Source: Candidatus Omnitrophota bacterium
GTDB lineage: Bacteria > Omnitrophota > Gorgyraeia > Zapsychrales > Zapsychraceae
NCBI GenBank assembly: GCA_023247445.1
Contig: JAHFGL010000009.1
Location: 1 to 63,177 of the forward strand
Direction of reading: 5' to 3'
Length of the DNA stretch: 63,177 nt
The notes under the pieces are model-generated. The model did no database searches. It saw only the letters and a list, made by a program, of their open reading frames with translations, and had not been told where the DNA came from. Positions 1 to 63,177 of the stretch are shown here, in pieces. Numbering within the stretch: position 1 is the stretch's first letter; each line of letters opens with the position of its first letter. Made by a program: the position numbers and the translations under genes.

Positions 1-233
1 TCAAATTGCTTCATAATATTCCCAGAGTCGCAAAGTAGGTCAAATCCCAATGATCGCTCAGTTAAAAGACGCCCGCCACATCGCCCCTCTTCGGGTGGCA
101 AAATAATTGAACCAGTGCAGTCCACAAGAAAAATATTAATTCGCAAGACATCAATAAAGCGTGACAGGATATCCCACCACTTATCCTTATTGATAGTTTT
201 TTGAGCTATTTGTTTTAACTGTTCCTGATTCAT
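1..233 (-). CDS. hypothetical protein, C-terminus cut by window edge (possibly PocR-like sensory domain)
   Basis: ATG at 233-231, 16 nt downstream of the response-regulator stop. Frame stays open for 77 codons to position 1 (MNQEQLKQIAQKTINKDKWWDILSRFIDVLRINIFLVDCTGSII...). Not in the ORF track because no stop lies inside the window. Confidence 0.45.
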   Translation of the reverse strand, partial: MNQEQLKQIAQKTINKDKWWDILSRFIDVLRINIFLVDCTGSIILPPEEGRCGGRLLTERSLGFDLLCDSGNIMKQF

Positions 234-248
234 TGGGCACCAATGATA

Positions 249-1643
249 TTATCGACCATTGTCTGAAATATCATATTTCTTCATTTTATTATAAAGTGTT
301 GTCCTATTAATCCCTAATGCGGCGGCGGCTTTATTACGGTTCCAATTATTATTTTTTAAAACAGAAATAATATGTTCTTTTTCCGGCTGTTCCACAATTC
401 TTTTTAATGTCTTTTCATCTGATACTGGAGTAGCTGACACCGCAGAAAATTTAGCCAGGTTTGGAATATCCCACTTATTAATGATTTCTGTCCTGGCCAT
501 AATAACAGCCCCTTCAATCGCATTTTCTAATTCGCGAATATTCCCCGGCCAATTGTAATCCATAAACATTCGATGAACTTCATCAGCAATACCTTTAATC
601 TTTTTATTATTAATTTGGTTATAAGAATTAATAAAATATTGGACCAATCGCTCAATATCTTCTTTACGCTCTCTTAAGGGCGGCATTTGTATCGCAATAA
701 CATTAATCCGATAATAAAGATCTTCTCGAAATTCTCCTTTTTCAACCAAATCTGTTAATACACGGTTGGTGGCAACAATGATTCTCGCCTCAGCTTTTCG
801 CGTCACATTGTCTCCCACACATTCATAAACACCATCTTGAAGAACACGTAACAACTTAACCTGGAGCCCTGGAGAAAAGGCATCAATTTCATCCAAGAAA
901 ATTGACCCTCCCTTGGCATATTCAAATCTGCCTTCCTTATCTTTAATGGCTCCTGTAAAAGCGCCCTTCACATGACCAAACAACTCACTTTCCAAAAGAG
1001 TTTCTGATAGCGCACCGCAGCTAATCTCAACAAAAGGCTTATCTTTTCTATTCTTATCACACTCATGAATCGCACGCGCCACCAAACCCTTCCCCGTTCC
1101 GCTTTCTCCTGTAATCAGAATAGTGGCATTGGTACTCGCAACAGAGTCAATGATATGATAAACACTCTGCATTTTTGTACTTGCGCCGATCATTTTGCCA
1201 AATGAACTACGCCTTTCTTTAGCAATGATTTCTTTTAATGATTCATTTTCCTCGATTATTCTGTTTCGCTCAACAATTTTAGCAATGATAAATTTTATTT
1301 CGTTATCATTGATTGGTTTTGTCACATAATCGAAAGCTCCGTTTTTCATCGCTTCAACAGCTGTTTCAATTGAGCCATAACCAGTGATTACAATAATCTC
1401 TGTTTCTTTAGAATCTTTCTTAATTTTTGTCAATAACTCTATCCCATTCATTTTGGGAAGCTTTAAGTCAGTGAGCACAATATCAATCTTATTGTTCTTC
1501 ACAATTTCCGTAGCTTCTTCTCCGCTACTAGCCATTTGCACGCGATAGCCCTCAATGCGTAAAATTTCATAGAGAGACTGACGAATAAGTGGTTCGTCAT
1601 CGACAATTAAAATTTGAAATTTTTTTCGCTCGCCCTTAACCAT
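249..1643 (-). CDS. sigma-54-dependent response regulator (NtrC family; PrsR-like by context)
   Basis: Receiver domain (ILIVDDEP...VLTDLKLPKMNG). AAA+ sigma-54 interaction module with Walker A GESGTGKG and GAFTGA loop. C-terminal Fis-type HTH (AAAALGINRTTLYNKMKKY). Confidence 0.93.
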   Translation of the reverse strand: MVKGERKKFQILIVDDEPLIRQSLYEILRIEGYRVQMASSGEEATEIVKNNKIDIVLTDLKLPKMNGIELLTKIKKDSKETEIIVITGYGSIETAVEAMKNGAFDYVTKPINDNEIKFIIAKIVERNRIIEENESLKEIIAKERRSSFGKMIGASTKMQSVYHIIDSVASTNATILITGESGTGKGLVARAIHECDKNRKDKPFVEISCGALSETLLESELFGHVKGAFTGAIKDKEGRFEYAKGGSIFLDEIDAFSPGLQVKLLRVLQDGVYECVGDNVTRKAEARIIVATNRVLTDLVEKGEFREDLYYRINVIAIQMPPLRERKEDIERLVQYFINSYNQINNKKIKGIADEVHRMFMDYNWPGNIRELENAIEGAVIMARTEIINKWDIPNLAKFSAVSATPVSDEKTLKRIVEQPEKEHIISVLKNNNWNRNKAAAALGINRTTLYNKMKKYDISDNGR

Positions 1644-1645
1644 AA

Positions 1646-2938
1646 TTATCTTTCAACCGGGATTCTAATAGTAAATGTTGATCCCTTACCCAGATGGCTT
1701 TCTAAATCAATTTTGCCATCATAGCTCTTAATAACCTCACCAACAATCGTTAAACCCAAACCACACCCCTTATCCATATCTTTAGTTGTAAAAAATGGTT
1801 CAAAAATCTTATCCACCAATTCGGGAGGAATTCCAACACCTGTATCACTAACAACAATGGTTAACATTGGGCTTTCATAACCAGCTTTAATGGTCAGCTC
1901 CCCACCCTCTCCCATCGAATCGATCGCATTTCGGATAATATTCGTCAGAATCCGCTCCAGCCCTAAGTCACGGATGGAGGGAATATTGTCATCAATAATT
2001 TTCTTAACATGGATATTCTTATAACTTAAATCTGTTTTAACACTGCCCAAAGAATGTTCTAACGATTGTTTAAAATAAACTTTTTCTTTATTTAACGCCT
2101 CGTTACGGGAACAGGCTAAGAGATTCTTAACAATATTGGCCATACGGTTGAGCCCGTGTTTGATCTCCAACAAATATCCTCGGATAACATCATCATCTTT
2201 CGTTAACTCAACACATAAATTCGTATACCGCATGACACCATCTAATGGATTGTTAAACTCATGGGCGATCCCACCAGCAAGCTTCCCAATCGTAGCTAAT
2301 TTTTCTTGAATAATAATTCTTTTTTTAAGATGCTCAGCCTCTTGATCACTTTGGCCTAATTTATCTTTAAGGCCTTGTGTTTCTTTAACAATTTTCTTAA
2401 ATTTCTGATAAAGCTGAATACGTCTATAATTTAGGGCAATTTGAGTTGATAAGAAATCAAGCAATTGCATCTCATCTTTATTAAATTTATGCCCAGATTC
2501 TTTGTCTGTAATATTAATAACGCCAATTAATTTATCTTTGATAAGAAGCGGGGCACAAATAAACGAAGATGTTCGGTAGCTTTTCCGTGATTTGAGATTT
2601 CCAAAACGACCATCCTTAGAAATATCTTCAACGACAATGGGTTTTTTTAGTTGCGCGACTTGACCAACAATGCCGTGTCCCATGCGCTTGACCATGCTTG
2701 CTTCTTCTTGTGGTCCCATGCCGCGGGCAATACGCAGGGTTAGATTCTGTTCATCATCATCTAGGATAAAGATGGAGCCTCGGGTGGCTTCAAACAAATC
2801 CATGGTTTCCTTAAGCGAGACTTCCAGCAAATCCTCTAAACCAATGGTTATATTAACAGCTGAACAGATGTCACTAATTTTCTGAAAAAAAACGCTTTGG
2901 GATAATTCTCCAACGGATGACTTACTTTTGAGATTCAT
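1646..2938 (-). CDS. GAF-domain sensor histidine kinase, apparently soluble
   Basis: GAF-like N-terminal half. H-box [11 protein letters not shown]. HATPase_c motifs (RNAIDSM, DTGVGI, GCGLGL). No obvious TM helix. Adjacent to the response regulator (2-nt gap). Confidence 0.9.
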
Positions 2939-3824
2939 TCTCGTTTTTCGTCGCTTCGTCCACGTTCTGCTTCTTTAATTCTTTAATTTTTTCGATAACC
3001 TCTGTTAACGGTTCATTAAATGGGTGGTCTGGATAAGTTTTTATAAATTTTTCATAAATAGAAATGGGCAAATCAAAATTTCCCATATTCTTAATTGATA
3101 CCGTATTAATGGCCTTTACAATATTTCCCGTGTTACGGGGATCAGGATATTTAATAAGCAAATCTCCAAAAGTATTAACCGCATCAGACCAACGCTTTTT
3201 GGCCATATAGCAAGTAGCTAAAAGTCTCAAAGAATTATATTCCACTAAAGATTTTGGGTATTGATTGATCATTTTTCGATAATAGTCAATGGCGCTGGCG
3301 AGGGCAACCTTGGCTTGTTCCGTATTCTTTTGATCCATATGGAATTTAGCAATCAAAATAGGGACATGAAGACCCAACCCAGATAAAGGATAATCTTGTT
3401 CGATCCTATGATAGGTTTTTAAAATATTAACGGGATCTTTCTCTAAGGTATAACTGCGTACAATTTCAGATAATGCTTCTAGCCCGACGGGATTTTCCTT
3501 AGAATAATTATTAACAATCGACTCAAATTTTTCTCTGGCTCCCTTATAATCTTCTCGAACCATAGAAATGCGTCCCAAAAATAAGTGGGCAAGAGGAACC
3601 AACTGTGAATTTGGGAACCGCTCAATGAATCGTTTATATTCATCGGTTACCTGCTTATAAGTCGCTGGGGGGGCTGCTTTTGGATCAGCAATGATAGTTT
3701 TAAATTGTTGATTAATTTTCCACATCGCCTTTTCAGCAGGATATTCTCCATTAATATCAAGAAAAGATAAAATAGCGAAAACACTGATCAATATTACTAT
3801 GTAAGCATAAATAATTTTTTTCAT
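2922..3824 (-). CDS. TPR-repeat protein with N-terminal signal anchor
   Basis: N-terminal hydrophobic helix followed by repeated TPR-like A/Y/L-spaced helices. ATGA overlap with the upstream gene and overlap with the kinase gene indicate an operon. Confidence 0.6.
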   Translation of the reverse strand: MKKIIYAYIVILISVFAILSFLDINGEYPAEKAMWKINQQFKTIIADPKAAPPATYKQVTDEYKRFIERFPNSQLVPLAHLFLGRISMVREDYKGAREKFESIVNNYSKENPVGLEALSEIVRSYTLEKDPVNILKTYHRIEQDYPLSGLGLHVPILIAKFHMDQKNTEQAKVALASAIDYYRKMINQYPKSLVEYNSLRLLATCYMAKKRWSDAVNTFGDLLIKYPDPRNTGNIVKAINTVSIKNMGNFDLPISIYEKFIKTYPDHPFNEPLTEVIEKIKELKKQNVDEATKNENESQK

Positions 3825-4696
3825 TTACGTTCCCTAACTGAAAGATAATACGTGGCCAAAGAAGCATAGATGATAGCATCCACAAAGACGATTACAAAAA
3901 TGCTTAAAACAAGAACTAAAACTTTTAATTCAGGCAACAAGCTCTCTAAGTTAAGACTATTACGCAACAAAAGCACTGGCACATATAAAAGCGTTGGGAC
4001 AAAAGCTATCCAAAATGAGAACCAAAATGAACCCTTGAGAATTTTGAAACTTTGAATAATAGCAGTAAAAACCTTCTTTTTTTCAATGACAATAATAGGA
4101 ACAACATAGGCAAAAAGGGCGGTGACAAAGACACTGAAAATAAGATTACAATAAGGTGCCCCTCCGATAACAAGTGTCTTGATGACAAAGAAAATCCCTG
4201 TGGTTGATTGGATCTTCATAGCACGATTTAAAAACAATCCATAAAATTTAAAAAACAACATAACAACTAAAAATGAAAGTATAGCAGCTAAGGCAATGTG
4301 GACATACGAAGAAATGGTTTCCCTAAAAATAGACTTGGTCTGATCTTTTTTATCACTGACAATAGCGTACAACTTAGCAATAGATAATGCGATACAAAAA
4401 CTATTGATAAGAATATAAATACCCATTTCGGCATATTGAAAAAGTTTTGGCAACAAGATAAAATTAAGGGGGTAATGCAGGTATGCCTCTGACCAAAGCG
4501 TACGAATAATCGGTGCAAAAAAGATATTAAGTGGATATCGGGGAGCAAAATAAAGGATCTCTAATGACAAAAGTTGAATAAAGATAACAAAGGTAAATGG
4601 AAACAAAATTTCCTTATGGCTCATAAGGGTGTTAACAGCTGCCCTAATTGTCCCAATTACTCTTCGCTTAGGTTTTTGATCTTCTATATTATCCAT
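3821..4696 (-). CDS. polytopic membrane protein, unknown function
   Basis: 291 aa with at least 6 hydrophobic helices. No recognisable catalytic motif. ATG start; first gene after the 4.8 kb terminator. Confidence 0.55.
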   Translation of the reverse strand: MDNIEDQKPKRRVIGTIRAAVNTLMSHKEILFPFTFVIFIQLLSLEILYFAPRYPLNIFFAPIIRTLWSEAYLHYPLNFILLPKLFQYAEMGIYILINSFCIALSIAKLYAIVSDKKDQTKSIFRETISSYVHIALAAILSFLVVMLFFKFYGLFLNRAMKIQSTTGIFFVIKTLVIGGAPYCNLIFSVFVTALFAYVVPIIVIEKKKVFTAIIQSFKILKGSFWFSFWIAFVPTLLYVPVLLLRNSLNLESLLPELKVLVLVLSIFVIVFVDAIIYASLATYYLSVRERK

Positions 4697-4830
4697 ACCT
4701 TGTATCCTTGCAAATTTATCGCAACTCTTTATCTACGAGCAAATTAAGTAAGCGATGATACCATGACGAATTTAACGTGTCAACATAAAGGCCTAAAATT
4801 AAATATATTATTGCATCAAAATATCTTACA

Positions 4831-4876
4831 AAAAAATAGGGCAAAGTTTTTTAAAAACCCTTGCCCTATTTTTTCT
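4831..4876 (-). terminator. rho-independent terminator (bidirectional shape) after the PEP-CTERM gene pair
   Basis: ATAGGGCAA (4836-4844) pairs with TTGCCCTAT (4861-4869). A-run upstream and T-run downstream, so a U-tract follows the hairpin on either strand. Confidence 0.6.
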
Positions 4877-5004
4877 GCAACTCATTTTTTGGCTTCTCTA
4901 TATATATTTACAGATCGAAAAAATTTAATTTTTCTCAGATCTGAATTGCTTCAATATTATCTCCCCCTTTATAATTGCCGGGGTTACTACAAAAAACAAT
5001 GTGC

Positions 5005-5715
5005 TTATTTCTTCTTGTTACGGATAAATCCTAATAAACCACTTCCCACTCCAAATAAAATCATGCTGGCTGGTTCAGGAACAGGTGAAGCAGCTGGAAC
5101 ATCGGGAATAGGATTTGCACTTCTAAAAATGACATAATTACCATCGCTGCTTGAGTTAATGTCAAAAGTATCGTGCCAAATAAAATTTGCACTTGGATCG
5201 ATTCCAGAAATGCTACCCCAGGTCGATAATGCATTCGCATCAGCTCCAGGAATACTCCATGTTGCTCCAGAAATATCAGCAGCAACGGTTCCTAGGGAAG
5301 GAACGGCTCCTGATGGGCCTGGGTTAGGATTCGTTGAAACATAATATAACCAATCCACGGAATTAGTATGGATAACCGATGCGTCTGGAAGTATAAAGTC
5401 TCCAATGATCATTTGTTGCTGTTCATCATCCCAAGCTAAAAGGTAAAGATAATTTCCACCCGGTGCATCAAAAATATAACTTTCGGGTTCTTCCCAATTT
5501 AGGGTTCCCGGAGTCGATCCAGGAGTTCCAACTTCATTACGGCCAATAAAGGTCAGCCCGGTTCCATCAAGCGCCCCATAATAAAGGCCATAATGGTTGT
5601 CGGCTGTTAATGTGGCAGTAACAGAGGCTTCTGCTTTTTGAGAGCCATAGCTCATCACTACCGCAGCCAACGCTAAAATTGTTAAAATTGTTTTTTTCAC
5701 TTTTTCTCCTCCCAT
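5005..5715 (-). CDS. PEP-CTERM sorting-domain secreted protein
   Basis: Signal peptide, and C-terminus VPEPASMILFGVGSGLLGFIRNKKK (PEP + TM helix + basic tail). A GTG at 5700 preceded by GGAGGAG is a plausible alternative start. Confidence 0.85.
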   Translation of the reverse strand: MGGEKVKKTILTILALAAVVMSYGSQKAEASVTATLTADNHYGLYYGALDGTGLTFIGRNEVGTPGSTPGTLNWEEPESYIFDAPGGNYLYLLAWDDEQQQMIIGDFILPDASVIHTNSVDWLYYVSTNPNPGPSGAVPSLGTVAADISGATWSIPGADANALSTWGSISGIDPSANFIWHDTFDINSSSDGNYVIFRSANPIPDVPAASPVPEPASMILFGVGSGLLGFIRNKKK

Positions 5716-5735
5716 TATTATTAAAAAATTACGTT

Positions 5736-6431
5736 TTATTTCTTTTTTCGAATACCTAAAACCCCTAATAAACCGCTTCCTAGAAGCATCATTGAAGCTG
5801 GTTCAGGAACAGCACCAGCATTAGCACCAAGATTGCCATCTATCAAAATATTATCCACACGTCCTTCATCACCATTACCGTCATTTAGCCAAAAAGCAAT
5901 CCAAATACTTGATTGTCCACCAGGTAACGTTAAAGTTTGGTTGGTAAAACTTCCGGCCGTTCCTAAAGCAAAGCCTGTCCAATTAGTAAAATTAGCTGGA
6001 TCAACTGGGGATGTTAAATCAATCGTTCGAAAAGCATCAAAACCACTGATCGTACCTACAAAATAGCCGTAAGTAAATGTATCCCCTGATTCTGTCCCAT
6101 TAGTTCTCCAATCGAAACTTAATAATGCATCGACATAGCCGACCGTGCTGATGTTATATAGAATTCCGGCATCATCTTCAAAGCTAGCATATTGATCGGT
6201 AGAAGAACCTTGACTTTGCACATTAATATCGGCAGATGTTGCTCCAGCACCTGTTTGAAATCGAGCGCCAAACCAATCATTATCTGCACCATTGGTAATA
6301 GTTGGAACTCCAACCGTAGTCCCGCTTCCCGTATTAAAATCTTCCTGCAGTAAAATAACAGCTTCTGCTTTCGTATTAAGCATCAGAACAACTGTTAAAA
6401 TTCCAACAACTGTAAGTAATTTTTTCATCAT
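5736..6431 (-). CDS. PEP-CTERM sorting-domain secreted protein
   Basis: Signal peptide MMKKLLTVVGILTVVLMLNTKAEA. C-terminus VPEPASMMLLGSGLLGVLGIRKKK. Confidence 0.85.
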   Translation of the reverse strand: MMKKLLTVVGILTVVLMLNTKAEAVILLQEDFNTGSGTTVGVPTITNGADNDWFGARFQTGAGATSADINVQSQGSSTDQYASFEDDAGILYNISTVGYVDALLSFDWRTNGTESGDTFTYGYFVGTISGFDAFRTIDLTSPVDPANFTNWTGFALGTAGSFTNQTLTLPGGQSSIWIAFWLNDGNGDEGRVDNILIDGNLGANAGAVPEPASMMLLGSGLLGVLGIRKKK

Positions 6432-6432
6432 T

Positions 6433-7278
6433 TTACCTAGCTCCCTCTCCCGTTAATATTACTCTTATTGTTCTTAATGTAATATTTATATCAGACCACA
6501 AACACATCTTCTTTATATAGAGAAGATCGTATTTGAGTTTCTTTTTGACATCTTCAATGGTTTCATCATAACGGTGCCAAACTTGAGCTAAACCTGTGAT
6601 ACCTGGCTTTATAGATAATCTTTCTTCATATCCTGGAATAGCTTCTTTAAATTGGGTAACAAATACTGGTCTTTCAGGGCGTGGGCCAATTAGACTCATA
6701 TCACCTTTAAATACATTGATTATTTGTGGAAGTTCGTCAATATGGGCTTTTCTTAAAAACCCACCAATGGAGGTCAAACGATTATCGTTAGCAGCCGCCC
6801 AAACAGGACCAGTCTCTTTTTCAGCATCAATTTTCATCGTACGAAACTTATAAATCTCAAAATGTTTTCCATCTTTCCCAACACGTGTTTGAGAGTAAAG
6901 AATCGGCCCTTTTGAGGTTAACTTGACTAATAAAGCCGTTAATAAAATTACGGGAGAAGCAATAATACATAAAACAACAGAACTAATCATATCCAAAATT
7001 CGTTTAGTTACTGCATAGGTCTTTCGTACAAAGCTTATAACCATCCCGAAAAGTCCACTACCAAAAAGGGCCATGGTTGTGGGTTCTGGAGCTCTGGCTT
7101 TAGACTTGTGATCTATTTCAGACGGAATGTCTGATTTTTTTGCTAATTCAACCTGATGATTGGCATCTTCTGGCTTTACAAAGGAAACCGTAGCCCAAGC
7201 AGCACCAGTTAATCCACCAATTAGGATAGATACCATAATAATAAAGGCAATTTTGGTTTTAAAATTTTCTAGCTTCAT
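6433..7278 (-). CDS. polyprenyl-phosphate sugar phosphotransferase (bacterial sugar transferase, WbaP/EpsB type) with an internal PEP-CTERM-like segment
   Basis: Catalytic core PILYSQTRVGKDGKHFEIYKFRTM...DELPQ...GDMSLIGPRPERP. The track ORF begins at a TTG (7452). The ATG at 7278 is preferred because a sigma-54 promoter lies at 7324-7339 inside the extension. No clear SD precedes 7278. Confidence 0.85.
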   Translation of the reverse strand: MKLENFKTKIAFIIMVSILIGGLTGAAWATVSFVKPEDANHQVELAKKSDIPSEIDHKSKARAPEPTTMALFGSGLFGMVISFVRKTYAVTKRILDMISSVVLCIIASPVILLTALLVKLTSKGPILYSQTRVGKDGKHFEIYKFRTMKIDAEKETGPVWAAANDNRLTSIGGFLRKAHIDELPQIINVFKGDMSLIGPRPERPVFVTQFKEAIPGYEERLSIKPGITGLAQVWHRYDETIEDVKKKLKYDLLYIKKMCLWSDINITLRTIRVILTGEGAR

Positions 7279-7323
7279 AAAATTAGATTGTTTGATTTTG
7301 TTGTAAAGCACATTGAATTTAAT

Positions 7324-7339
7324 AGCAAGATGCGTACCA
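7324..7339 (-). promoter_or_regulatory. sigma-54 (-24/-12) promoter
   Basis: Minus strand reads TGGTAC-GCATC-TTGCT against consensus TGGCAC-N5-TTGCW, with the correct 10-nt GG-to-GC spacing. It lies about 45 nt upstream of the ATG at 7278. Confidence 0.6.
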
Positions 7340-7559
7340 ACTTGTGCCAATAAAAAATATTTTTCTATAAAACCATAACATGTTGAAATTAATATGGTTA
7401 AATGATTATAAAATTTAAAATACATAGGACATACTAGGACAAAACTGTACAACCTATGACAACCCCACCCTAAACCCTGTTGATATTTGTAAACATGTTG
7501 TTGCTATCAATGAACATATATAATCATTATTATATACTGTTAATCTTTTAGAAAATTTC

Positions 7560-8216
7560 TCAGGGAAGATATTTAGAAAGATACGGCAAGATAACCGCAG
7601 AAAACTCCTGAAGCTCCTTCTCTGTTGCCTTTTGATCTTGATTACTAATAGAAGCTGAAACGCGAATCAAAGCACTACTAGACGGCTTTCCAAGCAATGA
7701 TTTAAAGGCAATTAAAATCTGCTGCTTCCAGTAGTTTGGTGTAAACGAATCCCCCACCTTAAACCAATAAAAAGCTAGCTGCCGAAAATTATCCTTTTCT
7801 AAAAGCAAACTATCTACATCAATCGACTGCACCGGAGCGGATGGCTCAAGAGATACTGGCCCTTGAATCTGACTAGGCTTTTTAGTCAGAAGCGTCATAC
7901 CTGACCCGGTATAACAAATTTCCGGTGGATGGGAAACTTTTCTATTACTTTGTGAGTAAACAATAAACAAATAGACTTCCTTGCCTGATGGCGTTGAATA
8001 TTTCCGCGTAAAGGCGTTTTTGGTCTCAAGGATCGCATACTCAACACTTGTTAAAGGGATCTCTTTGGAGCTCCATTCTCCGATCGTCGTTGGGAATTTA
8101 TGAATACTAACGGTATCCTGCTGTGAATACATTTTAAAATAAAAATTCCACGACACCGCGCAGGCCAAGAGCAGTAACGCCAAAATAATAAAGAATTTTT
8201 GTTGATCTTTTTTCAT
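7560..8216 (-). CDS. epsI: EpsI-family exosortase-associated protein
   Basis: About 218 aa with a single N-terminal TM helix. ATGA overlap directly downstream of the exosortase gene, which is the typical EpsI size and position. Confidence 0.7.
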   Translation of the reverse strand: MKKDQQKFFIILALLLLACAVSWNFYFKMYSQQDTVSIHKFPTTIGEWSSKEIPLTSVEYAILETKNAFTRKYSTPSGKEVYLFIVYSQSNRKVSHPPEICYTGSGMTLLTKKPSQIQGPVSLEPSAPVQSIDVDSLLLEKDNFRQLAFYWFKVGDSFTPNYWKQQILIAFKSLLGKPSSSALIRVSASISNQDQKATEKELQEFSAVILPYLSKYLP

Positions 8217-9058
8217 TCGAGTAATTTTGCAACCGCAAATAGTAAAATAAAGGCTAAGCCAAAAACCATAAATCCAGAAAAATCGTGAACAAGTCCAGTG
8301 GCGTATTGAGATCCCCAGACCTCACTAATAAATGATAAAAACATAATACGGCAGACATTGGTAATAATCGCAATAGGAATCGTCGACAGAAAAAGTAAAG
8401 TACGTTTAAACATTGGCCCCTTCATCCAAAAGGCAAAAATGCTTCCTAGAGCTGTTAAAGAAATTAAAGACCGCAAACCGCTGCAGACGTCTTCGACAAC
8501 AACTTGGGAATGAAGCATTTTAATGACACTGCCCTCACGGATAGCGGGAATGCGCATGTGATTCAACAAAAACGTCGCAATTTGGGCGGCTAATAACTTT
8601 AATGTAAAACTGATGTTGGTAATAACAACCATCGGCAAGGGGAGCATAAAAAATAGAAACGCGATTGGAAATGCAATTTTCTTCAGTATCGCTTCACCAT
8701 AAAAATACAAAATGAGCCCCACAAAAACAATCATCATCGAGAATGCGGAAGAAAAATAAATACGAAAGAAAGAACTAAGCAAATAAAGTAACACACCGGC
8801 AATAATCCAGCGCATGCCCCAGACGGATTCTTGCGGTTTTATCTTAGCCAACTCATCTTTCATCTGCCAAATTAAATATCCCGTGACGAAAGGAATTAAA
8901 ATGCCGTGGCTATAATACGAATCGCGCGCAAACCAGCGATCCCACATCCATAGAAAGGTCGGCAAATAGGCCAAAAGAAAAACAATCGCAACAATTATTT
9001 GCTGAGAATATTGTTTCCAAATTTCGGCTGGTAAAATTTTTGTTGGATTAGAAGTCAT
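8213..9058 (-). CDS. exosortase (EpsH/Xrt family)
   Basis: About 8 TM helices. Conserved catalytic-type motifs EDVCSGLRSL (Cys and Arg), NVCRI and a late His (VHDFSGF). PEP-CTERM substrates are adjacent. Confidence 0.85.
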   Translation of the reverse strand: MTSNPTKILPAEIWKQYSQQIIVAIVFLLAYLPTFLWMWDRWFARDSYYSHGILIPFVTGYLIWQMKDELAKIKPQESVWGMRWIIAGVLLYLLSSFFRIYFSSAFSMMIVFVGLILYFYGEAILKKIAFPIAFLFFMLPLPMVVITNISFTLKLLAAQIATFLLNHMRIPAIREGSVIKMLHSQVVVEDVCSGLRSLISLTALGSIFAFWMKGPMFKRTLLFLSTIPIAIITNVCRIMFLSFISEVWGSQYATGLVHDFSGFMVFGLAFILLFAVAKLLE

Positions 9059-9099
9059 AATTGCCCTCTACAATAACATATTTTTTCTAATTTTGCCAA

Positions 9100-11673
9100 C
9101 TATCGACTAATCTTAAAATCATCAATCCAAAACTGATCGCCGTTGACTGCATTTTGCTGCGTATAAAATTCAAAGGCTGAAAGCTTCTCAAGGCTGGGCA
9201 AAACACTTTTGACGGCGACACCAATGTCGTCGGTCATCTCATGCCACTGTCCATCATCATTTAACACAAATATTTTTTGCGAAGGCGTGCCAGCACAACG
9301 ATAAGAAACAGTTCCACCGATACAAATCCAATCACCAAATTGTGTTTTTACACGCATGCCAACCGGTGTTCCTTTTGGGATAAAATAGGCGAAGCTTAAA
9401 TGAGAATGACTATTAATATCCCATCCATCAAAATCAACACCGGCCGATAATGCCGCGGACTCAAATTTGCTTTGAATCTGGAGTGCATTACCATTTAAAT
9501 AAACCTGACTGGAACTACTTTCCAAATTGGCATCTCCCTGACTTTTAAAACGGCCCATCGAGGAATCAAAACCTTCAAAATAAAAGATGTCCGGTTTACT
9601 ACTCACCGTCTTATTTTCATCCAACTCAGCTGGAATTGTTTTCTGTTTTAAACCATCAATAATATACGCAAGATAATGCCCGCTATTACGATAATTTTGA
9701 TTAAAATGTTTTCGTTTAGACAAATAAGCTTCTTTGACACCACGGTTAAAAACTTGCTGGCTAATTTGCAGATAATCTTGATTTTGATAACCGCTCAGAC
9801 GATAGGCATACCCAAGACCATGAACAATCAAAAGATTTAAATCAGGCTCGCCAGCAGAATCTCTATTTATGTCCGCAGTTGTATAACGAAAAGAATCTCC
9901 CGTTGAGACAAGCGCCTCTTTAATTAGCCAATCAACAGCACGAAAAATAGAATCAGCCGCTATGTCACTTGCTGTTAATTGATGATATTTAATGATCGCT
10001 TCAAGCAAAAGTCCCGTCATAAAAGGTGATCCACCGTATTCATCAGGCCGCGCCCCTTCTTCTGGGTCATGCGCGTACAAATTATGAATAAATCCTCCCC
10101 GCGATGGCCACTGCAATTGTGTTTTATAAAGGTTCTCCATAAATTCACCAGCTAATTTTACTGACTCTTTATTTTGCGTTAATTCATAATAATTCAATTG
10201 CTCCAACATTAAAAAGGCCATCAACCGCTCGGTAAAAAATCTTTTTTCATCTTTGGGATAAAAAGCCTTGTCTGGTTTCATATAGTTTCTTAAATATTCT
10301 GCCATGTAACCAGCCACTGTTAATGATTTTGGATCGCCCGTTAACAAATAATCATCTTCCATCGTTTCAATATAAACGTAGCGCGGATCAGTTTGCGTTG
10401 CACTGCGACCGCTGTTTTCGCCTTCTTGAACAATCTCACTATCGCGGTAATGCAAAAATTCTTTACGCGCGTCTAAAAAATATTTTAATTCACCGCTACG
10501 CGCATAAATCTGATAAAAGACATGTGGTGTTGAATAATAGCCGTCTTCACGCACATCTCCTGTCCATGGCTTATTCTTAACCTCATCATAATTTTTTAAG
10601 ATATTCTCATCATACCCATTAAACTCGATAAGCCCCATCGGAACTTGTTCTCCGATAACTTGAGAATCGCAAAGCCACTTGGCCGGCAATAAAATCCATC
10701 CTTCGGGATAATCCCAATTAGGTTCAATAATTGACAAATCTGTTGTTGAGCGCCTCGCCCCCCACTTAAGTGTTGCGTATTCATAAAGATGTTCGATGGG
10801 ATACTTAAACTGCACTAAAACCGATCGAATAGATTGGTCTTGCGGCCAAAGGGCGAGCACTTTTGTGGCGATAGGAATTTCATTTCCTTTGTCATCAACA
10901 ACCGTAAAATCATCTTTTGAGATTAATTGACCTGGCGCAAATGGAATCCCAGACGAAATTAATGGCTTATTTTCCATCACGTTTTTTAATCGCGCCAAGG
11001 CAATTTGTATTTCACCTTTTGTTTCGATAGGTTTTTTAGGTAACACAACGGCGTGACGAACGGGCAAAGGCGGAGCATTTTCTTCTTCTTGTTTCTTCTT
11101 TAATTTTTCTTCTCGAAGCCCAGCCACTAAACCTGATCGTTCCAGACGCATATTATCGAAATATAATTTATAACGCTTGGATGGTTCATTAATAAATAAA
11201 ACGATAAAACCAATGTGCTGGGCATCAATCTTTGACGCAATGTGTGAATACGCAATCTGTACTTTATTCAGACCCGGCTGCAGCGTGTAAGGAATATTAG
11301 TTTTTTGCTTGTTTATGTCGTCCAACCGAATGGTAAAACTGATCGCTTCTTTTTCTGAATTAAAAATATCTATGGCAAACGATTCATATTCACCCCAATT
11401 GTGATCAAATCGACGGGTATTAATGCTGGGCAATCCGCCTTTTGGAAAGACCGCTTCAAGGCTATGTTTCCCCTCTGTAACATGGTCACCAGATGTTTTT
11501 AAAGGAAAGTCTTCTTCTGGAGCGGTGGACCAAAGTCTCTTGTCCTCAAAATCACTAATGATATTTTTTTCTTTAAGACTATTTATCTTGGGCGGATGAT
11601 GGGTTAACTTTCGCAGAACAAACAAGCTCATCAAAACAAGAACTATGATAATAAAATATTTATTATTCTTCAT
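9100..11673 (-). CDS. large secreted/anchored protein, possible polysaccharide lyase/hydrolase-like
   Basis: 857 aa with an N-terminal signal anchor. Beta-sandwich-like N- and C-terminal modules. The segment SSGIPFAPGQLISKDDFTVVDDKGNEIPIATKVLALWPQDQSIRSVLVQF resembles the N-terminal barrel of PcRGLX-type lyases, followed by a helical core. Recognition is weak. Confidence 0.6.
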   Translation of the reverse strand: MKNNKYFIIIVLVLMSLFVLRKLTHHPPKINSLKEKNIISDFEDKRLWSTAPEEDFPLKTSGDHVTEGKHSLEAVFPKGGLPSINTRRFDHNWGEYESFAIDIFNSEKEAISFTIRLDDINKQKTNIPYTLQPGLNKVQIAYSHIASKIDAQHIGFIVLFINEPSKRYKLYFDNMRLERSGLVAGLREEKLKKKQEEENAPPLPVRHAVVLPKKPIETKGEIQIALARLKNVMENKPLISSGIPFAPGQLISKDDFTVVDDKGNEIPIATKVLALWPQDQSIRSVLVQFKYPIEHLYEYATLKWGARRSTTDLSIIEPNWDYPEGWILLPAKWLCDSQVIGEQVPMGLIEFNGYDENILKNYDEVKNKPWTGDVREDGYYSTPHVFYQIYARSGELKYFLDARKEFLHYRDSEIVQEGENSGRSATQTDPRYVYIETMEDDYLLTGDPKSLTVAGYMAEYLRNYMKPDKAFYPKDEKRFFTERLMAFLMLEQLNYYELTQNKESVKLAGEFMENLYKTQLQWPSRGGFIHNLYAHDPEEGARPDEYGGSPFMTGLLLEAIIKYHQLTASDIAADSIFRAVDWLIKEALVSTGDSFRYTTADINRDSAGEPDLNLLIVHGLGYAYRLSGYQNQDYLQISQQVFNRGVKEAYLSKRKHFNQNYRNSGHYLAYIIDGLKQKTIPAELDENKTVSSKPDIFYFEGFDSSMGRFKSQGDANLESSSSQVYLNGNALQIQSKFESAALSAGVDFDGWDINSHSHLSFAYFIPKGTPVGMRVKTQFGDWICIGGTVSYRCAGTPSQKIFVLNDDGQWHEMTDDIGVAVKSVLPSLEKLSAFEFYTQQNAVNGDQFWIDDFKISR

Positions 11674-11689
11674 AAATTAATTTCCTTCT

Positions 11690-11758
11690 CGTCATCCTGA
11701 GCGCAGCGAAGGATCTCTTCGGAGATCCTTCAGTCGCTTTCGCTCCTTCAGGATGACG
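11690..11758. repeat. 69-nt intergenic imperfect palindrome
   Basis: CGTCATCCTGA (11690-11700) pairs perfectly with TCAGGATGACG (11748-11758). GAAGGATCTC (11708-11717) pairs with GAGATCCTTC (11722-11731) around a TTCG loop. Confidence 0.7.
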
Positions 11759-11764
11759 GCAAGA

Positions 11765-12856
11765 CTATAAACTCTCAATAATGTAATTCCGATACTGGTC
11801 GGGCGCGCCGGACTCTCCCGCCTCCGCGGCTTTGATAACGTTGTACATTTCACGCGCGCTAACATAATGCAAAATAAAATTCTGGCCATCATTATATTTC
11901 TTCTCTATATAAGAGTACATTTGATCCATCGCTTCACCTAAAAGGACATTGGCATTATGTTCCGGCGCGCCGTGTGTATGAACTTTAATAAAAATCCAAT
12001 CAGGTTTGCCACGAACGGCAATCCGTTGTTTAACCCACAAATCAACCCGATTTGCTGTCGGTAAATTTCCAGAACCAACATCGGCATTTTCAATCCGTGG
12101 GAAAATCCCATATTTACGATTGCGCCAATTAAGCGTCAGCGGCCCTTGAATAATCATCAAATCCGCATTAGTAAATTTTCCAACCTCAACATCAACCCCT
12201 TGATTATGTGTTTTTGGTTTAGAAGGTTGCGAGCTGGTGTAATAGATACTATTAATTTTCTTAGGTTGGGTATCGCTGGGAGCTGAGGGAAACGTAAAAT
12301 CCGCGTAACATCCGGCATCATTTAAAATATGCGATTCATGGTTGACGCCGCACCAACGCCGATCGGGACGGGAATTGTTGAGCGCCCAATTGCCGTGAAT
12401 AAAACCAAACCGAATCTGCCCAGACAAATTTCGTTTGCTCAGCAGTCCATGACTTGAAAAATCTTTCTTCGCCTTTTCTAACTTCTCTCTTAAACCCTCT
12501 TCTGTATCATTGTCATGATGCAAGTGAACCTCTAGTTCGCCAAATCCTTGTTTGCACAACTTTGCTAGCAAATCCAAATTTTCTTTCCTGTAGACTTCCG
12601 CTGGATAAAAAAACGAATGGCGCGGATGTTGCCCATCGGCATCTTTGTGTTTATTGGCTAATTTGGGATAATCATCAACCCAACGTTTGACGCGACTAAT
12701 TTGAGTTGCCGCATCGGCGCCCTTCCAATCCGGTTCAAAATGATCAACGACAGAAAACATAACGTGCGTCGGCTTTGGGAATGCTTCCTTAGAAAGCAAA
12801 CGCCGCAACTCTTGCTTTAAATAACTTCCCATCCACAAATGAATATTTTTGGTCAT
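11765..12856 (-). CDS. hypothetical protein, possibly polysaccharide deacetylase-like metalloenzyme
   Basis: 363 aa with His/Asp-rich motifs (VVDHFEP, VHLHHDND, FIHGNWA, KVHTHGAPEH). Assignment is tentative. Confidence 0.6.
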   Translation of the reverse strand: MTKNIHLWMGSYLKQELRRLLSKEAFPKPTHVMFSVVDHFEPDWKGADAATQISRVKRWVDDYPKLANKHKDADGQHPRHSFFYPAEVYRKENLDLLAKLCKQGFGELEVHLHHDNDTEEGLREKLEKAKKDFSSHGLLSKRNLSGQIRFGFIHGNWALNNSRPDRRWCGVNHESHILNDAGCYADFTFPSAPSDTQPKKINSIYYTSSQPSKPKTHNQGVDVEVGKFTNADLMIIQGPLTLNWRNRKYGIFPRIENADVGSGNLPTANRVDLWVKQRIAVRGKPDWIFIKVHTHGAPEHNANVLLGEAMDQMYSYIEKKYNDGQNFILHYVSAREMYNVIKAAEAGESGAPDQYRNYIIESL

Positions 12857-12887
12857 AAAATTTAAAGATGATTCCGGGATACATCAC

Positions 12888-12942
12888 CAAACAAAAAGGA
12901 CACGTACCAATTAAAATCTTTTTCAAAAAAAGGTACGTGTCC
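12888..12942 (-). terminator. hairpin with U-tract after the PEP-CTERM beta-propeller gene (may also be an operator)
   Basis: Perfect 11-bp inverted repeat GGACACGTACC (12898-12908) / GGTACGTGTCC (12932-12942) with a 23-nt loop. On the minus strand it is followed by TTTTTGTTT. Confidence 0.5.
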
Positions 12943-12966
12943 CAATTTTACTATGTAGAACGGAAA

Positions 12967-13755
12967 TTACTTATTTTTTCTTCGAAAATAAGCTAATCCT
13001 AAAAGACCAGAATTTAACAAAATCAGTGTGGTGGGTTCAGGAACTGGAGAAGATGGAGGAACCTCAACTGGCAAAAGCGAAGCACCCCATGCATTGCCTG
13101 CCATTCCTGTTATAGGCCGAAAGATTGAACTAGATCCATTTAGTAAATTAATGGAGATAATATTTTTTCGTGTAAAACCAAACATCGTATCATCAACGTA
13201 GGTAAGCCCATACAATTGCCCAAAACTAGTGTTTCCAATAAGTGTTCCGGCGCCTGTATTTGGATTAACCTGGACAATAGAATCAGTCGCTCCACGAGAA
13301 GCCATAAACATAGTTCCATTACCATCAAATTCGAGATCTCCAGATGAATTTCTTCCCATATTGCCGACGGCTGTTGCTGCCCCAGTTGTTGTATTTACAG
13401 CATAAAGAAGAGGCGAATTCCAGCCAGCGGTAAAAAGCGATCCATCAGGAGCAAAAATTAAGGCATTAGCACTATTAATAGATCCTAGGCTTCCCACCAA
13501 AGTACTGGCTGCCGTATTTTTATCAATTCTATACAAGGAATCAAATGTAACACCCCAAAGATTACCATTTAAATCAAACGCAATATCTGTCATGGCTGAA
13601 CCGGAATTTCCAACAAGGGTTGCAACACCTGTATCGGTCTCAACAGAATAAATACCTGCTAAGTGATCACCGACGTACACGGTGGCCGCATTTGATAAAG
13701 ATGAGCCTCCGATTGTCAGTAGAATTACAAACAATGAAAATATTTTCCGTCTCAT
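12967..13755 (-). CDS. PEP-CTERM sorting-domain protein with beta-propeller-like repeats
   Basis: Signal peptide, repeated G/T/S-rich blades, and C-terminus VPEPTTLILLNSGLLGLAYFRRKNK. Confidence 0.85.
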   Translation of the reverse strand: MRRKIFSLFVILLTIGGSSLSNAATVYVGDHLAGIYSVETDTGVATLVGNSGSAMTDIAFDLNGNLWGVTFDSLYRIDKNTAASTLVGSLGSINSANALIFAPDGSLFTAGWNSPLLYAVNTTTGAATAVGNMGRNSSGDLEFDGNGTMFMASRGATDSIVQVNPNTGAGTLIGNTSFGQLYGLTYVDDTMFGFTRKNIISINLLNGSSSIFRPITGMAGNAWGASLLPVEVPPSSPVPEPTTLILLNSGLLGLAYFRRKNK

Positions 13756-13834
13756 TTGAACCTCTCCTTAAAATTTTTTAAATTAAAATAATAAATTTAT
13801 GTGTTACTTTAAATTTTTCTAATTGAAGAACAGC

Positions 13835-13863
13835 AATATAACAATTAATAAAACTTAAGTCAA
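13835..13863 (-). promoter_or_regulatory. sigma-70-like promoter
   Basis: Minus strand reads TTGACT, a 17-nt spacer, then TATATT. It lies about 80 nt upstream of the ATG at 13755, which has an AAGGAGAGG SD. Confidence 0.45.
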
Positions 13864-13891
13864 TAGGACAAACCCCCCTAAGTAGGGACAT

Positions 13892-15043
13892 TTATCGCTC
13901 CGTTCGCTGCCACTTCACATTTTGTCGACCGGTCAAGTAGCGAACAAATCCCAATAACAGCGCCAAGTTCATCGAGACAAAATAATAGCAAAGACTAAAC
14001 AGCTTAATGTTAATTCCTGACCATGAAAACATCTGGCCGATAAAAGCGCATCCGTAAAACACGCATTGAATAATGAATATCACGGCATAAACCGGCTCTT
14101 TGGCAAATAAAGATAAATTAGTAAAAAAACAAATGATTAGAAAAAACGGGGCGAACCAGCGCAAAACCTTATGTGACCAAAACGCGAGTGCGGGAAAACC
14201 ACGAAAAGGATTAAGCATCGGTAACAATCGAAAGAGCGCTTGAAAATCTCCAGCGCCGATTCTAATCCGCCTTTGCTTTTCATGAATAATTTTATGCGCG
14301 GCCTCTTCAATGGCGATCGCCTCTGGCTCATACACAACCGCATGTCCCTTCTCTAATATCTTCATCGGCATGACAAAGTCTTCAACGATTGTGTCCGGTG
14401 GGCAGGAATAATAGCATTCTTTTCGAATCGCAAAAATGGCCCCATTAACACCTAATAGTGAACCGCGGCGGCCTTCAAACTTTTTAATCATGGTTTCATA
14501 CCGCCAATAAACGCCTTCCAATTCTCCGGTATTACTGCCCTTGGCATTAACAAATTGCAAACCTCCGCAAACGCAACCAACCCTTGAATCGCCAAAATAA
14601 CGAACTAACTTTTTAAGCGCATCCCGTTTAAACATCGTGTTGGCATCGCTAAAAACAACAATGGAATGTTTCGCCTGCGGGACAATCTCATTAAGAACAT
14701 TAACCTTTCCGCGACGATTTTCAAAATCTAACAAGATTATCCCACGTGATTGATATTCGCGGACAATTTCATTGGTTTTGTCGCTCGAACCATCTGAAGC
14801 AATGATGATTTCTAAAGAATCTTGCGGATAATCCAAATTAAGACAATTTTCAATCCGGCCTTTGATGACCTTCTCTTCATTATAAGCGGCGATAATTAGA
14901 GAAAGCTTAGGAAGCTCACTAGAAAGCTTAAACTCTTTAACTTTCCAAATCTTGGCCAAAAGCGCAAGCAGTAGCGGATAGAAAACATAGCTGTAAATTA
15001 AGAAAAATAAGGAAAGCCAAAATATAATTTTAGTTGTTAGCAT
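13892..15043 (-). CDS. membrane-bound family 2 glycosyltransferase (synthase-like)
   Basis: IIAAYNEE...ASDGSSDKT...SDAN...QRRIRI motifs, plus N- and C-terminal TM helices. Confidence 0.85.
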   Translation of the reverse strand: MLTTKIIFWLSLFFLIYSYVFYPLLLALLAKIWKVKEFKLSSELPKLSLIIAAYNEEKVIKGRIENCLNLDYPQDSLEIIIASDGSSDKTNEIVREYQSRGIILLDFENRRGKVNVLNEIVPQAKHSIVVFSDANTMFKRDALKKLVRYFGDSRVGCVCGGLQFVNAKGSNTGELEGVYWRYETMIKKFEGRRGSLLGVNGAIFAIRKECYYSCPPDTIVEDFVMPMKILEKGHAVVYEPEAIAIEEAAHKIIHEKQRRIRIGAGDFQALFRLLPMLNPFRGFPALAFWSHKVLRWFAPFFLIICFFTNLSLFAKEPVYAVIFIIQCVFYGCAFIGQMFSWSGINIKLFSLCYYFVSMNLALLLGFVRYLTGRQNVKWQRTER

Positions 15044-15809
15044 TGTAGATTATCGATCGTAACATTTTAATTCGTACTAAACGAGATTTAATAAAATATA
15101 TGAACCTAGCTTTTATGGATAAATATTTTAATTTAGCGGACCATTGACGGGCCCAAGAAGAATTATTATTTTTCCCATAAATTAAAATACCCAAACCATA
15201 TTGCCGTGGATCAACCAGCAAATTGTAATCGTTAGGTCCAAAATTTTTGATAAAATCTTCAATGGCGGTTAACACACCATTCTTAAGACCACCCTCGGAT
15301 AGGGCATTAAAAAACCGGGGATTAACCCCACCCTCGTCAACTAATTCCGATTGCCCCGGAATCATTCCTTTCCGGGCATTGGGTCGAAAAAACTCCGCAG
15401 GGATTGTTTCAGGCAAATAATACATATCCCTTCGTCCATAAGGCCAACCCACATCGTGAAGGAAAATCGTGCCGCCAACTTTAAGCAAATTGCGCTCTTT
15501 GATAATTTTTAATTCGTTGTAGACCGTATACCAGTTGTGATCGTCATCAATAAAAATACAATCGAACTGTGTTGATAATTTCTTAAGGCCATTCAAACTA
15601 AGATCTTTGATAACTTTTACATTTTGCTGATCAGAAAATTTCTTAACCAAATCACAATCTAAACAAGGATCAATGATCGTTAAGGAAACTCCTTTTATTT
15701 CAAGGATTTGGTCGGTATTATCTCCCATCGAAGCCCCGACTTCAAGAATCGTACGATAATTATTTTCTCTAATAATCGGCAGCGTCACATTGTTGGCAAA
15801 ATATTTCAC
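15030..15809 (-). CDS. class I SAM-dependent methyltransferase-like protein
   Basis: ILEVGASMGDNT glycine-rich SAM loop and DDDHNW. GTG start. Confidence 0.7.
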   Translation of the reverse strand: MKYFANNVTLPIIRENNYRTILEVGASMGDNTDQILEIKGVSLTIIDPCLDCDLVKKFSDQQNVKVIKDLSLNGLKKLSTQFDCIFIDDDHNWYTVYNELKIIKERNLLKVGGTIFLHDVGWPYGRRDMYYLPETIPAEFFRPNARKGMIPGQSELVDEGGVNPRFFNALSEGGLKNGVLTAIEDFIKNFGPNDYNLLVDPRQYGLGILIYGKNNNSSWARQWSAKLKYLSIKARFIYFIKSRLVRIKMLRSIIYNANN

Positions 15810-15812
15810 GGC

Positions 15813-16805
15813 CTAATCCTTCCTCAAAAGAAACCCAGCCGAATCTCCAAGCTTCGCGGCATTTAACTCTTGGGCTTTAATCTTATAAGACGCAATTTGC
15901 TCATTCGTAAAAATAGATTTGGTTTTATCGGTCAAATAAGAATTTGGCGCCATCAGTGGAATATTTTGTTTGTATTGTTCACTGCCCCAAAACTGAAAAT
16001 CAGTTGAATCGTAAACAATCGATTGTACAGAAAGATGGTTTTGAGCGGCTAAAATATTCATACTTTTTATCGAATGAAGAAAGAAATGACGCGGGGCATC
16101 AAGACTAACCCAATTCTCTCTATAAATTTCCCAAGCCTGTGAAGAAACAATGGGAATACGAATTAAACACATGCCTCCGGGGGCCAACAACTCGGACACC
16201 CGCTTCATCGTTTCTTCTTGATTTGGGATATGCTCCAAAGAATGTTGGAACATAATTAAATCAAAACTTCCCTTTATATCCTGCAAAGATCCTTTAATGA
16301 TCTTTAAACCATTATCGTATTGTTTAGTTTCGCTAAGAAAGGGGTCTGCTCCTAAAAGATTTGTAAAGCCTGATTCCTTGAGCCAAAAAAGAAATTCTCC
16401 CTTGCCGCAACCCACATCTAAGATGCGAGAATTTCTATCAAGATCTTTTATGATTTCATTATTTGGCCAATAATAGCGGACATATTTTTTTAATTTTTCA
16501 TTCGGCCATAGTGTATAAACCATTTTTCCAAGAAGCCCACGACCAAAAATAGCGTAGTCATCCCTGGCCTCTTTTAAATAGGTTGCCAATTTACGAGTTT
16601 TTTTCTTAACACTTACGAGTTCATCGGCAAAGCTATAGTAATTTGCTGGATAATATTTTGACATGTCCGTTGGAACGGCGGCGATCTGCAGACATTCACA
16701 TTGGCTACACTTAAAATATTCAAAACTCTCCGGTAAACCAAACATCATTTCACGGACAAGATATTTTGAATGAGCATCTTCGTGCTCACAAATTTTGCAT
16801 TTCAT
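15813..16805 (-). CDS. class I SAM-dependent methyltransferase with N-terminal zinc ribbon
   Basis: CKIC...CSQC pairs, then ILDVGCGKGEF and DLIMFQHSLEH. Confidence 0.8.
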   Translation of the reverse strand: MKCKICEHEDAHSKYLVREMMFGLPESFEYFKCSQCECLQIAAVPTDMSKYYPANYYSFADELVSVKKKTRKLATYLKEARDDYAIFGRGLLGKMVYTLWPNEKLKKYVRYYWPNNEIIKDLDRNSRILDVGCGKGEFLFWLKESGFTNLLGADPFLSETKQYDNGLKIIKGSLQDIKGSFDLIMFQHSLEHIPNQEETMKRVSELLAPGGMCLIRIPIVSSQAWEIYRENWVSLDAPRHFFLHSIKSMNILAAQNHLSVQSIVYDSTDFQFWGSEQYKQNIPLMAPNSYLTDKTKSIFTNEQIASYKIKAQELNAAKLGDSAGFLLRKD

Positions 16806-16832
16806 ATTTTTAGGATCGTGGTTAATTTTAGA

Positions 16833-17375
16833 TTAAACTTTTGGTGAGCTCTGATCATTATTATCTATCTTCACAACCCTGGCTGGGATACCAACAACCG
16901 TTGCGCCATCTGGAACATCCTTAACAACAACCGCATTAGCGCCAATTTTAACATTATTACCAACATGAATATTTCCCAAGACTTTGGCGCCCGTGCCAAT
17001 AAAAATATTATCGCCTAAGCTGGGAACCTCAACGGGAATTCCATTTTTAGCGGCGCCAATGACAACGCCACTTTCAATCACAATATTTTTTCCCGCCTTA
17101 ACACCGGCATTAATGACAACGCCAATCGGGTGCATAAGAACAAATCCTCCCTCAAAATGCGCTCCGCGGCCGATCACACATCCATTAAAAAGTTTATTAA
17201 GCTCTAAAAATAAACAGCCGACAATTTCCATTCCAATCATTTTAAAGAACTGAAACAATCGATAAAACACAACCGCTGAGCTGCCATCTTTAATCAAAAC
17301 CTTTAAAATGCTCATCGTATCAACTCGATTGTAGTAACACTGACTTTTACATTTAAAATCATCTATAATTTTCAT
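16833..17375 (-). CDS. hexapeptide-repeat O-acetyltransferase (serine acetyltransferase-like)
   Basis: Left-handed beta-helix repeats (GVVIGAAKN...IFIGTGAKVLGNIHVGNNVKIGANAVVVKDVP). ATG at 17375 forms an ATGA overlap with the wecB stop. The longer track ORF begins at a TTG. Confidence 0.8.
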   Translation of the reverse strand: MKIIDDFKCKSQCYYNRVDTMSILKVLIKDGSSAVVFYRLFQFFKMIGMEIVGCLFLELNKLFNGCVIGRGAHFEGGFVLMHPIGVVINAGVKAGKNIVIESGVVIGAAKNGIPVEVPSLGDNIFIGTGAKVLGNIHVGNNVKIGANAVVVKDVPDGATVVGIPARVVKIDNNDQSSPKV

Positions 17376-18484
17376 CGTAATAACCTGCCTTGTTTGTGTA
17401 ACGCCACCAGTGTTTTGATAATGCGCGTTGAGGCCTTCCCATCCCAAAACTTAGGTCGTCGTCCTTTTTTGCCTTGGCCTTTAAGAATCTTTAAACTTTC
17501 TTTAATAATTTTGTCCGTATTTAATCCAACCAATGTGTTTGTTCCTTCTGTGATTGTAATCGGTCGTTCCGTATTTTCGCGCACCGTCAAACAGGGGATT
17601 CCAAGCACCGTTGTTTCTTCCTGAATGCCACCAGAGTCCGTAATAACAAACTTAGCCTCATTCATCAGCGCCAAGAAATCTAAATAACCCAAAGGTTCGA
17701 TGAAAACCATCTGCTTCATTTTCATTAGTTCATTCTTCGAAAGAAACTTTTCCAAATTCTTTTTTGTCCGTGGATGAACAGGAAAAACGATTGGAATTTT
17801 ATTTTGAATGACTTTAAACGCATTCATAATTTTTGAAAGCGACTCTTTGGAATCAACATTGGACGGTCGATGAAGCGTCACTAAGGCAAAGGCCTTTTTC
17901 TTTAACGCAAACTTGCTTAAAATATTTAATCGTTGCGCCGCAACCAGATTATTCATAAGCGTATCAATCATCACGTTGCCGACAAAATAAATACGATCCT
18001 TTGGCAGTCCTTCTTTGATGAGATTTTTATCAGCATCTTCGCTCGTTGTAAAAAGAAGATCGGCAATGCTATCGGTCACCAACCGATTGATTTCTTCGGG
18101 CATGTTGCGATCGTAGCTGCGTAAGCCCGCTTCCACATGAACAACGGCAATCCGTAGTTTGGTTGCGACAAGCGAGCACGCCATTGTTGAATTAACATCA
18201 CCGACAACCAAAACCACATCTGGCTTAACTTTCATCAAAACATGTTCAAAGGCCATCATAATTTCTGCCGTTTGCTTGGCATGACTGCCGGAGCCGATGC
18301 CTAAATTAATATTTGGTTTTGGAATCCCTAAATCTTTAAAAAAAGACCCCGACATCGCATGATCATAATGCTGGCCCGTATGAACCAAAATATGCTGGAT
18401 GCCTTTGTGCGCACGAATTGCCCGGACAATTGGTGCAATTTTCATAAAATTTGGGCGCGCGCCAACAACACTTAAAATTTTCAT
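17372..18484 (-). CDS. wecB: UDP-N-acetylglucosamine 2-epimerase (non-hydrolysing)
   Basis: Full-length similarity to WecB/MnaA (MKILSVVGARPNFMKIAP..., HVEAGLRS, TDSGGIQEE). Confidence 0.92.
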   Translation of the reverse strand: MKILSVVGARPNFMKIAPIVRAIRAHKGIQHILVHTGQHYDHAMSGSFFKDLGIPKPNINLGIGSGSHAKQTAEIMMAFEHVLMKVKPDVVLVVGDVNSTMACSLVATKLRIAVVHVEAGLRSYDRNMPEEINRLVTDSIADLLFTTSEDADKNLIKEGLPKDRIYFVGNVMIDTLMNNLVAAQRLNILSKFALKKKAFALVTLHRPSNVDSKESLSKIMNAFKVIQNKIPIVFPVHPRTKKNLEKFLSKNELMKMKQMVFIEPLGYLDFLALMNEAKFVITDSGGIQEETTVLGIPCLTVRENTERPITITEGTNTLVGLNTDKIIKESLKILKGQGKKGRRPKFWDGKASTRIIKTLVALHKQGRLLR

Positions 18485-19683
18485 GACTTTATTCCTAACT
18501 CCTTAAATATTCCTAAATAAGTCTTACAGATATCAAACCAGTTTCGCTCACGGATCACGTATTCTCGTCCTTGTTTGGCAATTTTTTGCATCTCACTAAA
18601 ATGGTTGAGCGCATAAAGACATTTGTCAGTCAAGTCTTTGTCATCGCCGGCTTTAAACAAAATGCCGTTGTAACCATCCTTAACCAATTCTTTAATTCCT
18701 CCCACATCACTACCAATCACAATTTTTTCAAGCGCCATCGCCTCCAAAGGCTTGAGTGGCGTGACAAGTTCGGTAATGCGTTTAGAAATTCGTGGATAAA
18801 CCAAAACATCAATGACTGAATAAAATTTCTGAACGTCATCATGTTTAACGCGGCCAGAAAATATAATCTGATCCGCGAGCCCTAATTCCTGGACCATATC
18901 TTTGAGCTTTTGTTCTTGCAGCCCGCCGCCGACGAATATAAATTTAACATCTTTTCGCGCAAAAAGCACATCTTTCGCCGCTTTTATCAAAAGCTCTAAA
19001 CCTTCAAATTCAAAGAAGGTTCCAATAAAACCAAAGACCTTGTGACCAGCTAAGCCGTACTTTTTAATGAGTTCTTGATCCGCCGCTTGAGGTGTAAATC
19101 CCGATACGTCTACCCCATTAGAGATAATGGTAATTTTATTTTCAGGGATTCCACGCCCCATAATATCTTTTTTTAATCCTTCACAAATAACCGTAATGTG
19201 ATCCGCTTTTTTGATTACGTCCGTTTCAATTTGGCGGGTCAAATTGTAACGCAGACTCCCCTCTTTCGTTTTACCCTGATCAACTGCCGCATCTTCCCAC
19301 AACGCACGGATTTCGTAGATTAAAGGGACGCCATGCTTCTTGGCTAAATCAACCCCCGCCAAACCATTTAAAACAGATGAGTGTGCGCTAATGGCTTTAA
19401 AATCAGATCGCCAATTTTTATCAATCGTCGCCTTGATATTTTCAACAACGCATTTCTCTTTAAGGACAGGAAACTTTCTAATCACATTCCAGCCAGGCAT
19501 TACTGAACGCACATAATTCACGCCATTAATGGATTCGGTATTATTTTTATACGAAAAGATCGGCGAACTAAAGACAGTTAGTGGCACACCGAGCTTATGA
19601 AGTGACTCTGTGATGTAGCGGCTGCGCATACTGTAACCGCTGACAAGCGGTGATGTTTGATCAAATATTTGGATAAGCGACAT
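18481..19683 (-). CDS. family 4 glycosyltransferase
   Basis: GT-B fold with the C-terminal EX7E-type region (PRISKRITELVTPLKPLEAMA). Confidence 0.85.
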   Translation of the reverse strand: MSLIQIFDQTSPLVSGYSMRSRYITESLHKLGVPLTVFSSPIFSYKNNTESINGVNYVRSVMPGWNVIRKFPVLKEKCVVENIKATIDKNWRSDFKAISAHSSVLNGLAGVDLAKKHGVPLIYEIRALWEDAAVDQGKTKEGSLRYNLTRQIETDVIKKADHITVICEGLKKDIMGRGIPENKITIISNGVDVSGFTPQAADQELIKKYGLAGHKVFGFIGTFFEFEGLELLIKAAKDVLFARKDVKFIFVGGGLQEQKLKDMVQELGLADQIIFSGRVKHDDVQKFYSVIDVLVYPRISKRITELVTPLKPLEAMALEKIVIGSDVGGIKELVKDGYNGILFKAGDDKDLTDKCLYALNHFSEMQKIAKQGREYVIRERNWFDICKTYLGIFKELGIKS

Positions 19684-19684
19684 A

Positions 19685-20608
19685 TTATTTCCTCAAGCGA
19701 TCAACAATGCGATCAATACTGGCTAAATATCCTCGTTTAGGAATAAAATCCGTTTTGGTATTTACGTTTCCATTTTTAAAATGAAGACCAACGTCTTTGA
19801 TAGTTTTAACTTCAAAATTAGAATTTGTTGAAAGATAGTTCATCAGATTCTTAAACTTATCAATCCGGATTTGGTCAACGCTATACTCTGTTCGCGCCTT
19901 ATTCCACTTAATAAAACTAAAGCTGTGATAAACCAAGTTGACGACAGGAGCTCCCTCCTGATGAAATGTTTCAAGAAGCTCTTTGGTTTCGTTATAAGAA
20001 TTCCCGTCTGTCGACACCAATCGAAACGGGCTAAAAACCCCAAGCGGAACACATTCAAAAACGCTCGCCGGAATTTCTAATAAACCATCCTGCCACACGG
20101 AAATATTCTTTGTCAGCGCTGGATTGTTTAATGCGCAGTTGGACCAACCAAAAAACATCGAACTATCGATCCAGATATCATTAGCTGTTAAAGCCTTGAG
20201 CGTATCATAATTCGCCGCCCAATCCCCTGCTCGATGCGCAATGGGAGTCGTGGCAAACCATTCGTAAAACAGCTCTTTACCTTTTTTAATAATTTCAATT
20301 TGCTCATTAAGACTGTAATCTTTCATCCCCGAGCGCTTAGGATCAAATGTTCCTTGCGGATGAGTATGTAATTGTAAATCGTGCCCTTGCTTCTTAAGCT
20401 CATCAATAGCTTGTACAAACGATTTTAAAAATGGTTTGTTGATGGTATAAACATCGACGAAAAATGTAGCCTTAAAGTCATACTCCTTTAAAATCTTTAC
20501 AAATAACGGGAGACCATACGAATGACCATCAATTATTCCTGAGATGCCCATATCTTCAGGGTGGCTTGAGAATTCAGTATCAACGGTAATGGTAACGAGT
20601 GTTTTCAT
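19685..20608 (-). CDS. polysaccharide deacetylase-like protein (CE4-like)
   Basis: TITVDTEF...ATFFVDVY...LQLHTHP motifs. ATG at 20608 forms an ATGA overlap with the upstream stop. The longer ORF starts at a TTG. Confidence 0.6.
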   Translation of the reverse strand: MKTLVTITVDTEFSSHPEDMGISGIIDGHSYGLPLFVKILKEYDFKATFFVDVYTINKPFLKSFVQAIDELKKQGHDLQLHTHPQGTFDPKRSGMKDYSLNEQIEIIKKGKELFYEWFATTPIAHRAGDWAANYDTLKALTANDIWIDSSMFFGWSNCALNNPALTKNISVWQDGLLEIPASVFECVPLGVFSPFRLVSTDGNSYNETKELLETFHQEGAPVVNLVYHSFSFIKWNKARTEYSVDQIRIDKFKNLMNYLSTNSNFEVKTIKDVGLHFKNGNVNTKTDFIPKRGYLASIDRIVDRLRK

Positions 20609-21714
20609 TTTAAAATTTGATAAAGTCGCTGAGCATTTTCTTCCCAACTCAAAACCGACATTAAAGAAAGATCATCTTGCTTAACAAAAATGTCATTTAA
20701 TCCGCGAGCCAAATCTTGTGTATCTTTGGGATTAACCAAGATGGACTTTGAGTAACTGGCCAACAATTCTGGGATCGCTCCAACTTTTGTGGCAACAATA
20801 GAGCTATTACAGCCGATCGCCTCCACAATCACATTTGGACAGCCTTCGTTTAAACTCGGCAGACAAAACACATCAGAGGCATTCATCCACGTTGGAATCT
20901 CTTCGTGTTTTACTTTCCCAACAAATTTTACACGCTCTGCCAATCCCAAGGTGTTAACCTGCTGAACTAATTCTTCTTTTAATTCTCCCTCGCCAACAAT
21001 ATTAAGATGGATGTCTGTTGATAAAGTTTTCATCGCCTCAATTAAAAATGTTAAACCTTTCACGGGAACTAAATTGCCAATAAACAAAATAAATTTTTTA
21101 TTGTTGTCCAAGGACAATTTCTGTCGACACACATTTTTATCCAAATGTTTAAAAAGCGTTTTATCGATTCCGTTTGGAATAATGATGATCTTTGCTTCAC
21201 TTATTCCCACCCTGGTCATCTTATTTTTTAATGGACGACTAACCGAAACAATACCTTTAGCTTGCTCAAATGCCTTGGTAATAAATTTTTGACGCCATAG
21301 ACTTTCAAACCCGACATTAATATCAGATCCATGAACTTTGCATACCAGAGGTTTATTGAGTTCTTTGGCCAGTAAACTCGCCGCATAACAATCTGGATAC
21401 GCCCATGTTGCCAAAATAACATCAAAATTAAATTCCTTTTGAATCCTGCGGGCTAACTGTCGTATGGCGAAATAATAAAACCAGCCGGTCAATATCCGTC
21501 CAATCTTTGGAATAACGCAATGTCGTGGATGATAGGTCTTGATGCCCCCAATTATCTCTTCTTCCTTAATATTAGATGATGGCAAAAATGGCAATGGGGC
21601 AATAACACGTAAGTTACAAAGCTTGGCTAATTCTAGAAATTGTTGTTTATTAAAAATCCCTCTTTGTGGCTCAATAGAATTAGGAAACAAATTCGTAATA
21701 ACAAGTACGTTCAT
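20605..21714 (-). CDS. family 4 glycosyltransferase
   Basis: GT-B architecture with C-terminal PSLNEGCPNVIVEAIGCNSSIVATKVG. Confidence 0.85.
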   Translation of the reverse strand: MNVLVITNLFPNSIEPQRGIFNKQQFLELAKLCNLRVIAPLPFLPSSNIKEEEIIGGIKTYHPRHCVIPKIGRILTGWFYYFAIRQLARRIQKEFNFDVILATWAYPDCYAASLLAKELNKPLVCKVHGSDINVGFESLWRQKFITKAFEQAKGIVSVSRPLKNKMTRVGISEAKIIIIPNGIDKTLFKHLDKNVCRQKLSLDNNKKFILFIGNLVPVKGLTFLIEAMKTLSTDIHLNIVGEGELKEELVQQVNTLGLAERVKFVGKVKHEEIPTWMNASDVFCLPSLNEGCPNVIVEAIGCNSSIVATKVGAIPELLASYSKSILVNPKDTQDLARGLNDIFVKQDDLSLMSVLSWEENAQRLYQILK

Positions 21715-21730
21715 AAACTTCTCTTTAGTA

Positions 21731-22555
21731 TTAAGATTTTTTTAAACCAATATCGAGCCAGGGCAAAAAGGCTTCAATGGGAACACCCAGCATTGGACAA
21801 AGGGTTGCTTTAATCAGACGAAGAAAAAATACCACAATATTGGCCTGTAGCTTTTTAAGTGAGGACATTTCTTTATCCTGCAACCGCTGTGCATATCGAG
21901 TTAGTCCATCTCTGGGCAAGCTTTGATTAAGCACAACATATTTTTGCGGTTTAATAGCGTTTACAATCTCCCAATAGCTGATACCACGCGGACTGGTTGT
22001 TTTCGATGGAATATAATTAATAAACCATTTGCCCGTATGCATCTCAATGGGGTAAATTCCATTGGATGATCCCCCAATAAACAGAATTCCATTAGGTTTT
22101 AGAATTCGCCACATTTCTCTTATATATAGGTGACGATCGGTGGGGATGTACTCAAGAACTGAATGACAAATGCAAATGTCAAAAGTTTCACTCGGGAATG
22201 GTAATTTAGAAGTATCGGCTAAATACGACACCTTAATCAAATCATCTAAATGATGCTTTTTAATCCTGGCGGCAGCAACATCAATATTCATCTGATCTGG
22301 TTCAACACCGATCACCTTCGCTGCGCTTAAACCCAAAGCAACGGATGATCCTCCCGTGCCACAGCCAAAATCAAAAATCAGTTTATCTTTTAGAGGGGTA
22401 AACTCGTTAAGCAAAGGAACAAAATTCTTAAGATGCCTTTGTTCAAGGGTCATGAAATCATCAAACCATTTTTGATAGCGCGGATGAGCTTCCTTGCCTT
22501 TCAATAAAAGCTTGATCATCTTAACCAAATCATCATCTTGAGATATTGTGTTCAT
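21731..22555 (-). CDS. class I SAM-dependent methyltransferase
   Basis: DFGCGTGGSS SAM loop and DICICHSVLEY. Confidence 0.8.
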   Translation of the reverse strand: MNTISQDDDLVKMIKLLLKGKEAHPRYQKWFDDFMTLEQRHLKNFVPLLNEFTPLKDKLIFDFGCGTGGSSVALGLSAAKVIGVEPDQMNIDVAAARIKKHHLDDLIKVSYLADTSKLPFPSETFDICICHSVLEYIPTDRHLYIREMWRILKPNGILFIGGSSNGIYPIEMHTGKWFINYIPSKTTSPRGISYWEIVNAIKPQKYVVLNQSLPRDGLTRYAQRLQDKEMSSLKKLQANIVVFFLRLIKATLCPMLGVPIEAFLPWLDIGLKKS

Positions 22556-23646
22556 TTCTTGCAGATTTCCTCATATAATTCTTCATAGTCCATTGTCATG
22601 CGATCCAAGTTAAAGAATGTGTGTGCCCGCGCTCGGCCCGCCTCACCAAATTTACTGATCAACGATCGATTCGCATAAAAACGCATAACAGCCGCTTCGA
22701 TGCGTTCTGGAAATCCACAGGGAACGATTAAGCCAGTTTCGCCTTCGACAACAACTTCTGGGTTGCCACCGACTTTGGTGGCCACAACCGGTTTACCCGC
22801 AGCCATCGCTTCTAATAGAGCCAACGACATTCCTTCGGAATAGGAAGATAAAACAAAGACGTCAAATATTTGTAACAATTTTACCGTATCCGAGCGATAA
22901 CCCAAGAATTTAACATGATCTTTAATCTCAAATTCTTCTGCCATCTCAATAAGCTTATCTTTTAAAAGGCCATCACCCACGATCACAAGACTCGCGTTCA
23001 CCTTCTTCTGAATCAACTTACGAAAGGCTTTAAGAAGCGTGCCGTGATCTTTTTCTTTCGCCAAACGACCAACGGTTCCAATCACAAAACGATCATCGGC
23101 AATTCCAATCTCCGTCTTCAATTTTTTATTTTCTTCCGGCGTTAACCTAACATCAAAGGCCTTAACATTAATTCCATTATGGATCACTTTAATTTTATTT
23201 GGGTTGATACGATTAGATTTAATCAAACACTCTTTAGCTTCGTTCGAAATGGAGACGATTGTTTTATTAAGAGCCCAAAAAAGAGGATTAATAGACTCCA
23301 CTTGCCGTCCATGCCGGGTATTTATCAGATGATGATTAAAACTCAGTTGCCCGGCCAAGGTTCCATAGATCAAAGGGGCAATGTTATGGGTATGAATAAC
23401 ATCAAATTTCTGCTGGCTAATTAAACTTTTAAGCTGAAAAATTAAATTTAAATCAATGCCGTCTTTTTTATCAAATGTTGTAACGGGTAGTTGACTGTTA
23501 TGGGCTAAGGTCTTTAGATCGCCACCTTTTTGTAGACACGCCAGCTGAACCTGATGTCCTCGTTTATTAAGCTCGATGGAAAGATCAATAACAAATTTTT
23601 CCAGTCCGCCGCAATCCAAACTATTAAGAATATGTAATATTTTCAT
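22552..23646 (-). CDS. family 4 glycosyltransferase
   Basis: MKILHILNSLDCGGLEKFV... N-terminus and SSYSEGMSLALLEAMAAGKPVVATKVGGNPEVV. Confidence 0.88.
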   Translation of the reverse strand: MKILHILNSLDCGGLEKFVIDLSIELNKRGHQVQLACLQKGGDLKTLAHNSQLPVTTFDKKDGIDLNLIFQLKSLISQQKFDVIHTHNIAPLIYGTLAGQLSFNHHLINTRHGRQVESINPLFWALNKTIVSISNEAKECLIKSNRINPNKIKVIHNGINVKAFDVRLTPEENKKLKTEIGIADDRFVIGTVGRLAKEKDHGTLLKAFRKLIQKKVNASLVIVGDGLLKDKLIEMAEEFEIKDHVKFLGYRSDTVKLLQIFDVFVLSSYSEGMSLALLEAMAAGKPVVATKVGGNPEVVVEGETGLIVPCGFPERIEAAVMRFYANRSLISKFGEAGRARAHTFFNLDRMTMDYEELYEEICKK

Positions 23647-23684
23647 TCCAATTCCCCTTCGAGTACTTTTTGTAGGTCAATATA

Positions 23685-26006
23685 TCAGCTAATTTTGGTC
23701 TTAACGTTATTTTTTTCAAGAAAATATTGAGCGGCGTCAAATGCTTCTTCTGCCGAAATCGCCTGCATGCATTCAACAGCGCATCCCATCTCTTCGCTTT
23801 CTGTGCAAATCAAACTACAAGGCAACTGATGATAAAGTGTTTGCTTACGATCTGTCCAAGGCGAACACGTGCTGGGATGATTGGCCCCGAACAAACCAAC
23901 CACTGGAACATTTAAAGCACCGGCCATATGCATCGGACCGCTGTCTAAACAAACACATAAAGAACTTATTTCAATTAAAGCAGCCAACTGCATCAACTGT
24001 AATTGGCCCGTAAGATTGACCGCCTTATGTTTCATCAGAAAACATATATCGGAAGCAACGTTTAGATCAGCCTTCCCCCCACAAATAACGACTTGCGCGC
24101 CCTCTTTTTCAATTAATCGATCAGCAAGCTGCGCCCATTTTACAACATCCCAACGTTTAAATCGGCTATGCACGCCAGGATGAAAAGAGATAATATTATT
24201 CTTGCCAATATCGATGCCCCTTTTACGCAAAATATCTTTTAAGGTTTGTCGATGTTCATCGGAAACAAAAAGATTTATTTTTGGTTGATCTTCGTTTGTG
24301 ATCCCTACGTATCGTAAAATATTTTTAGCTTGGATGGGACGGCGTAAATCTTCCAAGGGCAATTTCTTTCCAAAGGCTTTATTAAAGAATCTTTTCATAT
24401 AATCTTCATGAAGAAAAAATCGACTATCAACCCAATATCGACTCGATTTTAGTAAAGGAAGTATCAATGTTCCTAAGCTGCCACGCATATCAACAATCAG
24501 ATCGTACTCCTCTTTTCGCACATTTTTAAGTGCACTGAGCTTCTGACTAATACTCCATTTTGTACTGCTTCGATTTAACCAATCGCAATTATACGGAATA
24601 ACTTTTCTAATCGATGGATTTGCCTTGTATAAATCCTTTGTCCATTCACCGACCATGACATCAACGGTCGCTTGCGGAAATTTTTTCTTTAAGATAGAAA
24701 AAATGGGACTACTTAAAACACCATCGCCAATGTAATCCAACAAGACAATTAAAATCTTCTTTATCTGTTGCCGATCGGAAATCTTTTGGCGTGGATATAA
24801 TAATAACTTAATAACATACGCCATAAATTGCGTTCGTAGGCGATGTCGGACCGTGGCTTTAAAATGATTTTCTAGGATATTGGAATAGATTTCTTCGAGT
24901 TGACGAACGTATCGATCTAGATGGAAAAATTGTTCCACATATTTTCGGCCTTCAAGTCCCATCAATTCGCGCTTATCAGAATTTGTCAAAAGCTCTCTGA
25001 CATATTTGGTGAGCGAAAGAACATCATCCGCTTGAACTAAGAATCCAGTTTTATTATGTGAAATCGCCTCTGGGATTCCATTAACGGATGAAGCCACAAC
25101 TGGTTTAGCACAACCCATGGCTTCTAGAATAACTAATGGCAACCCTTCTTCTTTAGATGGCAGCACAAACAAATCACAAGCAGAGACATATTCATGAGGA
25201 TTTGAACAATAGCCTAAAAAGTCAACACTCTCAGCTATATTCAATGAATTAGCTAGTTCTTTAAGAATTGATGTGTAACCGGTATTAGATTCTTTCTCTG
25301 TTCCAATAATTTGAAATTTCACCTCTTTATTTTCCACTAAAATATCCTTGGCCATGAGCAAGAATTCTTTTTGTCCTTTTCGAAGAGACAAATCGCCGAT
25401 TGTGGTGACAATGAAACAATCATTTCTTATATTCAATTTTCTTCGTAATTGTGTTTTCTCCTCTGGGCTTATGGGGTGAAACAAGGATCCATCAATCGCA
25501 TTAATAAGGACACGCAGGGATGTTCGGCGAGGAACCGGCTTTAAATATTGTTTAACACATTGGGCAATATCTGCGCAGCAGCATATTAAACTATCAGGAG
25601 GAATAATGAGCGCATAATCAAGATCGTCTTTTATCGTTGGAGAATGTAAATGACAAACAATTTTTCTCTGGGTCAAACGAGCTGCGATCGCACAAGGCCG
25701 ATAAACACCCAATCCATTAACATGAACGAGCGTTATATTTTCCTTTAGAATCCAAAAAACATACCGAGCCACCAATACGAGAAAAGAAAAGATATCCTTC
25801 TTGGAATATTTTTTCTTATTTGAAACAATAGCAAACTTGATATTCTTTTTCTTTAGCTCATCTTCCAATTTACCTTTTTCAGGCAATAAAACAATAGGCT
25901 CAAACTTAGTCCTATCCAACCGCTCAAGAATGTTGAGCAAGATCCCCTCGCCGCCGCCTAGTCTAGAGGTGGTCGATATATACAATATTTTATCTTTATG
26001 TTTCAT
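23685..26006 (-). CDS. fusion of a GT4 glycosyltransferase (N) and a GT9 heptosyltransferase-like domain (C)
   Basis: Residues 1 to about 390 are GT4 (PSKEEGLPLVILEAMGCAKPVVASSVNGIPE). Residues from about 410 to 773 are GT9-like (KILIVLLDYIGDGVLSSPIF...CLDSGPMHMAGALNVPVVGLFG). Confidence 0.8.
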   Translation of the reverse strand: MKHKDKILYISTTSRLGGGEGILLNILERLDRTKFEPIVLLPEKGKLEDELKKKNIKFAIVSNKKKYSKKDIFSFLVLVARYVFWILKENITLVHVNGLGVYRPCAIAARLTQRKIVCHLHSPTIKDDLDYALIIPPDSLICCCADIAQCVKQYLKPVPRRTSLRVLINAIDGSLFHPISPEEKTQLRRKLNIRNDCFIVTTIGDLSLRKGQKEFLLMAKDILVENKEVKFQIIGTEKESNTGYTSILKELANSLNIAESVDFLGYCSNPHEYVSACDLFVLPSKEEGLPLVILEAMGCAKPVVASSVNGIPEAISHNKTGFLVQADDVLSLTKYVRELLTNSDKRELMGLEGRKYVEQFFHLDRYVRQLEEIYSNILENHFKATVRHRLRTQFMAYVIKLLLYPRQKISDRQQIKKILIVLLDYIGDGVLSSPIFSILKKKFPQATVDVMVGEWTKDLYKANPSIRKVIPYNCDWLNRSSTKWSISQKLSALKNVRKEEYDLIVDMRGSLGTLILPLLKSSRYWVDSRFFLHEDYMKRFFNKAFGKKLPLEDLRRPIQAKNILRYVGITNEDQPKINLFVSDEHRQTLKDILRKRGIDIGKNNIISFHPGVHSRFKRWDVVKWAQLADRLIEKEGAQVVICGGKADLNVASDICFLMKHKAVNLTGQLQLMQLAALIEISSLCVCLDSGPMHMAGALNVPVVGLFGANHPSTCSPWTDRKQTLYHQLPCSLICTESEEMGCAVECMQAISAEEAFDAAQYFLEKNNVKTKIS

Positions 26007-27484
26007 TTTGTTTTCTTAAACATTCGTTTACCAAAACTCTTTAGTTCATTGAAATCTTCTGGGAATCCAAATTGAAGCATACAAAAATAAATCATGACGC
26101 CTAAGCCTGTGTCAGTTAGAAATCGTGACCACCGGGGCCACAACTCTAGTCCAAGCAACTTATTAAACAGGTATAAACTTAAAATCATCATTGATGAACT
26201 AATAAACGCTGGCGTTAGCGCGGCAAAATAACTACGAAAGGATGCGTTAAGAAATTTTAAACTGATCTTAGCCAAAATAAGATTCAAGCTCGCCATCAGA
26301 GCCATGGCAGAAGCAACCCCATTAATTCCCCATCGTGAGCCAATCCAGACGGCCACGATCGTCAGTGGCAGCATAAACGATTGCCATTTTAAACTAACAT
26401 CTGGTCGTCCCAACGAAATACATAAGGTGCTCGATACGGATGTTATGGATAAAACCGCCCCAGAAAGACAAAGAATCTTCAGTGGAATAATCGAAGGCGT
26501 CCACCGCACTCCATAAACTAGTAAAATAAAATCCTCCGCCATAAAAAACAAGGCAAACATCAGTGGAAACGTAACGATAGAAATAAAATTAATTGTTTTA
26601 AGAAATCCTCTTAAAATTCTATCCTTTTCATCGTGGACCTTACAATACAACGGATAAACAACATCGAGGATATTCTCAACAATATGAGTCAGGACCAAGT
26701 GTGGTAAGGCAAACGAAAATTGATAATAGCCAAGGTTAGCCGATCCCAAAAATCGTCCGGTAACGATATAATCGATATTTGAATTAAAATAGTTTAAAAA
26801 GCATATGCCGTATAAATTCTTGCCAAAATGAAATAGCCCTTTAAACCTTTCTTTGTCAAAGAGAAGCTTAATGCGCCACTTCCCCCAAGCAGCAAACAGA
26901 CAAGTCTTCACAATTCTTTCCCCGATCATTCCCATGATTAAACTCCATACGCCAAACCCACTCATCGCTAAAATAAGTGTAATTAAAACGCGAACACCTG
27001 TAGAAATCATTTCAATAATGGCAATGGATTTAAAATTTAAACTTCGCATCATAAGGACATGATACGTGCTCGCCATTGCAGAAAAAATAAAGTTAAGCGA
27101 TAAACAAACGATGATGGAAGTTAAGATAGGCTCGTGAAAGAACGTGGCCACGACAGGGGAAAGAACCAAGCATAAAACAGTAAGAATTAACCCACTACAA
27201 AAATTTGCCCAATAAACGGTTGAGACATCTCTATCATCTATTTCTTTTCTTTGAATGAGCGCCCCGCCGACCCCAATATTGCCAAATAAATTGACAATAT
27301 CCATAAAAAGAACCGCCATCCCCAAAATACCAAAATCTTGAGGGCTTAATAAACGCGCCAAAAGAATTGTTGTTAGGAATCTTGTCGTACTAATACTAAT
27401 GGTTTTAAGAAAGGCCCAGAAGGTATTTTGCGAGGCATTCGTCGTTAGGGATTCTCCACCGATCGTGTTCGAAGAATAACTCAT
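26003..27484 (-). CDS. Wzx-type polysaccharide flippase (MOP superfamily)
   Basis: 493 aa with about 12-14 TM helices. N-terminal pattern typical of polysaccharide biosynthesis protein family members. Confidence 0.85.
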   Translation of the reverse strand: MSYSSNTIGGESLTTNASQNTFWAFLKTISISTTRFLTTILLARLLSPQDFGILGMAVLFMDIVNLFGNIGVGGALIQRKEIDDRDVSTVYWANFCSGLILTVLCLVLSPVVATFFHEPILTSIIVCLSLNFIFSAMASTYHVLMMRSLNFKSIAIIEMISTGVRVLITLILAMSGFGVWSLIMGMIGERIVKTCLFAAWGKWRIKLLFDKERFKGLFHFGKNLYGICFLNYFNSNIDYIVTGRFLGSANLGYYQFSFALPHLVLTHIVENILDVVYPLYCKVHDEKDRILRGFLKTINFISIVTFPLMFALFFMAEDFILLVYGVRWTPSIIPLKILCLSGAVLSITSVSSTLCISLGRPDVSLKWQSFMLPLTIVAVWIGSRWGINGVASAMALMASLNLILAKISLKFLNASFRSYFAALTPAFISSSMMILSLYLFNKLLGLELWPRWSRFLTDTGLGVMIYFCMLQFGFPEDFNELKSFGKRMFKKTK

Positions 27485-27490
27485 CTTAAA

Positions 27491-28750
27491 TTAAAGCCCG
27501 ATCTTGATAATGATATATGTCATAAGTAAAACACCCAGCGAGAGCAGGAAACTTATTAGGGCATCTTTTTTGGTAAATTTAATATCGAGGTCTTTATTTG
27601 TTTGATAGGCAATCCACAACAAAGCCCCCGAAAATGCAAACAAAAGATACGGCAAAATGACATAGGCCCGGGATAGAAAAAATGCAGCGGCACAAAAACC
27701 AATTAAACTGGATTGAAGACCAATCGCATAAGGCCTTAATCTCGGGACATTATTTTGTACAATCGTAAGCCCCTTATAAGAACTATAAATTAATGCTACC
27801 CAGAAAAACAATCCAATAAATCCTAATTCGGCAGCAATCTGCATGAAAGAGTTATGTGTAGTTTGCGGCAGCTCTTCCATAAACATGTTCTGCCCAACAC
27901 CAAAAAACGGATTTGATTTTAACATGAGCATCCCCTCATACCACAGTTCAACCCGATTAAAAGCTGATTCTTCCTGAACTGAGATAAGACCCGCACGGGA
28001 TGGACCCAAGGCTAAAATGGCAGCCGCCAGGATCGCGCCGATAACTCCTCCTAACACAAACTTCCTTGTTAATCTGACGAAAAAGAAATACGTTGTGACC
28101 ATAAGGGCCAATAACCCACCACGAGAATTCGTCAAATATATTCCATAAAAAAGAGCGGCAATTAAACCAATAACCAAAACCCTTGTCAATGGATTGATCT
28201 TCTTTCCAAAAGCAAATGGAAGTAAAAGCCCAATGGCCACGACAAAAATAAGAGCCAAATCGTTGGGGTCATTAAAAATTCCAATCCAGTTAATGCGATA
28301 TTCATTGCGGGTAACATCAAAGGTGAGCTCTTGTCCAGCCCATCCATACATATTCTTTAACTGATAAATTCCTTGAGGAACTAAAATAACAATTAAGCCA
28401 ACAATAAACCAAATTGAAATCTTAAATTTCTTTTCTGTGTTGATCGCGTTTAAAACAAGATAAAAGAATATAAAGTTAACTAAAAATGACTGGAAGGACA
28501 AAACCATCCCCTCAAAATACGTATGAACAATGTGGGACATTAAAATGGAAAAATAAAAACCCAACATTAATATATTTTGTGGGCCTCTAGCATAAGTAGT
28601 TTTCTTAAAAGCCATGTGCTCTAACCCCAACAAAACAAGTGTCGTATAACCTAAAATTTCAATCGGACGAGTCTGCATAAAGACCAGGATCCAATCCTGC
28701 GGTCGGATAAATGTACAGAAAAAGTAAAGAAGCAGTGCAATAAAACTCAT
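27491..28750 (-). CDS. O-antigen ligase/polymerase-like membrane protein (Wzy-type)
   Basis: 419 aa, polytopic, with a large loop carrying NSRGGLLAL...H-containing motifs typical of the O-antigen ligase family. Confidence 0.75.
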   Translation of the reverse strand: MSFIALLLYFFCTFIRPQDWILVFMQTRPIEILGYTTLVLLGLEHMAFKKTTYARGPQNILMLGFYFSILMSHIVHTYFEGMVLSFQSFLVNFIFFYLVLNAINTEKKFKISIWFIVGLIVILVPQGIYQLKNMYGWAGQELTFDVTRNEYRINWIGIFNDPNDLALIFVVAIGLLLPFAFGKKINPLTRVLVIGLIAALFYGIYLTNSRGGLLALMVTTYFFFVRLTRKFVLGGVIGAILAAAILALGPSRAGLISVQEESAFNRVELWYEGMLMLKSNPFFGVGQNMFMEELPQTTHNSFMQIAAELGFIGLFFWVALIYSSYKGLTIVQNNVPRLRPYAIGLQSSLIGFCAAAFFLSRAYVILPYLLFAFSGALLWIAYQTNKDLDIKFTKKDALISFLLSLGVLLMTYIIIKIGL

Positions 28751-29712
28751 TTTTCCCTCTTAAGTATATTTTTTAAATGACGTAAAAAGTGGATCATCCC
28801 AACCGGGAATAAACTTAATATAATATAAATAAAGATTTTTATAGAAAAAGAATTGTGTTTTAACGCTTTTAGAAAAAAGCCCCTTGCTGTTCTTAAATCA
28901 TCCGTCCAATAACTAAACTGACCAAACTCACAATATATTTGAGCTAATTCATTGTCAGTAAAAATCTTCCCTTGAGCAAATTGATGATATTGTTCAAGAG
29001 CGGCCTTTCTGGCTAAATAATCTTTATCTTTTCCTTTTAAACGATGCTCCCCAACATAATCTCGAGTGATATTGTTTTGGTGCCACCGGTACTTAATTAA
29101 TGGCTCAACCATATATCCCACGTCGTAATGCAAGGAAATCCGAAGCCACATGTCATAATCCTGATTAGATCGAAATCGTTCGTCATATATTCCAACTTGG
29201 TCATGACATTGTTTACGCAGTAGCGCGGCCGAGTGGCAGAGAAAATTTCCTTCCTGAATTAATCGTTTAAAAGCAGTTGTCTTATCAAGGATCGTATCTG
29301 TCTTAGATTGGTTTCCCCAGATGTGACCAATCAATTGTCCCCCCTCATCAATCTTATCAATATCTGAGTAAACAATTCCAGCATACGGATGTGCTTTTAG
29401 AAATTCAACCTTTTTCAATAAATTATTAGGCAGCATAGCATCATCACTGCCGATTATATTAATAAATTCCCCTTGAGCCAAGCTAATACAACGATTCATC
29501 GTCTCAACAATCCCGAGATTCTTTTCATTTTGATAGAAGCGTATGCGCCGATCATTAAAAGATTTTATGATCTCCACAGAAGAATCTGTTGACGCATCAT
29601 CACAAATAATGAGTTCAAAGTCAGTAAATGTTTGCGATAAAACACTCTCGATTAATTCTTTAATAAATTTACTATGATTATAGGAAGGAACACAGACACT
29701 TACTTGCGGCAT
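28747..29712 (-). CDS. family 2 glycosyltransferase
   Basis: VSVCVPSYNHSKFI...CDDASTDSS...GSDDAM motifs. Confidence 0.88.
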   Translation of the reverse strand: MPQVSVCVPSYNHSKFIKELIESVLSQTFTDFELIICDDASTDSSVEIIKSFNDRRIRFYQNEKNLGIVETMNRCISLAQGEFINIIGSDDAMLPNNLLKKVEFLKAHPYAGIVYSDIDKIDEGGQLIGHIWGNQSKTDTILDKTTAFKRLIQEGNFLCHSAALLRKQCHDQVGIYDERFRSNQDYDMWLRISLHYDVGYMVEPLIKYRWHQNNITRDYVGEHRLKGKDKDYLARKAALEQYHQFAQGKIFTDNELAQIYCEFGQFSYWTDDLRTARGFFLKALKHNSFSIKIFIYIILSLFPVGMIHFLRHLKNILKREK

Positions 29713-29828
29713 AGGTTATCTTTTTTATATCGAATGAGGGATACTAAACCAGCCGGCTTAAAAGAAACGTGAGTTAAAAAGACTAAGTCTAGAGTTGTCA
29801 TCATAGGCCAACTTCCTTTTGTCATCTT

Positions 29829-30779
29829 TTAATTCCATTTCGTTTTGAAATATTCTACAGTTTTCTTTAATCCTTCTTCGAAATTGACCGTTGGTTTGTA
29901 TTTAAGAATATTCTTAATTTTTGAAATATTTGCTTCTGTTTTAAAAACATCGCCGGCGCGCTTGGGTAATAATTTTGGTTTAATATTTTTACCCATAATT
30001 TTGTTAAGCACCGCTACCAATTCTAAAACGGTATTATCTTGTCCATTGGCGACATTAAATACTTGATGTTTAATTCCCGGCGTTGTGGCGGCTAACACAT
30101 TAGCTGAGATGACATTTTCAATATAGGTAAAATCTCTAGACTGTTTGCCGTTTCCAAAAATAGGCGGAGGTTCATTGTTCATAATGCAATGGATAAATTT
30201 AGGAATAACAACGGCATATTCATCATCTAAAGCTTGTTTGGGACCAAAAACATTAAAATAACGTAAACATACAGTTTCAATATTAAAATGCTCTGAAAAA
30301 ATTCGGCAATAATACTCTCCTGTTAATTTACTGAGCGCATAAGGCGAAATAAGAAGCGGATAATCTGTTTCTACCTGTGGAAATTTTGTTGTATCACCAT
30401 AAACCGAACTTGATGAAGCAAAAACCAAACGCTTAACTTTCTTTTTGGCGGCAGCCGTAAGCATTGTTAAAACGCCATTAATATTAACATCATTATAACT
30501 GTAGGGATCTTCCATTGATTTTGGTACAGAGCGCAGTGCCGCTTGAAGCGAAATATAATCAATGCCTTCACAGGCCTTTTCACAGGCTGCGCGGTCACGA
30601 ATATCACCTTTGATAAGTTCAAATTTTGTTTTCCCAAATCCTTTTGTAAATTCTAAATTTTCTTTTTTCCCAGAGAAAAAATTATCTAAAACACGGACAT
30701 AATGTCCTTTTTTAATTAGATATTCAGCAATACTGGAGCCAATAAAACCTGCCCCACCTGCGATTAAAAACCGACTCAT
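29829..30779 (-). CDS. NAD-dependent nucleotide-sugar epimerase (UDP-GlcNAc/Glc 4-epimerase-like)
   Basis: GGAGFIGS Rossmann motif, YALSK catalytic motif, extended SDR length. Confidence 0.9.
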   Translation of the reverse strand: MSRFLIAGGAGFIGSSIAEYLIKKGHYVRVLDNFFSGKKENLEFTKGFGKTKFELIKGDIRDRAACEKACEGIDYISLQAALRSVPKSMEDPYSYNDVNINGVLTMLTAAAKKKVKRLVFASSSSVYGDTTKFPQVETDYPLLISPYALSKLTGEYYCRIFSEHFNIETVCLRYFNVFGPKQALDDEYAVVIPKFIHCIMNNEPPPIFGNGKQSRDFTYIENVISANVLAATTPGIKHQVFNVANGQDNTVLELVAVLNKIMGKNIKPKLLPKRAGDVFKTEANISKIKNILKYKPTVNFEEGLKKTVEYFKTKWN

Positions 30780-30794
30780 AAATTTCCTTTCTTA

Positions 30795-31583
30795 TTATAG
30801 ATATCTATAAATGTATTCAGGTAAATGATACTCAATATTTGTAAGGACATGTCCTAGAATTTTTGAATGCGATTGTGTTAATAGTTCCTCCGCACGTTTG
30901 ACAATCCCACGTTGTGTCCGTCCGGCTTGAATAACCATAAAGACACCTTCTGTCTGGGCGCCAATAATTCCAGAATCTGTTACAGGAATAATCGGGGGGG
31001 TATCAATCAAAACAAATTCAAATTTACTTTTCATATCAGATATAAATTTCTTCATCGCATCTGAAGCTAAAAGTTCAGCTGGGTTATCAGGAACAGCCCC
31101 ACAAGCCATAAAGGCTAAATTGTCATATTCCTTGACATTAAACATTACATCTTCAATTGTGGCTTTGCCGCTTAAAACCTCTGTTAATCCAACGGGTTGA
31201 CTTACACCAAGATATTTGGCCAGACGACCGCGTCTTAAATCAGCATCAATTAAAACGACCTTGGGTTTAATAACAGCCTGCGCCATCGAAATCGCTAAAT
31301 TTAAGGATGTAACGGTCTTCCCTTCCGAATGCAAAGAGCTCGTGATAACAAATACATGTGGCGGCTTTCCTTTATTCATTGAAAGGATATTCGTACGCAG
31401 AATTTTATATTGCTCCGTAATTAGCGCCTTAGGATCAAAATGAGCAACAATCGAGGCATCCACTTTAGACTCACCAACTTTCTTAACAATGAATGGATCG
31501 CGATCCTCTATTTTTGAAATTTTTTCAATACGACTAAATCGTTCTTCAGCCGCTTTCTTAAGAGCATTGGTAATTTTTCCCAT
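30795..31583 (-). CDS. BY-kinase-type tyrosine autokinase / chain-length co-polymerase ATPase
   Basis: Walker A SLHSEGKT, Walker A-prime VLIDADLRRG, Walker B VLIDTPP, and a Tyr-rich tail EYHLPEYIYRYL. Confidence 0.85.
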   Translation of the reverse strand: MGKITNALKKAAEERFSRIEKISKIEDRDPFIVKKVGESKVDASIVAHFDPKALITEQYKILRTNILSMNKGKPPHVFVITSSLHSEGKTVTSLNLAISMAQAVIKPKVVLIDADLRRGRLAKYLGVSQPVGLTEVLSGKATIEDVMFNVKEYDNLAFMACGAVPDNPAELLASDAMKKFISDMKSKFEFVLIDTPPIIPVTDSGIIGAQTEGVFMVIQAGRTQRGIVKRAEELLTQSHSKILGHVLTNIEYHLPEYIYRYL

Positions 31584-31657
31584 GATTAAATATCCCTTCC
31601 TAGTTGTATTAATTAATTCTTAAAATCTTTGATTACATCATTAAAAAAACGAACAAT

Positions 31658-32512
31658 TTAAACTGAAGCCTCTAGCTTCTTTTTTACATCTGTGATGCCA
31701 CCAATTTGCGTCATAGGTGATTCACCAATGACTTCAGTAATCAACGCCTTATCAATTTCTGGTTTTTCATAAATATATCCTGATAATAATGCGCTGTCAC
31801 AAATCTGATTGACGATCCGAGGAACTCCTCGGCTGAATTGACAAATTAAATCAAGAGCCTCATCGGTAAAAAATTTCCGATCTGATCCACTGGCAACTTT
31901 CAATCGATGCTCAATATAATCTTTTGTGTCTTCTCTATTTAACGGGGTTAATTGAAAAAATACGGCAATCCGCTGACGTAACTGTTCCAACTTTGGCAAA
32001 GCTAATTTCGCTTTTAATTCTGGTTGTCCGATAAAAAGAATTTGGATGAGTTTTTCATTTTCTGTTTCTAAATTTGATAACATGCGAACTTCTTCTAAGA
32101 CGGATGGACTTAAGTTCTGCGCTTCATCAATGATTAAAACCACATTATTATCCCGACGCAATTGTTCGATTAAATAACCATTAAGCTGAGCATGCAATTT
32201 CGCCTTTGATCCCGGCTCATACTCGACTTCTAGATCATCTAAAATCGTCATCAAAAGATCTTTGCCACTCATATGGGTGTTGGTAATAAGGGCGACTTGC
32301 GTCCTGGTGTCTAATTTATTAAGAAGGGCACGACAAACGGTTGTCTTCCCAGATCCGATGTCCCCGGTAATGACCACAAAACCTTTACGCTCTTTGATGG
32401 CATAAAGTAGCGTGCTCAAAGCCTCGGTATGCTTACTGCTCGAGAAAAAGAACTTCGAATTGGGTGTTAAATTAAAAGGCGGCTCTTTAAATCCATAAAA
32501 ATTGTAATACAT
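31658..32512 (-). CDS. ExeA-like AAA ATPase (PEP-CTERM locus secretion ATPase type)
   Basis: VVITGDIGSGKTT Walker A and LIIDEAQNL Walker B. Position between the Wzz-like and kinase genes matches described PEP-CTERM loci. Confidence 0.85.
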   Translation of the reverse strand: MYYNFYGFKEPPFNLTPNSKFFFSSSKHTEALSTLLYAIKERKGFVVITGDIGSGKTTVCRALLNKLDTRTQVALITNTHMSGKDLLMTILDDLEVEYEPGSKAKLHAQLNGYLIEQLRRDNNVVLIIDEAQNLSPSVLEEVRMLSNLETENEKLIQILFIGQPELKAKLALPKLEQLRQRIAVFFQLTPLNREDTKDYIEHRLKVASGSDRKFFTDEALDLICQFSRGVPRIVNQICDSALLSGYIYEKPEIDKALITEVIGESPMTQIGGITDVKKKLEASV

Positions 32513-32532
32513 TCAAACACCTCTTTATAAAA

Positions 32533-33828
32533 TTAGCGGATAAAATTCATAATCGCTGTTGTTAAAATAACAGTGATACCCCCCGCAATAACCACCAAAC
32601 TATAAAACCATCCCAGCCGTTCCCGTTCCATTTGGATGCTATGCTGAGTATTAATTTTTGATATCGCCCCTAAAAGCGGCATACCTAAAAAGTTTTTAGC
32701 TTCTTCAACATCAATAAAAGATTTATCTAAGAATTCAGCTGCGACAACTAATCCAAAACCAATTAACCCACCGGCGAATAATCCCATTAGAGCAACAAGG
32801 ATTTTATTAGGTTTAATCGGACTTAAGGGAATACGGGGAGGATCTAAAACAGTGTATCTGGTTCCTTCTTTGGAAGATTGTAATCGTTGTGTTATTTTGG
32901 CTGTTTCCAATCGTTGTAAAAGCGTATTGTAAATCTGTGTATTAACATCCACATCCCGGGCCATGACACCATCAAGTCTGTCAATGAGCATGACCTTATA
33001 CAAATCTTTTTCAGTACCTTCGGCTTTGGTTTGAGACGCCTTAACTGATCCGCCACCTTCGATTTTATCTAAAGCGGTTTTAATTTCATCGATAATTCTA
33101 TTCGTCGACTGTGTGGCTAAGTGACTACTTTTGGTATACTCTAAATTTTCCTTTTTCAATTCTTCCTTCTTAGCCGCGATCTGCTCTCGTAATTGTTTTA
33201 CGCGAGGATGTTCATCTGTTGAATCGACCAAGAGCGCATCGAGCGCATCTTGCAGCTTAGCAATTTCGGCAGATTTGATTTTACCTTGATAAAGCTTTAA
33301 TTGTTCTTCAATAAAAGTGATGGCATCTGATGTTTCTTTATTTTGGACATCAACGTTTCTTTCAATAAAGATTTCAGCGACATTACGGACGACTGCTTGA
33401 GTTTTCTCTGGGGTATCGCCAATATAAGAAAGCTCAATAATATTCTGTCCTTTTAATTTGATAATAATATCTTTTCTAATTCCTAAAATCGCCGCCTCTA
33501 ATTCTTGCGGAGTTTTAATATCTTGATCCATATTTAAGCGTCGGACTAAAGTGACAAGACTATTCCACCCAAGCATCGATTCTCGGATGCCCGCCATTCT
33601 TTGCATAATGGTACTTGAAACAGCAAGTTTATCAAAAAGAGGGTTATCACTTTTACCTTCTTCGATCAGAAGAATCGTGGATGAAAGATATTTTTTAGGG
33701 AGAATAATTCCCATGCAGACGCCTAAAATTAACCCTGCATATAAAGGAACAAGGAACAAATCTTTGCGGCGGAAAAATATTTTCAAGAAATTCATCGGTG
33801 TCAAAGGAGTTTGTGTTGATTCCATCAT
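32533..33828 (-). CDS. Wzz-type chain-length determinant protein
   Basis: N- and C-terminal TM helices flank a coiled-coil periplasmic region. The track ORF begins at a TTG (33864); the first ATG pair is at 33828/33825. Confidence 0.8.
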   Translation of the reverse strand: MMESTQTPLTPMNFLKIFFRRKDLFLVPLYAGLILGVCMGIILPKKYLSSTILLIEEGKSDNPLFDKLAVSSTIMQRMAGIRESMLGWNSLVTLVRRLNMDQDIKTPQELEAAILGIRKDIIIKLKGQNIIELSYIGDTPEKTQAVVRNVAEIFIERNVDVQNKETSDAITFIEEQLKLYQGKIKSAEIAKLQDALDALLVDSTDEHPRVKQLREQIAAKKEELKKENLEYTKSSHLATQSTNRIIDEIKTALDKIEGGGSVKASQTKAEGTEKDLYKVMLIDRLDGVMARDVDVNTQIYNTLLQRLETAKITQRLQSSKEGTRYTVLDPPRIPLSPIKPNKILVALMGLFAGGLIGFGLVVAAEFLDKSFIDVEEAKNFLGMPLLGAISKINTQHSIQMERERLGWFYSLVVIAGGITVILTTAIMNFIR

Positions 33829-33880
33829 GATCAGTATTTCCTTTCTGCTAAAAATTGCTAACAACTAAAATTAAAGAAGA

Positions 33881-34732
33881 TTAAAATCCACCCGTGTATA
33901 CGGTTCGTGCTGTACCGGCCGCTGTTCCAACTGGGGTTGCGACTGGTTGTATGACACGCATCGCTTTTGCCATAAGTGTCGGCGGAACATATAATGTGTC
34001 GCCTGGTTTCATAACTAAATTTTCTCTTAAATCTCCTTCAATGAGTAATTTATGGATATTGACATTGCGCTGAGCAGCCTTGCCACTCATCGATGGTGTA
34101 ATCAAACTCCCTTTGGGTGTATTAGCACTTAATAGAGGTAACCCCGATTGCACTAGTGCTTCGCGGACAGTGATTGTGTCACCACGCATATAAATTTTTC
34201 CTGGGCCAGCAACTTCGCCAATAACATAAACAACTTTGCTATTATAGCCTGAAATTTTAATCGTAACATCGGGAGATATGATATATTTTGACAATAATTT
34301 TTTGACAATTTCTGTGGTTTCTTTCTTAGTCTTTCCAACCAAAGGAACATCGCCTACAAATTCATATTGAATATTTCCTTCATTATTAATCGCGTATTGT
34401 CCTGTTAACTCTGGATGACGAGCTACCGCAATATCAATCACATCATTAATACCAAAAGTGTAGGTACTTGGAGTTTCTAAACTGTTGTTAGCCATCGCTA
34501 AGTTATTAGGAATGCCTGCTTCAGCTAAAATTTTATCTGGGTCAATTTCTTCGGAGGTTGTTTTAACAGATGAAACGGTGTCATCTTGAACGGATGTTTC
34601 TGCGGCTGTCTCTGACACTAATTGATTTGGATTAGTGTTGGCATAATTTTGCGCGCTAGCAACACTTAATGGCAAACACAGCAGACCTACAATAATTATT
34701 AGTCTTAGTAATGTTAATCTTTTCATTTTCAA
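33881..34732 (-). CDS. Wza-type polysaccharide export protein
   Basis: Signal peptide, Poly_export-like YTFGINDVIDIAV and an SLBB-like segment (PGKIYMRGDTITVREAL). The track start is a TTG; the ATG at 34726 is an alternative. Confidence 0.85.
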   Translation of the reverse strand: MKMKRLTLLRLIIIVGLLCLPLSVASAQNYANTNPNQLVSETAAETSVQDDTVSSVKTTSEEIDPDKILAEAGIPNNLAMANNSLETPSTYTFGINDVIDIAVARHPELTGQYAINNEGNIQYEFVGDVPLVGKTKKETTEIVKKLLSKYIISPDVTIKISGYNSKVVYVIGEVAGPGKIYMRGDTITVREALVQSGLPLLSANTPKGSLITPSMSGKAAQRNVNIHKLLIEGDLRENLVMKPGDTLYVPPTLMAKAMRVIQPVATPVGTAAGTARTVYTGGF

Positions 34733-34766
34733 ATGACTCCCTTATAATTTATTAAATTGGCCTAGA

Positions 34767-34955
34767 TTAGAATTCAACAACAGTTTCACGAAACTGTCGG
34801 ATATGGTCAAGATCTTTTTCATCATAAAAGCGCCAACCTCGCCAATCTCTTTTGGCCTTTCGGACTTTTCCTACTTTTTCCCATCGAACGATGGTTTTGG
34901 GACTGATCCCAACAACATCAGCAACTTCTGTAATTGTCATTCTCCGATTACTCAC
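34767..34955 (-). CDS. small MerR/excisionase-type HTH DNA-binding protein
   Basis: MTITEVADVVGISPKTIVRWEKVGKV HTH. GTG start preceded by AAGGAGG. First cistron after the sigma-54 promoter. Confidence 0.7.
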   Translation of the reverse strand: MSNRRMTITEVADVVGISPKTIVRWEKVGKVRKAKRDWRGWRFYDEKDLDHIRQFRETVVEF

Positions 34956-35040
34956 TTGGCCTTCCTCCTTATTATATGTAATGCTTACGATTTTTTTCTT
35001 TTTATTCCATTTTCATCGAAAACGGATACCATTTTAAGAA

Positions 35041-35055
35041 GCAATTACCATGCCA
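35041..35055 (-). promoter_or_regulatory. sigma-54 (-24/-12) promoter of the export/EPS operon
   Basis: Minus strand reads TGGCAT-GGTAA-TTGCT against consensus TGGCAC-N5-TTGCW. It lies about 86 nt upstream of the GTG at 34955. Confidence 0.65.
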
Positions 35056-35384
35056 TCTATTAAAATGGCAAAATTAAATTTATCTAAGAAGCAGTAAATA
35101 GTTACAGATAAACAACTTACACAAAACAATGTTAAACCTGTCAAACTCTTTCGAGACAAAGCAGACATGGGATGATGTTTAAAAGAATGAACAGCTTTGT
35201 CTGGGACACACCAGGACAATCACGGAAAACACACTCTATCAACAAGTTAAACATATGTCGAGTTTTATCATCAAATAACCGAATCTTTATCATTGGTAGG
35301 GCCGCCAACTTTTTACATGGTCTGGCGGGTTGCGCATCAGAAAAAAATTTGGCAATTATCAATAGTATGGTATACTTTTTGCGT

Positions 35385-36752
35385 ATGAAGATAAAATTAA
35401 CGCCCCAACAAATTCAAAAACCAATTTTAGCCCCCTCGATGCAGCAATCAATCGAGGTGCTGATGCTTCCCCTTGCGGAATTAAGTATAAATATTGAAAA
35501 AGAACTCCAAGAGAACCCTCTTTTAGAAATTGATGAAGAAAAAACGGCCAAAGAACAACAACAAATCGATCAAATTGTAAATTTTAATTTAAGAAACGCC
35601 ATCGAAAATCCAAGAGGATCTACAAAAGATATTACAGAAGAAGATCACGAGCTAGAGGAACGGCCCATTACAAAAGCAACGACATTAGAAGAAGATTTGT
35701 TGCGGCAGTTACGAATCGAAATAACAGCCCCCCTAACCTTAAAAATTGGTGAGTTCATTGTAGGAAATTTAGATGAAAATGGTTATTTAAATTTAACCTG
35801 CGAAGAAATTGCCCAAATCCTTGAAGTCCCCGATGTCACAATTGTTGAAGAGGTATTAAAAACCATACAAAATTTTGAACCACTTGGAGTCGCTTCCCGA
35901 AATCTACAGGAATGCTTACTAACCCAAGTCAATTATAAATTTAATGGCGAAAGTCAATTAATTGTTCAAACGATTATCAATCATATGGAAGATTTGGGAC
36001 ACAAACGATATCATCACATTGCTAAAACGTTAAAAACATCCATTGATAGAGTTAAAGAAATTGCAAAAATTATTGCCGCGCTGGAACCCAACCCGGCACG
36101 AAATTATCGTCCTATCCATGCCAATATTTATATTAAACCAGATGTGACCATCTTTACTGATGAAAATGGTCAATACAATATCCAGATTAATCGCGATAGC
36201 GTCCCTCATTTACGGATCAATTCTTTTTATCAACAGATGCTCAAACAACCTAACCGGACAAAAGAAGAAACAGATTTTATTAGAGAAAAAATTAAAAACG
36301 CCTTGTTATTTATGCGCAGCATTGAGCAACGGCATCAAACCATTAAAGAAATTGCCAAATATATTGTGAATCACCAAAAAGATTTCTTTGAGCAAGGTCC
36401 CGTGGCCCTAAAACCACTAATCTTAAAGGACATTGCTCAGGTCATTAATCGCAACGAATCAACTGTCTGCCGAGCGATTAATAATAAATACATGGATACA
36501 CCGCAGGGATTATTGCCGATGAAGTTTTTCTTTTCTCAATCTTTACCACAGGAAGGAAGTGACGCGGTGTCCAATCGAAGCATTAAAGAAGATCTTAAAA
36601 CCTTCATTGAAGAAGAAGATAAAAACCGTCCTCTATCTGATCAAGAGATTCAACAACGATTTAAGAATAGAGGAATGACAATCGCCCGCCGCACCATTAG
36701 TAAATATCGACAAACTCTGCACATCCAACCTTCTCATTTACGAAAAATATAA
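35385..36752 (+). CDS. rpoN: RNA polymerase sigma-54 factor
   Basis: Region I (MKIKLTPQQIQKPILAPSMQQSIEVLMLPLAEL), a core-binding region, and the C-terminal RpoN box (ARRTISKYRQ). The start at 35385 aligns with the canonical RpoN N-terminus. The longer track ORF (35172) adds a non-homologous extension. Confidence 0.93.
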   Translation: MKIKLTPQQIQKPILAPSMQQSIEVLMLPLAELSINIEKELQENPLLEIDEEKTAKEQQQIDQIVNFNLRNAIENPRGSTKDITEEDHELEERPITKATTLEEDLLRQLRIEITAPLTLKIGEFIVGNLDENGYLNLTCEEIAQILEVPDVTIVEEVLKTIQNFEPLGVASRNLQECLLTQVNYKFNGESQLIVQTIINHMEDLGHKRYHHIAKTLKTSIDRVKEIAKIIAALEPNPARNYRPIHANIYIKPDVTIFTDENGQYNIQINRDSVPHLRINSFYQQMLKQPNRTKEETDFIREKIKNALLFMRSIEQRHQTIKEIAKYIVNHQKDFFEQGPVALKPLILKDIAQVINRNESTVCRAINNKYMDTPQGLLPMKFFFSQSLPQEGSDAVSNRSIKEDLKTFIEEEDKNRPLSDQEIQQRFKNRGMTIARRTISKYRQTLHIQPSHLRKI

Positions 36753-36803
36753 ATTAAAATAGGTAGTAGAATAATTTTATTGGTGGGATTGTATGGCGCT
36801 AGA

Positions 36804-37163
36804 CTAATTGTTTAAACGATTGTAATCATCTTCTAGCCGAATAATATCCTCTTCAGAAAGATGTTCACCGCAGGCAACTTCAATAAATACAAGACTATCT
36901 TTTCCTACGTTGGCAATACGGTGGACAGCGCCAACCGGGACATCAACAACCGATCCCGCGCCAACTTTAATATCTTTTCCATCGATGGTAACCAACCCTT
37001 GGCCAGCGACAATATTCCATTTTTCCGAGCGATGCTGATGCTTTTGTAGACTAAGTCGGGCCCCGGGATTAACCTCAACGCGCTTAACCCACACCCCAGC
37101 TTCTTCTAAAAATTTGATGTAAAATCCCCACGGCCTATGTGAATAATTAATTTTGATATCCAT
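36804..37163 (-). CDS. cupin-domain protein (mannose-6-phosphate isomerase type II C-terminal-like)
   Basis: RPWGFY...KRVEVNPGARLSLQKHQHRSEKW...VPVGAVHRIAN cupin motifs. Confidence 0.75.
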   Translation of the reverse strand: MDIKINYSHRPWGFYIKFLEEAGVWVKRVEVNPGARLSLQKHQHRSEKWNIVAGQGLVTIDGKDIKVGAGSVVDVPVGAVHRIANVGKDSLVFIEVACGEHLSEEDIIRLEDDYNRLNN

Positions 37164-37170
37164 ATTTTCC

Positions 37171-37842
37171 CTAGTATGCCAGATTTTCTAAAATTTTCCT
37201 AGTAGAAAAAGCGAATTCCCGTTTAAAAAGCTCTTGATGTAATCGCTTAAGCGATGCCAAATCATCAACATCTTCTTGTTCTTTGAGTAAATAAACAGAT
37301 TGTTTCAGCTCTTTAATGTTTTGACGCGTTTGTCTTAAAACGGCCCCGCTGCTCCACTTAATTTTTTGAAAAATCTGTTGATGAGGATTTCGCAAACCAA
37401 TCAAATAATATCCGCCATCACACGCAGGTCCAATGACATAATCATGTTCGTTAAGCTTATCGAAAGCGCCAACGATATCAGCTGTGGTAAGAGTCAAACA
37501 GTCTGTTCCAATAATAACAATGCGCTCAAATCCTTTTTTTCGACAATCGTTCGCGGCATTAAACATCCTTTCACCTAAATCTATTCCTTGCTGCTCTTGA
37601 AGATGAAACCTATCCTTAAATTGGCTCAGGAAAGGCGTTATATTATCGGTTGCTGCACAATAGATTAACCGTTCGTCACAGTTAGCTTCTAAAGCAATCG
37701 TCAAAACATCTTTAATAAAAGCTTGATACAATTGCGTGACGACTGGCACAGAGAGACTCTTAAGCAGCCGCGTCTTAACCTCACCATCTTTTGGTTCCCG
37801 GGCAAAAACAATTAAGGCTGATTTATCTTTCTTTATTTTCAC
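37171..37842 (-). CDS. DUF2064-family nucleotidyl/glycosyltransferase-like protein
   Basis: ALIVFAREPKDGEVKTRL N-terminus and IGTDCL...DGGYYLIG, characteristic of DUF2064. GTG start. Confidence 0.7.
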   Translation of the reverse strand: MKIKKDKSALIVFAREPKDGEVKTRLLKSLSVPVVTQLYQAFIKDVLTIALEANCDERLIYCAATDNITPFLSQFKDRFHLQEQQGIDLGERMFNAANDCRKKGFERIVIIGTDCLTLTTADIVGAFDKLNEHDYVIGPACDGGYYLIGLRNPHQQIFQKIKWSSGAVLRQTRQNIKELKQSVYLLKEQEDVDDLASLKRLHQELFKREFAFSTRKILENLAY

Positions 37843-37883
37843 TGGATTATCATTTTAAAATACCGGTTAGATCTTTATATAAT

Positions 37884-38597
37884 CTACTGATGCTTACGAA
37901 ATTTATATTTAAAAATAGTCCTCAATATTTTCTCGCTCGCTAGAATGGTTCCCTTAATCGTTCCTGATATTTTAGAATGACCAATGCGTTTTCGATAATC
38001 AACAGGCACTTCTTTTATCTTTAAACCTTTCTCTATCACTTTGATTTGCATTTCAATGGTCCAACCAAAATTTGTATCAGTCATATTTATTTTTTTTAAA
38101 GCGGAAAATTTAATCGCACGAAATGGCCCTAAATCCGTATAAGAAGCGTGCCAAAATTGCTTCATCAAGAAACAGGCCAGCTTATTGCCCCAAAAAGCCT
38201 GTGGTGTCATGGCACCCTCTTCTCTTTTTCCTAAAGCCCTGGATCCAAGAACAAAATCATAGTCGTCATAAATAATAGGACTTATGATGCGCTCTAACTG
38301 TTCGCCATGATCACTATAATCACCGTCAATAAAAACGACAATATCAGTTTGTGGATTTAAAGCCGCTATTCCTGCCAGGCACGCCTGCCCATAACCACGC
38401 TTGGGTTCATCAATGACACGACAACCTAACTCTCGAGCCACACGAGCCGTTTGATCTGTGCTGGCGTTATTGACAACGATAATTTCTTTAATCAAAGCTT
38501 TGGGTAAGTCGGCAACAACTTTGGGAAGCGATAATTCTTCGTTAAAGGCGGGAATGATAACACAAATAAGTGGAGGCCTCTCTGGCTGATTCAGCAT
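37884..38597 (-). CDS. family 2 glycosyltransferase (dolichyl-phosphate-sugar synthase-like)
   Basis: VIIPAFNEE...NNASTDQT...DGDYSD motifs. ATG at 38597; the track start one codon earlier is a TTG. Confidence 0.85.
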   Translation of the reverse strand: MLNQPERPPLICVIIPAFNEELSLPKVVADLPKALIKEIIVVNNASTDQTARVARELGCRVIDEPKRGYGQACLAGIAALNPQTDIVVFIDGDYSDHGEQLERIISPIIYDDYDFVLGSRALGKREEGAMTPQAFWGNKLACFLMKQFWHASYTDLGPFRAIKFSALKKINMTDTNFGWTIEMQIKVIEKGLKIKEVPVDYRKRIGHSKISGTIKGTILASEKILRTIFKYKFRKHQ

Positions 38598-38661
38598 CAA
38601 ATATCTATCATCCCAAAAGCAGATTCTTTATATTCGCTATAATAATTTTATAAAATCTTGA

Positions 38662-39057
38662 TTACAGTCTTTTCTGAATCATGTTGAGAATTATTGATGA
38701 TCTTTCTTGATCACCAAAAACACCCACACGAACTTTAAGCTTTGCTGTTTTCTCAGTAAGAGCCTCAATGTCGACTTGAATCTTTTTGCCATCATTATCC
38801 ACAGCGCTTATATGAGCTACGTGCTGACTCAAATCATCGTCATGAACAGCCATTTTAAGTTTCTTTAAAGCAGCAAGACTCGCCCGATAAACTTGATCTA
38901 CAGGTTTATCAAGATTCTTTTCTGCGCTTCCTTTAACATACGCAACGCCACCAGCTCCCGCAGCCGCTCCAAGTAGCAAAGCAAAACAACCAGAGCTTGT
39001 TACAACAACGCCAACTAACAACAACATTAAAGTTAAATTCTTGATAGCTCTTATCAT
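38662..39057 (-). CDS. small lipoprotein (DUF3568-like)
   Basis: Lipobox VTSSGC after a hydrophobic signal. 131 aa. Confidence 0.6.
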   Translation of the reverse strand: MIRAIKNLTLMLLLVGVVVTSSGCFALLLGAAAGAGGVAYVKGSAEKNLDKPVDQVYRASLAALKKLKMAVHDDDLSQHVAHISAVDNDGKKIQVDIEALTEKTAKLKVRVGVFGDQERSSIILNMIQKRL

Positions 39058-39071
39058 GCGAGTTTCCTTTC

Positions 39072-40349
39072 CTATTTAAAGAATGTTTTTAACGTTAGGA
39101 TCAACTTATCCAAATCTTTTCTGGTATGCATGCTCGATATAAAAAACGCCTCAAGATCAGCGGGTGGCCAATAAATCCCCGCCTTTAATAAATGATGAAA
39201 GAGTTTTGTGTAACGCTCTGCCCCAGCGGCTTTTTGCGCATCATCATAATTTAAAACTGCTTCTTGGCGAAAACGGATACTCATCATCGATCGGTAATAA
39301 GATAAATGGGCTTCAATATTATGTTCTTTAAAATAGGTGTTGATCGTATTGGCTAATTCTTCCGATTTTTGATTTAGAATGCGATAGAAATTCTTATTTA
39401 GAAATTTTAAAGTCGCAAGTCCCGTTTTCATGACAACCGGATTTCCAGCAAATGTTCCGGCCTGATAAACACCGCCAAGTGGAGCCAAACATTCCATAAT
39501 ATCCTTTCGTCCACCGTAAGCGCCAACGGGAAAACCTCCTCCAATAATTTTCCCTAAACACGTTATATCCGGAATGATATTCATCTCTGTTTGAACACAC
39601 CCCGCGTGGGTGCGAAAGCCCGTCATGACCTCATCAAAAATAAGAACAATATTATTTTTCTTAGTCAACTCACGTAAAGCTCGTAAAAATTCCATGTTCG
39701 CTGGAATAACACCCATATTTCCCGCAACAGGTTCAATAATAACACAGGCAATTCGATCTTTAAATTGTGTAATTGTTTTTTCTAGGATCTCTACATTATT
39801 ATAGGGAAGGCTGATCGTGTTTTGAATATGGCTTTGCGGAATGCCAAGGCTCGAAGATTCTTTAAGTTGCGCGACACCGGAACCTGCCTTAGCTAAAAGA
39901 TCATCAAAATGGCCATGATAACAACCGTCGAACTTAATCAACATTTCTTTATTTGTAAATCCGCGCGCCAAACGAATCGCGCTCATCGTCGCTTCTGTTC
40001 CCGAGTTGACAAAACGAATTAAATCAATGGATGGTACATGATCAACGATAAATCGCGCCAAATCAATTTCTTCACGGGTGGTCACGCCAAAACTGATTCC
40101 CTTCTCCGCTGTTTTCTTCGCCGCCAAAATAGCGTTACGTGGCGCATGTCCTAAAACCAACGCCCCCCATGATAAACAATAATCGGTGAACTCATTGTTA
40201 TCATAATCATAAAGCTTGGAGCCACGGCCATACTTCATCACAATAGGATTTCCACCGACAGCACGAAACGACCGTACAGGGCTATTGACGCCGCCGACCA
40301 TGACGTCTTTGGCCTGTTGAAAATACTTATCTGAGTTGTTTGTTCTCAT
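39072..40349 (-). CDS. hemL: glutamate-1-semialdehyde 2,1-aminomutase
   Basis: Full-length HemL similarity (GGVNSPVRSF, FDEVMTGFR, PLP lysine in CLGKIIGGG). Confidence 0.95.
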   Translation of the reverse strand: MRTNNSDKYFQQAKDVMVGGVNSPVRSFRAVGGNPIVMKYGRGSKLYDYDNNEFTDYCLSWGALVLGHAPRNAILAAKKTAEKGISFGVTTREEIDLARFIVDHVPSIDLIRFVNSGTEATMSAIRLARGFTNKEMLIKFDGCYHGHFDDLLAKAGSGVAQLKESSSLGIPQSHIQNTISLPYNNVEILEKTITQFKDRIACVIIEPVAGNMGVIPANMEFLRALRELTKKNNIVLIFDEVMTGFRTHAGCVQTEMNIIPDITCLGKIIGGGFPVGAYGGRKDIMECLAPLGGVYQAGTFAGNPVVMKTGLATLKFLNKNFYRILNQKSEELANTINTYFKEHNIEAHLSYYRSMMSIRFRQEAVLNYDDAQKAAGAERYTKLFHHLLKAGIYWPPADLEAFFISSMHTRKDLDKLILTLKTFFK

Positions 40350-40359
40350 CGTGAAAATT

Positions 40360-40400
40360 GAAGATAGAAAATGGACAATGGATGAAAATAGATAGTGGAA
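40360..40400. repeat. left arm of the inverted repeat bracketing the four-helix-bundle ORF
   Basis: GAAGATAGAAAATGGACAATGGATGAAAATAGATAGTGGAA. It is loosely 7-nt periodic and is the imperfect reverse complement of 40814-40862. Confidence 0.7.
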
Positions 40401-40405
40401 TTAAT

Positions 40406-40771
40406 CTAAAACTTCTTCCAATTCTGCATTAATTTATAAATCATTGCACCTGTTTGTTGGTATCGACAACTAATTTCCTCAAATCTATGTCTGGATAAAT
40501 AATTTGATTTATATGCGAATTCTAACCACGTTAGAGTTTCTTCTGAAGATCCCAAAGCATCATTAAGATGTCGCGTAAAAACATCGGGATATCGACGTTT
40601 AGCAAAACCTTCCCGAATATTAACTGGGACTGACCGAGAAGATCTTCTAATTTGATCTACCAAAGAATAAGTTTCTTCCCTTGGGAATCTTTTTGTTTCA
40701 TCAAAGACTTCTATAGCTAAGTTAAATGATAGGTTATAAACTTCTAAATCATTACATTTTTGTATCACCAT
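40406..40771 (-). CDS. four-helix-bundle protein (23S rRNA intervening-sequence protein family)
   Basis: LEVYNLSFNLAIEVFDETKRFPREETYSLVDQIRRSSRSVPVNIREGFAKR is the signature region of this family. Confidence 0.85.
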   Translation of the reverse strand: MVIQKCNDLEVYNLSFNLAIEVFDETKRFPREETYSLVDQIRRSSRSVPVNIREGFAKRRYPDVFTRHLNDALGSSEETLTWLEFAYKSNYLSRHRFEEISCRYQQTGAMIYKLMQNWKKF

Positions 40772-40813
40772 TGTTTTCTCCTTTCATCGCATCGTTATCA
40801 TTCAAATCAATTG

Positions 40814-40862
40814 TCTATCTTCCACTCTCATCCATTTTCTATCATCTATCTTCCATCCTCCT
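40814..40862. repeat. right arm of the inverted repeat bracketing the four-helix-bundle ORF
   Basis: TCTATCTTCCACTCTCATCCATTTTCTATCATCTATCTTCCATCCTCC. Its reverse complement shares GAAGATAGA, AGAAAATGGA, ATGGATGA and GTGGAA blocks with the left arm. Confidence 0.7.
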
Positions 40863-40864
40863 CT

Positions 40865-41821
40865 CTATATCCATTTTAAAACCTCTTTCGCGTAATATGA
40901 AATTATAATATCAGCGCCCGCGCGTTTAATCGCCGTTAAACTTTCAATAACATTATCCTGTTCGTTAATCCATTTCTTGACGGCCGCAGCCTTAATCATC
41001 GAATATTCACCGCTGACACTATAAGCCACGATAGGTTGCGTTAATTCGCGTCGCAGTAAAGCAATAATATCCAAATACGCGAGCGCAGGTTTAACCATAA
41101 TAAAATCAGCACCCTCAGAGACATCTTGCTGGGCCTCTTTTAATGCTTCACGAGAATTGGCATAATCCATCTGATAAGTTTTACGATCACCAAACTGTGG
41201 GGAGGAATTAACGGCATCACGAAATGGGCCGTAAAAAGATGAGGCATATTTAACCGCGTACGACATAATTGGAATATTTTTATAGCCGCCATGATCTAAA
41301 TCTTCCCGAATCTGCTTAACGCGATAATCCATCATATCCGATGGAGCAACGATATCCGCCCCAGCCTGTGCATGAACAAGCGCCATCTTCCCTAATAAAG
41401 GAATGGTTTTATCATTATCAACCGTTTTGTTGTGAACAACTCCACAATGGCCATGATTCGTATATCCACACAAACAAACATCGGTGATCACTAAAAATTG
41501 CGGAAATTCTTTTTTAATGGCTTTGATCGCCTTTGGAATTATTCCTGATTCATTATAAGCGCCACTACCCAAACTATCTTTTGTGGATGGAATACCAAAA
41601 AAAATGCCGGCCTTACCACCTAGCTTTTGATACTGTTCGAGTTCTTTAAGCAGCTGATCCATCGAAAACCGATAAATCCCGGGCATCGACTCAATTGTTT
41701 CTTTTTTATTCTTTCCTTCTAACACAAAAAATGGCTGGATCAAATCTTCTTTCGTGAGCCTTGTTTCCCTCACAATGCTACGAATGACGTCATTTCCCCT
41801 TAGTCGACGAAATCTACCCAT
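40865..41821 (-). CDS. hemB: porphobilinogen synthase (delta-aminolevulinate dehydratase)
   Basis: Full-length HemB similarity, including the active-site lysine context MVKPALAYLD and APSDMMDYRV. Confidence 0.95.
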   Translation of the reverse strand: MGRFRRLRGNDVIRSIVRETRLTKEDLIQPFFVLEGKNKKETIESMPGIYRFSMDQLLKELEQYQKLGGKAGIFFGIPSTKDSLGSGAYNESGIIPKAIKAIKKEFPQFLVITDVCLCGYTNHGHCGVVHNKTVDNDKTIPLLGKMALVHAQAGADIVAPSDMMDYRVKQIREDLDHGGYKNIPIMSYAVKYASSFYGPFRDAVNSSPQFGDRKTYQMDYANSREALKEAQQDVSEGADFIMVKPALAYLDIIALLRRELTQPIVAYSVSGEYSMIKAAAVKKWINEQDNVIESLTAIKRAGADIIISYYAKEVLKWI

Positions 41822-43865
41822 AAATTAAAACCTCATTTTTATAACCAGCGTCCGCTAAAGCTTTACTCGTTAACGGTCCACGACTGATAATTCGCCAATG
41901 TTTAGGAATAGTAGAATAATCCGCTAAAAAATTTCTAACGGTTGATGGACTCGTAAAAAGTACTTTATCAATATTATCTTTCGGTAATGGACGCTTAACG
42001 GGCCTAATGTTTTCATAAATTGTTATTTCAAAAACGACGGCGCCCAACTTCGTTAATTCATTTTTTAAATATGGATTTGGTAACGATGATCGCGGGAAAA
42101 GAATATGCTTCCCCTTTAAATCTTTTTTTGCTTTGATCTCATTAAACAATCCTTCGCTTGTCTCAATTTTAGGAACTAATTCCGGTTCAAAACCATGTTT
42201 TATTAACTCTTCTCGCGTTCCGTGACCAATCACCCAAAAATTCTTTGTTTTAAGATTAGTCGTTGAATAATTCTGCTGGGCTAAGACTTTAAAGAAATTC
42301 TCTACGGCAAAACAACTCGTGAACAAAATCACGTCATGCCCAGAGAGGTCTTTGACTATTGACTCTTTTTGCTCATGGCTCAATGGCGCTTCTCTAATCT
42401 CAATCATAGGAAGATGCACCAAACGGCCTAGTGACTGATATTTTTCTGGATGGGCTCCTGTATACAAAATTGTTTCCTGATGGCAAGATTCTGTTTTATA
42501 AAAATTTACCGTCTCGCCAACAATAATGAGCACCGGAGCATCAAGTGGCTGGTCCTTAATCTTCTGCTCAATATCTTTAATTGTCCCTATCACAATTTTT
42601 TGATCAAGCCGTGTTCCCTTTGAAATGGCAATAACTGGGGTGGTCTCTTTCCAACGTACGTGTTTTAAAGATTTGATTATAACATCCAGTTTTGTTAAGC
42701 CCATTAAAAAGACAAGGGTTTCTACTTGCGGAATCGTTAAAAGATCCTCTGCTGAAGTTTCATCTTCCCCATGTGCACTAAGAAACGCAACCGATGAAGA
42801 AATCCCTCGCGCGGTCAGTGGAATTCCTAAATGCCCAGGGATGGCGGTTGCGGAACTAACCCCTGGGATGACATCAACATCAATGTGATACGCCCGTAAA
42901 TATTCAATTTCTTCAGCGCCGCGACCAAAAACGAGAGGATCACCGCCTTTTAATCGAACAACTCTTTTTCCTTCCATGGCTTTTTGTCGTAACAGTTTTG
43001 ACAATTCACTTTGCGGTAAGCTATGCGCACCTTTTCGTTTGCCGACGTAAATTTTCTCAGCTTTGGTCGCGTGGTTTAATAAATCCTTATGGGCTAAATA
43101 ATCATAAAAAACACACTCTGCTTCTTTCAAAGATTTGACACCTTTTATCGTAATCAAATCAGGATCACCTGGGCCAGCGCCAACCAAATAAACTTTTCCA
43201 TAATTGCGACGAATATCAATGGCCGCAAATAACTCTTTAAGATCATGATTTTCCGATCGACCCACGATCGCCAACTGCCCTTGGAGCGGTGTCGCTTCCC
43301 ACGGCATAATATCTTTAATCAAATGATCTAGCTTAAGTCTTTTAAGCGCCGCCGTTGCCACAATAATTCCATCACAAATGCCCTGGTCAATTAGTTTAAG
43401 CCGTTCTTCGATCGTCCCACGAATATTGATAACTTCAAACTGTGGGAATAATTCTTTAATCGATTTTTGTCGAACCAAACTGCTTGTTCCGATTTTTGCG
43501 CCTGGCTTTAATTCTCCTAATTTTGATTTACCAACAAAGGCGTCTGTGTCATCTAAACTTTTTGTCAAAGCAAAGATAGTTAAACCTTCTTTTAACTTTT
43601 TGGGAAGATCTTTGGCGCTATGAATGGCAACATCAATTTCTCTATTAAGTAAAGCGGCATCGATTGTATCCGTAAAAAAATCATCGGAAACGTTGGCCGT
43701 TAAGGGTGTTTTTTTATCTTGATCACCATTAGTTTTATACGTAGTGGCCTTAAAAGAAACACTAACTCCCTTTTGGTTCAGGAGGGATTTAATTTCCTCA
43801 ACTTGAACCAAAGCGAGATTACTTCCTCGAGATCCGACATTAATTATTTTGTTATGAGAAATCAT
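41814..43865 (-). CDS. tri-domain fusion: HemC-like (domains 1-2 only) / uroporphyrinogen-III C-methyltransferase / uroporphyrinogen-III synthase
   Basis: N-terminal part: VGSRGSNLALVQ...HSAKDLP...GTSSLVRQ...RGTIEERL. Middle part: VYLVGAGPGDPDLITIKG (SUMT). The C-terminal ~230 aa are HemD-like. Confidence 0.85.
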   Translation of the reverse strand: MISHNKIINVGSRGSNLALVQVEEIKSLLNQKGVSVSFKATTYKTNGDQDKKTPLTANVSDDFFTDTIDAALLNREIDVAIHSAKDLPKKLKEGLTIFALTKSLDDTDAFVGKSKLGELKPGAKIGTSSLVRQKSIKELFPQFEVINIRGTIEERLKLIDQGICDGIIVATAALKRLKLDHLIKDIMPWEATPLQGQLAIVGRSENHDLKELFAAIDIRRNYGKVYLVGAGPGDPDLITIKGVKSLKEAECVFYDYLAHKDLLNHATKAEKIYVGKRKGAHSLPQSELSKLLRQKAMEGKRVVRLKGGDPLVFGRGAEEIEYLRAYHIDVDVIPGVSSATAIPGHLGIPLTARGISSSVAFLSAHGEDETSAEDLLTIPQVETLVFLMGLTKLDVIIKSLKHVRWKETTPVIAISKGTRLDQKIVIGTIKDIEQKIKDQPLDAPVLIIVGETVNFYKTESCHQETILYTGAHPEKYQSLGRLVHLPMIEIREAPLSHEQKESIVKDLSGHDVILFTSCFAVENFFKVLAQQNYSTTNLKTKNFWVIGHGTREELIKHGFEPELVPKIETSEGLFNEIKAKKDLKGKHILFPRSSLPNPYLKNELTKLGAVVFEITIYENIRPVKRPLPKDNIDKVLFTSPSTVRNFLADYSTIPKHWRIISRGPLTSKALADAGYKNEVLIYG

Positions 43866-43928
43866 ATTTTAGGGGGATATTATATCACAAGACATTTTTC
43901 AAGGATGGGAAATTTCAGAGGCATTCGT

Positions 43929-46022
43929 TTAACTAGAATGACTATGTTCGATAAGTTTTTTAATCTTGGGAAGGAGTTGACGGGTGGCATCTTCACCGCT
44001 TTTAAGCAGCTCATCGACCCTATGGAGTTCAAACCAGTTGATCCCAACAAGATTTGGATGAATCACAACATCCGCTTGCTGGGCGCTTTGTTCAGCGATC
44101 ACATACTCACAGGCTTGAAGACTTCGAACGATGACATCAGAAATGTTTCCATAAATTATTCTCGAGAAGAATCTTGATATTCTAAAAACGATAAATTGCC
44201 ATGGAGCTTTAGAAAAAGGAATCTTTTCCTGCTCGCGCAGTTGGCGTTGTTCCAGATCAAACCCCGCGGAGGTATCTTCAGGAGACTGCAGCACATTAAC
44301 TGCAATAATTTTTTTGATCCCACGCCGGGCTAAAACATTTGTTGGTAAGGGATTAAGAACGCCGCCATCAATGATAATTTGATCTCTAATTTTAATTGGT
44401 CTAATAACGCCTGGAATCGAAATACTTTTACGCACCGCGTCAGCTAACGATCCGTCCTCAATAACAAGTTCTTCGCGCCTAATCAAATCATAAGCAACTA
44501 TTTTTAAAGGAATTCGGGTGTTATAAAATGTGCTGTTTCCCAAATGCTTTTTTAACCAACGCGTAATGGCATGCCCCGCAACCAGTCCATCGATGGGGAA
44601 AATAGGATCAAAGAGTTTCAACATGTTTTCTCGCTTTTCAAATTCACGTGCGACGATTTCAAGCTCAGCGGCATTTTTCCCAATGGCCCATAAACTTGCA
44701 ATCAAGGCCCCCATGCTGCTTCCCACGACAACATCAATTGGAATATTTTCTTCTTCCAAAACACGAATAACGCCAACATGAGCAACCCCAAGCGCCGCCC
44801 CTCCTCCTAAAACAAGCCCAACCATGACACCACCAATCTGACGAGCAATGCGCTTAACAGACTTCGTATATTCACTATTTTCATCAAATTGGTGAATGAC
44901 AATACCTTTGGAATGGATATCAGTTTTTATTTGAGATGGTTCGATTTGCGGCAAGACGGTGTATACATTAAAATTAATCGCTTTGTTAATTTCTTCATAC
45001 GACAAATACATGTGATTATGGGCTGAACGAATAATCACATGAAATTTTTCCATACGATAATTCTCTTTAAAGGCAGATTTAAGCCGTTCAATGACATTAC
45101 GAATCAGTTCCAAATCTTTACGCCGGTCTGCCGCAACCAAATGCACCATATCCGATTGATTAAGCGTCTCCAAAACAAAATCGTCCATATCATTCGGTAA
45201 ATCGACGATGACATAATGATAGGCGCCAACCAAGGTGCTAACCAAAGGACTAATTTGTTTTTTAAGGGCAGCATCTTTCGCATCAAAGGCAACGTTAAGA
45301 ACATCAATTTTAATATCGGTTTTACTGATACTGCCAAAAATGCGTTCAGGGTCACCGGCCACATCACGAATATCAATGGCACGGCCTAACTCTGGGGCTG
45401 TTTCCCCAACTGGTGCCGGCTGATCGTCATCTTGATTTTGAATGGTATGAATATTGACCAGGATAACTTTCTTTTTTGTTTCCTTCTCTAGATTAAGCGC
45501 CAAATTAATGGCATAGGTGGAACTCCCCGTTCCTTTTTGAGGACTATAGATAGAAATGATTGTACTTTCAAAGATGGATTTTGTTCCTTTGACTTGGCTG
45601 CGAATCCGCCGAGATAAACTTTGATTAAATTCAATCGCTAATTGCGGAACCGATTTTAACAGCGCATGAAAATCATCTTTATCAATTTTAAGGACGACGG
45701 AATCGTTAATAGCCTCAAAGTTAAGAGAATGATTCTCCCCGGTAAAAACAGAAATAATACCAAAATGCATTCCCCGATGAATAAATTCAACATTATCTTT
45801 CTGATCAGCCGGATTAAGCGTATACGCCTGAAGACGCCCGGAGATTAAACAGTAAAAATAATCGGCGGGATCACCTTCGCGACGAATAATTTCCCCTTTT
45901 TTATATTCCTGAACAACAGCGTTACGGGCAATCTTCTGAAGCTCAAACCAATGGAGCTTGTTGAAAATGGGGATTTGTTTAACGAGATTAAAACGATTGA
46001 TTATGGAATGAATGCCGGTCAT
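43929..46022 (-). CDS. cyclic-nucleotide-binding / degenerate MinD-CpaE-like / patatin-like phospholipase fusion protein
   Basis: cNMP domain (KKGEIIRREGDPADYFYCLISGRL). P-loop-like segment with no Walker lysine (SPQKGTGSST). Patatin motifs GGGAALG, GSSMG and DGG. Confidence 0.8.
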   Translation of the reverse strand: MTGIHSIINRFNLVKQIPIFNKLHWFELQKIARNAVVQEYKKGEIIRREGDPADYFYCLISGRLQAYTLNPADQKDNVEFIHRGMHFGIISVFTGENHSLNFEAINDSVVLKIDKDDFHALLKSVPQLAIEFNQSLSRRIRSQVKGTKSIFESTIISIYSPQKGTGSSTYAINLALNLEKETKKKVILVNIHTIQNQDDDQPAPVGETAPELGRAIDIRDVAGDPERIFGSISKTDIKIDVLNVAFDAKDAALKKQISPLVSTLVGAYHYVIVDLPNDMDDFVLETLNQSDMVHLVAADRRKDLELIRNVIERLKSAFKENYRMEKFHVIIRSAHNHMYLSYEEINKAINFNVYTVLPQIEPSQIKTDIHSKGIVIHQFDENSEYTKSVKRIARQIGGVMVGLVLGGGAALGVAHVGVIRVLEEENIPIDVVVGSSMGALIASLWAIGKNAAELEIVAREFEKRENMLKLFDPIFPIDGLVAGHAITRWLKKHLGNSTFYNTRIPLKIVAYDLIRREELVIEDGSLADAVRKSISIPGVIRPIKIRDQIIIDGGVLNPLPTNVLARRGIKKIIAVNVLQSPEDTSAGFDLEQRQLREQEKIPFSKAPWQFIVFRISRFFSRIIYGNISDVIVRSLQACEYVIAEQSAQQADVVIHPNLVGINWFELHRVDELLKSGEDATRQLLPKIKKLIEHSHSS

Positions 46023-47872
46023 TTTATAATTTCACTCTCCATCCATTCAAACTCTTTAGCCAAAACTTTTTTCGCCACAGATAAACTTTGCCGATCGTCG
46101 TTACAACAAACGGATTTTAGATTTGCCTCAATTCTACGACGTGCCGTTTGACAAAAAAGAACCGCTAGGTCAACGGAATTTTCCTTACCCTTTTCTTTCT
46201 TCACCAACATATCGGCATAAGCGCAGGCCGTTGCCATCGCAAAAAGCTCAACGCCAGCGTCAACAAGGCGATTCAAAATACCCTGCTTGGCTTCTAACTT
46301 TTTTTGATATTTCATCATTTGATAAAAAACCTGACGAGCTAACCGTTTGCTGGCGCTTTCAACATAAGCCATATAAGGTTGTAATCGATGATCAATATCC
46401 CCATACGACGAATACGAAGGCAAAAGCATCTTGGGATACCACGCTCCATAATAAAGCCCCATCGCAAGGATTGCTTTTAATTTTTGCGGTAAAGTTGTTT
46501 TTCCTGTTAAGAGAGGTTTAATTTTACTTAAATGCGGATCAAGGGCCTCCCGGGCAATAAATAAATGCATGATGTCGGACGTTCCCTCAATAATTAAATT
46601 AATACGGGCATCGCGCAAAACTCGCTCAACAGGCCAATAATCCATGCCACGCTTCCTTAGTGACTCGCTGTTTTCATATCCTTGGCCACCACGAATCTGC
46701 AATGTTTCATCAACGATAATCCAGCTATGATAAGTACAAAAATATTTGGCGATCGCAGCTTCGAGGCGAATGTCTTTCTTTTTATCATCAGCCATAAAAG
46801 ACGTGAGCCACGTCATTGCATCCATGGCAAAGGTATGGCTGGCGATGTATCCTAACTTAAGTGCCACCGCTTCATGCTCACCAATCCTAGCTCCCCACTG
46901 AACTCTTTTCGTTGACCACTCACGACAAACATGTAAGCACCATTTGGCAATACCGGTTGAGGCCGCTGGCAATGTTAAACGCCCCGTGTTAAGCGTCATA
47001 AGCGCTAATTTAAGACCTTCGCCTTCGCCTAAAATAATATTCTGTCGCGGGACTTTTACATTCTTAAAACGAATTACACCATTTTGAATTCCATGCAATC
47101 CCATGAATTGACAACGATGAACCTTCTCAATTCCCGGAGTATCCATCTCAACAATAAACGCCGTGATTTGTTTTATCTCTTTGCCCTTAACAATTTTCGC
47201 AGGCGTGACAGCCATAACGACAATGACACCGGCAATCAAACCATTCGTACACCAAAGTTTTTCACCATTAATGAGAAAATTCTCTCCACCATCGACAGGC
47301 GTTGCGGTTGTGGACATATTACGAGGATCCGATCCAGCCTCGGGCTCCGTTAATGCAAAAGCCGAAACAACGCCTTTGGCAAACATCGGAAAATATTTCT
47401 TCTTTTGTTCATCCGTTCCAAACAATTTAAGCGGCTGCGGAACGCCGATACTTTGATGCGCAGACAATAACACAGCTGTCGATCCACAGAAACTCGAAAC
47501 TAAATGCATGGCTCGATTATAATTGACCTGACTTAAACCAAGTCCTCCATCTTTCTCATAAATCTTCATCGCAAAGGCCTTAAGCTCACCTAAACCTTTC
47601 ATCACATGATCAGGAATAATCCCTGTCTTATCAACTTCATTGGGATCAAGATTCTCTCTTAAAAACTTTTCCAGCTTCTTAACATATTCATCTCCCTTGT
47701 GCTTTTCCTCTTCGGACTGTTGAGGGAAAGGGAAAATTAAATTCCAATCGACCTTACCATGAAATAATTGAAGGGCAAAACTTGGATGGAACCATTGAGT
47801 CTCCCGAGCAGCTTCAGCAAATTCGAGAGACTGTTTTTTCTCTTCACTGATATTTTTATCATACATGCTCAT
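46019..47872 (-). CDS. long-form acyl-CoA dehydrogenase
   Basis: ACAD N, middle and C domains (ALTEPEAGSD, IRGGQGY) with an extra C-terminal helical extension. 617 aa. Confidence 0.9.
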   Translation of the reverse strand: MSMYDKNISEEKKQSLEFAEAARETQWFHPSFALQLFHGKVDWNLIFPFPQQSEEEKHKGDEYVKKLEKFLRENLDPNEVDKTGIIPDHVMKGLGELKAFAMKIYEKDGGLGLSQVNYNRAMHLVSSFCGSTAVLLSAHQSIGVPQPLKLFGTDEQKKKYFPMFAKGVVSAFALTEPEAGSDPRNMSTTATPVDGGENFLINGEKLWCTNGLIAGVIVVMAVTPAKIVKGKEIKQITAFIVEMDTPGIEKVHRCQFMGLHGIQNGVIRFKNVKVPRQNIILGEGEGLKLALMTLNTGRLTLPAASTGIAKWCLHVCREWSTKRVQWGARIGEHEAVALKLGYIASHTFAMDAMTWLTSFMADDKKKDIRLEAAIAKYFCTYHSWIIVDETLQIRGGQGYENSESLRKRGMDYWPVERVLRDARINLIIEGTSDIMHLFIAREALDPHLSKIKPLLTGKTTLPQKLKAILAMGLYYGAWYPKMLLPSYSSYGDIDHRLQPYMAYVESASKRLARQVFYQMMKYQKKLEAKQGILNRLVDAGVELFAMATACAYADMLVKKEKGKENSVDLAVLFCQTARRRIEANLKSVCCNDDRQSLSVAKKVLAKEFEWMESEIIK

Positions 47873-48018
47873 ATCGGTTCTCCCCTTTCCGTTGGGCTGC
47901 GGACAATTTTGGCTCTTGGCTATATGCTTGATACTATTAAAGTTACAAAATAAAATCTTAACTTTAGTATAGTTGTGCTTCTTAACAAATCAACAACTCT
48001 CTCGAGAATTTTACTAAC

Positions 48019-48056
48019 AAAAAAATAAAACCTAGCCAATATTAGCTAGGTTTTTA
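48019..48056 (-). terminator. rho-independent terminator after the ferredoxin gene
   Basis: AACCTAGC...GCTAGGTT hairpin flanked by an A-run and a T-run, so a U-tract follows the hairpin on the minus strand. Confidence 0.6.
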
Positions 48057-48086
48057 AATATAAAAATTCAATTACGTAAACTCCGC

Positions 48087-48380
48087 TTATTTGCTCTCTT
48101 TCAAATATTTATCAGCCAGTGCGGCAACATCCTCTGGCCTAACGCCTGAGTACCAGAGATTATCTGGATAAACCATAATATTGGTTCCAATATTACATTG
48201 ACCCAAACATTTGGCTTGCGCCACGCGAATAGTTGGATGCAAACCTTTTTCTTTGGCAATCCGACGAAGTTCTTTAAAGATGGCCTCGCCTTGGTGATCA
48301 CCGCAGCTTGGCTTCTCGCCCTTGTTGTCATTGGTGCAAACAAAAATTTGTTTTTGATAGGGTGTTGTTTGTTTAAGCAT
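48087..48380 (-). CDS. thioredoxin-like [2Fe-2S] ferredoxin
   Basis: FVCTN...CGD...CLGQC cysteine pattern, and a size typical of the 2Fe-2S thioredoxin-like ferredoxin family. Confidence 0.8.
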   Translation of the reverse strand: MLKQTTPYQKQIFVCTNDNKGEKPSCGDHQGEAIFKELRRIAKEKGLHPTIRVAQAKCLGQCNIGTNIMVYPDNLWYSGVRPEDVAALADKYLKESK

Positions 48381-48401
48381 AATAAAGTCCTTTCCAGTAA
48401 T

Positions 48402-48481
48402 GGCTGTCAGCTTTCAGCTGTCTGCTATCAGTAGTCTTCAGCTGTAGGCTACTGATGACTGAAAGCTGATAGCTGAAAGCC
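48402..48481. repeat. heptad-periodic (CAGCTNT) intergenic palindrome, copy A
   Basis: CAGCTTT CAGCTGT CTGCTAT CAGTAGT ... followed by the imperfect reverse complement (CTACTGATGACTGAAAGCTGATAGCTGAAAGC). It fills the spacer between two minus-strand genes. Confidence 0.75.
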
Positions 48482-48482
48482 T

Positions 48483-49532
48483 CTAATTATTCAACAAAAC
48501 CAACGTTTCTAAATGTTTCGTCCGTGGGAAAAAATCAAATGGAATAATTTTCTCAACTTTCCATCCCTTGCTAATAAAATCATTTAAATCCCGTCCCAAT
48601 GCCTCTGGATTGCAGGAAAGATAAAACAAGTGGTTAAATTCTTTTTTCCCTGTCAACAACGCTCGGGCCGTATCACTTAAACCGGCTCTGGGTGGATCAA
48701 TAAAGGCAACTTTAACAGAATGGTGATCTTCTTTAATAACATCTCCCAATTTATCTTCAACGCGACCTTCAACAAGTTGGAAATTTTTAAAGCCATGAAA
48801 CTGTGCATTATATCTGGCTAATTTTAGCGAAGCGCCACATTCCTCGATTAAAAAAACTTGATCCACTTTTTCGATGAGCCCAATGGCAAACAAACCAACG
48901 CCACCATAAAGATCATAAAATGAAACGTCACTACCCCAGCAATCAAATTGATAAAGACGTTCAAAGAGCTTTGGAAGAATGGATAGATTCGCCTGAAAAA
49001 AAGTATCGAGTGAATAGAAAATTTTCTTTCCAGCAATGGTTGTCCACAAATAATCTTCTTCCTTAAGCTGCAACGACCGCCGACCAATTCCTCCCCAAAG
49101 AACACGATGATCATCACCAGTGCGGATAACCAAATTTGCTTGGCGATATTTATCGGATAATTTTGCTTTGGCTTGTTCTTTAAGCGTCGGGAGAAAATCC
49201 GACACCTCTTTGATTGCAATCGGACACGAATCAACAGGGATTAAACGTCCCTTGGCGAAAGGTGAGAATCCCATAAATACTTCTTTTGTCCGCGTCTGAA
49301 CAAGTTTTAAATCGAGCCGATGACGATAATGATAATCCTTTGGCGAACTAACGATGGGCTCAAACAAATTATCGGCGAGTGAAACTTTTTTTTGTAAGAG
49401 CTCACGCAAATAATTATCCTTAAGAATCAATTCTTCTTCGTAGGGAAGATCTTGATAAGAGCATCCACCGCATTCACCGAAGACAGAACAAGGAGGTTTA
49501 TTCTTTTTAAATGACTTTTGGGTAAGAACCAT
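48483..49532 (-). CDS. RumA/RlmD-family RNA (uracil-5-)-methyltransferase lacking a TRAM domain
   Basis: 4Fe-4S cysteines CSVFGECGGCSYQ, SAM motif DLYGGVGLFA, DPPRAG, and the nucleophile context YLSCNP. Confidence 0.85.
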   Translation of the reverse strand: MVLTQKSFKKNKPPCSVFGECGGCSYQDLPYEEELILKDNYLRELLQKKVSLADNLFEPIVSSPKDYHYRHRLDLKLVQTRTKEVFMGFSPFAKGRLIPVDSCPIAIKEVSDFLPTLKEQAKAKLSDKYRQANLVIRTGDDHRVLWGGIGRRSLQLKEEDYLWTTIAGKKIFYSLDTFFQANLSILPKLFERLYQFDCWGSDVSFYDLYGGVGLFAIGLIEKVDQVFLIEECGASLKLARYNAQFHGFKNFQLVEGRVEDKLGDVIKEDHHSVKVAFIDPPRAGLSDTARALLTGKKEFNHLFYLSCNPEALGRDLNDFISKGWKVEKIIPFDFFPRTKHLETLVLLNN

Positions 49533-49535
49533 AAC

Positions 49536-50096
49536 CTATTGAATCTTAAACGATTTTATCATTTTATCAATTTGAGGAAGATACTTATCATACTGAGATG
49601 AAGTGGCTCCATAGGTAACCTGGTAGGCTTTCACATCCTTTACAACGGTCCAAATACTTTTAAATTTCATTTCAGAATCAGCTTCTTTGACAATAAAAGT
49701 AAAGTTATAAGCGGGATGGCCATCCAAATACGCTGGAGAAGAATCGACAACAACCAATTTTGATTTAAAAAGAACTTTCATTTGGGCAATAGAGAGCATC
49801 GTATATATATCTAGCTTCGTCGGATGCTGCGATAGATCCTGGACCACCACATTAAAATTTTCCTTAAAAGTATCCAACTTATTTTCAAGGGGTGACGTAA
49901 ACATAACCGCCGTGCCATTTTGATTCTCACTTAAGGCCCAACTAGTTGGATATTTTATGGAAAAACTATACGTTGTATTCTTGTAATTTAAAAATCGATG
50001 TTCTTTATTAACCATCCAAAGAACAACTGCAATTAAACAAACACTTACCCCAGCGATAATTCCAAAAATAATGGTCAACTGTTTACGTTGTTTCAT
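49536..50096 (-). CDS. membrane-anchored hypothetical protein (PsbP/DcrB-like fold suspected)
   Basis: N-terminal TM helix, then a ~150-aa beta-rich domain beginning YSFSIKYPTSW. Confidence 0.55.
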   Translation of the reverse strand: MKQRKQLTIIFGIIAGVSVCLIAVVLWMVNKEHRFLNYKNTTYSFSIKYPTSWALSENQNGTAVMFTSPLENKLDTFKENFNVVVQDLSQHPTKLDIYTMLSIAQMKVLFKSKLVVVDSSPAYLDGHPAYNFTFIVKEADSEMKFKSIWTVVKDVKAYQVTYGATSSQYDKYLPQIDKMIKSFKIQ

Positions 50097-50108
50097 CTAA
50101 GCACCTTT

Positions 50109-52238
50109 TTATCTTTGATAAAATTTATTTTTTTGATTTTTAAGATCAACCAGATAGCGGCAAGGCTTAAATCGTTCAGCCTTAAGTGTTGATTCTAATT
50201 TTTCCAATTTGACAACAATATTTTCTACGCCAAGATCATCGGCATACTTTAGCAAACCTTCACGAAAAGCTGGGAACCCAATCCCGAAAATCATTCCAAC
50301 ATCAATGGCAGAGGCATGATTAACAATACCATCTTCTAAACAACGGGCAGCCTCATTGACCATAATAAGAATTAAACGCTCTTCGCATTCTTCGCGATTA
50401 AAAGATCGTCCAGCCGTTTTCCCGAGTAACCCCTGGACTTCAGGATTAGGCACTCTCTTCTTTTGATGGATATAAAATCCTTTGCCAGATTTTTTTCCTA
50501 AAAATCCTTTTTTATAAATCGAATCAAAAATAACCGTCGGTTTAAACCGATCGCCAAAGGCCTGTTCCAAAATATGTAAAACTTTAATACCAACATCTAA
50601 TCCAACTTCATCTGAAAGCGTAAATGGTCCCATGGGCATCCCAAAATCTGTTGCTACTTTATCAACCGTTTGCATATCGGCGCCTTCTTCTAATATTCGT
50701 CCCGCCTCGTTGATATATCCCAGCAAAATACGATTAACCACAAAGCCACACGAATCCTTAACGACAATCGCGGTCTTTCCTAAACGTTTGACAAGATTAA
50801 GACTGGCAACGAGTGTCTCGGTTGATGTCATGGGCGTTGTAATAATTTCAACCAGTGGCATACGATGAACGGGATTAAAGAAATGAAATCCGATAACCTT
50901 CGATGGATCTTTTGTGGCCTTGGCCATCTCGGTTACTGAAAGGGCTGAGGTGTTTGTCGCTAAAATAGTTTTTTGGCCCACCACATCGCTCAACTCTTTA
51001 AAAACTTTTCGCTTAACATCCATGTTCTCAACAACAGCCTCGATCACCATATCCAAATTACCAAAACCACTGTAATCAAGCGTTCCCGAGATATGAGCCA
51101 TTTTTTCTTGAGCAACGGCTTTACTAAGAATTCTTTTATCAACCGCTTGCTTATAAATTTTAGCGGCGGCTTGATAACCTTTTCCAATGGCGTCATAACT
51201 AATATCTTTAAGACGGCACCAAATCCCTTTTGAACTAAGCAGCTGTGCAATCCCGCCACCCATAATGCCAGCACCGAGCACTCCGCATTTATCAATGGCA
51301 GACGGGGCAACATTATCAGCCCCTTCAACTTTTAACTTTTTATATTCTTCAGACAGATAAAACACATGAACAAGATTCTTCGATATCGCGGTGATGGCGA
51401 GCTCCCCAAAACCCCTGGCCTCAATCTCAAGGCCCTCTTCTCGATTGGTATAAAAGTTCTTTTGGACGACATCAATAGCCTTAAGCGGTGCCGGATAAAA
51501 TCCTTTGGTCGCGCTTATGACCGATTGACGAGATTTATAAAAAACAAGACGATTCCCCAATCGTGATTCATCAAGAAATTTCTCAAGCCCCTTTTTCTTT
51601 TTAGGAGAATATCTTTTCTTCTTAATATTCCCAGCCAAAATCTCGCTGACAAATTTATGAACATGTGTTGCCAGTCCATTTTGTGGGAAAAGCTGATCAA
51701 ACAATCCAATGCGAAGCGCCTTGTTACTATCAATTGGTTTCCCGGCCAAAATCATTTTAAGTCCCTCGGATAAACCAACGATGCGCGGCAAACGATATGT
51801 CCCACCAAATCCGGGAACAAATCCCAAATTTACTTCAGGTAAACCAATGCGAACTTTGTCATTAAAGGTCGACACACGATAAAGACAGGCGAGCGTTAGC
51901 TCACATCCGCCACCCAGTGCAACGCCGTCAACAACAGCAATCGTTGGAATTTTCAGATCTTCAATTTTATTTAGGACATCCTGGCCTGCCTTGGCTTTTG
52001 CCATTCCATCTTTAGGCTCGACAATTTTCTCAATCTCTTTAATATCCGCGCCGGCGATAAAAACATCTTTTTTCTTACTGATGAAAACAAGAGCATGCAC
52101 CAAAGTATTATTTTTAACATTATCTAAAGCCTTATCTAGTTCTTTAATGACATCGCTTGTTAAAAGATTAACCTTTGAATCATCCTGATCAAACTCAATA
52201 AATCCAATATTATTTTGTAGACGAAACATCAGTGGCAT
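50109..52238 (-). CDS. bifunctional enoyl-CoA hydratase / 3-hydroxyacyl-CoA dehydrogenase (FadB/FadJ-like)
   Basis: Crotonase motifs (FIAGADIKE, GGGCELTLAC) and an NAD-binding VLGAGIMGGGIAQ dehydrogenase half. Confidence 0.92.
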   Translation of the reverse strand: MPLMFRLQNNIGFIEFDQDDSKVNLLTSDVIKELDKALDNVKNNTLVHALVFISKKKDVFIAGADIKEIEKIVEPKDGMAKAKAGQDVLNKIEDLKIPTIAVVDGVALGGGCELTLACLYRVSTFNDKVRIGLPEVNLGFVPGFGGTYRLPRIVGLSEGLKMILAGKPIDSNKALRIGLFDQLFPQNGLATHVHKFVSEILAGNIKKKRYSPKKKKGLEKFLDESRLGNRLVFYKSRQSVISATKGFYPAPLKAIDVVQKNFYTNREEGLEIEARGFGELAITAISKNLVHVFYLSEEYKKLKVEGADNVAPSAIDKCGVLGAGIMGGGIAQLLSSKGIWCRLKDISYDAIGKGYQAAAKIYKQAVDKRILSKAVAQEKMAHISGTLDYSGFGNLDMVIEAVVENMDVKRKVFKELSDVVGQKTILATNTSALSVTEMAKATKDPSKVIGFHFFNPVHRMPLVEIITTPMTSTETLVASLNLVKRLGKTAIVVKDSCGFVVNRILLGYINEAGRILEEGADMQTVDKVATDFGMPMGPFTLSDEVGLDVGIKVLHILEQAFGDRFKPTVIFDSIYKKGFLGKKSGKGFYIHQKKRVPNPEVQGLLGKTAGRSFNREECEERLILIMVNEAARCLEDGIVNHASAIDVGMIFGIGFPAFREGLLKYADDLGVENIVVKLEKLESTLKAERFKPCRYLVDLKNQKNKFYQR

Positions 52239-52254
52239 ATGCTTTCCTTTTTTT

Positions 52255-52330
52255 CAGCTTCCTGCTATCAGCTATCAGTTATCAGCAGCTGACAGCTACT
52301 GACGACTGATAGCTGAAGGCTGATAGCTTT
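52255..52330. repeat. heptad-periodic (CAGCTNT) intergenic palindrome, copy B
   Basis: CAGCTTC CTGCTAT CAGCTAT CAGTTAT CAGCAGC, then the inverted arm CTACTGACGACTGATAGCTGAAGGCTGATAGC. Confidence 0.75.
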
Positions 52331-52337
52331 CTGGTTT

Positions 52338-53624
52338 TTATCTCTCAAGAATAACAGCCGCCCCTTGTCCTCCACCGACACATAAAGAGACAAGACCTAT
52401 ATTCAAATTATTTCGTTTCATATGTTTTAGCATCGTAAGAATTATCCGCGTGCCGGTTGTTCCAACCGGATGCCCCAGGGCAATGGAGCCCCCATTGACA
52501 TTCATCTTCGCGCGATCAATTGTTCCAGTGTATCCTTCATAGCCAAAATCTTTCGCAAATTTTTCCGACTCAAGGGCCTTTAAGCATGCCAACACTTGCG
52601 CAGCAAACGCCTCATTAATTTCAAAGGCCTGAATATCATTTAATCGCATCCCAGCTTTTTTAAGAACCTTTGGAATTGCATGCGCTGGACCGATGCCCAT
52701 CCGATTGGGTTCAACACCAGAAAACGCAGAAGCGCGCAAATATCCAAGTGGTTGAACATTTAATTCCTTGGCTTTACTTTCGCTCATCATAATTATTGCA
52801 GCGGCGCCGTCGGTAATTTGGCTGGCGTTGCCCGCGGTTACTGTTCCTGAATATCGATCAAAAACTGTTTTTAATTTGGCTAAAGCCTCCATCGTCTGAT
52901 TTTCTCGCGGGCCGTTATCGAACTCCGTTACTTTTTTATATTTTGGTCCTGGGATAATAGGAACAATCTCTTCTTGTAAAACACGTCGTCCAGCAATCGC
53001 ACGCTGATGACTGACCAAGGCAAGATGGTCTTGTTCTTCTCGAGTAATTCCAAATTCCTTCGCTAATACTTCCGCCGTTTGTCCCATGTTGAGTCCACAA
53101 ACAGGATCGGTTAATCCTAACTGAAGACCAATCTTTAAACTCTTTTGAAAATTAAGATACTCTGGGAAGAATTTACTCATCACAGCTAGACGTGCGCCAA
53201 GTCCCTTGGCCCGTTGCAGTGATCCCAATTGATTCTGCAGTGTCTTCGCTAAATAAAAAGGGATGTTGCTCATGGATTCTGTACCGCCAACCAAATAACA
53301 ACGTCCTTCGCCAACCTTAATTTTAATTTCTGCTTGCACGGCTGACTCAATCCCCGAGGCACAATTGCGATGTACCGTAAATGCTGGAATCGTTTGAGGA
53401 ATTCCCGCCAAAAGCGCAACGACCCGCGCAATATTCGCCGCATCCGCCGGCTGGCCAACGCAACCAAAAATAACTTCGTCGATATGTTTTGGATCTAATT
53501 GTGTTCGTTCGAGCAATTCACGCGTAACAATTCGGCCTAACTCTTGCGCGCCAAGATCATTAAAATCTGTTCCCATCTTACAAAACGGAGTTCTGACTCC
53601 ATCAATGATAGCTATTCGTTCCAT
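52338..53624 (-). CDS. acetyl-CoA C-acyltransferase (thiolase)
   Basis: NRNCASGIES acyl-cysteine motif and C-terminal CVGGGQGAAVILE. Confidence 0.93.
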   Translation of the reverse strand: MERIAIIDGVRTPFCKMGTDFNDLGAQELGRIVTRELLERTQLDPKHIDEVIFGCVGQPADAANIARVVALLAGIPQTIPAFTVHRNCASGIESAVQAEIKIKVGEGRCYLVGGTESMSNIPFYLAKTLQNQLGSLQRAKGLGARLAVMSKFFPEYLNFQKSLKIGLQLGLTDPVCGLNMGQTAEVLAKEFGITREEQDHLALVSHQRAIAGRRVLQEEIVPIIPGPKYKKVTEFDNGPRENQTMEALAKLKTVFDRYSGTVTAGNASQITDGAAAIIMMSESKAKELNVQPLGYLRASAFSGVEPNRMGIGPAHAIPKVLKKAGMRLNDIQAFEINEAFAAQVLACLKALESEKFAKDFGYEGYTGTIDRAKMNVNGGSIALGHPVGTTGTRIILTMLKHMKRNNLNIGLVSLCVGGGQGAAVILER

Positions 53625-53636
53625 GCCAACTCCTTT

Positions 53637-55121
53637 TTAGACTTTTGGTCTATTATCAACAATTCTTTTTTCTTTATTCGCTGTTTCGATCTCCAAGCGC
53701 TTTACAATCTCATCCATTGAAACAAACTGGATTGAATTTGGCGCAACCTCTGTTGCTTGCAACATCTTCTCTTTAATTTCCTCTTCAGCTTTTTTCTTAT
53801 CAGCATTAGGCTTAAGCGCCGCACAAACAATGAGCTCATCAATTTCAAAAGGATCATTATCTTTTTTTCTAAGCTCTACTTGCCATTCATCAACGGCGGC
53901 AACCTCCGACATGCAGGCTGAGAAATTATTTAAGTTAACCAACGATCCTTTAATTTTCGATAACTGTAAATCTTTTACATCAGAAAGACGCGTGATGTCA
54001 CTTGAAATCCGCGGTGTCCGACGTTTACAATGTGGACATGGCTCATAAGTGATTCCTCCTTTAACAAAATCGCCCGTGCGGTAACGAATCACAACGCTCG
54101 CTCGTGAATCAATAGAAGTGTAGACAAGCTCGCCGTCTTCTCCTTCTTTTTTTGCCTCGCCTGTTTTAGGATCAACCACTTCAAAAATTTCTTTATCTGA
54201 ATATAAATGATATCCACTTGAAACATCTAAAGCCGTCGGACATTCGGCCCAAGCACAACGTGATTCTGTAAATCCATATGTTCCAAAAATTGACACGCCG
54301 GTCGCACCGAGTCCTTCTAAAATTTCAGCTACTTTTAATTTAAAAGGAATAGATACTTTCGAAGCCCCCAACACAACCTTTTTAATAAATTCCATCTTAT
54401 ATCCTTTTTCCTTCGCAACCCGTAGTGTGTGATAGACAAAACTTGGCACGCCAAGAATGACACTCGGACGCATCTTCATAATCGCCGCAATATTTCCTTC
54501 CGTTCCCATGACTTTGCCTCCACCGGTACTTAGAATCAGCGCACATGAAGCAATCCCGCCATAAACAACTTGCCAAAAAGCTAAATGCGGGGCATAAGGA
54601 AATGTATTAACAATCTGTTCAGTAATTTTAATATCAAAAAGATTAAGCATCCTCGCACCAGAGGTGTGAAGATTTTGAATATCATACGTACTATATAAGA
54701 ATGGAATTGGCCTACTGGTTGTTCCCGTTGTAAAGGTCATAAAAACTGGACGAAATTCTTTGTTAAGTTGATCAAGAACATATTCGGATCCCTTAAACAC
54801 CGATGTTACCGCCAGAGGAACTTGTCGACTCACCGGCCAATACTGCTTAATCTTTTCTTTAGTTGGCTGCAGGACAAAATCTTTGAAGCGCTCCTTACTT
54901 TGTTCAGTATCGACAAAATCCAACTTAGAAGTAAAAGGAATGTGCTTTAAATCATGAGTGGTGCGAATATGTTTAGGATTAATCTTATTCTCGTCAAATA
55001 CACGTTTATAGTGCGGACTAAAAGGATACAGATAGGAATTGATGAACTGATGCAGTTTCTGATTTTGTAAATCAATTGTTTCTTGCTTGGAAAGACTTGA
55101 AATCTTACCCCAGGGGTTCAT
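53637..55121 (-). CDS. adenylate-forming enzyme, phenylacetate-CoA ligase / F390-synthetase-like
   Basis: TFTTGTTSRPIP, YGFTES and YRTGD motifs. CPHCKRR zinc-ribbon-like insert. Confidence 0.75.
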   Translation of the reverse strand: MNPWGKISSLSKQETIDLQNQKLHQFINSYLYPFSPHYKRVFDENKINPKHIRTTHDLKHIPFTSKLDFVDTEQSKERFKDFVLQPTKEKIKQYWPVSRQVPLAVTSVFKGSEYVLDQLNKEFRPVFMTFTTGTTSRPIPFLYSTYDIQNLHTSGARMLNLFDIKITEQIVNTFPYAPHLAFWQVVYGGIASCALILSTGGGKVMGTEGNIAAIMKMRPSVILGVPSFVYHTLRVAKEKGYKMEFIKKVVLGASKVSIPFKLKVAEILEGLGATGVSIFGTYGFTESRCAWAECPTALDVSSGYHLYSDKEIFEVVDPKTGEAKKEGEDGELVYTSIDSRASVVIRYRTGDFVKGGITYEPCPHCKRRTPRISSDITRLSDVKDLQLSKIKGSLVNLNNFSACMSEVAAVDEWQVELRKKDNDPFEIDELIVCAALKPNADKKKAEEEIKEKMLQATEVAPNSIQFVSMDEIVKRLEIETANKEKRIVDNRPKV

Positions 55122-55217
55122 AACGAACCTTTCTTGTTAAATCCGCAATCAGCAGATTTGCTCTATGACAAGTATACAATATCACGAGCTTCCTACAATC
55201 AATTTCCCAATAAATTA

Positions 55218-55430
55218 TTATTTGTTAGACGAAGAATTTTTGGATAGAAATTTTTTATATAATACGCAGGTAATGCAGAATCCTTGCGAAGCAGAGATTA
55301 GAAATAAAATTCCCAGGACAAAAGTGACCCATTTGCCCCAGCTGATAAAGGTGGAGCCAATCAAGACAAAACCAAAAACTGTACGCGTAAAGATTTCTTC
55401 TGGAGCCATATTTTTTATGCGACGAATCAT
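55218..55430 (-). CDS. DUF2892-like small membrane protein
   Basis: 70 aa with two TM helices and a Cys-containing tail (SQGFCITC). ATGA overlap with the pgl stop. Confidence 0.6.
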   Translation of the reverse strand: MIRRIKNMAPEEIFTRTVFGFVLIGSTFISWGKWVTFVLGILFLISASQGFCITCVLYKKFLSKNSSSNK

Positions 55431-56155
55431 TGCGCCTCCCTCATTTTTTGACCAGCGGACTGGTCTAATAAATAATATAAATGCCCGCCCGTGGGTTCAA
55501 CATAAGCGGCTGGCAAATCCGCCCGATTCATAATAATACGCCGAACGATTCCCGCCTTATTCGCTCCCGTTACCATAAATACAATATGACGGGCAGAATT
55601 GATAACAGGCAAGGTTAAACTAATACGCTCATTCGTTAGATGTTTAGCTGAAACACCGATGGCTAATTTCTTATTTTCAGTAACAGCTGGATCTCCTGGA
55701 AAAAGTGAAGCCGTATGGCCGTCTTCGCCAATACCAAGCAAAATTAAATCAAATTGTGGGAATTGATTATCTTTAAGATTGAAAAAATCTCTTAGCTGCT
55801 TTTCATATTCTTCTGCGGCTGCTGTAACATCGACTGCATCCGTTTTGACCGCATGGATGTTTGTTGACGGGATATAATTCAAAAGATATTCATCAATTGT
55901 ACGAAAATTACTTTCATATTTATGCGAGGCAACAAAACGTTCATCCACTTGAAAAAGATGTGTTTTAGACCAAATGTCCTTATCTTTTAAAAAGGTTAAT
56001 TTTTTATAAAAAGCCCCTGGTGTTTTTCCGCCGGAGAGCGCAACGGTAAATTGTCCAGAGGTTTTAATCGATTGATTGGCCAACGCAACCCATTTTTCAA
56101 AAAGATGTTCATTAAGTTTAGCGGTATCTTCAAAAATTAAAATTTCTGGATTCAT
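55427..56155 (-). CDS. pgl: 6-phosphogluconolactonase
   Basis: ALSGGKTP and GIGEDGHTASLFPG motifs. ATG at 56155; the longer track ORF starts at a TTG. Confidence 0.88.
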   Translation of the reverse strand: MNPEILIFEDTAKLNEHLFEKWVALANQSIKTSGQFTVALSGGKTPGAFYKKLTFLKDKDIWSKTHLFQVDERFVASHKYESNFRTIDEYLLNYIPSTNIHAVKTDAVDVTAAAEEYEKQLRDFFNLKDNQFPQFDLILLGIGEDGHTASLFPGDPAVTENKKLAIGVSAKHLTNERISLTLPVINSARHIVFMVTGANKAGIVRRIIMNRADLPAAYVEPTGGHLYYLLDQSAGQKMREAQ

Positions 56156-56156
56156 A

Positions 56157-57089
56157 TTAACTTTCTGAGCAAGAAGCCCCAAAGGCAAAGCAGCAGTAAC
56201 AGCGATGATGCTTAAGCATCACACGGATCTTCATCGCTTCGGTAAGGCTTGGGCCTAAATCATAGTCGGGGTCATCATCAACCAACGTGCATGCATAGAC
56301 ACGCATTTTTCCATCACGTTTAATAACCATCTTACTAAAGTTGCACATAAATTTATCGCGCGTTTCCTGCGTTTGATATTTTGTCATACAATTTTCAGTG
56401 ATATGCGGAACTTGCGGATTAGACCCCGGTGAAAGAAAATCAGGAAAACTAACAATGCGCGTGTCCAAAGAAAGTCCATATTTTTTAAGAAATGGTTGAT
56501 AAAGCGTATCCACAGCTTTAATATTTTCACCCTTCGCCCTCTGACGAGCAATCGAAACGGCAAAACCCATTTTATGAAGTTGGCCCAAAATTTCGAGCGT
56601 CAAATAAAAATTCCCCTGACCGCGGCCAGCGTCATGTTTTTTAGGATCCGGATAATCTAAGCTAACGCGAAGGTTTAGCGTATGTGGTTTATTTTTTAAT
56701 ACGGCCAAATCATCTAGTCGCATCTTTAACGGATTGGTGGCATTGGTCAACACCAAACATGGTCGTTGATTGAGTGCATAATCTAAAATCTTAATCATGT
56801 CCTTAATAACAAACGGCTCTCCCCCGGTAAAGGAAAATTTCTCAACTCCCAAATTTAAGGCTTCATCCATAAATGGTTTGGCGTCTTCCAAGGTAATTTT
56901 ATTTAAGCGATCATCGCCGGGCTTAGAACCTTCCAAACAAAATGGACAACTCAAATTGCAAATCGTTCCCGTATGAAACCAAAGTTCTTTAAGAAATTGT
57001 GGCTGGATGTATCCGCGAGGTTCTTGGTTGGGTGTGTTTAACCAATCAGGACGATTGATGTGATAGGAAATAGTGTCTGGGGTAGACAT
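56157..57089 (-). CDS. radical SAM protein with Cys-rich C-terminal tail (ArsS/DUF3641-like suspected)
   Basis: CNLSCPFC (CX3CX2C), FTGGEPF, and the C-terminal RCYCCFAFGASCSES. Confidence 0.85.
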   Translation of the reverse strand: MSTPDTISYHINRPDWLNTPNQEPRGYIQPQFLKELWFHTGTICNLSCPFCLEGSKPGDDRLNKITLEDAKPFMDEALNLGVEKFSFTGGEPFVIKDMIKILDYALNQRPCLVLTNATNPLKMRLDDLAVLKNKPHTLNLRVSLDYPDPKKHDAGRGQGNFYLTLEILGQLHKMGFAVSIARQRAKGENIKAVDTLYQPFLKKYGLSLDTRIVSFPDFLSPGSNPQVPHITENCMTKYQTQETRDKFMCNFSKMVIKRDGKMRVYACTLVDDDPDYDLGPSLTEAMKIRVMLKHHRCYCCFAFGASCSES

Positions 57090-57091
57090 TC

Positions 57092-58225
57092 TTAAGACTT
57101 AACAGCTAATTGCTCGGCCTTCTTTTCAATCGAGGTAAGCAGCGCTTCAAAAGCCTTGTCAAAGGCAACACAACCATCTTTAAGTAACGTCGCACAAACA
57201 TCGTCGACATTAATTCCATTTGCCTTAAGTGCACTAATAATATTTTGCGCATCGGTGGCTGAAAAATACTGGAAGGCATCAGAAACCTTCCCATGATCAA
57301 GGAAGGCATTGAGCGTCGGCTCGGGAATAGTGTTAACGGTTGGACTAGCGATTAATTCGGTTACATATTTTATATCGCTGTAAGCAGGATTTTTCGTTCC
57401 AGTTGATCCCCACAAAACGCGCTGAACATTGGCTCCGTGTAATTTCGTAAACTCTTCACCAGCAAACAATTCTTTCGATCGCTCAAAAATAAGTCGAGAA
57501 TTAGCAATCGCGGCCTTGCCTTTAAGGGCTGCTAATTTATTTTTCTTCACTGAATCTTTTTCTGCCGCTATCTTATCATCGAGCATTTTATCGATTGTGG
57601 TATCAATACGGCTGACAAACACACTCGCCACCGATCGAACCTTACTTAAATCTGCCGTCTTGGCTGATAATCTTTTTAAACCTTTTAAATACGCTTCTGC
57701 GGTCTTTTCATATTGCCTAAGCGAAAAAATAAGCGTGACATTAACATTGATCCCTTGCGCAATGAGTTCTTCGATAACAGGAAATCCTTGATCAGTTGAA
57801 GGAACTTTAATCATCACATTGGGACGGCTAACTTTTTTATAAAGCCTGATTCCCTCGAGCATTTGCTCTTCGATCTTATTGGCTAATAGCGGATTAATTT
57901 CTAAACTCACATAACCATCTAACCCTTTGGTCTTGTCATAAACCTGCTTAAAAATATCTGTCGCATCTTGAATGTCTTTGATTGTCAATTCATCATAAAT
58001 TTCAAAAGTAGATTTGCCTTGGCGTTTGAGTTGCGTAATTTTATCGTCGTAATCTTGGCTTGAACCGATCGCCTGATTAAATATAGATGGATTTGACGTC
58101 ATGCCGCGCAATCCTTGATCAATTAAACCCTTTAACTTCCCGGTTTCAATAAGCGGTCGGCTAATATAATCCAACCAAATGCTTTGACCAAAATCGGCTA
58201 GTTGATTTAAAATTGGCTTAGACAT
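57092..58225 (-). CDS. tal: transaldolase (long form)
   Basis: SIWLDYISR...MTSNPSIF...Schiff-base lysine context MIKVPST. ATG at 58225 is preceded by GGAGATAAG. The track start is a TTG. Confidence 0.9.
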   Translation of the reverse strand: MSKPILNQLADFGQSIWLDYISRPLIETGKLKGLIDQGLRGMTSNPSIFNQAIGSSQDYDDKITQLKRQGKSTFEIYDELTIKDIQDATDIFKQVYDKTKGLDGYVSLEINPLLANKIEEQMLEGIRLYKKVSRPNVMIKVPSTDQGFPVIEELIAQGINVNVTLIFSLRQYEKTAEAYLKGLKRLSAKTADLSKVRSVASVFVSRIDTTIDKMLDDKIAAEKDSVKKNKLAALKGKAAIANSRLIFERSKELFAGEEFTKLHGANVQRVLWGSTGTKNPAYSDIKYVTELIASPTVNTIPEPTLNAFLDHGKVSDAFQYFSATDAQNIISALKANGINVDDVCATLLKDGCVAFDKAFEALLTSIEKKAEQLAVKS

Positions 58226-58291
58226 CTTATCTCCTTCATTGAATGTCATCCCCAAGTCTGGATGAAAACTTTTTTGACATATTTGATTAAC

Positions 58292-59776
58292 TCAATAGTT
58301 TTTCTGAAAATATTCTTTCTGTTCAGGGGTTAATTCATCAAGAGAAAAAACTAACGGTAACTCTACTTTTTTCTTTGTACCCTCTGTCGCTGTAACAACA
58401 AACTCCTGATCATTAATATCCTGATTGATGGAAAGCACGTTAATTTCCCAATCTTCGTTTAACCCTGCCAATTCATTAACATGTCCCTTAGTCATGCCAG
58501 CCGATGCGAAAGATATTCCTTCTTTTGTTTGCTCAATATGTGTAACAATAGTTTCTTTTGCTAGTTCTTCTTCTTTTCCAGAGCCCATAATCCCCAACCA
58601 ATATTCTCTTTTCGCAACACATAAACCGCTTTGCCCATCAATAAAATATTCTATTTTTGGTGTTGGTGGATAATATGGTCCCCCATCAGGATTTTTTAAC
58701 TTTCCAGTGATGAGATATAAACTTATAGACGCCCCAATGCAAACTTCACTTAAGAAAACGGGACAATCAACAATCTTTTCGATAGTCAAATTGTAATCTC
58801 TGGAAGACTCATTGAGATTATAAAATCCAATTCCTCGAAGTAGACTCCATTGCCCTGGCGCGATAGTATCCTCATGCATTTTCGTATTGTCTTTCGGATC
58901 AATAACAGTATAGGTTGTGCCATTAAGTACAGTGATCGCATCGGAGGCAACTACTTTGATCTTGTCAGGACTCTTAAAAAAGATTTCTTCAAGCAAGACA
59001 TTATGCTTATTCATTCTTCTAAAATGAATAAAATTTATTGCAGAAACCCGTTGATTAATCAACGCCATAATGTCCTCTAATGTTTTGTCGCTTGTTGTTG
59101 TCTGAAAGGCGATCTCTTTCTTAGAAATATCATAATCCTTGATTCTTTGAATAGCCTTGTCTAAGTAACGCATTTTTTCATCATTGCTAACATAGTCATT
59201 GGGGAGCTGAAAATCTTTTCCATCTCCTCCTTCTTCCATCATCTTTATCTTTGCCCCTATGCTTGACACATCATAATGTCCAATCGATTTTCTAACAAAT
59301 TCGATATTATTACCATCTTGTAAGGTTTCCGGCATGAGTTCGAACATTTTTTCGGTATGATAAATAATACGTAGACAAAGATCTTTCGAAAAGTAATGCC
59401 TCTGCCCCAATTCATTATAGGCGTCAGCAAGAATAGAATGATAGTGCGCCATTGCTGGCACTTCTTTTCCCGAGGATGCTAAGGCCTTCATAATATTCAT
59501 ATAATTGGCAATAGCTGTTTCATAATCTCCTTTGAAATAGAGAATTTCGGCAAAGGCTATCGTTGGCCCCCACTCTCCAGGATACTCATCTGCAACCTTT
59601 TGAACAAGCGTTAAAGCTTCATCATATTTTTTTTGGTCAATCAGTTTATAAACATCATCAAGGTATTCGTCTACAGTTTTGGCATATGTTAAAGTGTTTA
59701 AACTAAACAGTGTAATAATAATCAAACCCGAGAGTTGCCATTTTCTTATCATACAATTTGTTGTAACGTTACGCAT
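58292..59776 (-). CDS. secreted TPR-containing hypothetical protein
   Basis: Signal-like MIRKWQLSGLIIITLFSLNTLTYA, N-terminal TPR-like helices, and a beta-rich C-terminal half. Start is uncertain: ATG at 59776 or 59752, with the track start a TTG at 59794. Confidence 0.55.
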   Translation of the reverse strand: MRNVTTNCMIRKWQLSGLIIITLFSLNTLTYAKTVDEYLDDVYKLIDQKKYDEALTLVQKVADEYPGEWGPTIAFAEILYFKGDYETAIANYMNIMKALASSGKEVPAMAHYHSILADAYNELGQRHYFSKDLCLRIIYHTEKMFELMPETLQDGNNIEFVRKSIGHYDVSSIGAKIKMMEEGGDGKDFQLPNDYVSNDEKMRYLDKAIQRIKDYDISKKEIAFQTTTSDKTLEDIMALINQRVSAINFIHFRRMNKHNVLLEEIFFKSPDKIKVVASDAITVLNGTTYTVIDPKDNTKMHEDTIAPGQWSLLRGIGFYNLNESSRDYNLTIEKIVDCPVFLSEVCIGASISLYLITGKLKNPDGGPYYPPTPKIEYFIDGQSGLCVAKREYWLGIMGSGKEEELAKETIVTHIEQTKEGISFASAGMTKGHVNELAGLNEDWEINVLSINQDINDQEFVVTATEGTKKKVELPLVFSLDELTPEQKEYFQKNY

Positions 59777-59914
59777 TTTATATAGGTTTTGCAATAAAAG
59801 CTTGTTTCATCAAAATCTGCGCCACTTTTTCCATTGTCATCCTATAATGCATCCATCGGTCATCCCCGTGAAATTAGATATACCCTTGGCGGGTATAACA
59901 GCACAATTCAAAAT

Positions 59915-60853
59915 TTACTTCTTCCTTTCAATCGCCTTTTTAGCTGCTTTGACGATATCAACATCCTTTAAATGATAAGCTTTCAAAAGTTCTTGTGGGC
60001 TACCCGATTCACCAAAAGTATCATTAACCGCAACCATCTCCATCGGCACGGGGGTTGTCTTCGCCAAAACTTCGGCAATCGCGCTTCCTAATCCGCCATT
60101 GGCCTGATGTTCCTCGGCGCTAACAATGGCCCCGGTTTCTTTCGCACACTTAATAATCATTTCTTGATCGATTGGTTTAATCGTATGCATGTTGATAACA
60201 CGTGCATCAATATTTTCTTTCTTTAAAATCTCTGCCGCAGAAAGCGCCTCGGAGACCATCATCCCGCAACCAATAATGGAAACATCTTTTCCTTCTCGGA
60301 TAACATTAGCTTTGCCAATAATAAACGGATCAGAATCTTTTGTGATAACAGGCAGCGGTGCACGGCTGGTTCGCATATACATCGGGCCATCTTCACTAAT
60401 AATAGCGCGGGTGGCCTTCTTCGCTTCAATGACATCCACCGGACAAATGACTTTAATGTTGGGAAGTACCCGCATAATCGCAAAATCTTCGAGACACTGA
60501 GCAGACGCCCCATCCTCACCGACGGTTAAACCAGCATGCGAACAAACAACTTTTACGTTACGATTGTTGTAACAAACATCTAACCGTATCATGTCATACG
60601 CACGGTTGGTTAAAAAAACTGCAAACGAACACGCGAGCGGAATAAAACCATGAAAGGTAAGTCCAGCCGCCGTTCCAACAACATCTTGTTCCGCGATTCC
60701 TAAATTAAAAAATCGCTCGGGAAACGCATCGCGAAAATATTCCGCGCGAGTTGCGTCTTCCAAATCTCCGGAAAGAACAACAATCTTTTCATTTAATTTT
60801 CCAAGTTCGACAATCTCTTTGCCGAATCCATCTCGCGTTGGAATCATCTCCAT
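59915..60853 (-). CDS. transketolase, C-terminal (pyrimidine-binding) subunit
   Basis: RDGFG...GIAEQD...full similarity to the split-transketolase B subunit. Confidence 0.93.
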   Translation of the reverse strand: MEMIPTRDGFGKEIVELGKLNEKIVVLSGDLEDATRAEYFRDAFPERFFNLGIAEQDVVGTAAGLTFHGFIPLACSFAVFLTNRAYDMIRLDVCYNNRNVKVVCSHAGLTVGEDGASAQCLEDFAIMRVLPNIKVICPVDVIEAKKATRAIISEDGPMYMRTSRAPLPVITKDSDPFIIGKANVIREGKDVSIIGCGMMVSEALSAAEILKKENIDARVINMHTIKPIDQEMIIKCAKETGAIVSAEEHQANGGLGSAIAEVLAKTTPVPMEMVAVNDTFGESGSPQELLKAYHLKDVDIVKAAKKAIERKK

Positions 60854-60869
60854 CTTAAGATCTCCTTAA

Positions 60870-60947
60870 CAGCTGTCAGCTATCAGCTTTCAGCCTTCAG
60901 TAGCTGTAAGCTGCTGATAACTGAAAGCCGAAAGCAGACAGCTGATA
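60870..60947. repeat. heptad-periodic (CAGCTNT) intergenic palindrome, copy C
   Basis: CAGCTGT CAGCTAT CAGCTTT CAGCCTT CAGTAGC, then the inverted arm GCTGCTGATAACTGAAAGCCGAAAGCAGACAGCTGATA. It lies between the two transketolase subunit genes. Confidence 0.75.
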
Positions 60948-60950
60948 CAA

Positions 60951-61778
60951 TTATTCTGAATTTAATTCTTTCAGTGCTTCTGCAAGTTGCTCGGAATTCG
61001 GCGCCTTGCCATGCCATTTGGATTCGCCTTCCATAAAAGAAATTCCTTTTCCTTTTATCGTGTGCGCAATAATAACAAATGGCTTTCCTTCAATTGTTCC
61101 AAATTGATCGAGGGCTTTAATAAGCGCGCCAAAATTATGACCAATCACCTCAACGGTGTGCCAACCAAAACTGCGCCATTTATCGGCGAGTGGTTCTAAA
61201 TTTTTAATATCGTTGGTCGGGCCATTCTCCTGAACTTTATTGTAATCAACAATCGCGCAAACATTATCCAACTTATGATGTGACGCCGTCATCGCGGCCT
61301 CCCAAACTGACCCTTCCTGAATTTCTCCATCGCCCATAAGACAAAACACTTTATTTGGCTTATTAAGCATCTTGGCCCCAAAAGCAATTCCATTAGCAAC
61401 CGACAATCCATGTCCTAATGAACCGGTATTAAACTCAACACCCGGAACTTTGTGATGAACGTGTCCTTGCAGACGGCTGCCAAATTTACGAAATGTTTTT
61501 AATTCTTCTTTTGGGAAATAGCCAAAACTAGCCAGCGTTGCATAGACGCCGGGACTAATGTGGCCTTTGGAGACAATCAAATAATCCCGCCCTGACCACT
61601 CAGGCGATTGCGGATTATGATTCATTTTATAACCGTAGAGGCTGATTAAAATTTCGACCGCGGAAAGTGAGCCGCCCGGATGTCCGGAGCCGGCCAATTG
61701 AAGCGTTTCTAAAATTTCTTTGCGGATTTCAACAGCTTGTGTTTTAAGAGAATCAATATCGATGTTCTTTTTTGTCAC
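60951..61778 (-). CDS. transketolase, N-terminal (thiamine-diphosphate-binding) subunit
   Basis: GSGHPGGSLS, GHISP and GDGEIQEG motifs. GTG start preceded by AAGGAG. Confidence 0.93.
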   Translation of the reverse strand: MTKKNIDIDSLKTQAVEIRKEILETLQLAGSGHPGGSLSAVEILISLYGYKMNHNPQSPEWSGRDYLIVSKGHISPGVYATLASFGYFPKEELKTFRKFGSRLQGHVHHKVPGVEFNTGSLGHGLSVANGIAFGAKMLNKPNKVFCLMGDGEIQEGSVWEAAMTASHHKLDNVCAIVDYNKVQENGPTNDIKNLEPLADKWRSFGWHTVEVIGHNFGALIKALDQFGTIEGKPFVIIAHTIKGKGISFMEGESKWHGKAPNSEQLAEALKELNSE

Positions 61779-61796
61779 GGGAACTCCTTACATTAT

Positions 61797-62402
61797 TTAA
61801 TTAGAATGTGTCTCTAATTCTAAAACAGGCGCATTTCCTTCACGTTTATTAACGGTTCCATTATCATTCACATGTACAAATACATATCCTTCCGGCATAT
61901 AACGAGGGTTGCCTTGTTCATCGTAAGAATGAATAATTGATGCAGCAACATCCCATCCACCTTTCACTCTTGATGCTTTTAAAGTACATCCTTTGTAATT
62001 ATTGATACTACACGCTTCTCTCGTCGCATCTTTAGCGATGGCAATTGCCCTCTGCTCATCTACTGAGTTATTTGCGGAGATACGATCATGAACCAAATCT
62101 TCCTGCCATTGAATATACTGCTGGCGATAGGCGCCTGGATTGTTCGTGCACGCCTGGTAATCGACATTGGATTTCCAACCACACTCGCCATTCTCTAAAC
62201 GTGAGCAATCTCCGAACATGATCTTGCAAATACTTTGACTTGCCGGATCGACGCCTGCGCATTTTGCTGCAGGCATTTTTGTATGGCTATAATCATCGCA
62301 CGTACCGAAACAGACCGAATCACAGCCATCAGAATGGGTATAGGCATAAACAGAAGATACTCCAATAAACAGGAAAATACTCAAGGCAAGAATATATTTC
62401 AT
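61797..62402 (-). CDS. secreted cysteine-rich hypothetical protein
   Basis: Signal peptide MKYILALSIFLFIGVSSVYA. Cys-rich N-terminal half (at least 12 Cys). No recognised domain. Confidence 0.55.
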   Translation of the reverse strand: MKYILALSIFLFIGVSSVYAYTHSDGCDSVCFGTCDDYSHTKMPAAKCAGVDPASQSICKIMFGDCSRLENGECGWKSNVDYQACTNNPGAYRQQYIQWQEDLVHDRISANNSVDEQRAIAIAKDATREACSINNYKGCTLKASRVKGGWDVAASIIHSYDEQGNPRYMPEGYVFVHVNDNGTVNKREGNAPVLELETHSN

Positions 62403-62440
62403 ATAGACAAACCCTTGATTCTTTTACGACGGACACTCGG

Positions 62441-62463
62441 GATAAAACTCCGCTACGCGGAGT
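62441..62463 (-). terminator. rho-independent terminator directly after tRNA-Lys
   Basis: On the minus strand: ACTCCGC-GTA-GCGGAGT followed by TTTTAT. Confidence 0.6.
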
Positions 62464-62465
62464 GA

Positions 62466-62538
62466 TGGGCCATGCAGGAGTCGAACCTGCTACCCAGTGA
62501 TTAAGAGTCACTTGCTCTACCAGGTGAGCTAATGGCCC
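62466..62538 (-). tRNA. tRNA-Lys (anticodon CUU)
   Basis: 73-nt cloverleaf folded by hand: acceptor GGGCCAT/ATGGCCC, D arm GCTC-ACCTGGTA-GAGC, anticodon arm AGTGA-CTCTTAA-TCACT, T arm GCAGG-TTCGACT-CCTGC, discriminator A. CCA is not encoded. Confidence 0.93.
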
Positions 62539-62552
62539 CAAGTTACCACAAA

Positions 62553-62713
62553 CTAAAAACTATATTTAAGAAAGACTTGGGGCAACACTTACTACAAACA
62601 TACAATCAAGAAAAGTAAGTGTGGCCAAAACCAATATTTTTAAAACTATATTCCAGAAAAATCTTGGGCAACCCCGACTCTACTTATTAATATTAGAGAA
62701 GGCGGGGTGGCCC
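62553..62713 (-). repeat. tandem ~87-nt units, each a hairpin plus a conserved TTGCCC-N15-TATAGT tail
   Basis: Minus-strand unit 1: GGCCAC-ACTTACT-loop-AGTAAGT-GTTGCCCCAAGTCTTTCTTAAATATAGTTTTT. Unit 2: GGCCAC-CCCG-loop-CGGG-GTTGCCCAAGATTTTTCTGGAATATAGTTTT. Flanks are conserved while the inner stems differ but stay complementary. Confidence 0.6.
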
Positions 62714-62805
62714 CAGAGGCCTAAAAAAATTTGAGCCTATTTATACCAGAGATTGACATTACTGTAAAGCAGGAAGTTTGTAAATATCTTATTAAAACCC
62801 AAATG

Positions 62806-63165
62806 TTAATGGCCTTGGGCATTTTTTTCTAACAATATCTTAGTCTTTAACTGAAATAGTCTACGTAATTTTTCAACAGAATATCCACCCATAAATAGCG
62901 TCGCCATCTTATCCCCTATCTCAATTTTCTTAACAATAAGATCCTTGGGCCCATAGGGATATCCAGTAAAATCTTTGTTCATATCAACTCTTAAGCCGAC
63001 CCAAATGGTCTTCCTAATATCAATTTTATCAAGTCCCTGAAATTCCTTGATCCCTTCATGCGGACTACGAATGCCATAGACCATCACATCTAAGGGTTTG
63101 TGGACATAGCCGACTTCTTTAAAATTTAATGTTTGAGCAATAATGGCGGGTGCGCTAATCATCAT
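62806..63165 (-). CDS. hypothetical protein (may extend beyond the window)
   Basis: 119-aa ORF. There is no in-frame stop between its first ATG and the window end. No recognisable motif. Confidence 0.45.
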   Translation of the reverse strand: MMISAPAIIAQTLNFKEVGYVHKPLDVMVYGIRSPHEGIKEFQGLDKIDIRKTIWVGLRVDMNKDFTGYPYGPKDLIVKKIEIGDKMATLFMGGYSVEKLRRLFQLKTKILLEKNAQGH

Positions 63166-63177
63166 ATCAGAGTAATT

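What the first reader, a model, noticed from the sequence alone, without database searches (positions are those of the whole stretch)
6433..7278. PEP-CTERM-type sorting signal embedded inside the priming sugar phosphotransferase
The protein starts with a TM helix (IAFIIMVSILIGGLTGAAWA) and a ~45-aa hydrophilic linker. Next comes APEPTTMALFGSGLFGMVISFVRK, which is P-E-P, a hydrophobic helix and basic residues. That matches the architecture of the genuine C-terminal signals in this window: VPEPASMILFGVGSGLLGFIRNKKK, VPEPASMMLLGSGLLGVLGIRKKK and VPEPTTLILLNSGLLGLAYFRRKNK. Here the signal is not C-terminal; a complete bacterial sugar-transferase catalytic domain follows it. The predicted topology puts the PEP motif at the outer membrane face, as in true substrates. 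The gene lies between the substrates and EpsI/exosortase. The exosortase might dock on, or cleave, the enzyme that primes glycan synthesis. That would give a physical link between protein sorting and EPS initiation. I am not aware of this arrangement having been described.
Basis: partly seen in the sequence, partly recalled or inferred. Interest (0 to 1): 0.7.

Follow-up and report, generated by a model that had tools for sequence, protein, structure and literature searches.

The report
Sorting signal inside a glycan-priming enzyme
The enzyme that starts exopolysaccharide synthesis in this gene cluster carries, in front of its catalytic part, a complete and strongly conserved copy of the tag that normally ends proteins handled by the neighbouring exosortase, which suggests that sugar-chain initiation and protein sorting are physically coupled.

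Summary
Window 6433-7278 (minus strand) encodes a 281-aa protein with four parts: a Sec-type signal or first membrane helix (1-29), a 34-aa variable spacer, a PEP + membrane helix + basic segment (64-86), and a PglC-like small monotopic phosphoglycosyl transferase (about 90-281). The PEP segment passes the curated cut-offs of both PEP-CTERM models. It is not a chance match. All 120 closest homologues, mostly Candidatus Omnitrophota, keep it: 117 have PEP and 3 have SEP. It is about as conserved as the catalytic domain, and its invariant residues use all synonymous codons. Synteny is also conserved: exosortase, EpsI, this gene, then a PEP-CTERM substrate, with a sigma-54 promoter upstream. More distant relatives, including Elusimicrobiota, have the same layout with gapless spacing. 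Some carry 130-245-aa cargo-type domains before the PEP, one of them a choice-of-anchor N domain. A sister clade in exosortase loci lacks the PEP, so the motif is not obligatory. My best reading is that the priming enzyme is a client of the exosortase and is probably cleaved at PEP. Docking without cleavage, or a plain membrane anchor, remain possible. I found no description of this arrangement in the literature searched. I rate it a new variant of a known kind.

The parts
7324..7339 (-). Candidate sigma-54 (-24/-12) promoter, TGGTACGCATCTTGCT, 46-61 nt upstream of the start codon
   Evidence: It has one mismatch to TGGCAC-N5-TTGCW. TGGCAY-N5-TTGCT lies at the equivalent place upstream of the orthologous gene in 15 of 16 Omnitrophota-type loci. 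The total number of matches in the window is not above chance, so the support comes from position and conservation.
6433..7278 (-). Gene for the 281-aa fusion protein: signal peptide, spacer, PEP-CTERM-type signal, small monotopic phosphoglycosyl transferase
   Evidence: It is the only Bac_transf gene in the 63-kb window.
7192..7278 (-). Residues 1-29: basic n-region, hydrophobic core, and an A-W-A motif. This is a Sec signal peptide or first transmembrane helix.
   Evidence: Sequence. A29 is at least 90% conserved and the family consensus is TAWAT.SFVKP.D. Distant relatives also have AxA sites such as AQA|Y and GFA|V. Cleavage was not tested.
7090..7191 (-). Residues 30-63: variable, charged, predicted-disordered periplasmic spacer. 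Relatives have a 130-245-aa domain at this position.
   Evidence: Mean column entropy is 2.94 bits. pLDDT is below 50 for residues 31-72. Relatives are described.
7021..7089 (-). Residues 64-86: PEP motif, an 18-residue hydrophobic helix (TTMALFGSGLFGMVISFV), then R-K. This is the PEP-CTERM-type signal.
   Evidence: PF07589 scores 24.0 bits against a 20.7 cut-off, and TIGR02595 scores 17.6 against 16. E65 and P66 are invariant and P64 is at least 90% conserved in 89 sequences.
6916..7020 (-). Residues 87-121: basic connector (TYAVTKR) and the re-entrant membrane helix with its S108-P109 break
   Evidence: PglC (8g1n, 8e37) aligns from query residue 91. The AF2 helices break at residues 106/108. 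Y88, K92, D96 and P109 are invariant. The PEP-to-KRxxD spacing is constant and gapless across 18 diverse fusions.
6436..6915 (-). Residues 122-281: cytoplasmic catalytic domain with the D181-E182 dyad and P199-R200-P201
   Evidence: PF02397, E = 2e-66. PDB matches to WbaP and PglC, E about 1e-33. Invariant residues are listed.
5736..6431 (-). Genuine PEP-CTERM substrate gene. It starts 1 nt after the transferase stop codon and is probably co-transcribed.
   Evidence: PF07589 scores 31.9 bits at residues 207-230 of 231.
5005..5715 (-). Second genuine PEP-CTERM substrate gene
   Evidence: PF07589 scores 26.8 bits at the C-terminus.
7560..8216 (-). EpsI (DUF3485), the exosortase-associated protein
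   Evidence: TIGR02914 scores 96.2 bits against a 42.8 cut-off; PF11984 E = 2e-33.
8213..9058 (-). Exosortase with C192, R196 and H258, all invariant in 16 orthologues. It falls below the cut-off of every named Xrt subtype model.
   Evidence: PF09721 E = 8e-69. TIGR02602 scores 177 against a 105.6 cut-off. XrtA scores 183.8 against a 208 cut-off.
12967..13755 (-). Third genuine PEP-CTERM substrate gene (DUF6923 domain)
2922..4696 (-). A 291-aa protein with no family match (3821-4696) and a 300-aa TPR protein (2922-3824). This pair lies downstream of the PGT-family gene in most related loci examined, including Elusimicrobiota-type ones.
249..2938 (-). GAF histidine kinase (1646-2938) and sigma-54-dependent response regulator (249-1643). 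These are the likely regulators of the promoter.
   Evidence: Both are conserved in the orthologous loci.

Best explanation
SHOWN. The gene encodes a conserved natural fusion with five parts in order. They are a Sec-type signal sequence, a short variable periplasmic spacer, a full PEP-CTERM-type exosortase recognition signal (PEP, one transmembrane helix, basic residues), a 7-9-residue basic connector of fixed length, and a PglC-like small monotopic phosphoglycosyl transferase (PGT). It is the only Bac_transf PGT in this Wzx/Wzy exopolysaccharide locus. It sits directly downstream of the exosortase and EpsI genes. It is the first gene of a unit, preceded by a conserved sigma-54-type promoter motif, whose next genes encode genuine PEP-CTERM substrates; co-transcription is inferred from the 1-nt and 20-nt gaps. 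INFERRED. The signal sequence takes the N-terminus across the membrane. The PEP motif then lies at the periplasmic face, the helix spans the membrane, and the connector, re-entrant helix and catalytic domain lie on the cytoplasmic side. This is the geometry of a normal exosortase substrate. The exosortase therefore engages the priming enzyme through this helix. Most likely it cleaves at or near PEP. That would remove a roughly 4-kDa N-terminal peptide (in relatives, a whole cargo domain) and leave a 24-kDa PGT whose new N-terminal helix is born in, and may stay at, the exosortase. The effect would be to place or licence the first step of glycan synthesis at the site where PEP-CTERM proteins are processed, under the same sigma-54 control.
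For: The signal passes both curated PEP-CTERM thresholds. It is kept in 120 of 120 homologues (117 PEP, 3 SEP) and in 17 of 17 species-level genome loci whose match extends into the transferase. It is about as conserved as the catalytic domain, while the spacer is free to vary, and selection acts at the protein level. The order exosortase, EpsI, this gene holds in all 13 genome-collection loci (L008-L016, L018-L021) and all 4 look-up loci with enough upstream DNA; L008 and L010 repeat the loci L003 and L001, so about 15 are distinct. Topology: PglC aligns from residue 91, so residues 1-85 are an addition to a complete small PGT. Net charge is +4 for the connector and 0 for the spacer. Relatives in other 50%-identity clusters have the same layout with gapless PEP-to-KRxxD spacing. 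Several have a clear AxA signal peptide plus a 130-245-aa extracytoplasmic domain. P0128 carries a choice-of-anchor N domain (53.8 bits against a 40 cut-off) and has two full-length homologues. At least 16 clusters of about 480 aa share a 'YVVDG...HWTMQCGND' domain. If these domains behave like stand-alone PEP-CTERM cargo, they can reach the surface only if the signal is cleaved. The P0128 locus also holds exosortase, EpsI and PEP-CTERM genes, and its embedded signal is 61-62% identical to the local genuine signals. Lineages whose genuine signals read PEPG also read PEPG in the transferase (5 of 5 loci, against 2 of 17). The sigma-54 promoter is conserved in 15 of 16 loci.
Against: A sister clade of about 293-aa transferases sits in a locus with exosortase, EpsI and canonical VPEP substrates. 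It keeps two N-terminal helices and the RKRF..KR..D connector but has no PEP. The motif is therefore dispensable for at least some exosortase-locus PGTs. The embedded signal differs systematically from the genuine ones: A rather than V before PEP, T at +2, ALFG rather than LLLG. It is also far more uniform, which may mean a specialised, non-cleaved interaction or constraint from the transferase itself. A locus-level permutation test for co-variation with genuine signals gave nothing (0.382 against 0.378, p = 0.36), and the PEPG association rests on few independent lineages. The Elusimicrobiota-type loci show no exosortase within the 5-10 kb of flanking DNA retrieved on each side. The 33-residue spacer of the window's family has no evident function as cargo.
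Confidence: 0.42

Rival explanations
1. Docking without cleavage. The embedded signal is a pseudo-substrate that holds the priming enzyme on the exosortase/EpsI complex, or tunes exosortase activity by occupying its substrate site. The N-terminal piece stays attached.
For: The signal is much more uniform than genuine signals and has its own fixed differences. Its spacing to the re-entrant helix is rigid and the connector residues R85, Y88, K92 and R93 are conserved. The motif AWAT.SFVKP.D just after the first helix is conserved, which is more than a signal-peptidase site needs. Synteny and the promoter evidence are the same as for the best explanation.
Against: Every feature known to define a substrate is present, and nothing visible in the sequence would block cleavage. 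Relatives carry cargo-type domains that would be useless if permanently tethered to a cytoplasmic-face enzyme. The conservation could instead reflect the helix's later life as part of the mature transferase.
Confidence: 0.25
2. Anchor only. The segment is an evolutionary relic of a gene fusion between a small PEP-CTERM gene and the downstream transferase. Today the helix only sets topology or anchors the enzyme, and the exosortase does not act on it.
For: The sister clade works in exosortase loci with an N-terminal helix pair and no PEP. P0456 has a degenerate PEL. PEP-CTERM genes and the transferase are neighbours in every locus, so read-through fusion is easy to imagine. The spacer is unconstrained.
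Against: A relic motif should decay. Here E65 and P66 are invariant and P64 is at least 90% conserved in 89 sequences at 59-71% overall identity, with synonymous codon turnover. PEP is also invariant in 18 sequences from distant clusters at 34-63% identity. A plain anchor does not need Pro-Glu-Pro at the membrane edge.
Confidence: 0.18
3. Artefact. The motif is a chance match, or the gene is really two genes (a small PEP-CTERM ORF plus a transferase) joined by a sequencing error, or translation starts downstream of the motif.
For: The HMM scores are only just above threshold. The database copy of this protein was called with a different start and is 330 aa long.
Against: The reading frame is continuous in 120 homologues from independent samples and in 17 genome loci. 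Homologues begin at the position of ATG 7278, a conserved sigma-54-type promoter motif lies 46-61 nt upstream of it, and the motif region shows protein-level conservation, so translation does not start downstream of the motif. The PglC alignment shows that residues 87-93 already belong to the transferase.
Confidence: 0.01

Closest known systems
PEP-CTERM / exosortase (EpsH, XrtA-type) protein-sorting system (Haft et al. 2006, PMC1569441)
   Same: It has a PEP motif abutting a transmembrane helix followed by basic residues. It has an N-terminal signal sequence. It is encoded beside an exosortase and EpsI inside an EPS locus with a sigma-54 regulator pair and a TPR protein. Its scores are above the curated PEP-CTERM thresholds.
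   Different: [quoted passage not shown] Here 195 residues of a cytoplasmic-face enzyme follow it. The exosortase is below every named subtype cut-off, for example XrtA 183.8 against 208.
Small monotopic phosphoglycosyl transferases (Sm-PGT), e.g. Campylobacter PglC, PDB 8g1n/8e37
   Same: Residues 91-279 align to PglC residues 10-189 with E about 5e-33. The protein has a re-entrant helix with a Ser-Pro break, an Asp-Glu dyad and a PRP motif.
   Different: Sm-PGTs are defined as the catalytic core only (PMC10312794). This protein adds about 85 N-terminal residues with two membrane-spanning segments and a periplasmic loop.
TIGR03013 (EpsB_2) XrtA/PEP-CTERM-system glycosyltransferase and TIGR03025 EPS polyprenyl glycosylphosphotransferases (large PGTs)
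   Same: These are also priming transferases in exosortase-linked EPS loci. The catalytic half matches strongly. TIGR03025 is passed (304.6 against 295.55).
   Different: TIGR03013 scores 278 against a 393 cut-off, and only profile positions 251-443 are matched. The four-helix bundle and cytoplasmic accessory domain of the large enzymes are replaced by signal peptide, spacer and PEP-CTERM signal.
Bifunctional monoPGT fusions (Bi-PGTs) and partner-regulated PGTs (PMC10312794; PMC12802240)
   Same: In both, the priming enzyme is a control point that is fused to, or contacted by, another functional module.
   Different: The fused module here is a protein-sorting signal, with a cargo-type domain in relatives, and not an enzyme or regulatory domain. 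No paper in the searched library holds both 'PEP-CTERM' and 'phosphoglycosyl transferase'.
Sortase-like attachment of secreted proteins to glycans (type IX secretion cargo linked to A-LPS through a linking sugar, PMC7468200)
   Same: This is a functional analogy only. A C-terminal signal is removed and the protein is joined to a lipid-linked glycan, which shows a possible reason to couple a sorting enzyme to glycan priming.
   Different: The machinery is unrelated. No evidence here shows that exosortase uses a glycan acceptor.

Membership tests
PEP-CTERM sorting domain (TIGR02595 / PF07589) | Score at or above the curated model threshold | tested here: met
   PF07589 scores 24.0 against 20.7. 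TIGR02595 scores 17.6 against 16. Both match residues 63-86.
PEP-CTERM sorting domain (TIGR02595 / PF07589) | Pro-Glu-Pro directly abutting a hydrophobic helix, followed by a basic cluster | tested here: met
   P64-E65-P66, then 18 hydrophobic or small residues, then R85-K86 and K92-R93. The feature is conserved.
PEP-CTERM sorting domain (TIGR02595 / PF07589) | Located at the extreme C-terminus of the protein | tested here: not met
   195 residues follow the basic cluster. For this reason I do not file it as an ordinary PEP-CTERM protein.
PEP-CTERM sorting domain (TIGR02595 / PF07589) | N-terminal Sec signal peptide on the same protein | tested here: inconclusive
   An n-region, h-region and A-W-A c-region are seen by eye. 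A29 is at least 90% conserved, and AxA sites occur in distant relatives. No signal-peptide predictor was available.
PEP-CTERM sorting domain (TIGR02595 / PF07589) | Co-occurrence with an exosortase | tested here: met
   An adjacent exosortase and EpsI are present here and in all 17 Omnitrophota-type loci with upstream DNA (about 15 distinct). None was seen within the 5-10 kb of flanking DNA retrieved on each side in the Elusimicrobiota-type loci.
PEP-CTERM sorting domain (TIGR02595 / PF07589) | Removal of the signal by the exosortase | not testable with these tools
   This needs biochemistry or proteomics.
Monotopic phosphoglycosyl transferase superfamily (PF02397) | Bac_transf domain, re-entrant helix with Ser-Pro, and Asp-Glu dyad | tested here: met
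   PF02397 E = 2e-66. S108-P109, D181-E182 and P199-R200-P201 are present and invariant. PglC and WbaP structures match with E about 1e-33.
Small monoPGT (Sm-PGT) class | Catalytic core only, with no extra domains | tested here: not met
   About 85 extra N-terminal residues with two hydrophobic segments are present. The class definition is taken from PMC10312794.
TIGR03013 XrtA/PEP-CTERM-system glycosyltransferase (EpsB_2) | Full-length score above the curated cut-off | tested here: not met
   The score is 278.3 against 393.35, and only the C-terminal half of the model is matched.
TIGR03025 EPS polyprenyl glycosylphosphotransferase | Score above the curated cut-off | tested here: met
   The score is 304.6 against 295.55.
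Exosortase A (XrtA) system | Exosortase scoring above the XrtA cut-off | tested here: not met
   XrtA scores 183.8 against 208. The general exosortase model TIGR02602 is passed at 177.4 against 105.55. A kinase, sigma-54 regulator and TPR protein are present by domain content only.

The most novel reading that the evidence does not exclude
The embedded signal tethers the priming transferase to the exosortase so that the two form one membrane machine. The lipid-linked glycan started by this enzyme, after extension and possibly after deacetylation to expose an amine, would be the acceptor to which the exosortase transfers PEP-CTERM proteins. In relatives with cargo domains, each molecule would deliver a cargo together with the enzyme that primes its anchor. 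This would be the first mechanistic link explaining why exosortases live in EPS loci.
Probability: 0.12. Interest if true: 0.85.

Novelty: new variant of a known kind. Interest (0 to 1): 0.64.

Why it matters
Since 2006 the PEP-CTERM/exosortase system has been tied to exopolysaccharide loci by gene neighbourhood and co-occurrence only. What the exosortase attaches its clients to, and how sorting is coupled to glycan synthesis, remain open. A conserved family in which the glycan-initiating enzyme itself carries the exosortase recognition signal gives a concrete and testable physical link. It also yields a compact pair of proteins (281 aa each) for reconstituting exosortase recognition or cleavage. 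It is, to my knowledge, the first case of a 'C-terminal' tripartite sorting signal used internally with a cytoplasmic-face enzyme downstream. That matters for annotation, because such signals are normally searched for only at C-termini. It also adds a class to the small/large/bifunctional scheme of monotopic phosphoglycosyl transferases.

Tried and rejected
1. Complex model. I built 16 paired exosortase + GS-linker + transferase chimeras (alignment A3) as a stand-in for a multimer prediction. No docking model exists.

2. Profile search with the 82-column PEP-to-catalytic-start alignment A4. It returned almost only short fragments of ordinary transferases and said nothing about distribution.

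3. Locus-level co-variation between the embedded and genuine signals. Own-locus identity was 0.382 against 0.378 for other loci, with permutation p = 0.36. This gives no support at that resolution. Only the coarse PEPG against non-G split agrees (Fisher p = 0.0008), and that is not phylogenetically independent.

4. Chance match, frameshift or stop, or a downstream start. Rejected.

5. Homology of the PEP helix to a helix of large PGTs. Rejected. PglC and WbaP alignments begin at residues 84-91, and large-PGT models match only their C-terminal halves.

6. A second PGT in the window that would make this one accessory. None was found for the Bac_transf family. WecA-type enzymes were not seen in the genes annotated, but not every gene of the window was scanned.

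7. Literature. Searches combining PEP-CTERM or exosortase with sugar transferase, phosphoglycosyl transferase, priming or Omnitrophota found no description. Haft et al. 2012 could not be opened under the PMC id I tried.
Full report
THE OBSERVATION

On the minus strand, 6433-7278 encodes a 281-aa protein. Its parts, in order:
- Residues 1-9 are basic.
- Residues 10-29 (IAFIIMVSILIGGLTGAAWA) are hydrophobic and end in A-W-A.
- Residues 30-63 are charged. They are predicted disordered; pLDDT is below 50 for residues 31-72.
- Residues 64-66 are P-E-P.
- Residues 67-84 are a hydrophobic helix.
- Residues 85-86 are R-K.
- Residues 87-93 are a basic connector.

After the connector comes a complete bacterial sugar transferase.

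The segment 63-86 scores 24.0 bits on Pfam PEP-CTERM (cut-off 20.7) and 17.6 bits on TIGR02595 (cut-off 16). PF02397 covers residues 92-275 with E = 2e-66. A six-frame pattern scan of the whole window finds four PEP + helix + basic segments. Three end proteins (5005-5715, 5736-6431, 12967-13755) and the fourth is this internal one. The only error is the spacer length, which is 34 aa rather than about 45.

NOT CHANCE, NOT AN ARTEFACT

The 120 best database homologues are 60-74% identical, about 282 aa long, and where named are Candidatus Omnitrophota/Omnitrophica. All keep the segment: 117 have PEP and 3 have SEP.

Mean column entropy by region:
- PEP segment, residues 60-89: 0.88 bits
- Catalytic domain: 0.73 bits
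- Re-entrant helix: 1.56 bits
- Spacer: 2.94 bits

In an 89-sequence alignment E65 and P66 are invariant. A63, P64, T68, L71, F72, G73, G75, G78, M79, F83 and R85 are at least 90% conserved. Across 18 loci the invariant residues are written with all synonymous codons, so selection acts on the protein. The frame is open in every homologue and in 17 species-level genome loci.

A sigma-54-type promoter, TGGTACGCATCTTGCT, lies at 7324-7339, 46-61 nt upstream of ATG 7278. TGGCAY-N5-TTGCT is at the same place in 15 of 16 Omnitrophota-type loci. The 330-aa database call therefore starts too far upstream, and no start downstream of the motif is needed.

WHAT THE ENZYME PART IS

Campylobacter PglC (8g1n, 8e37) aligns to residues 91-279 and WbaP (8t53) to residues 84-280, both with E about 1e-33. 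The Ser-Pro break of the re-entrant helix (S108-P109), the Asp-Glu dyad (D181-E182) and PRP (199-201) are present and invariant.

The protein is thus a complete small monotopic phosphoglycosyl transferase with about 85 extra N-terminal residues. It passes TIGR03025 (304.6 against 295.55). It does not pass the XrtA-system transferase model TIGR03013 (278 against 393), and only the C-terminal half of that model is matched. It is the only Bac_transf gene in the window.

THE LOCUS

The stretch 249-34732 is a single minus-strand Wzx/Wzy-type EPS cluster. Its gene products, in order of transcription, are:
- Poly_export protein
- GNVR chain-length protein
- AAA_22 ATPase
- ParA/AAA_31 kinase-like protein
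- epimerase
- GT2
- Wzy
- Wzx
- several GT1/GT9 enzymes
- methyltransferases
- polysaccharide deacetylase
- UDP-GlcNAc 2-epimerase
- acyltransferase
- GT2
- a PEP-CTERM protein
- two large proteins with no clear family
- exosortase
- EpsI
- this transferase
- two PEP-CTERM proteins
- a 291-aa protein with no family match
- a TPR protein
- GAF histidine kinase
- sigma-54 response regulator

rpoN lies next door at 35172-36752 on the plus strand. A second good sigma-54 motif (35040-35055, minus strand) precedes the first gene of the cluster. The transferase stop (6433-6435) and the next PEP-CTERM gene's start (6431) are 1 nt apart. The priming enzyme and two substrates are therefore probably one sigma-54 operon.

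SYNTENY ELSEWHERE

Four look-up loci and 13 species-level genome loci with enough upstream DNA all show GT2, exosortase, EpsI, this gene. L008 and L010 repeat the loci L003 and L001, so about 15 of the 17 are distinct. Downstream usually come a PEP-CTERM protein, the 29x-aa protein with no family match, the TPR protein, the kinase and the sigma-54 regulator.

A WIDER CLADE

In a library clustered at 50% identity the whole Omnitrophota family collapses to one representative (P0049). Among the next 149 transferase representatives, 13 more have PEP + helix + basic residues directly before the re-entrant helix.

Eighteen diverse examples, at 34-63% identity, align without a single gap from PEP to the KRxxD start of the transferase, and PEP is invariant. 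This points to one ancient fusion with fixed geometry.

The N-terminal part varies widely:
- Some have short spacers.
- P0128 (458 aa) has a choice-of-anchor N domain (NF038141, 53.8 bits against a 40 cut-off). It has two full-length homologues, P0393 and P0394.
- At least 16 clusters of about 471-490 aa have an AxA signal peptide and a roughly 215-aa 'YVVDG...HWTMQCGND' domain before PEP.

These look like ordinary PEP-CTERM cargo. The P0128 locus also holds exosortase, EpsI and two PEP-CTERM genes whose signals are 61-62% identical to the embedded one. One member is labelled Elusimicrobiota (P0233) and L022 is an Elusimicrobia MAG. In the Elusimicrobiota-type loci examined, the 29x-aa protein and the TPR protein follow the transferase (except in L024). 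No exosortase lies within the 5-10 kb of flanking DNA retrieved on each side.

A QUALIFYING OBSERVATION

A sister clade of about 293 aa (P0447, P0443, P0453, P0459, P0467, P0479) keeps a first helix, a very short loop, a longer second helix and the RKRF..KR..D connector, but has no PEP. The P0447 locus nevertheless contains exosortase, EpsI and substrates ending in canonical VPEPASLLLLGSGLL. The PEP motif is therefore not a universal requirement for transferases of exosortase loci.

TOPOLOGY (INFERRED)

The re-entrant helix of monotopic transferases enters and leaves the cytoplasmic leaflet, and the catalytic domain is cytoplasmic. This is established for PglC and WbaP (PMC10312794). One helix (67-84) separates the connector (net charge +4) from PEP, and the spacer has net charge 0. 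PEP therefore lies at the periplasmic face, as in real substrates. The AF2 model (pLDDT 74) shows helices at 3-29, 69-106 and 108-121, but it cannot place the membrane.

MECHANISM

Shown: the architecture, its conservation, the synteny, the shared promoter, and the existence of cargo-bearing and PEP-less relatives.

Inferred: the exosortase recognises the embedded signal.

I favour cleavage (0.42) for three reasons. All known substrate determinants are present in the right orientation. Nothing in the sequence argues against processing. The cargo-type domains of relatives make sense only if they are released. Cleavage would leave a 24.2-kDa transferase with an N-terminal transmembrane helix at the exosortase.

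Docking without cleavage (0.25) is favoured by the unusual uniformity of the signal and its fixed differences from genuine signals. It is also favoured by the rigid connector and the unexplained conserved AWAT.SFVKP.D motif.

An anchor-only relic (0.18) is suggested by the PEP-less sister clade but fits poorly with invariant PEP across deep divergence.

My attempt to test co-variation with genuine signals was negative at locus level (p = 0.36). It was positive only for the coarse PEPG lineage split.

COMPARISON WITH WHAT IS KNOWN

Haft et al. 2006 state that PEP-CTERM occurs 'virtually without exception' near the C-terminus, and they list PF02397 transferases only as neighbours of EpsH. Haft's 2023 preprint treats all such signals as C-terminal. 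The monoPGT classification has small, large and bifunctional classes, and none of them is a sorting-signal fusion. No held paper contains both 'PEP-CTERM' and 'phosphoglycosyl transferase'. Precomputed Pfam annotations list PF07589 + PF02397 for about a quarter of family members, so databases already record the architecture silently.

VERDICT

This is a real, conserved and apparently undescribed variant of two known systems. The mechanism is plausible but untested.

Noticed in passing
window 7324-7339 (-) and 35040-35055 (-); rpoN at 35172-36752 (+): Two near-consensus sigma-54 promoter motifs sit in the right orientation. One is upstream of the transferase/PEP-CTERM operon and one is upstream of the first gene of the EPS cluster (Poly_export, 33881-34732). 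The sigma-54 gene itself is adjacent and divergent. The first motif is conserved in 15 of 16 related loci.
   Followed up: partly
window 8213-9058 (-): The exosortase passes the general exosortase models but falls below the cut-off of every named subtype: XrtA 183.8 against 208, XrtD 207 against 400, XrtW 187 against 425. It may represent an unnamed Omnitrophota subtype with a separate EpsI. The two genes overlap by 4 nt (8213-8216).
   Followed up: no
window 7171-7200 (-), residues 27-36 of the transferase: The motif AWAT[VL]SFVKP.D, straddling the predicted signal-peptidase site, is conserved across the family well beyond what an AxA site needs. It would form the N-terminus of the released or retained peptide. 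Its function is unknown.
   Followed up: partly
window 3821-4696 (-) and 2922-3824 (-): A 291-aa protein with no Pfam or NCBIfam match and a 300-aa TPR protein lie downstream of the PGT-family gene in most related loci examined. This includes Elusimicrobiota-type loci that show no nearby exosortase. The trio may be the conserved core of the system.
   Followed up: partly
L053 10001-10882 (protein P0447) and relatives P0443, P0453, P0459, P0467, P0479: A sister clade of exosortase-locus transferases has two N-terminal helices and the same basic connector but no PEP motif. The substrates in the same locus keep canonical VPEP signals.
   Followed up: partly
window 9100-11673 (-) and 11765-12856 (-): An 857-aa protein with only weak PcRGLX-like and GH127-like matches, and a 363-aa protein with no match, lie between the exosortase and a PEP-CTERM gene. 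Homologues occur at the same place in L018, L020 and L021. Other loci have GH123-like proteins there instead.
   Followed up: no
L009, L012, L014, L017, L018 ('uncultured Planctomycetales'), L015 ('Lysobacterales'), L023/L024 ('uncultured Clostridia'): Record titles of several MAGs that carry the family disagree with the Omnitrophota/Elusimicrobiota labels of their closest relatives. L015, for example, matches the PEP-to-catalytic-start query (A2) at 67% identity. These are probably provisional or mis-binned taxonomic labels, so the taxonomic breadth should not be read from titles alone.
   Followed up: no
window 6433-7452 (-), database protein P0001: The public gene call for this protein is 330 aa and starts at an ATG 49 codons upstream of ATG 7278. 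That start lies upstream of the conserved promoter motif, and homologues begin at the position of ATG 7278.
   Followed up: yes
P0270 (500 aa, same 90% cluster as P0145): A longer gene call joins an upstream segment ending in HEPGTVILFMFGFICVAW to the P0145-type fusion. This hints at either a tandem PEP-like element or a merged gene call.
   Followed up: no

What the first reader, a model, noticed from the sequence alone, without database searches (positions are those of the whole stretch)
40350..40864. IVS-like cassette: four-helix-bundle ORF bracketed by heptad-periodic inverted repeats, inserted between hemB and hemL
The 121-aa ORF belongs to the family first found inside 23S rRNA intervening sequences. 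Here it sits inside a protein-coding operon, with the hem fusion and hemB upstream and hemL downstream. It is flanked by 40-50-nt low-complexity arms (40360-40400 and 40814-40862). The arms are imperfect reverse complements sharing GAAGATAGA, AGAAAATGGA, ATGGATGA and GTGGAA blocks, with one arm carrying an extra 7-nt unit. In the polycistronic RNA the arms could form a long stem enclosing the ORF. That is the geometry RNase III uses to excise rRNA IVSs. The element may therefore be a mobile or processable RNA cassette. The three cargo-less heptad palindromes elsewhere in the window have the same architecture without an ORF.
Basis: partly seen in the sequence, partly recalled or inferred. Interest (0 to 1): 0.65.

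Follow-up and report, generated by a model that had tools for sequence, protein, structure and literature searches.

The report
IVS-type gene cassette inside hem operon
A small four-helix-bundle gene of the kind first found inside 23S rRNA intervening sequences sits between hemB and hemL, bracketed by 7-nt-periodic inverted repeats, and the same gene-plus-arms design recurs in about 90 homologous loci, so it appears to be a widespread, largely undescribed RNA-level cassette.

Summary
A 121-aa PF05635/TIGR02436 ORF (40406-40771, minus strand) lies between hemB and hemL. A purine-rich 5' arm (40804-40862) and a pyrimidine-rich 3' arm (40353-40402) flank it. Both arms are heptad-periodic (P=0.0025 each), neither folds alone, and together they pair (-43.5 kcal/mol).

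The five closest hemB-hemL junctions lack the gene, so it is a lineage-specific insertion. Conversely, two related MAGs carry a homologous cassette where this window has a 15-nt spacer.

The design is general. About 90 homologous loci from two protein clades have heptad inverted repeats around the ORF. Neighbours are co-directional (41/42 upstream, 38/43 downstream). Arm mismatches favour G.U on the sense strand (137 vs 76).

The Coxiella 23S IVS has the same GACAGAT heptads, and RNase III cuts its stem.

Best reading: an IVS-family cassette transcribed with the operon, whose arms form an RNase III-type stem. No cleavage evidence could be obtained for this locus.

The three ORF-less palindromes share the geometry but use a different heptad (TCAGCNN). 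Such arrays rarely carry the gene (2 of 120).

Verdict: new variant of a known kind; interest 0.62.

The parts
40804..40862 (-). 5' arm on the transcript: purine-rich heptad array (AGGAUGG AAGAUAG AUGAUAG AAAAUGG AUGAGAG UGGAAGA UAGACAA). It starts about 3 nt after the hemB stop codon (40865-40867).
   Evidence: Inverted repeat; lag-7 periodicity P=0.0025; unstructured on its own, -0.2 kcal/mol; pairs with the 3' arm.
40772..40803 (-). Linker between the 5' arm and the ORF. It carries a Shine-Dalgarno sequence, AAAGGAG (40778-40784), 6 nt before the ATG.
   Evidence: Read directly from the sequence; it lies in the loop side of the stem in the MFE fold.
40406..40771 (-). 121-aa four-helix-bundle protein gene (23S rRNA intervening-sequence protein family).
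   Evidence: PF05635 E=6.9e-31; TIGR02436 1.3e-29; PDB 2GSC 5.6e-10 and 2RLD 1.1e-7. It scores below the cutoffs for bAvd (24.5 vs 40 bits) and the DGR Avd model (19 vs 80 bits).
40353..40402 (-). 3' arm on the transcript: pyrimidine-rich complement of the 5' arm. It ends 3-4 nt before the hemL ATG (40349).
40865..41821 (-). hemB (ALAD), the upstream host cistron. Its last codons AAA UGG AUA UAG are in register with the heptads.
   Evidence: PF00490 E=3.7e-146; sequence.
39072..40349 (-). hemL (glutamate-1-semialdehyde aminomutase type), the downstream host cistron. It has no Shine-Dalgarno sequence, and its start codon sits at the base of the stem.
   Evidence: PF00202 E=7.9e-66; 72-75% identical to the hemL that directly follows hemB in four relatives and 65% in the fifth (L135); sequence.
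48402..48480 (-). ORF-less heptad palindrome (GCUUUCA/GCUAUCA arms, about 8-nt loop) in a 102-nt spacer between co-directional genes.
   Evidence: (dG -40.8).
52255..52328 (-). ORF-less heptad palindrome of the same GCTWTCA type in a 99-nt spacer.
   Evidence: I3; dG -44.1.
60866..60942 (-). ORF-less heptad palindrome of the same GCTWTCA type in a 97-nt spacer.
   Evidence: (dG -50.0).
30780..30794 (-). Empty site: a 15-nt spacer (stop codon, then SD AAGAAAGGA, then ATG). Two related MAGs (L085, L087) carry a homologous ORF-plus-arms cassette of about 500 nt at the same junction.
   Evidence: Synteny by tblastn (65-79% flanking-gene identity); junction sequences.

Best explanation
The segment 40353-40862 is an IVS-family cassette, the same kind of element as the ORF-bearing intervening sequences of 23S rRNA. 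Here it is lodged in the hemB-hemL spacer of a protein-coding operon.

The cassette has four parts. A purine-rich array of degenerate heptads forms the 5' arm. A short linker carries the cassette's own Shine-Dalgarno sequence. The four-helix-bundle ORF follows. A pyrimidine-rich complementary heptad array forms the 3' arm.

No promoter or terminator of its own was detected, so it is probably transcribed as part of the hem operon. Neither arm can fold on itself because each is all-purine or all-pyrimidine. The two therefore pair across about 400 nt into an imperfect duplex of about 50 bp whose base touches the hemB stop codon and the hemL start codon.

By homology with the Coxiella IVS, RNase III most likely cuts this duplex. 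That would release the ORF RNA and separate the hemB and hemL messages. This would explain how such an insertion is tolerated in rRNA and in operons alike.

The cassette was gained in this lineage and is absent from relatives. On evolutionary time such cassettes appear and disappear between a stop codon and the next Shine-Dalgarno sequence. They also decay into ORF-less heptad hairpins.

Shown here: gene family, arms, periodicity, stem prediction, presence/absence in relatives, generality of the design, polarity relative to neighbours, G.U strand asymmetry.

Inferred: RNase III cleavage at this locus, translation of the ORF, and any role of the protein.
For: Family and anatomy.

Stem: the MFE fold pairs the arms. 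Each arm alone is unstructured. The duplex is -43.5 kcal/mol against -27.9 +/- 4.3 for shuffles and -35.9 for the antisense strand.

No terminator was found, and promoter-like hits were fewer than in shuffles.

Lineage-specific insertion: L002/L136, L133, L134 and L135 all have hemB followed directly by hemL without the ORF. In L135 the two genes overlap. The reciprocal case also exists: L085 and L087 carry a homologous cassette exactly between stop codon and SD where the window has 15 nt.

Generality: heptad inverted repeats flank the ORF in most of 47 loci of this clade (lag-7 self-match 0.6-0.97) and in most of 42 loci of the 2RLD clade. Heptad-array density is 150 per 267 kb in IVP loci, against 31 per 776 kb and 25 per 353 kb in controls.

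Dependence on host transcription: the upstream neighbour is co-directional in 41 of 42 loci and the downstream neighbour in 38 of 43, mostly with gaps of 20-160 nt. RNA-seq contigs from a Bacteroides run continuously through upstream gene, cassette and downstream gene.

RNA-level selection: the sense duplex is more stable than the antisense in 38 of 47 loci, p=4e-5. G.U outnumbers A.C 137 to 76, p=3.5e-5, and per locus 33 to 7.

Link to true IVS: the Coxiella 23S IVS has AGAAGA plus three GACAGAT repeats plus GACAGAA before its S23p ORF, and a 28-bp terminal stem. RNase III cut the IVS in vitro, and RACE mapped the IVS ends to the middle of that stem (PMC4990558). The consensus heptad found here is Y-A-G-A-N-R-W.

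Decay series: truncated ORFs lie between arms or beside a heptad array in L131, L126 and L132, and L089 406-552 holds an ORF N-terminal remnant between arms. L130 has a truncated ORF with no array detected.
Against: There is no RNA evidence for this locus. The only metatranscriptome from the same sample has no coverage. The Bacteroides data are assembled contigs and cannot show RNA ends.

The duplex z-score against composition-matched shuffles is moderate (-3.6), because any purine arm pairs fairly well with any pyrimidine arm.

The G.U excess could partly reflect strand-biased C-to-T mutation rather than selection.

The stems carry periodic mismatches: 62-66% Watson-Crick pairing at three of seven positions, with many A.A. 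They are therefore not ideal RNase III substrates.

I found no near-identical copy at a second site. P0083 occurs in one context across 23 contigs. Movement is therefore slow, and its mechanism is unknown.

The presence of an RNase III gene in this genome was not checked.
Confidence: 0.6

Rival explanations
1. The four-helix-bundle protein is a trans-acting factor for heptad repeats. It would recognise the conserved 4-nt core of its cognate heptads, as RNA or DNA, and control the processing, stability or spread of the many ORF-less heptad arrays. Its own gene sits inside one pair of target arrays, as RAYT transposase genes sit between their REP sequences. This does not exclude RNase III cleavage.
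For: The core C-A-G-A is conserved in sequence across many phyla, not merely paired.

Heptad type follows protein clade rather than host. It is TAGA/TGGA in the window clade, CAGA in the 47-62% identity clade across more than ten phyla, AATTGAC in the 2RLD clade, and AAAAGTW for a second divergent ORF in the same locus, L093.

The association is asymmetric. Nearly every ORF has arms, but only 2 of 120 GCTWTCA arrays carry an ORF.

ORF-less hairpins of the same heptad type lie close to cassettes (L085). They also occur elsewhere in Bacteroides transcriptomes.

Structural relatives form pentamers (2GSC and 2RLD each have five chains). The homologue bAvd is an accessory protein of the reverse transcriptase in diversity-generating retroelements (PMC10053308 and bioRxiv 10.1101/2023.10.23.563531, titles and abstracts only).
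Against: There is no binding data and no catalytic motif.

Co-inheritance of arms and ORF as one unit explains the clade-heptad correlation without any recognition.

In the window the ORF-less palindromes use a different heptad from the only ORF present.

No whole-genome census of ORFs against cognate arrays could be run.
Confidence: 0.25
2. The arms are DNA-level terminal inverted repeats of a transposon or MITE moved by a transposase encoded elsewhere. The RNA stem is incidental.
For: The element has inverted repeats, presence/absence polymorphism and ORF-less short forms.
Against: No target-site duplication is visible at filled versus empty sites.

There are no conserved terminal motifs; the arms vary in length by whole heptads.

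The polarity relative to transcription is strict: purine arm 5', neighbours co-directional in 41 of 42 loci.

The sense-strand G.U excess is not expected for a DNA signal.

No transposase lies in or beside the cassettes.
Confidence: 0.08
3. The gene is an old, functional member of the hem operon, for example a regulator of tetrapyrrole synthesis, and its flanks are ordinary spacers.
For: PF05635 genes lie next to hemB in several other lineages (L030/L045/L172a, L070/L180/L202/L172b, L051, L259).
Against: The five closest hemB-hemL junctions lack it.

The hemB-adjacent genes elsewhere belong to different protein clades (25-39% identity) and lie on different sides of hemB.

Homologues sit in unrelated operons, such as Topo VI B/PGM and glycosyltransferase/EpsH-EpsI.
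Confidence: 0.03
4. It is a remnant accessory gene (Avd) of a diversity-generating retroelement.
For: There are weak matches to bAvd (PF22296, 24.5 bits) and to the DGR Avd model (19 bits).
Against: Both scores are far below their cutoffs (40 and 80 bits). The called genes covering about 5 kb upstream and about 3.6 kb downstream of the ORF are haem-synthesis, patatin, DUF3568, glycosyltransferase, DUF2064 and cupin genes, with no reverse transcriptase.
Confidence: 0.02
5. The match between two low-complexity spacers is chance.
For: Purine-rich and pyrimidine-rich sequences pair fairly well even after shuffling (mean -27.9 kcal/mol).
Against: This ORF has the top flank-IR score of 54 window genes, and no control exceeds 22. 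Periodicity is P=0.0025 for each arm. The same design is seen in about 90 homologous loci.
Confidence: 0.01

Closest known systems
ORF-bearing intervening sequences (IVS) of 23S rRNA (Leptospira, Coxiella burnetii, Brucella; S23p / 23S_rRNA_IVP ORF)
   Same: The ORF family is the same (PF05635). Terminal inverted repeats enclose the ORF in a stem. The same GACAGAN-type heptamer repeats lie upstream of the ORF in Coxiella. Distribution among relatives is sporadic. RNase III excision is shown for Coxiella (PMC4990558).
   Different: The host transcript here is an mRNA operon (hemB-hemL), not helix 25 or 45 of 23S rRNA. The arms are longer (about 50-59 nt) and less perfect than the 28-bp Coxiella stem. 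The ORF here has a strong Shine-Dalgarno sequence inside the loop, whereas in Coxiella the putative SD is cut away.
REP/BIME/REPIN elements and their RAYT genes
   Same: Both are intergenic palindromes inside operons. Both show a large excess of gene-less copies over gene-bearing ones. In both, the associated gene is flanked by its cognate repeats in inverted orientation (from my own knowledge of Nunvar 2010 and Bertels & Rainey 2011).
   Different: RAYT is an IS200/IS605-type tyrosine transposase. PF05635 proteins have no known catalytic activity. The repeats here are arrays of degenerate heptads rather than a fixed REP sequence of about 35 nt.
Intergenic heptamer repeats (TAACTGA repeats of Beggiatoaceae, Cyanobacteria, Bacteroidetes; cyanobacterial STRR)
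   Same: Both are intergenic 7-nt tandem repeats with a CTGA/CAGA core. Both show indels in 7-nt steps between strains. Both have a patchy cross-phylum distribution (PMC4679880). The window's ORF-less palindromes contain TAACTGA units.
   Different: Those repeats were described as direct repeats near start codons. The paper does not mention PF05635 genes (0 occurrences of the relevant terms) and does not describe a palindromic, gene-enclosing arrangement.
Intercistronic RNase III sites of phage T7 and lambda early mRNAs
   Same: The functional logic is the same: a stem between cistrons that is cut to give separate messages (from my own knowledge).
   Different: Those are short local hairpins without an enclosed gene and are not heptad-periodic.
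bAvd, accessory protein of diversity-generating retroelements
   Same: It shares the homologous four-helix-bundle fold and forms pentamers.
   Different: There is no reverse transcriptase and no template/variable repeat here. Scores are below the family cutoffs.
23S_rRNA_IVP genes noted inside cas operons
   Same: A PF05635 gene lies between co-directional operon genes, for example between cmr3 and cmr2 in Pleurocapsa (PMC3936711).
   Different: That gene was interpreted there as a possible cas-associated function. No flanking repeats are mentioned in the passages I read.

Membership tests
PF05635 / TIGR02436 four-helix-bundle (23S rRNA IVS protein) family | Profile match above the curated cutoffs | tested here: met
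   PF05635 107.1 bits against 33.8; TIGR02436 102.6 bits against 24.
PF05635 / TIGR02436 four-helix-bundle (23S rRNA IVS protein) family | Four-helix-bundle fold and pentameric ring | not tested
   Supported only by sequence similarity to the solved members 2GSC (5.6e-10) and 2RLD (1.1e-7). No structure was predicted.
rRNA intervening sequence (IVS) | Inserted in a helix of the 23S (or 16S) rRNA gene | tested here: not met
   Rfam finds only one tRNA in the window. The flanks are hemB and hemL.
rRNA intervening sequence (IVS) | Terminal inverted repeats that form a stem enclosing the insert | tested here: met
rRNA intervening sequence (IVS) | Excised from the precursor by RNase III | not testable with these tools
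   There is no RNA coverage of this organism. Only assembled contigs are available for a Bacteroides homologue.
rRNA intervening sequence (IVS) | Sporadic presence among close relatives | tested here: met
   Absent from five related hemB-hemL junctions. Present in L085/L087 at a site that is empty in the window.
Transposon / MITE | Target-site duplication and defined conserved termini | tested here: not met
   No duplication is visible at filled versus empty junctions. There is no conserved terminal motif in seven aligned cassettes.
Transposon / MITE | Transposase in the element, or many near-identical copies | tested here: not met
   The only ORF is the 121-aa bundle protein. An identical protein (P0083) was found in a single context.
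DGR accessory protein Avd | Avd profile above cutoff, with an adjacent reverse transcriptase and TR/VR pair | tested here: not met
   NF033474 19.3 bits against 80; PF22296 24.5 bits against 40. The called genes covering about 5 kb upstream and about 3.6 kb downstream have no RT domain.
REP/RAYT system | Y1 (IS200/IS605-like) transposase flanked by REPs | tested here: not met
   The enclosed gene is PF05635, not a transposase.
Intrinsic terminator / attenuator | GC-rich short hairpin followed by a U-run | tested here: not met
   No terminator-like sites in 39900-41300.
Anti-phage defence protein families (PADLOC) | Match to a defence-system model | tested here: not met
   No families at E<=0.01.

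The most novel reading that the evidence does not exclude
PF05635 four-helix-bundle genes and intergenic heptamer repeats (TAACTGA/STRR-like arrays and hairpins) are two halves of one cross-phylum system. Each protein clade would recognise the 4-nt core of its own heptad. Its gene rides inside a pair of inverted heptad arrays that make an RNase III-cleavable stem on any host transcript, rRNA or mRNA. The far more numerous gene-less arrays would be its dependants or its decay products. This relationship would be analogous to RAYT-REPIN but would act through RNA structure. It would give a function to a very large 'hypothetical' protein family and to a class of repeats unexplained for decades.
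Probability: 0.3. Interest if true: 0.8.

Novelty: new variant of a known kind. Interest (0 to 1): 0.62.

Why it matters
PF05635/TIGR02436 is a very large family with no known function. This search alone gave 862 relatives at E<=1e-5. ORF-bearing rRNA intervening sequences have likewise lacked an explanation since the 1990s (Ralph & McClelland 1993, as cited in PMC3936711).

This locus and its relatives show that the IVS is not specific to rRNA. The same unit of gene plus heptad arms sits between cistrons of ordinary operons in many phyla. Its polarity is fixed and it shows signs of RNA-level pairing.

That links three separate literatures: rRNA IVS, four-helix-bundle or Avd-like proteins, and intergenic heptamer repeats. 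It also turns the question into simple experiments in tractable hosts such as Bacteroides thetaiotaomicron, whose 2RLD protein is encoded in such a cassette in a close relative.

There is a practical consequence too. These cassettes and hairpins probably break operon transcripts and metagenome assemblies, and they confuse annotation. For example, such genes have been reported as candidate cas-associated genes.

Tried and rejected
RNA evidence at the locus. Only one small metatranscriptome from the same sample exists, and it has no coverage. The DNA contigs are low-depth and add nothing.

RNA evidence elsewhere. L213 could not be sent to the run finder. The ANME-1 locus L099 had one run holding 4% of the words. 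The Bacteroides runs are kept only as assembled contigs. They show continuous transcription and extra copies of the arms, but no RNA ends.

Identical copies at several sites, as a sign of recent transposition. P0083 occurs in 23 contigs, all in one context. P0031 gave a gene map but no DNA.

Reverse association. Starting from GCTWTCA heptad arrays, only 2 of 120 loci have an adjacent PF05635 ORF. The claim that the window's ORF-less palindromes derive from such cassettes therefore stays weak.

Rfam found no known RNA family in the window apart from one tRNA.

Defence-system, terminator and promoter readings were all rejected.

Literature searches for heptad-flanked four-helix-bundle genes, and for the repeat sequences themselves, found no description beyond the Coxiella heptamers and the TAACTGA repeats. 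Ralph & McClelland 1993 is not held.

A conserved terminal motif was sought by aligning seven cassettes of the window's clade. None was found beyond the heptads.
Full report
**What is at the locus**

On the minus strand the window carries a hem operon:
- a PBG-deaminase / SUMT-methylase / UroS fusion (41814-43865);
- hemB (40865-41821, PF00490 E=3.7e-146);
- a 121-aa ORF (40406-40771);
- hemL (39072-40349);
- then DUF3568, glycosyltransferase and other genes.

The 121-aa ORF is a clear member of the 23S rRNA IVS protein / four-helix-bundle family. It matches PF05635 at E=6.9e-31 and TIGR02436 at 1.3e-29. Its nearest solved relatives are XCC0516 (2GSC) and a Bacteroides protein (2RLD). It is not a DGR Avd by the curated models, and it matches no PADLOC defence family.

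**The arms**

The spacers on both sides of the ORF are inverted repeats of each other. The arms 40353-40402 and 40804-40853 are 50 nt long and 72% complementary, with a 36-nt core at 78%. This is the longest inverted repeat within 1.5 kb in the whole window.

On the transcript the 5' arm is almost pure purine and the 3' arm almost pure pyrimidine. Each arm alone has essentially no structure (-0.2 and 0 kcal/mol). Together they give a duplex of -43.5 kcal/mol. Shuffled 3' arms give -27.9 +/- 4.3, and the antisense strand gives -35.9. The MFE fold of 40340-40880 pairs the arms (z=-2.97).

Both arms are heptad-periodic. Self-match at lag 7 is 0.63, against 0.53 or less at other lags, P=0.0025 each against shuffles.

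The flank-IR score of this ORF (34) is the highest of 54 genes in the window (median 16). It is also above all 53 hemB-flank controls (max 22).

The stem base lies about 3 nt after the hemB stop codon and 3-4 nt before the hemL start codon. The ORF has its own AAAGGAG Shine-Dalgarno sequence in the loop. hemL has none. No terminator-like site was found in 39900-41300, and the two weak promoter-like matches are fewer than shuffles give.

**Is the gene a fixed member of the operon? No.**

The closest hemB relatives (70-74% identity) are one Omnitrophota MAG and four metagenome contigs. All have hemB directly followed by hemL without the ORF.
- In L135 the two genes overlap.
- L134 has a perfect 22-nt palindrome in the spacer.
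- L133 has a GCTNNTN-heptad palindrome.
- L002 and L136 have a 19-nt inverted repeat.

This junction therefore collects different hairpin elements in different lineages.

The reciprocal case also exists. L085 and L087 are syntenic with window 29829-33864 (65-79% protein identity). They carry a homologous ORF-plus-arms cassette of about 500 nt exactly between the stop codon of one gene and the Shine-Dalgarno sequence of the next. The window has a 15-nt spacer there (30780-30794).

L085 also has an ORF-less heptad hairpin at a junction that is empty in both the window (20 nt) and L087 (22 nt). No target-site duplication is visible.

**The design is general**

I examined 51 genome loci encoding relatives of the window protein at 45-73% identity. 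They come from Omnitrophota, Planctomycetota, Desulfobacterota, Atribacterota, Acetothermia, Neomarinimicrobiota, Bacteroidota and even ANME archaea. Almost all have heptad-periodic inverted repeats around the ORF.

A second, distant clade was seeded with the 2RLD sequence and comes from Bacteroidota, Firmicutes, Treponema and others. It shows the same design with a different heptad, AATTGAC.

Heptad arrays are 8-14 times denser in these loci than in control loci.

Heptad type follows protein clade rather than host:
- TAGA/TGGA cores in the window's clade;
- CAGA in the 47-62% identity clade;
- GGTNAC in Neomarinimicrobiota;
- AAAAGTW for a second, divergent ORF in the same locus, L093.

No conserved terminal motif exists beyond the heptads, and arm length changes by whole heptads.

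**Signs that the stem matters as RNA**

The upstream neighbour is co-directional in 41 of 42 loci and the downstream neighbour in 38 of 43, mostly with gaps of 20-160 nt. The cassettes therefore sit inside transcription units in the sense orientation.

The sense-strand duplex is more stable than the antisense duplex in 38 of 47 loci (Wilcoxon p=4e-5).

In aligned arms there are 1418 Watson-Crick pairs. There are also 137 G.U pairs, which are compatible only with the sense RNA, and 76 A.C pairs, which are compatible only with the antisense RNA. The binomial p is 3.5e-5, and per locus the count is 33 to 7. A strand-biased mutation spectrum could contribute to this, so I treat it as supportive rather than conclusive.

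The averaged 5'-arm heptad is Y-A-G-A-N-R-W. The C-A-G-A core is conserved in sequence and 78-94% Watson-Crick paired. The other three positions pair only 62-66% and carry many A.A mismatches.

For the Bacteroides cassette (L217:1938-2407), RNA-seq contigs of two runs cover upstream gene, cassette and downstream gene without a break. The arms also occur in other transcribed contigs separated by only 22-51 nt, which are ORF-less copies.

**Link to true IVS**

The Coxiella burnetii 23S IVS contains an S23p ORF of this family. It is closed by a 28-bp stem of terminal inverted repeats. RNase III cut the IVS in vitro, and RACE mapped the IVS ends to the middle of that stem. Upstream of the ORF it carries AGAAGA, three tandem GACAGAT heptamers and a GACAGAA. 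The copy number of these heptamers varies between strains (PMC4990558).

That is the heptad of the largest clade found here. The window cassette is thus homologous to real IVS in both gene and arms, but sits in an mRNA.

PF05635 genes have been noticed before inside cas operons and in CPR rRNA insertions (PMC3936711; bioRxiv 10.1101/2024.02.27.582315). In the library I could search, I found no description of the heptad-arm rule or of operon-resident IVS-like cassettes. Ralph & McClelland 1993 was not available.

**The ORF-less palindromes**

The three in the window are at 48402-48480, 52255-52328 and 60866-60942. They are strong hairpins (-41 to -50 kcal/mol) in spacers between co-directional genes, and each is followed by a normal Shine-Dalgarno sequence. 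They are heptad-periodic (P<0.0005).

Their heptad (GCTWTCA, read as TCAGCNN) differs from the arms of the ORF. It contains the TAACTGA unit reported as intergenic repeats in Beggiatoaceae, Cyanobacteria and Bacteroidetes (PMC4679880).

A genome-wide scan for this heptad type returned 120 loci from many phyla:
- 28 have an inverted partner within 700 nt;
- 26 of those partners lie within 270 nt, which is too close for an ORF;
- only two (L328, L366) enclose a PF05635 ORF.

So the association is asymmetric. The gene almost always has heptad arms, but heptad arrays rarely have the gene.

Intermediates exist. Truncated ORFs lie between arms or beside a heptad array in L131, L126 and L132; L130 has a truncated ORF with no array detected. 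In L089 a hairpin loop still encodes the ORF's N-terminus. At least some hairpins are therefore decayed cassettes. Whether the window's three are decayed cassettes is open.

**Mechanism and confidence**

I am confident (about 0.9) that this is an IVS-family cassette gained in this lineage.

I put about 0.6 on the full reading. That reading is transcription with the operon, long-range arm pairing, and cleavage by RNase III that frees the ORF RNA and separates hemB and hemL messages.

The main alternative does not exclude the first. It holds that the protein is a trans-acting partner of heptad repeats, in a RAYT/REP-like relationship (about 0.25).

The DNA-transposon, fixed hem-gene, Avd-remnant and chance readings are each unlikely for the reasons given under rivals.

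**Limits**

- No RNA ends could be observed.
- The genome beyond 63 kb is unknown. This includes whether it has an rnc gene and whether it has other PF05635 genes.
- MAG taxonomy labels may be imperfect.
- The loci are not phylogenetically independent, so the p-values are indicative.

Noticed in passing
window 40349-40352 and 40353-40402: hemL has no Shine-Dalgarno sequence, and its AUG lies 3-4 nt from the base of the long stem. The genes that follow the three ORF-less palindromes all keep SDs. In relative L135, hemB and hemL overlap. The stem brings the hemB stop and the hemL start together, so downstream translation may depend on processing or on re-initiation across the stem base.
   Followed up: partly
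L030, L045, L172 (two), L051, L070, L180, L202, L259; window 40406-40771: PF05635 genes lie directly next to hemB in at least five apparently independent cases. They belong to different protein clades and lie on different sides of hemB, in Chitinophaga, Chitinophagaceae, another Bacteroidota lineage, Ignavibacteriales and this Omnitrophota. All 8 such ORFs found in 1.13 Mb of hemB-centred control loci were hemB-adjacent. This may be a mild hotspot or a coincidence.
   Followed up: partly
window 11674-11764: A 91-nt near-perfect hairpin of a different, non-heptad family (GTCATCCTGAAGGAGCGAAAGCGACTGAAGGATCTC..., -43.7 kcal/mol) lies between co-directional genes. A similar CATCCTGAGC...GTCGAAGGA core sits inside the hemB-hemL spacer of L133.
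   Followed up: no
window 12857-12966: A hairpin, GGGACACGTACC...GGTACGTGTCC, followed by a T-run. It looks like a terminator inside a run of co-directional genes.
   Followed up: no
window 41814-43865: A single 683-aa ORF fuses porphobilinogen deaminase, a tetrapyrrole (SUMT-type) methylase and uroporphyrinogen-III synthase domains. It overlaps hemB by 8 nt.
   Followed up: no
window 30780-30794 and 32513-32532: Short spacers (15 and 20 nt) that are empty sites. Related MAGs L085/L087 have a PF05635 cassette at the first. L085 has an ORF-less heptad hairpin at the second.
   Followed up: yes
L093:4577-5170: A second cassette lies in the same locus. It has a divergent four-helix-bundle ORF and quite different heptads (AAAAGTW). 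Arm type therefore goes with the cassette and not with the host genome.
   Followed up: partly
L328:1585-2140; L366:3700-4460 (-): Two PF05635 cassettes have TCAGCNN arms, the heptad type of the window's ORF-less palindromes. In L328 a copy of the 3' arm of about 65 nt lies on both sides of the ORF, so the 5' arm can pair locally or across the gene. In both loci the ORF's C-terminus is encoded by 3'-arm heptads.
   Followed up: partly
L083 and L084, 3' side of the ORF (about 3364-3470): The pyrimidine-rich 3' arm lies inside the next gene and encodes a Phe/Leu/Ser/Ile-rich hydrophobic N-terminus (for example MNAMLKIIVSIFFLSSIF...). The arm sequence may have been taken over as a signal or membrane segment.
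   Followed up: no
aligned arms of 46 loci and heptad profile of 39 loci: A.A is the commonest non-wobble mismatch (73 cases). Mismatches peak at the heptad's W position (28%), and many arm pairs read GAC in one arm against GTC in the other. This suggests stems punctuated by a mismatch about once per heptad, rather than continuous double-stranded RNA.
   Followed up: partly
gene map of the contig carrying P0031 (no DNA): Two PF05635 genes lie in one exopolysaccharide operon, one between two glycosyltransferase genes and one between EpsH (exosortase) and EpsI. A HicAB pair lies between them.
   Followed up: no
window 62466-62538: One tRNA gene on the minus strand. It is the only Rfam match in the window.
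   Followed up: no
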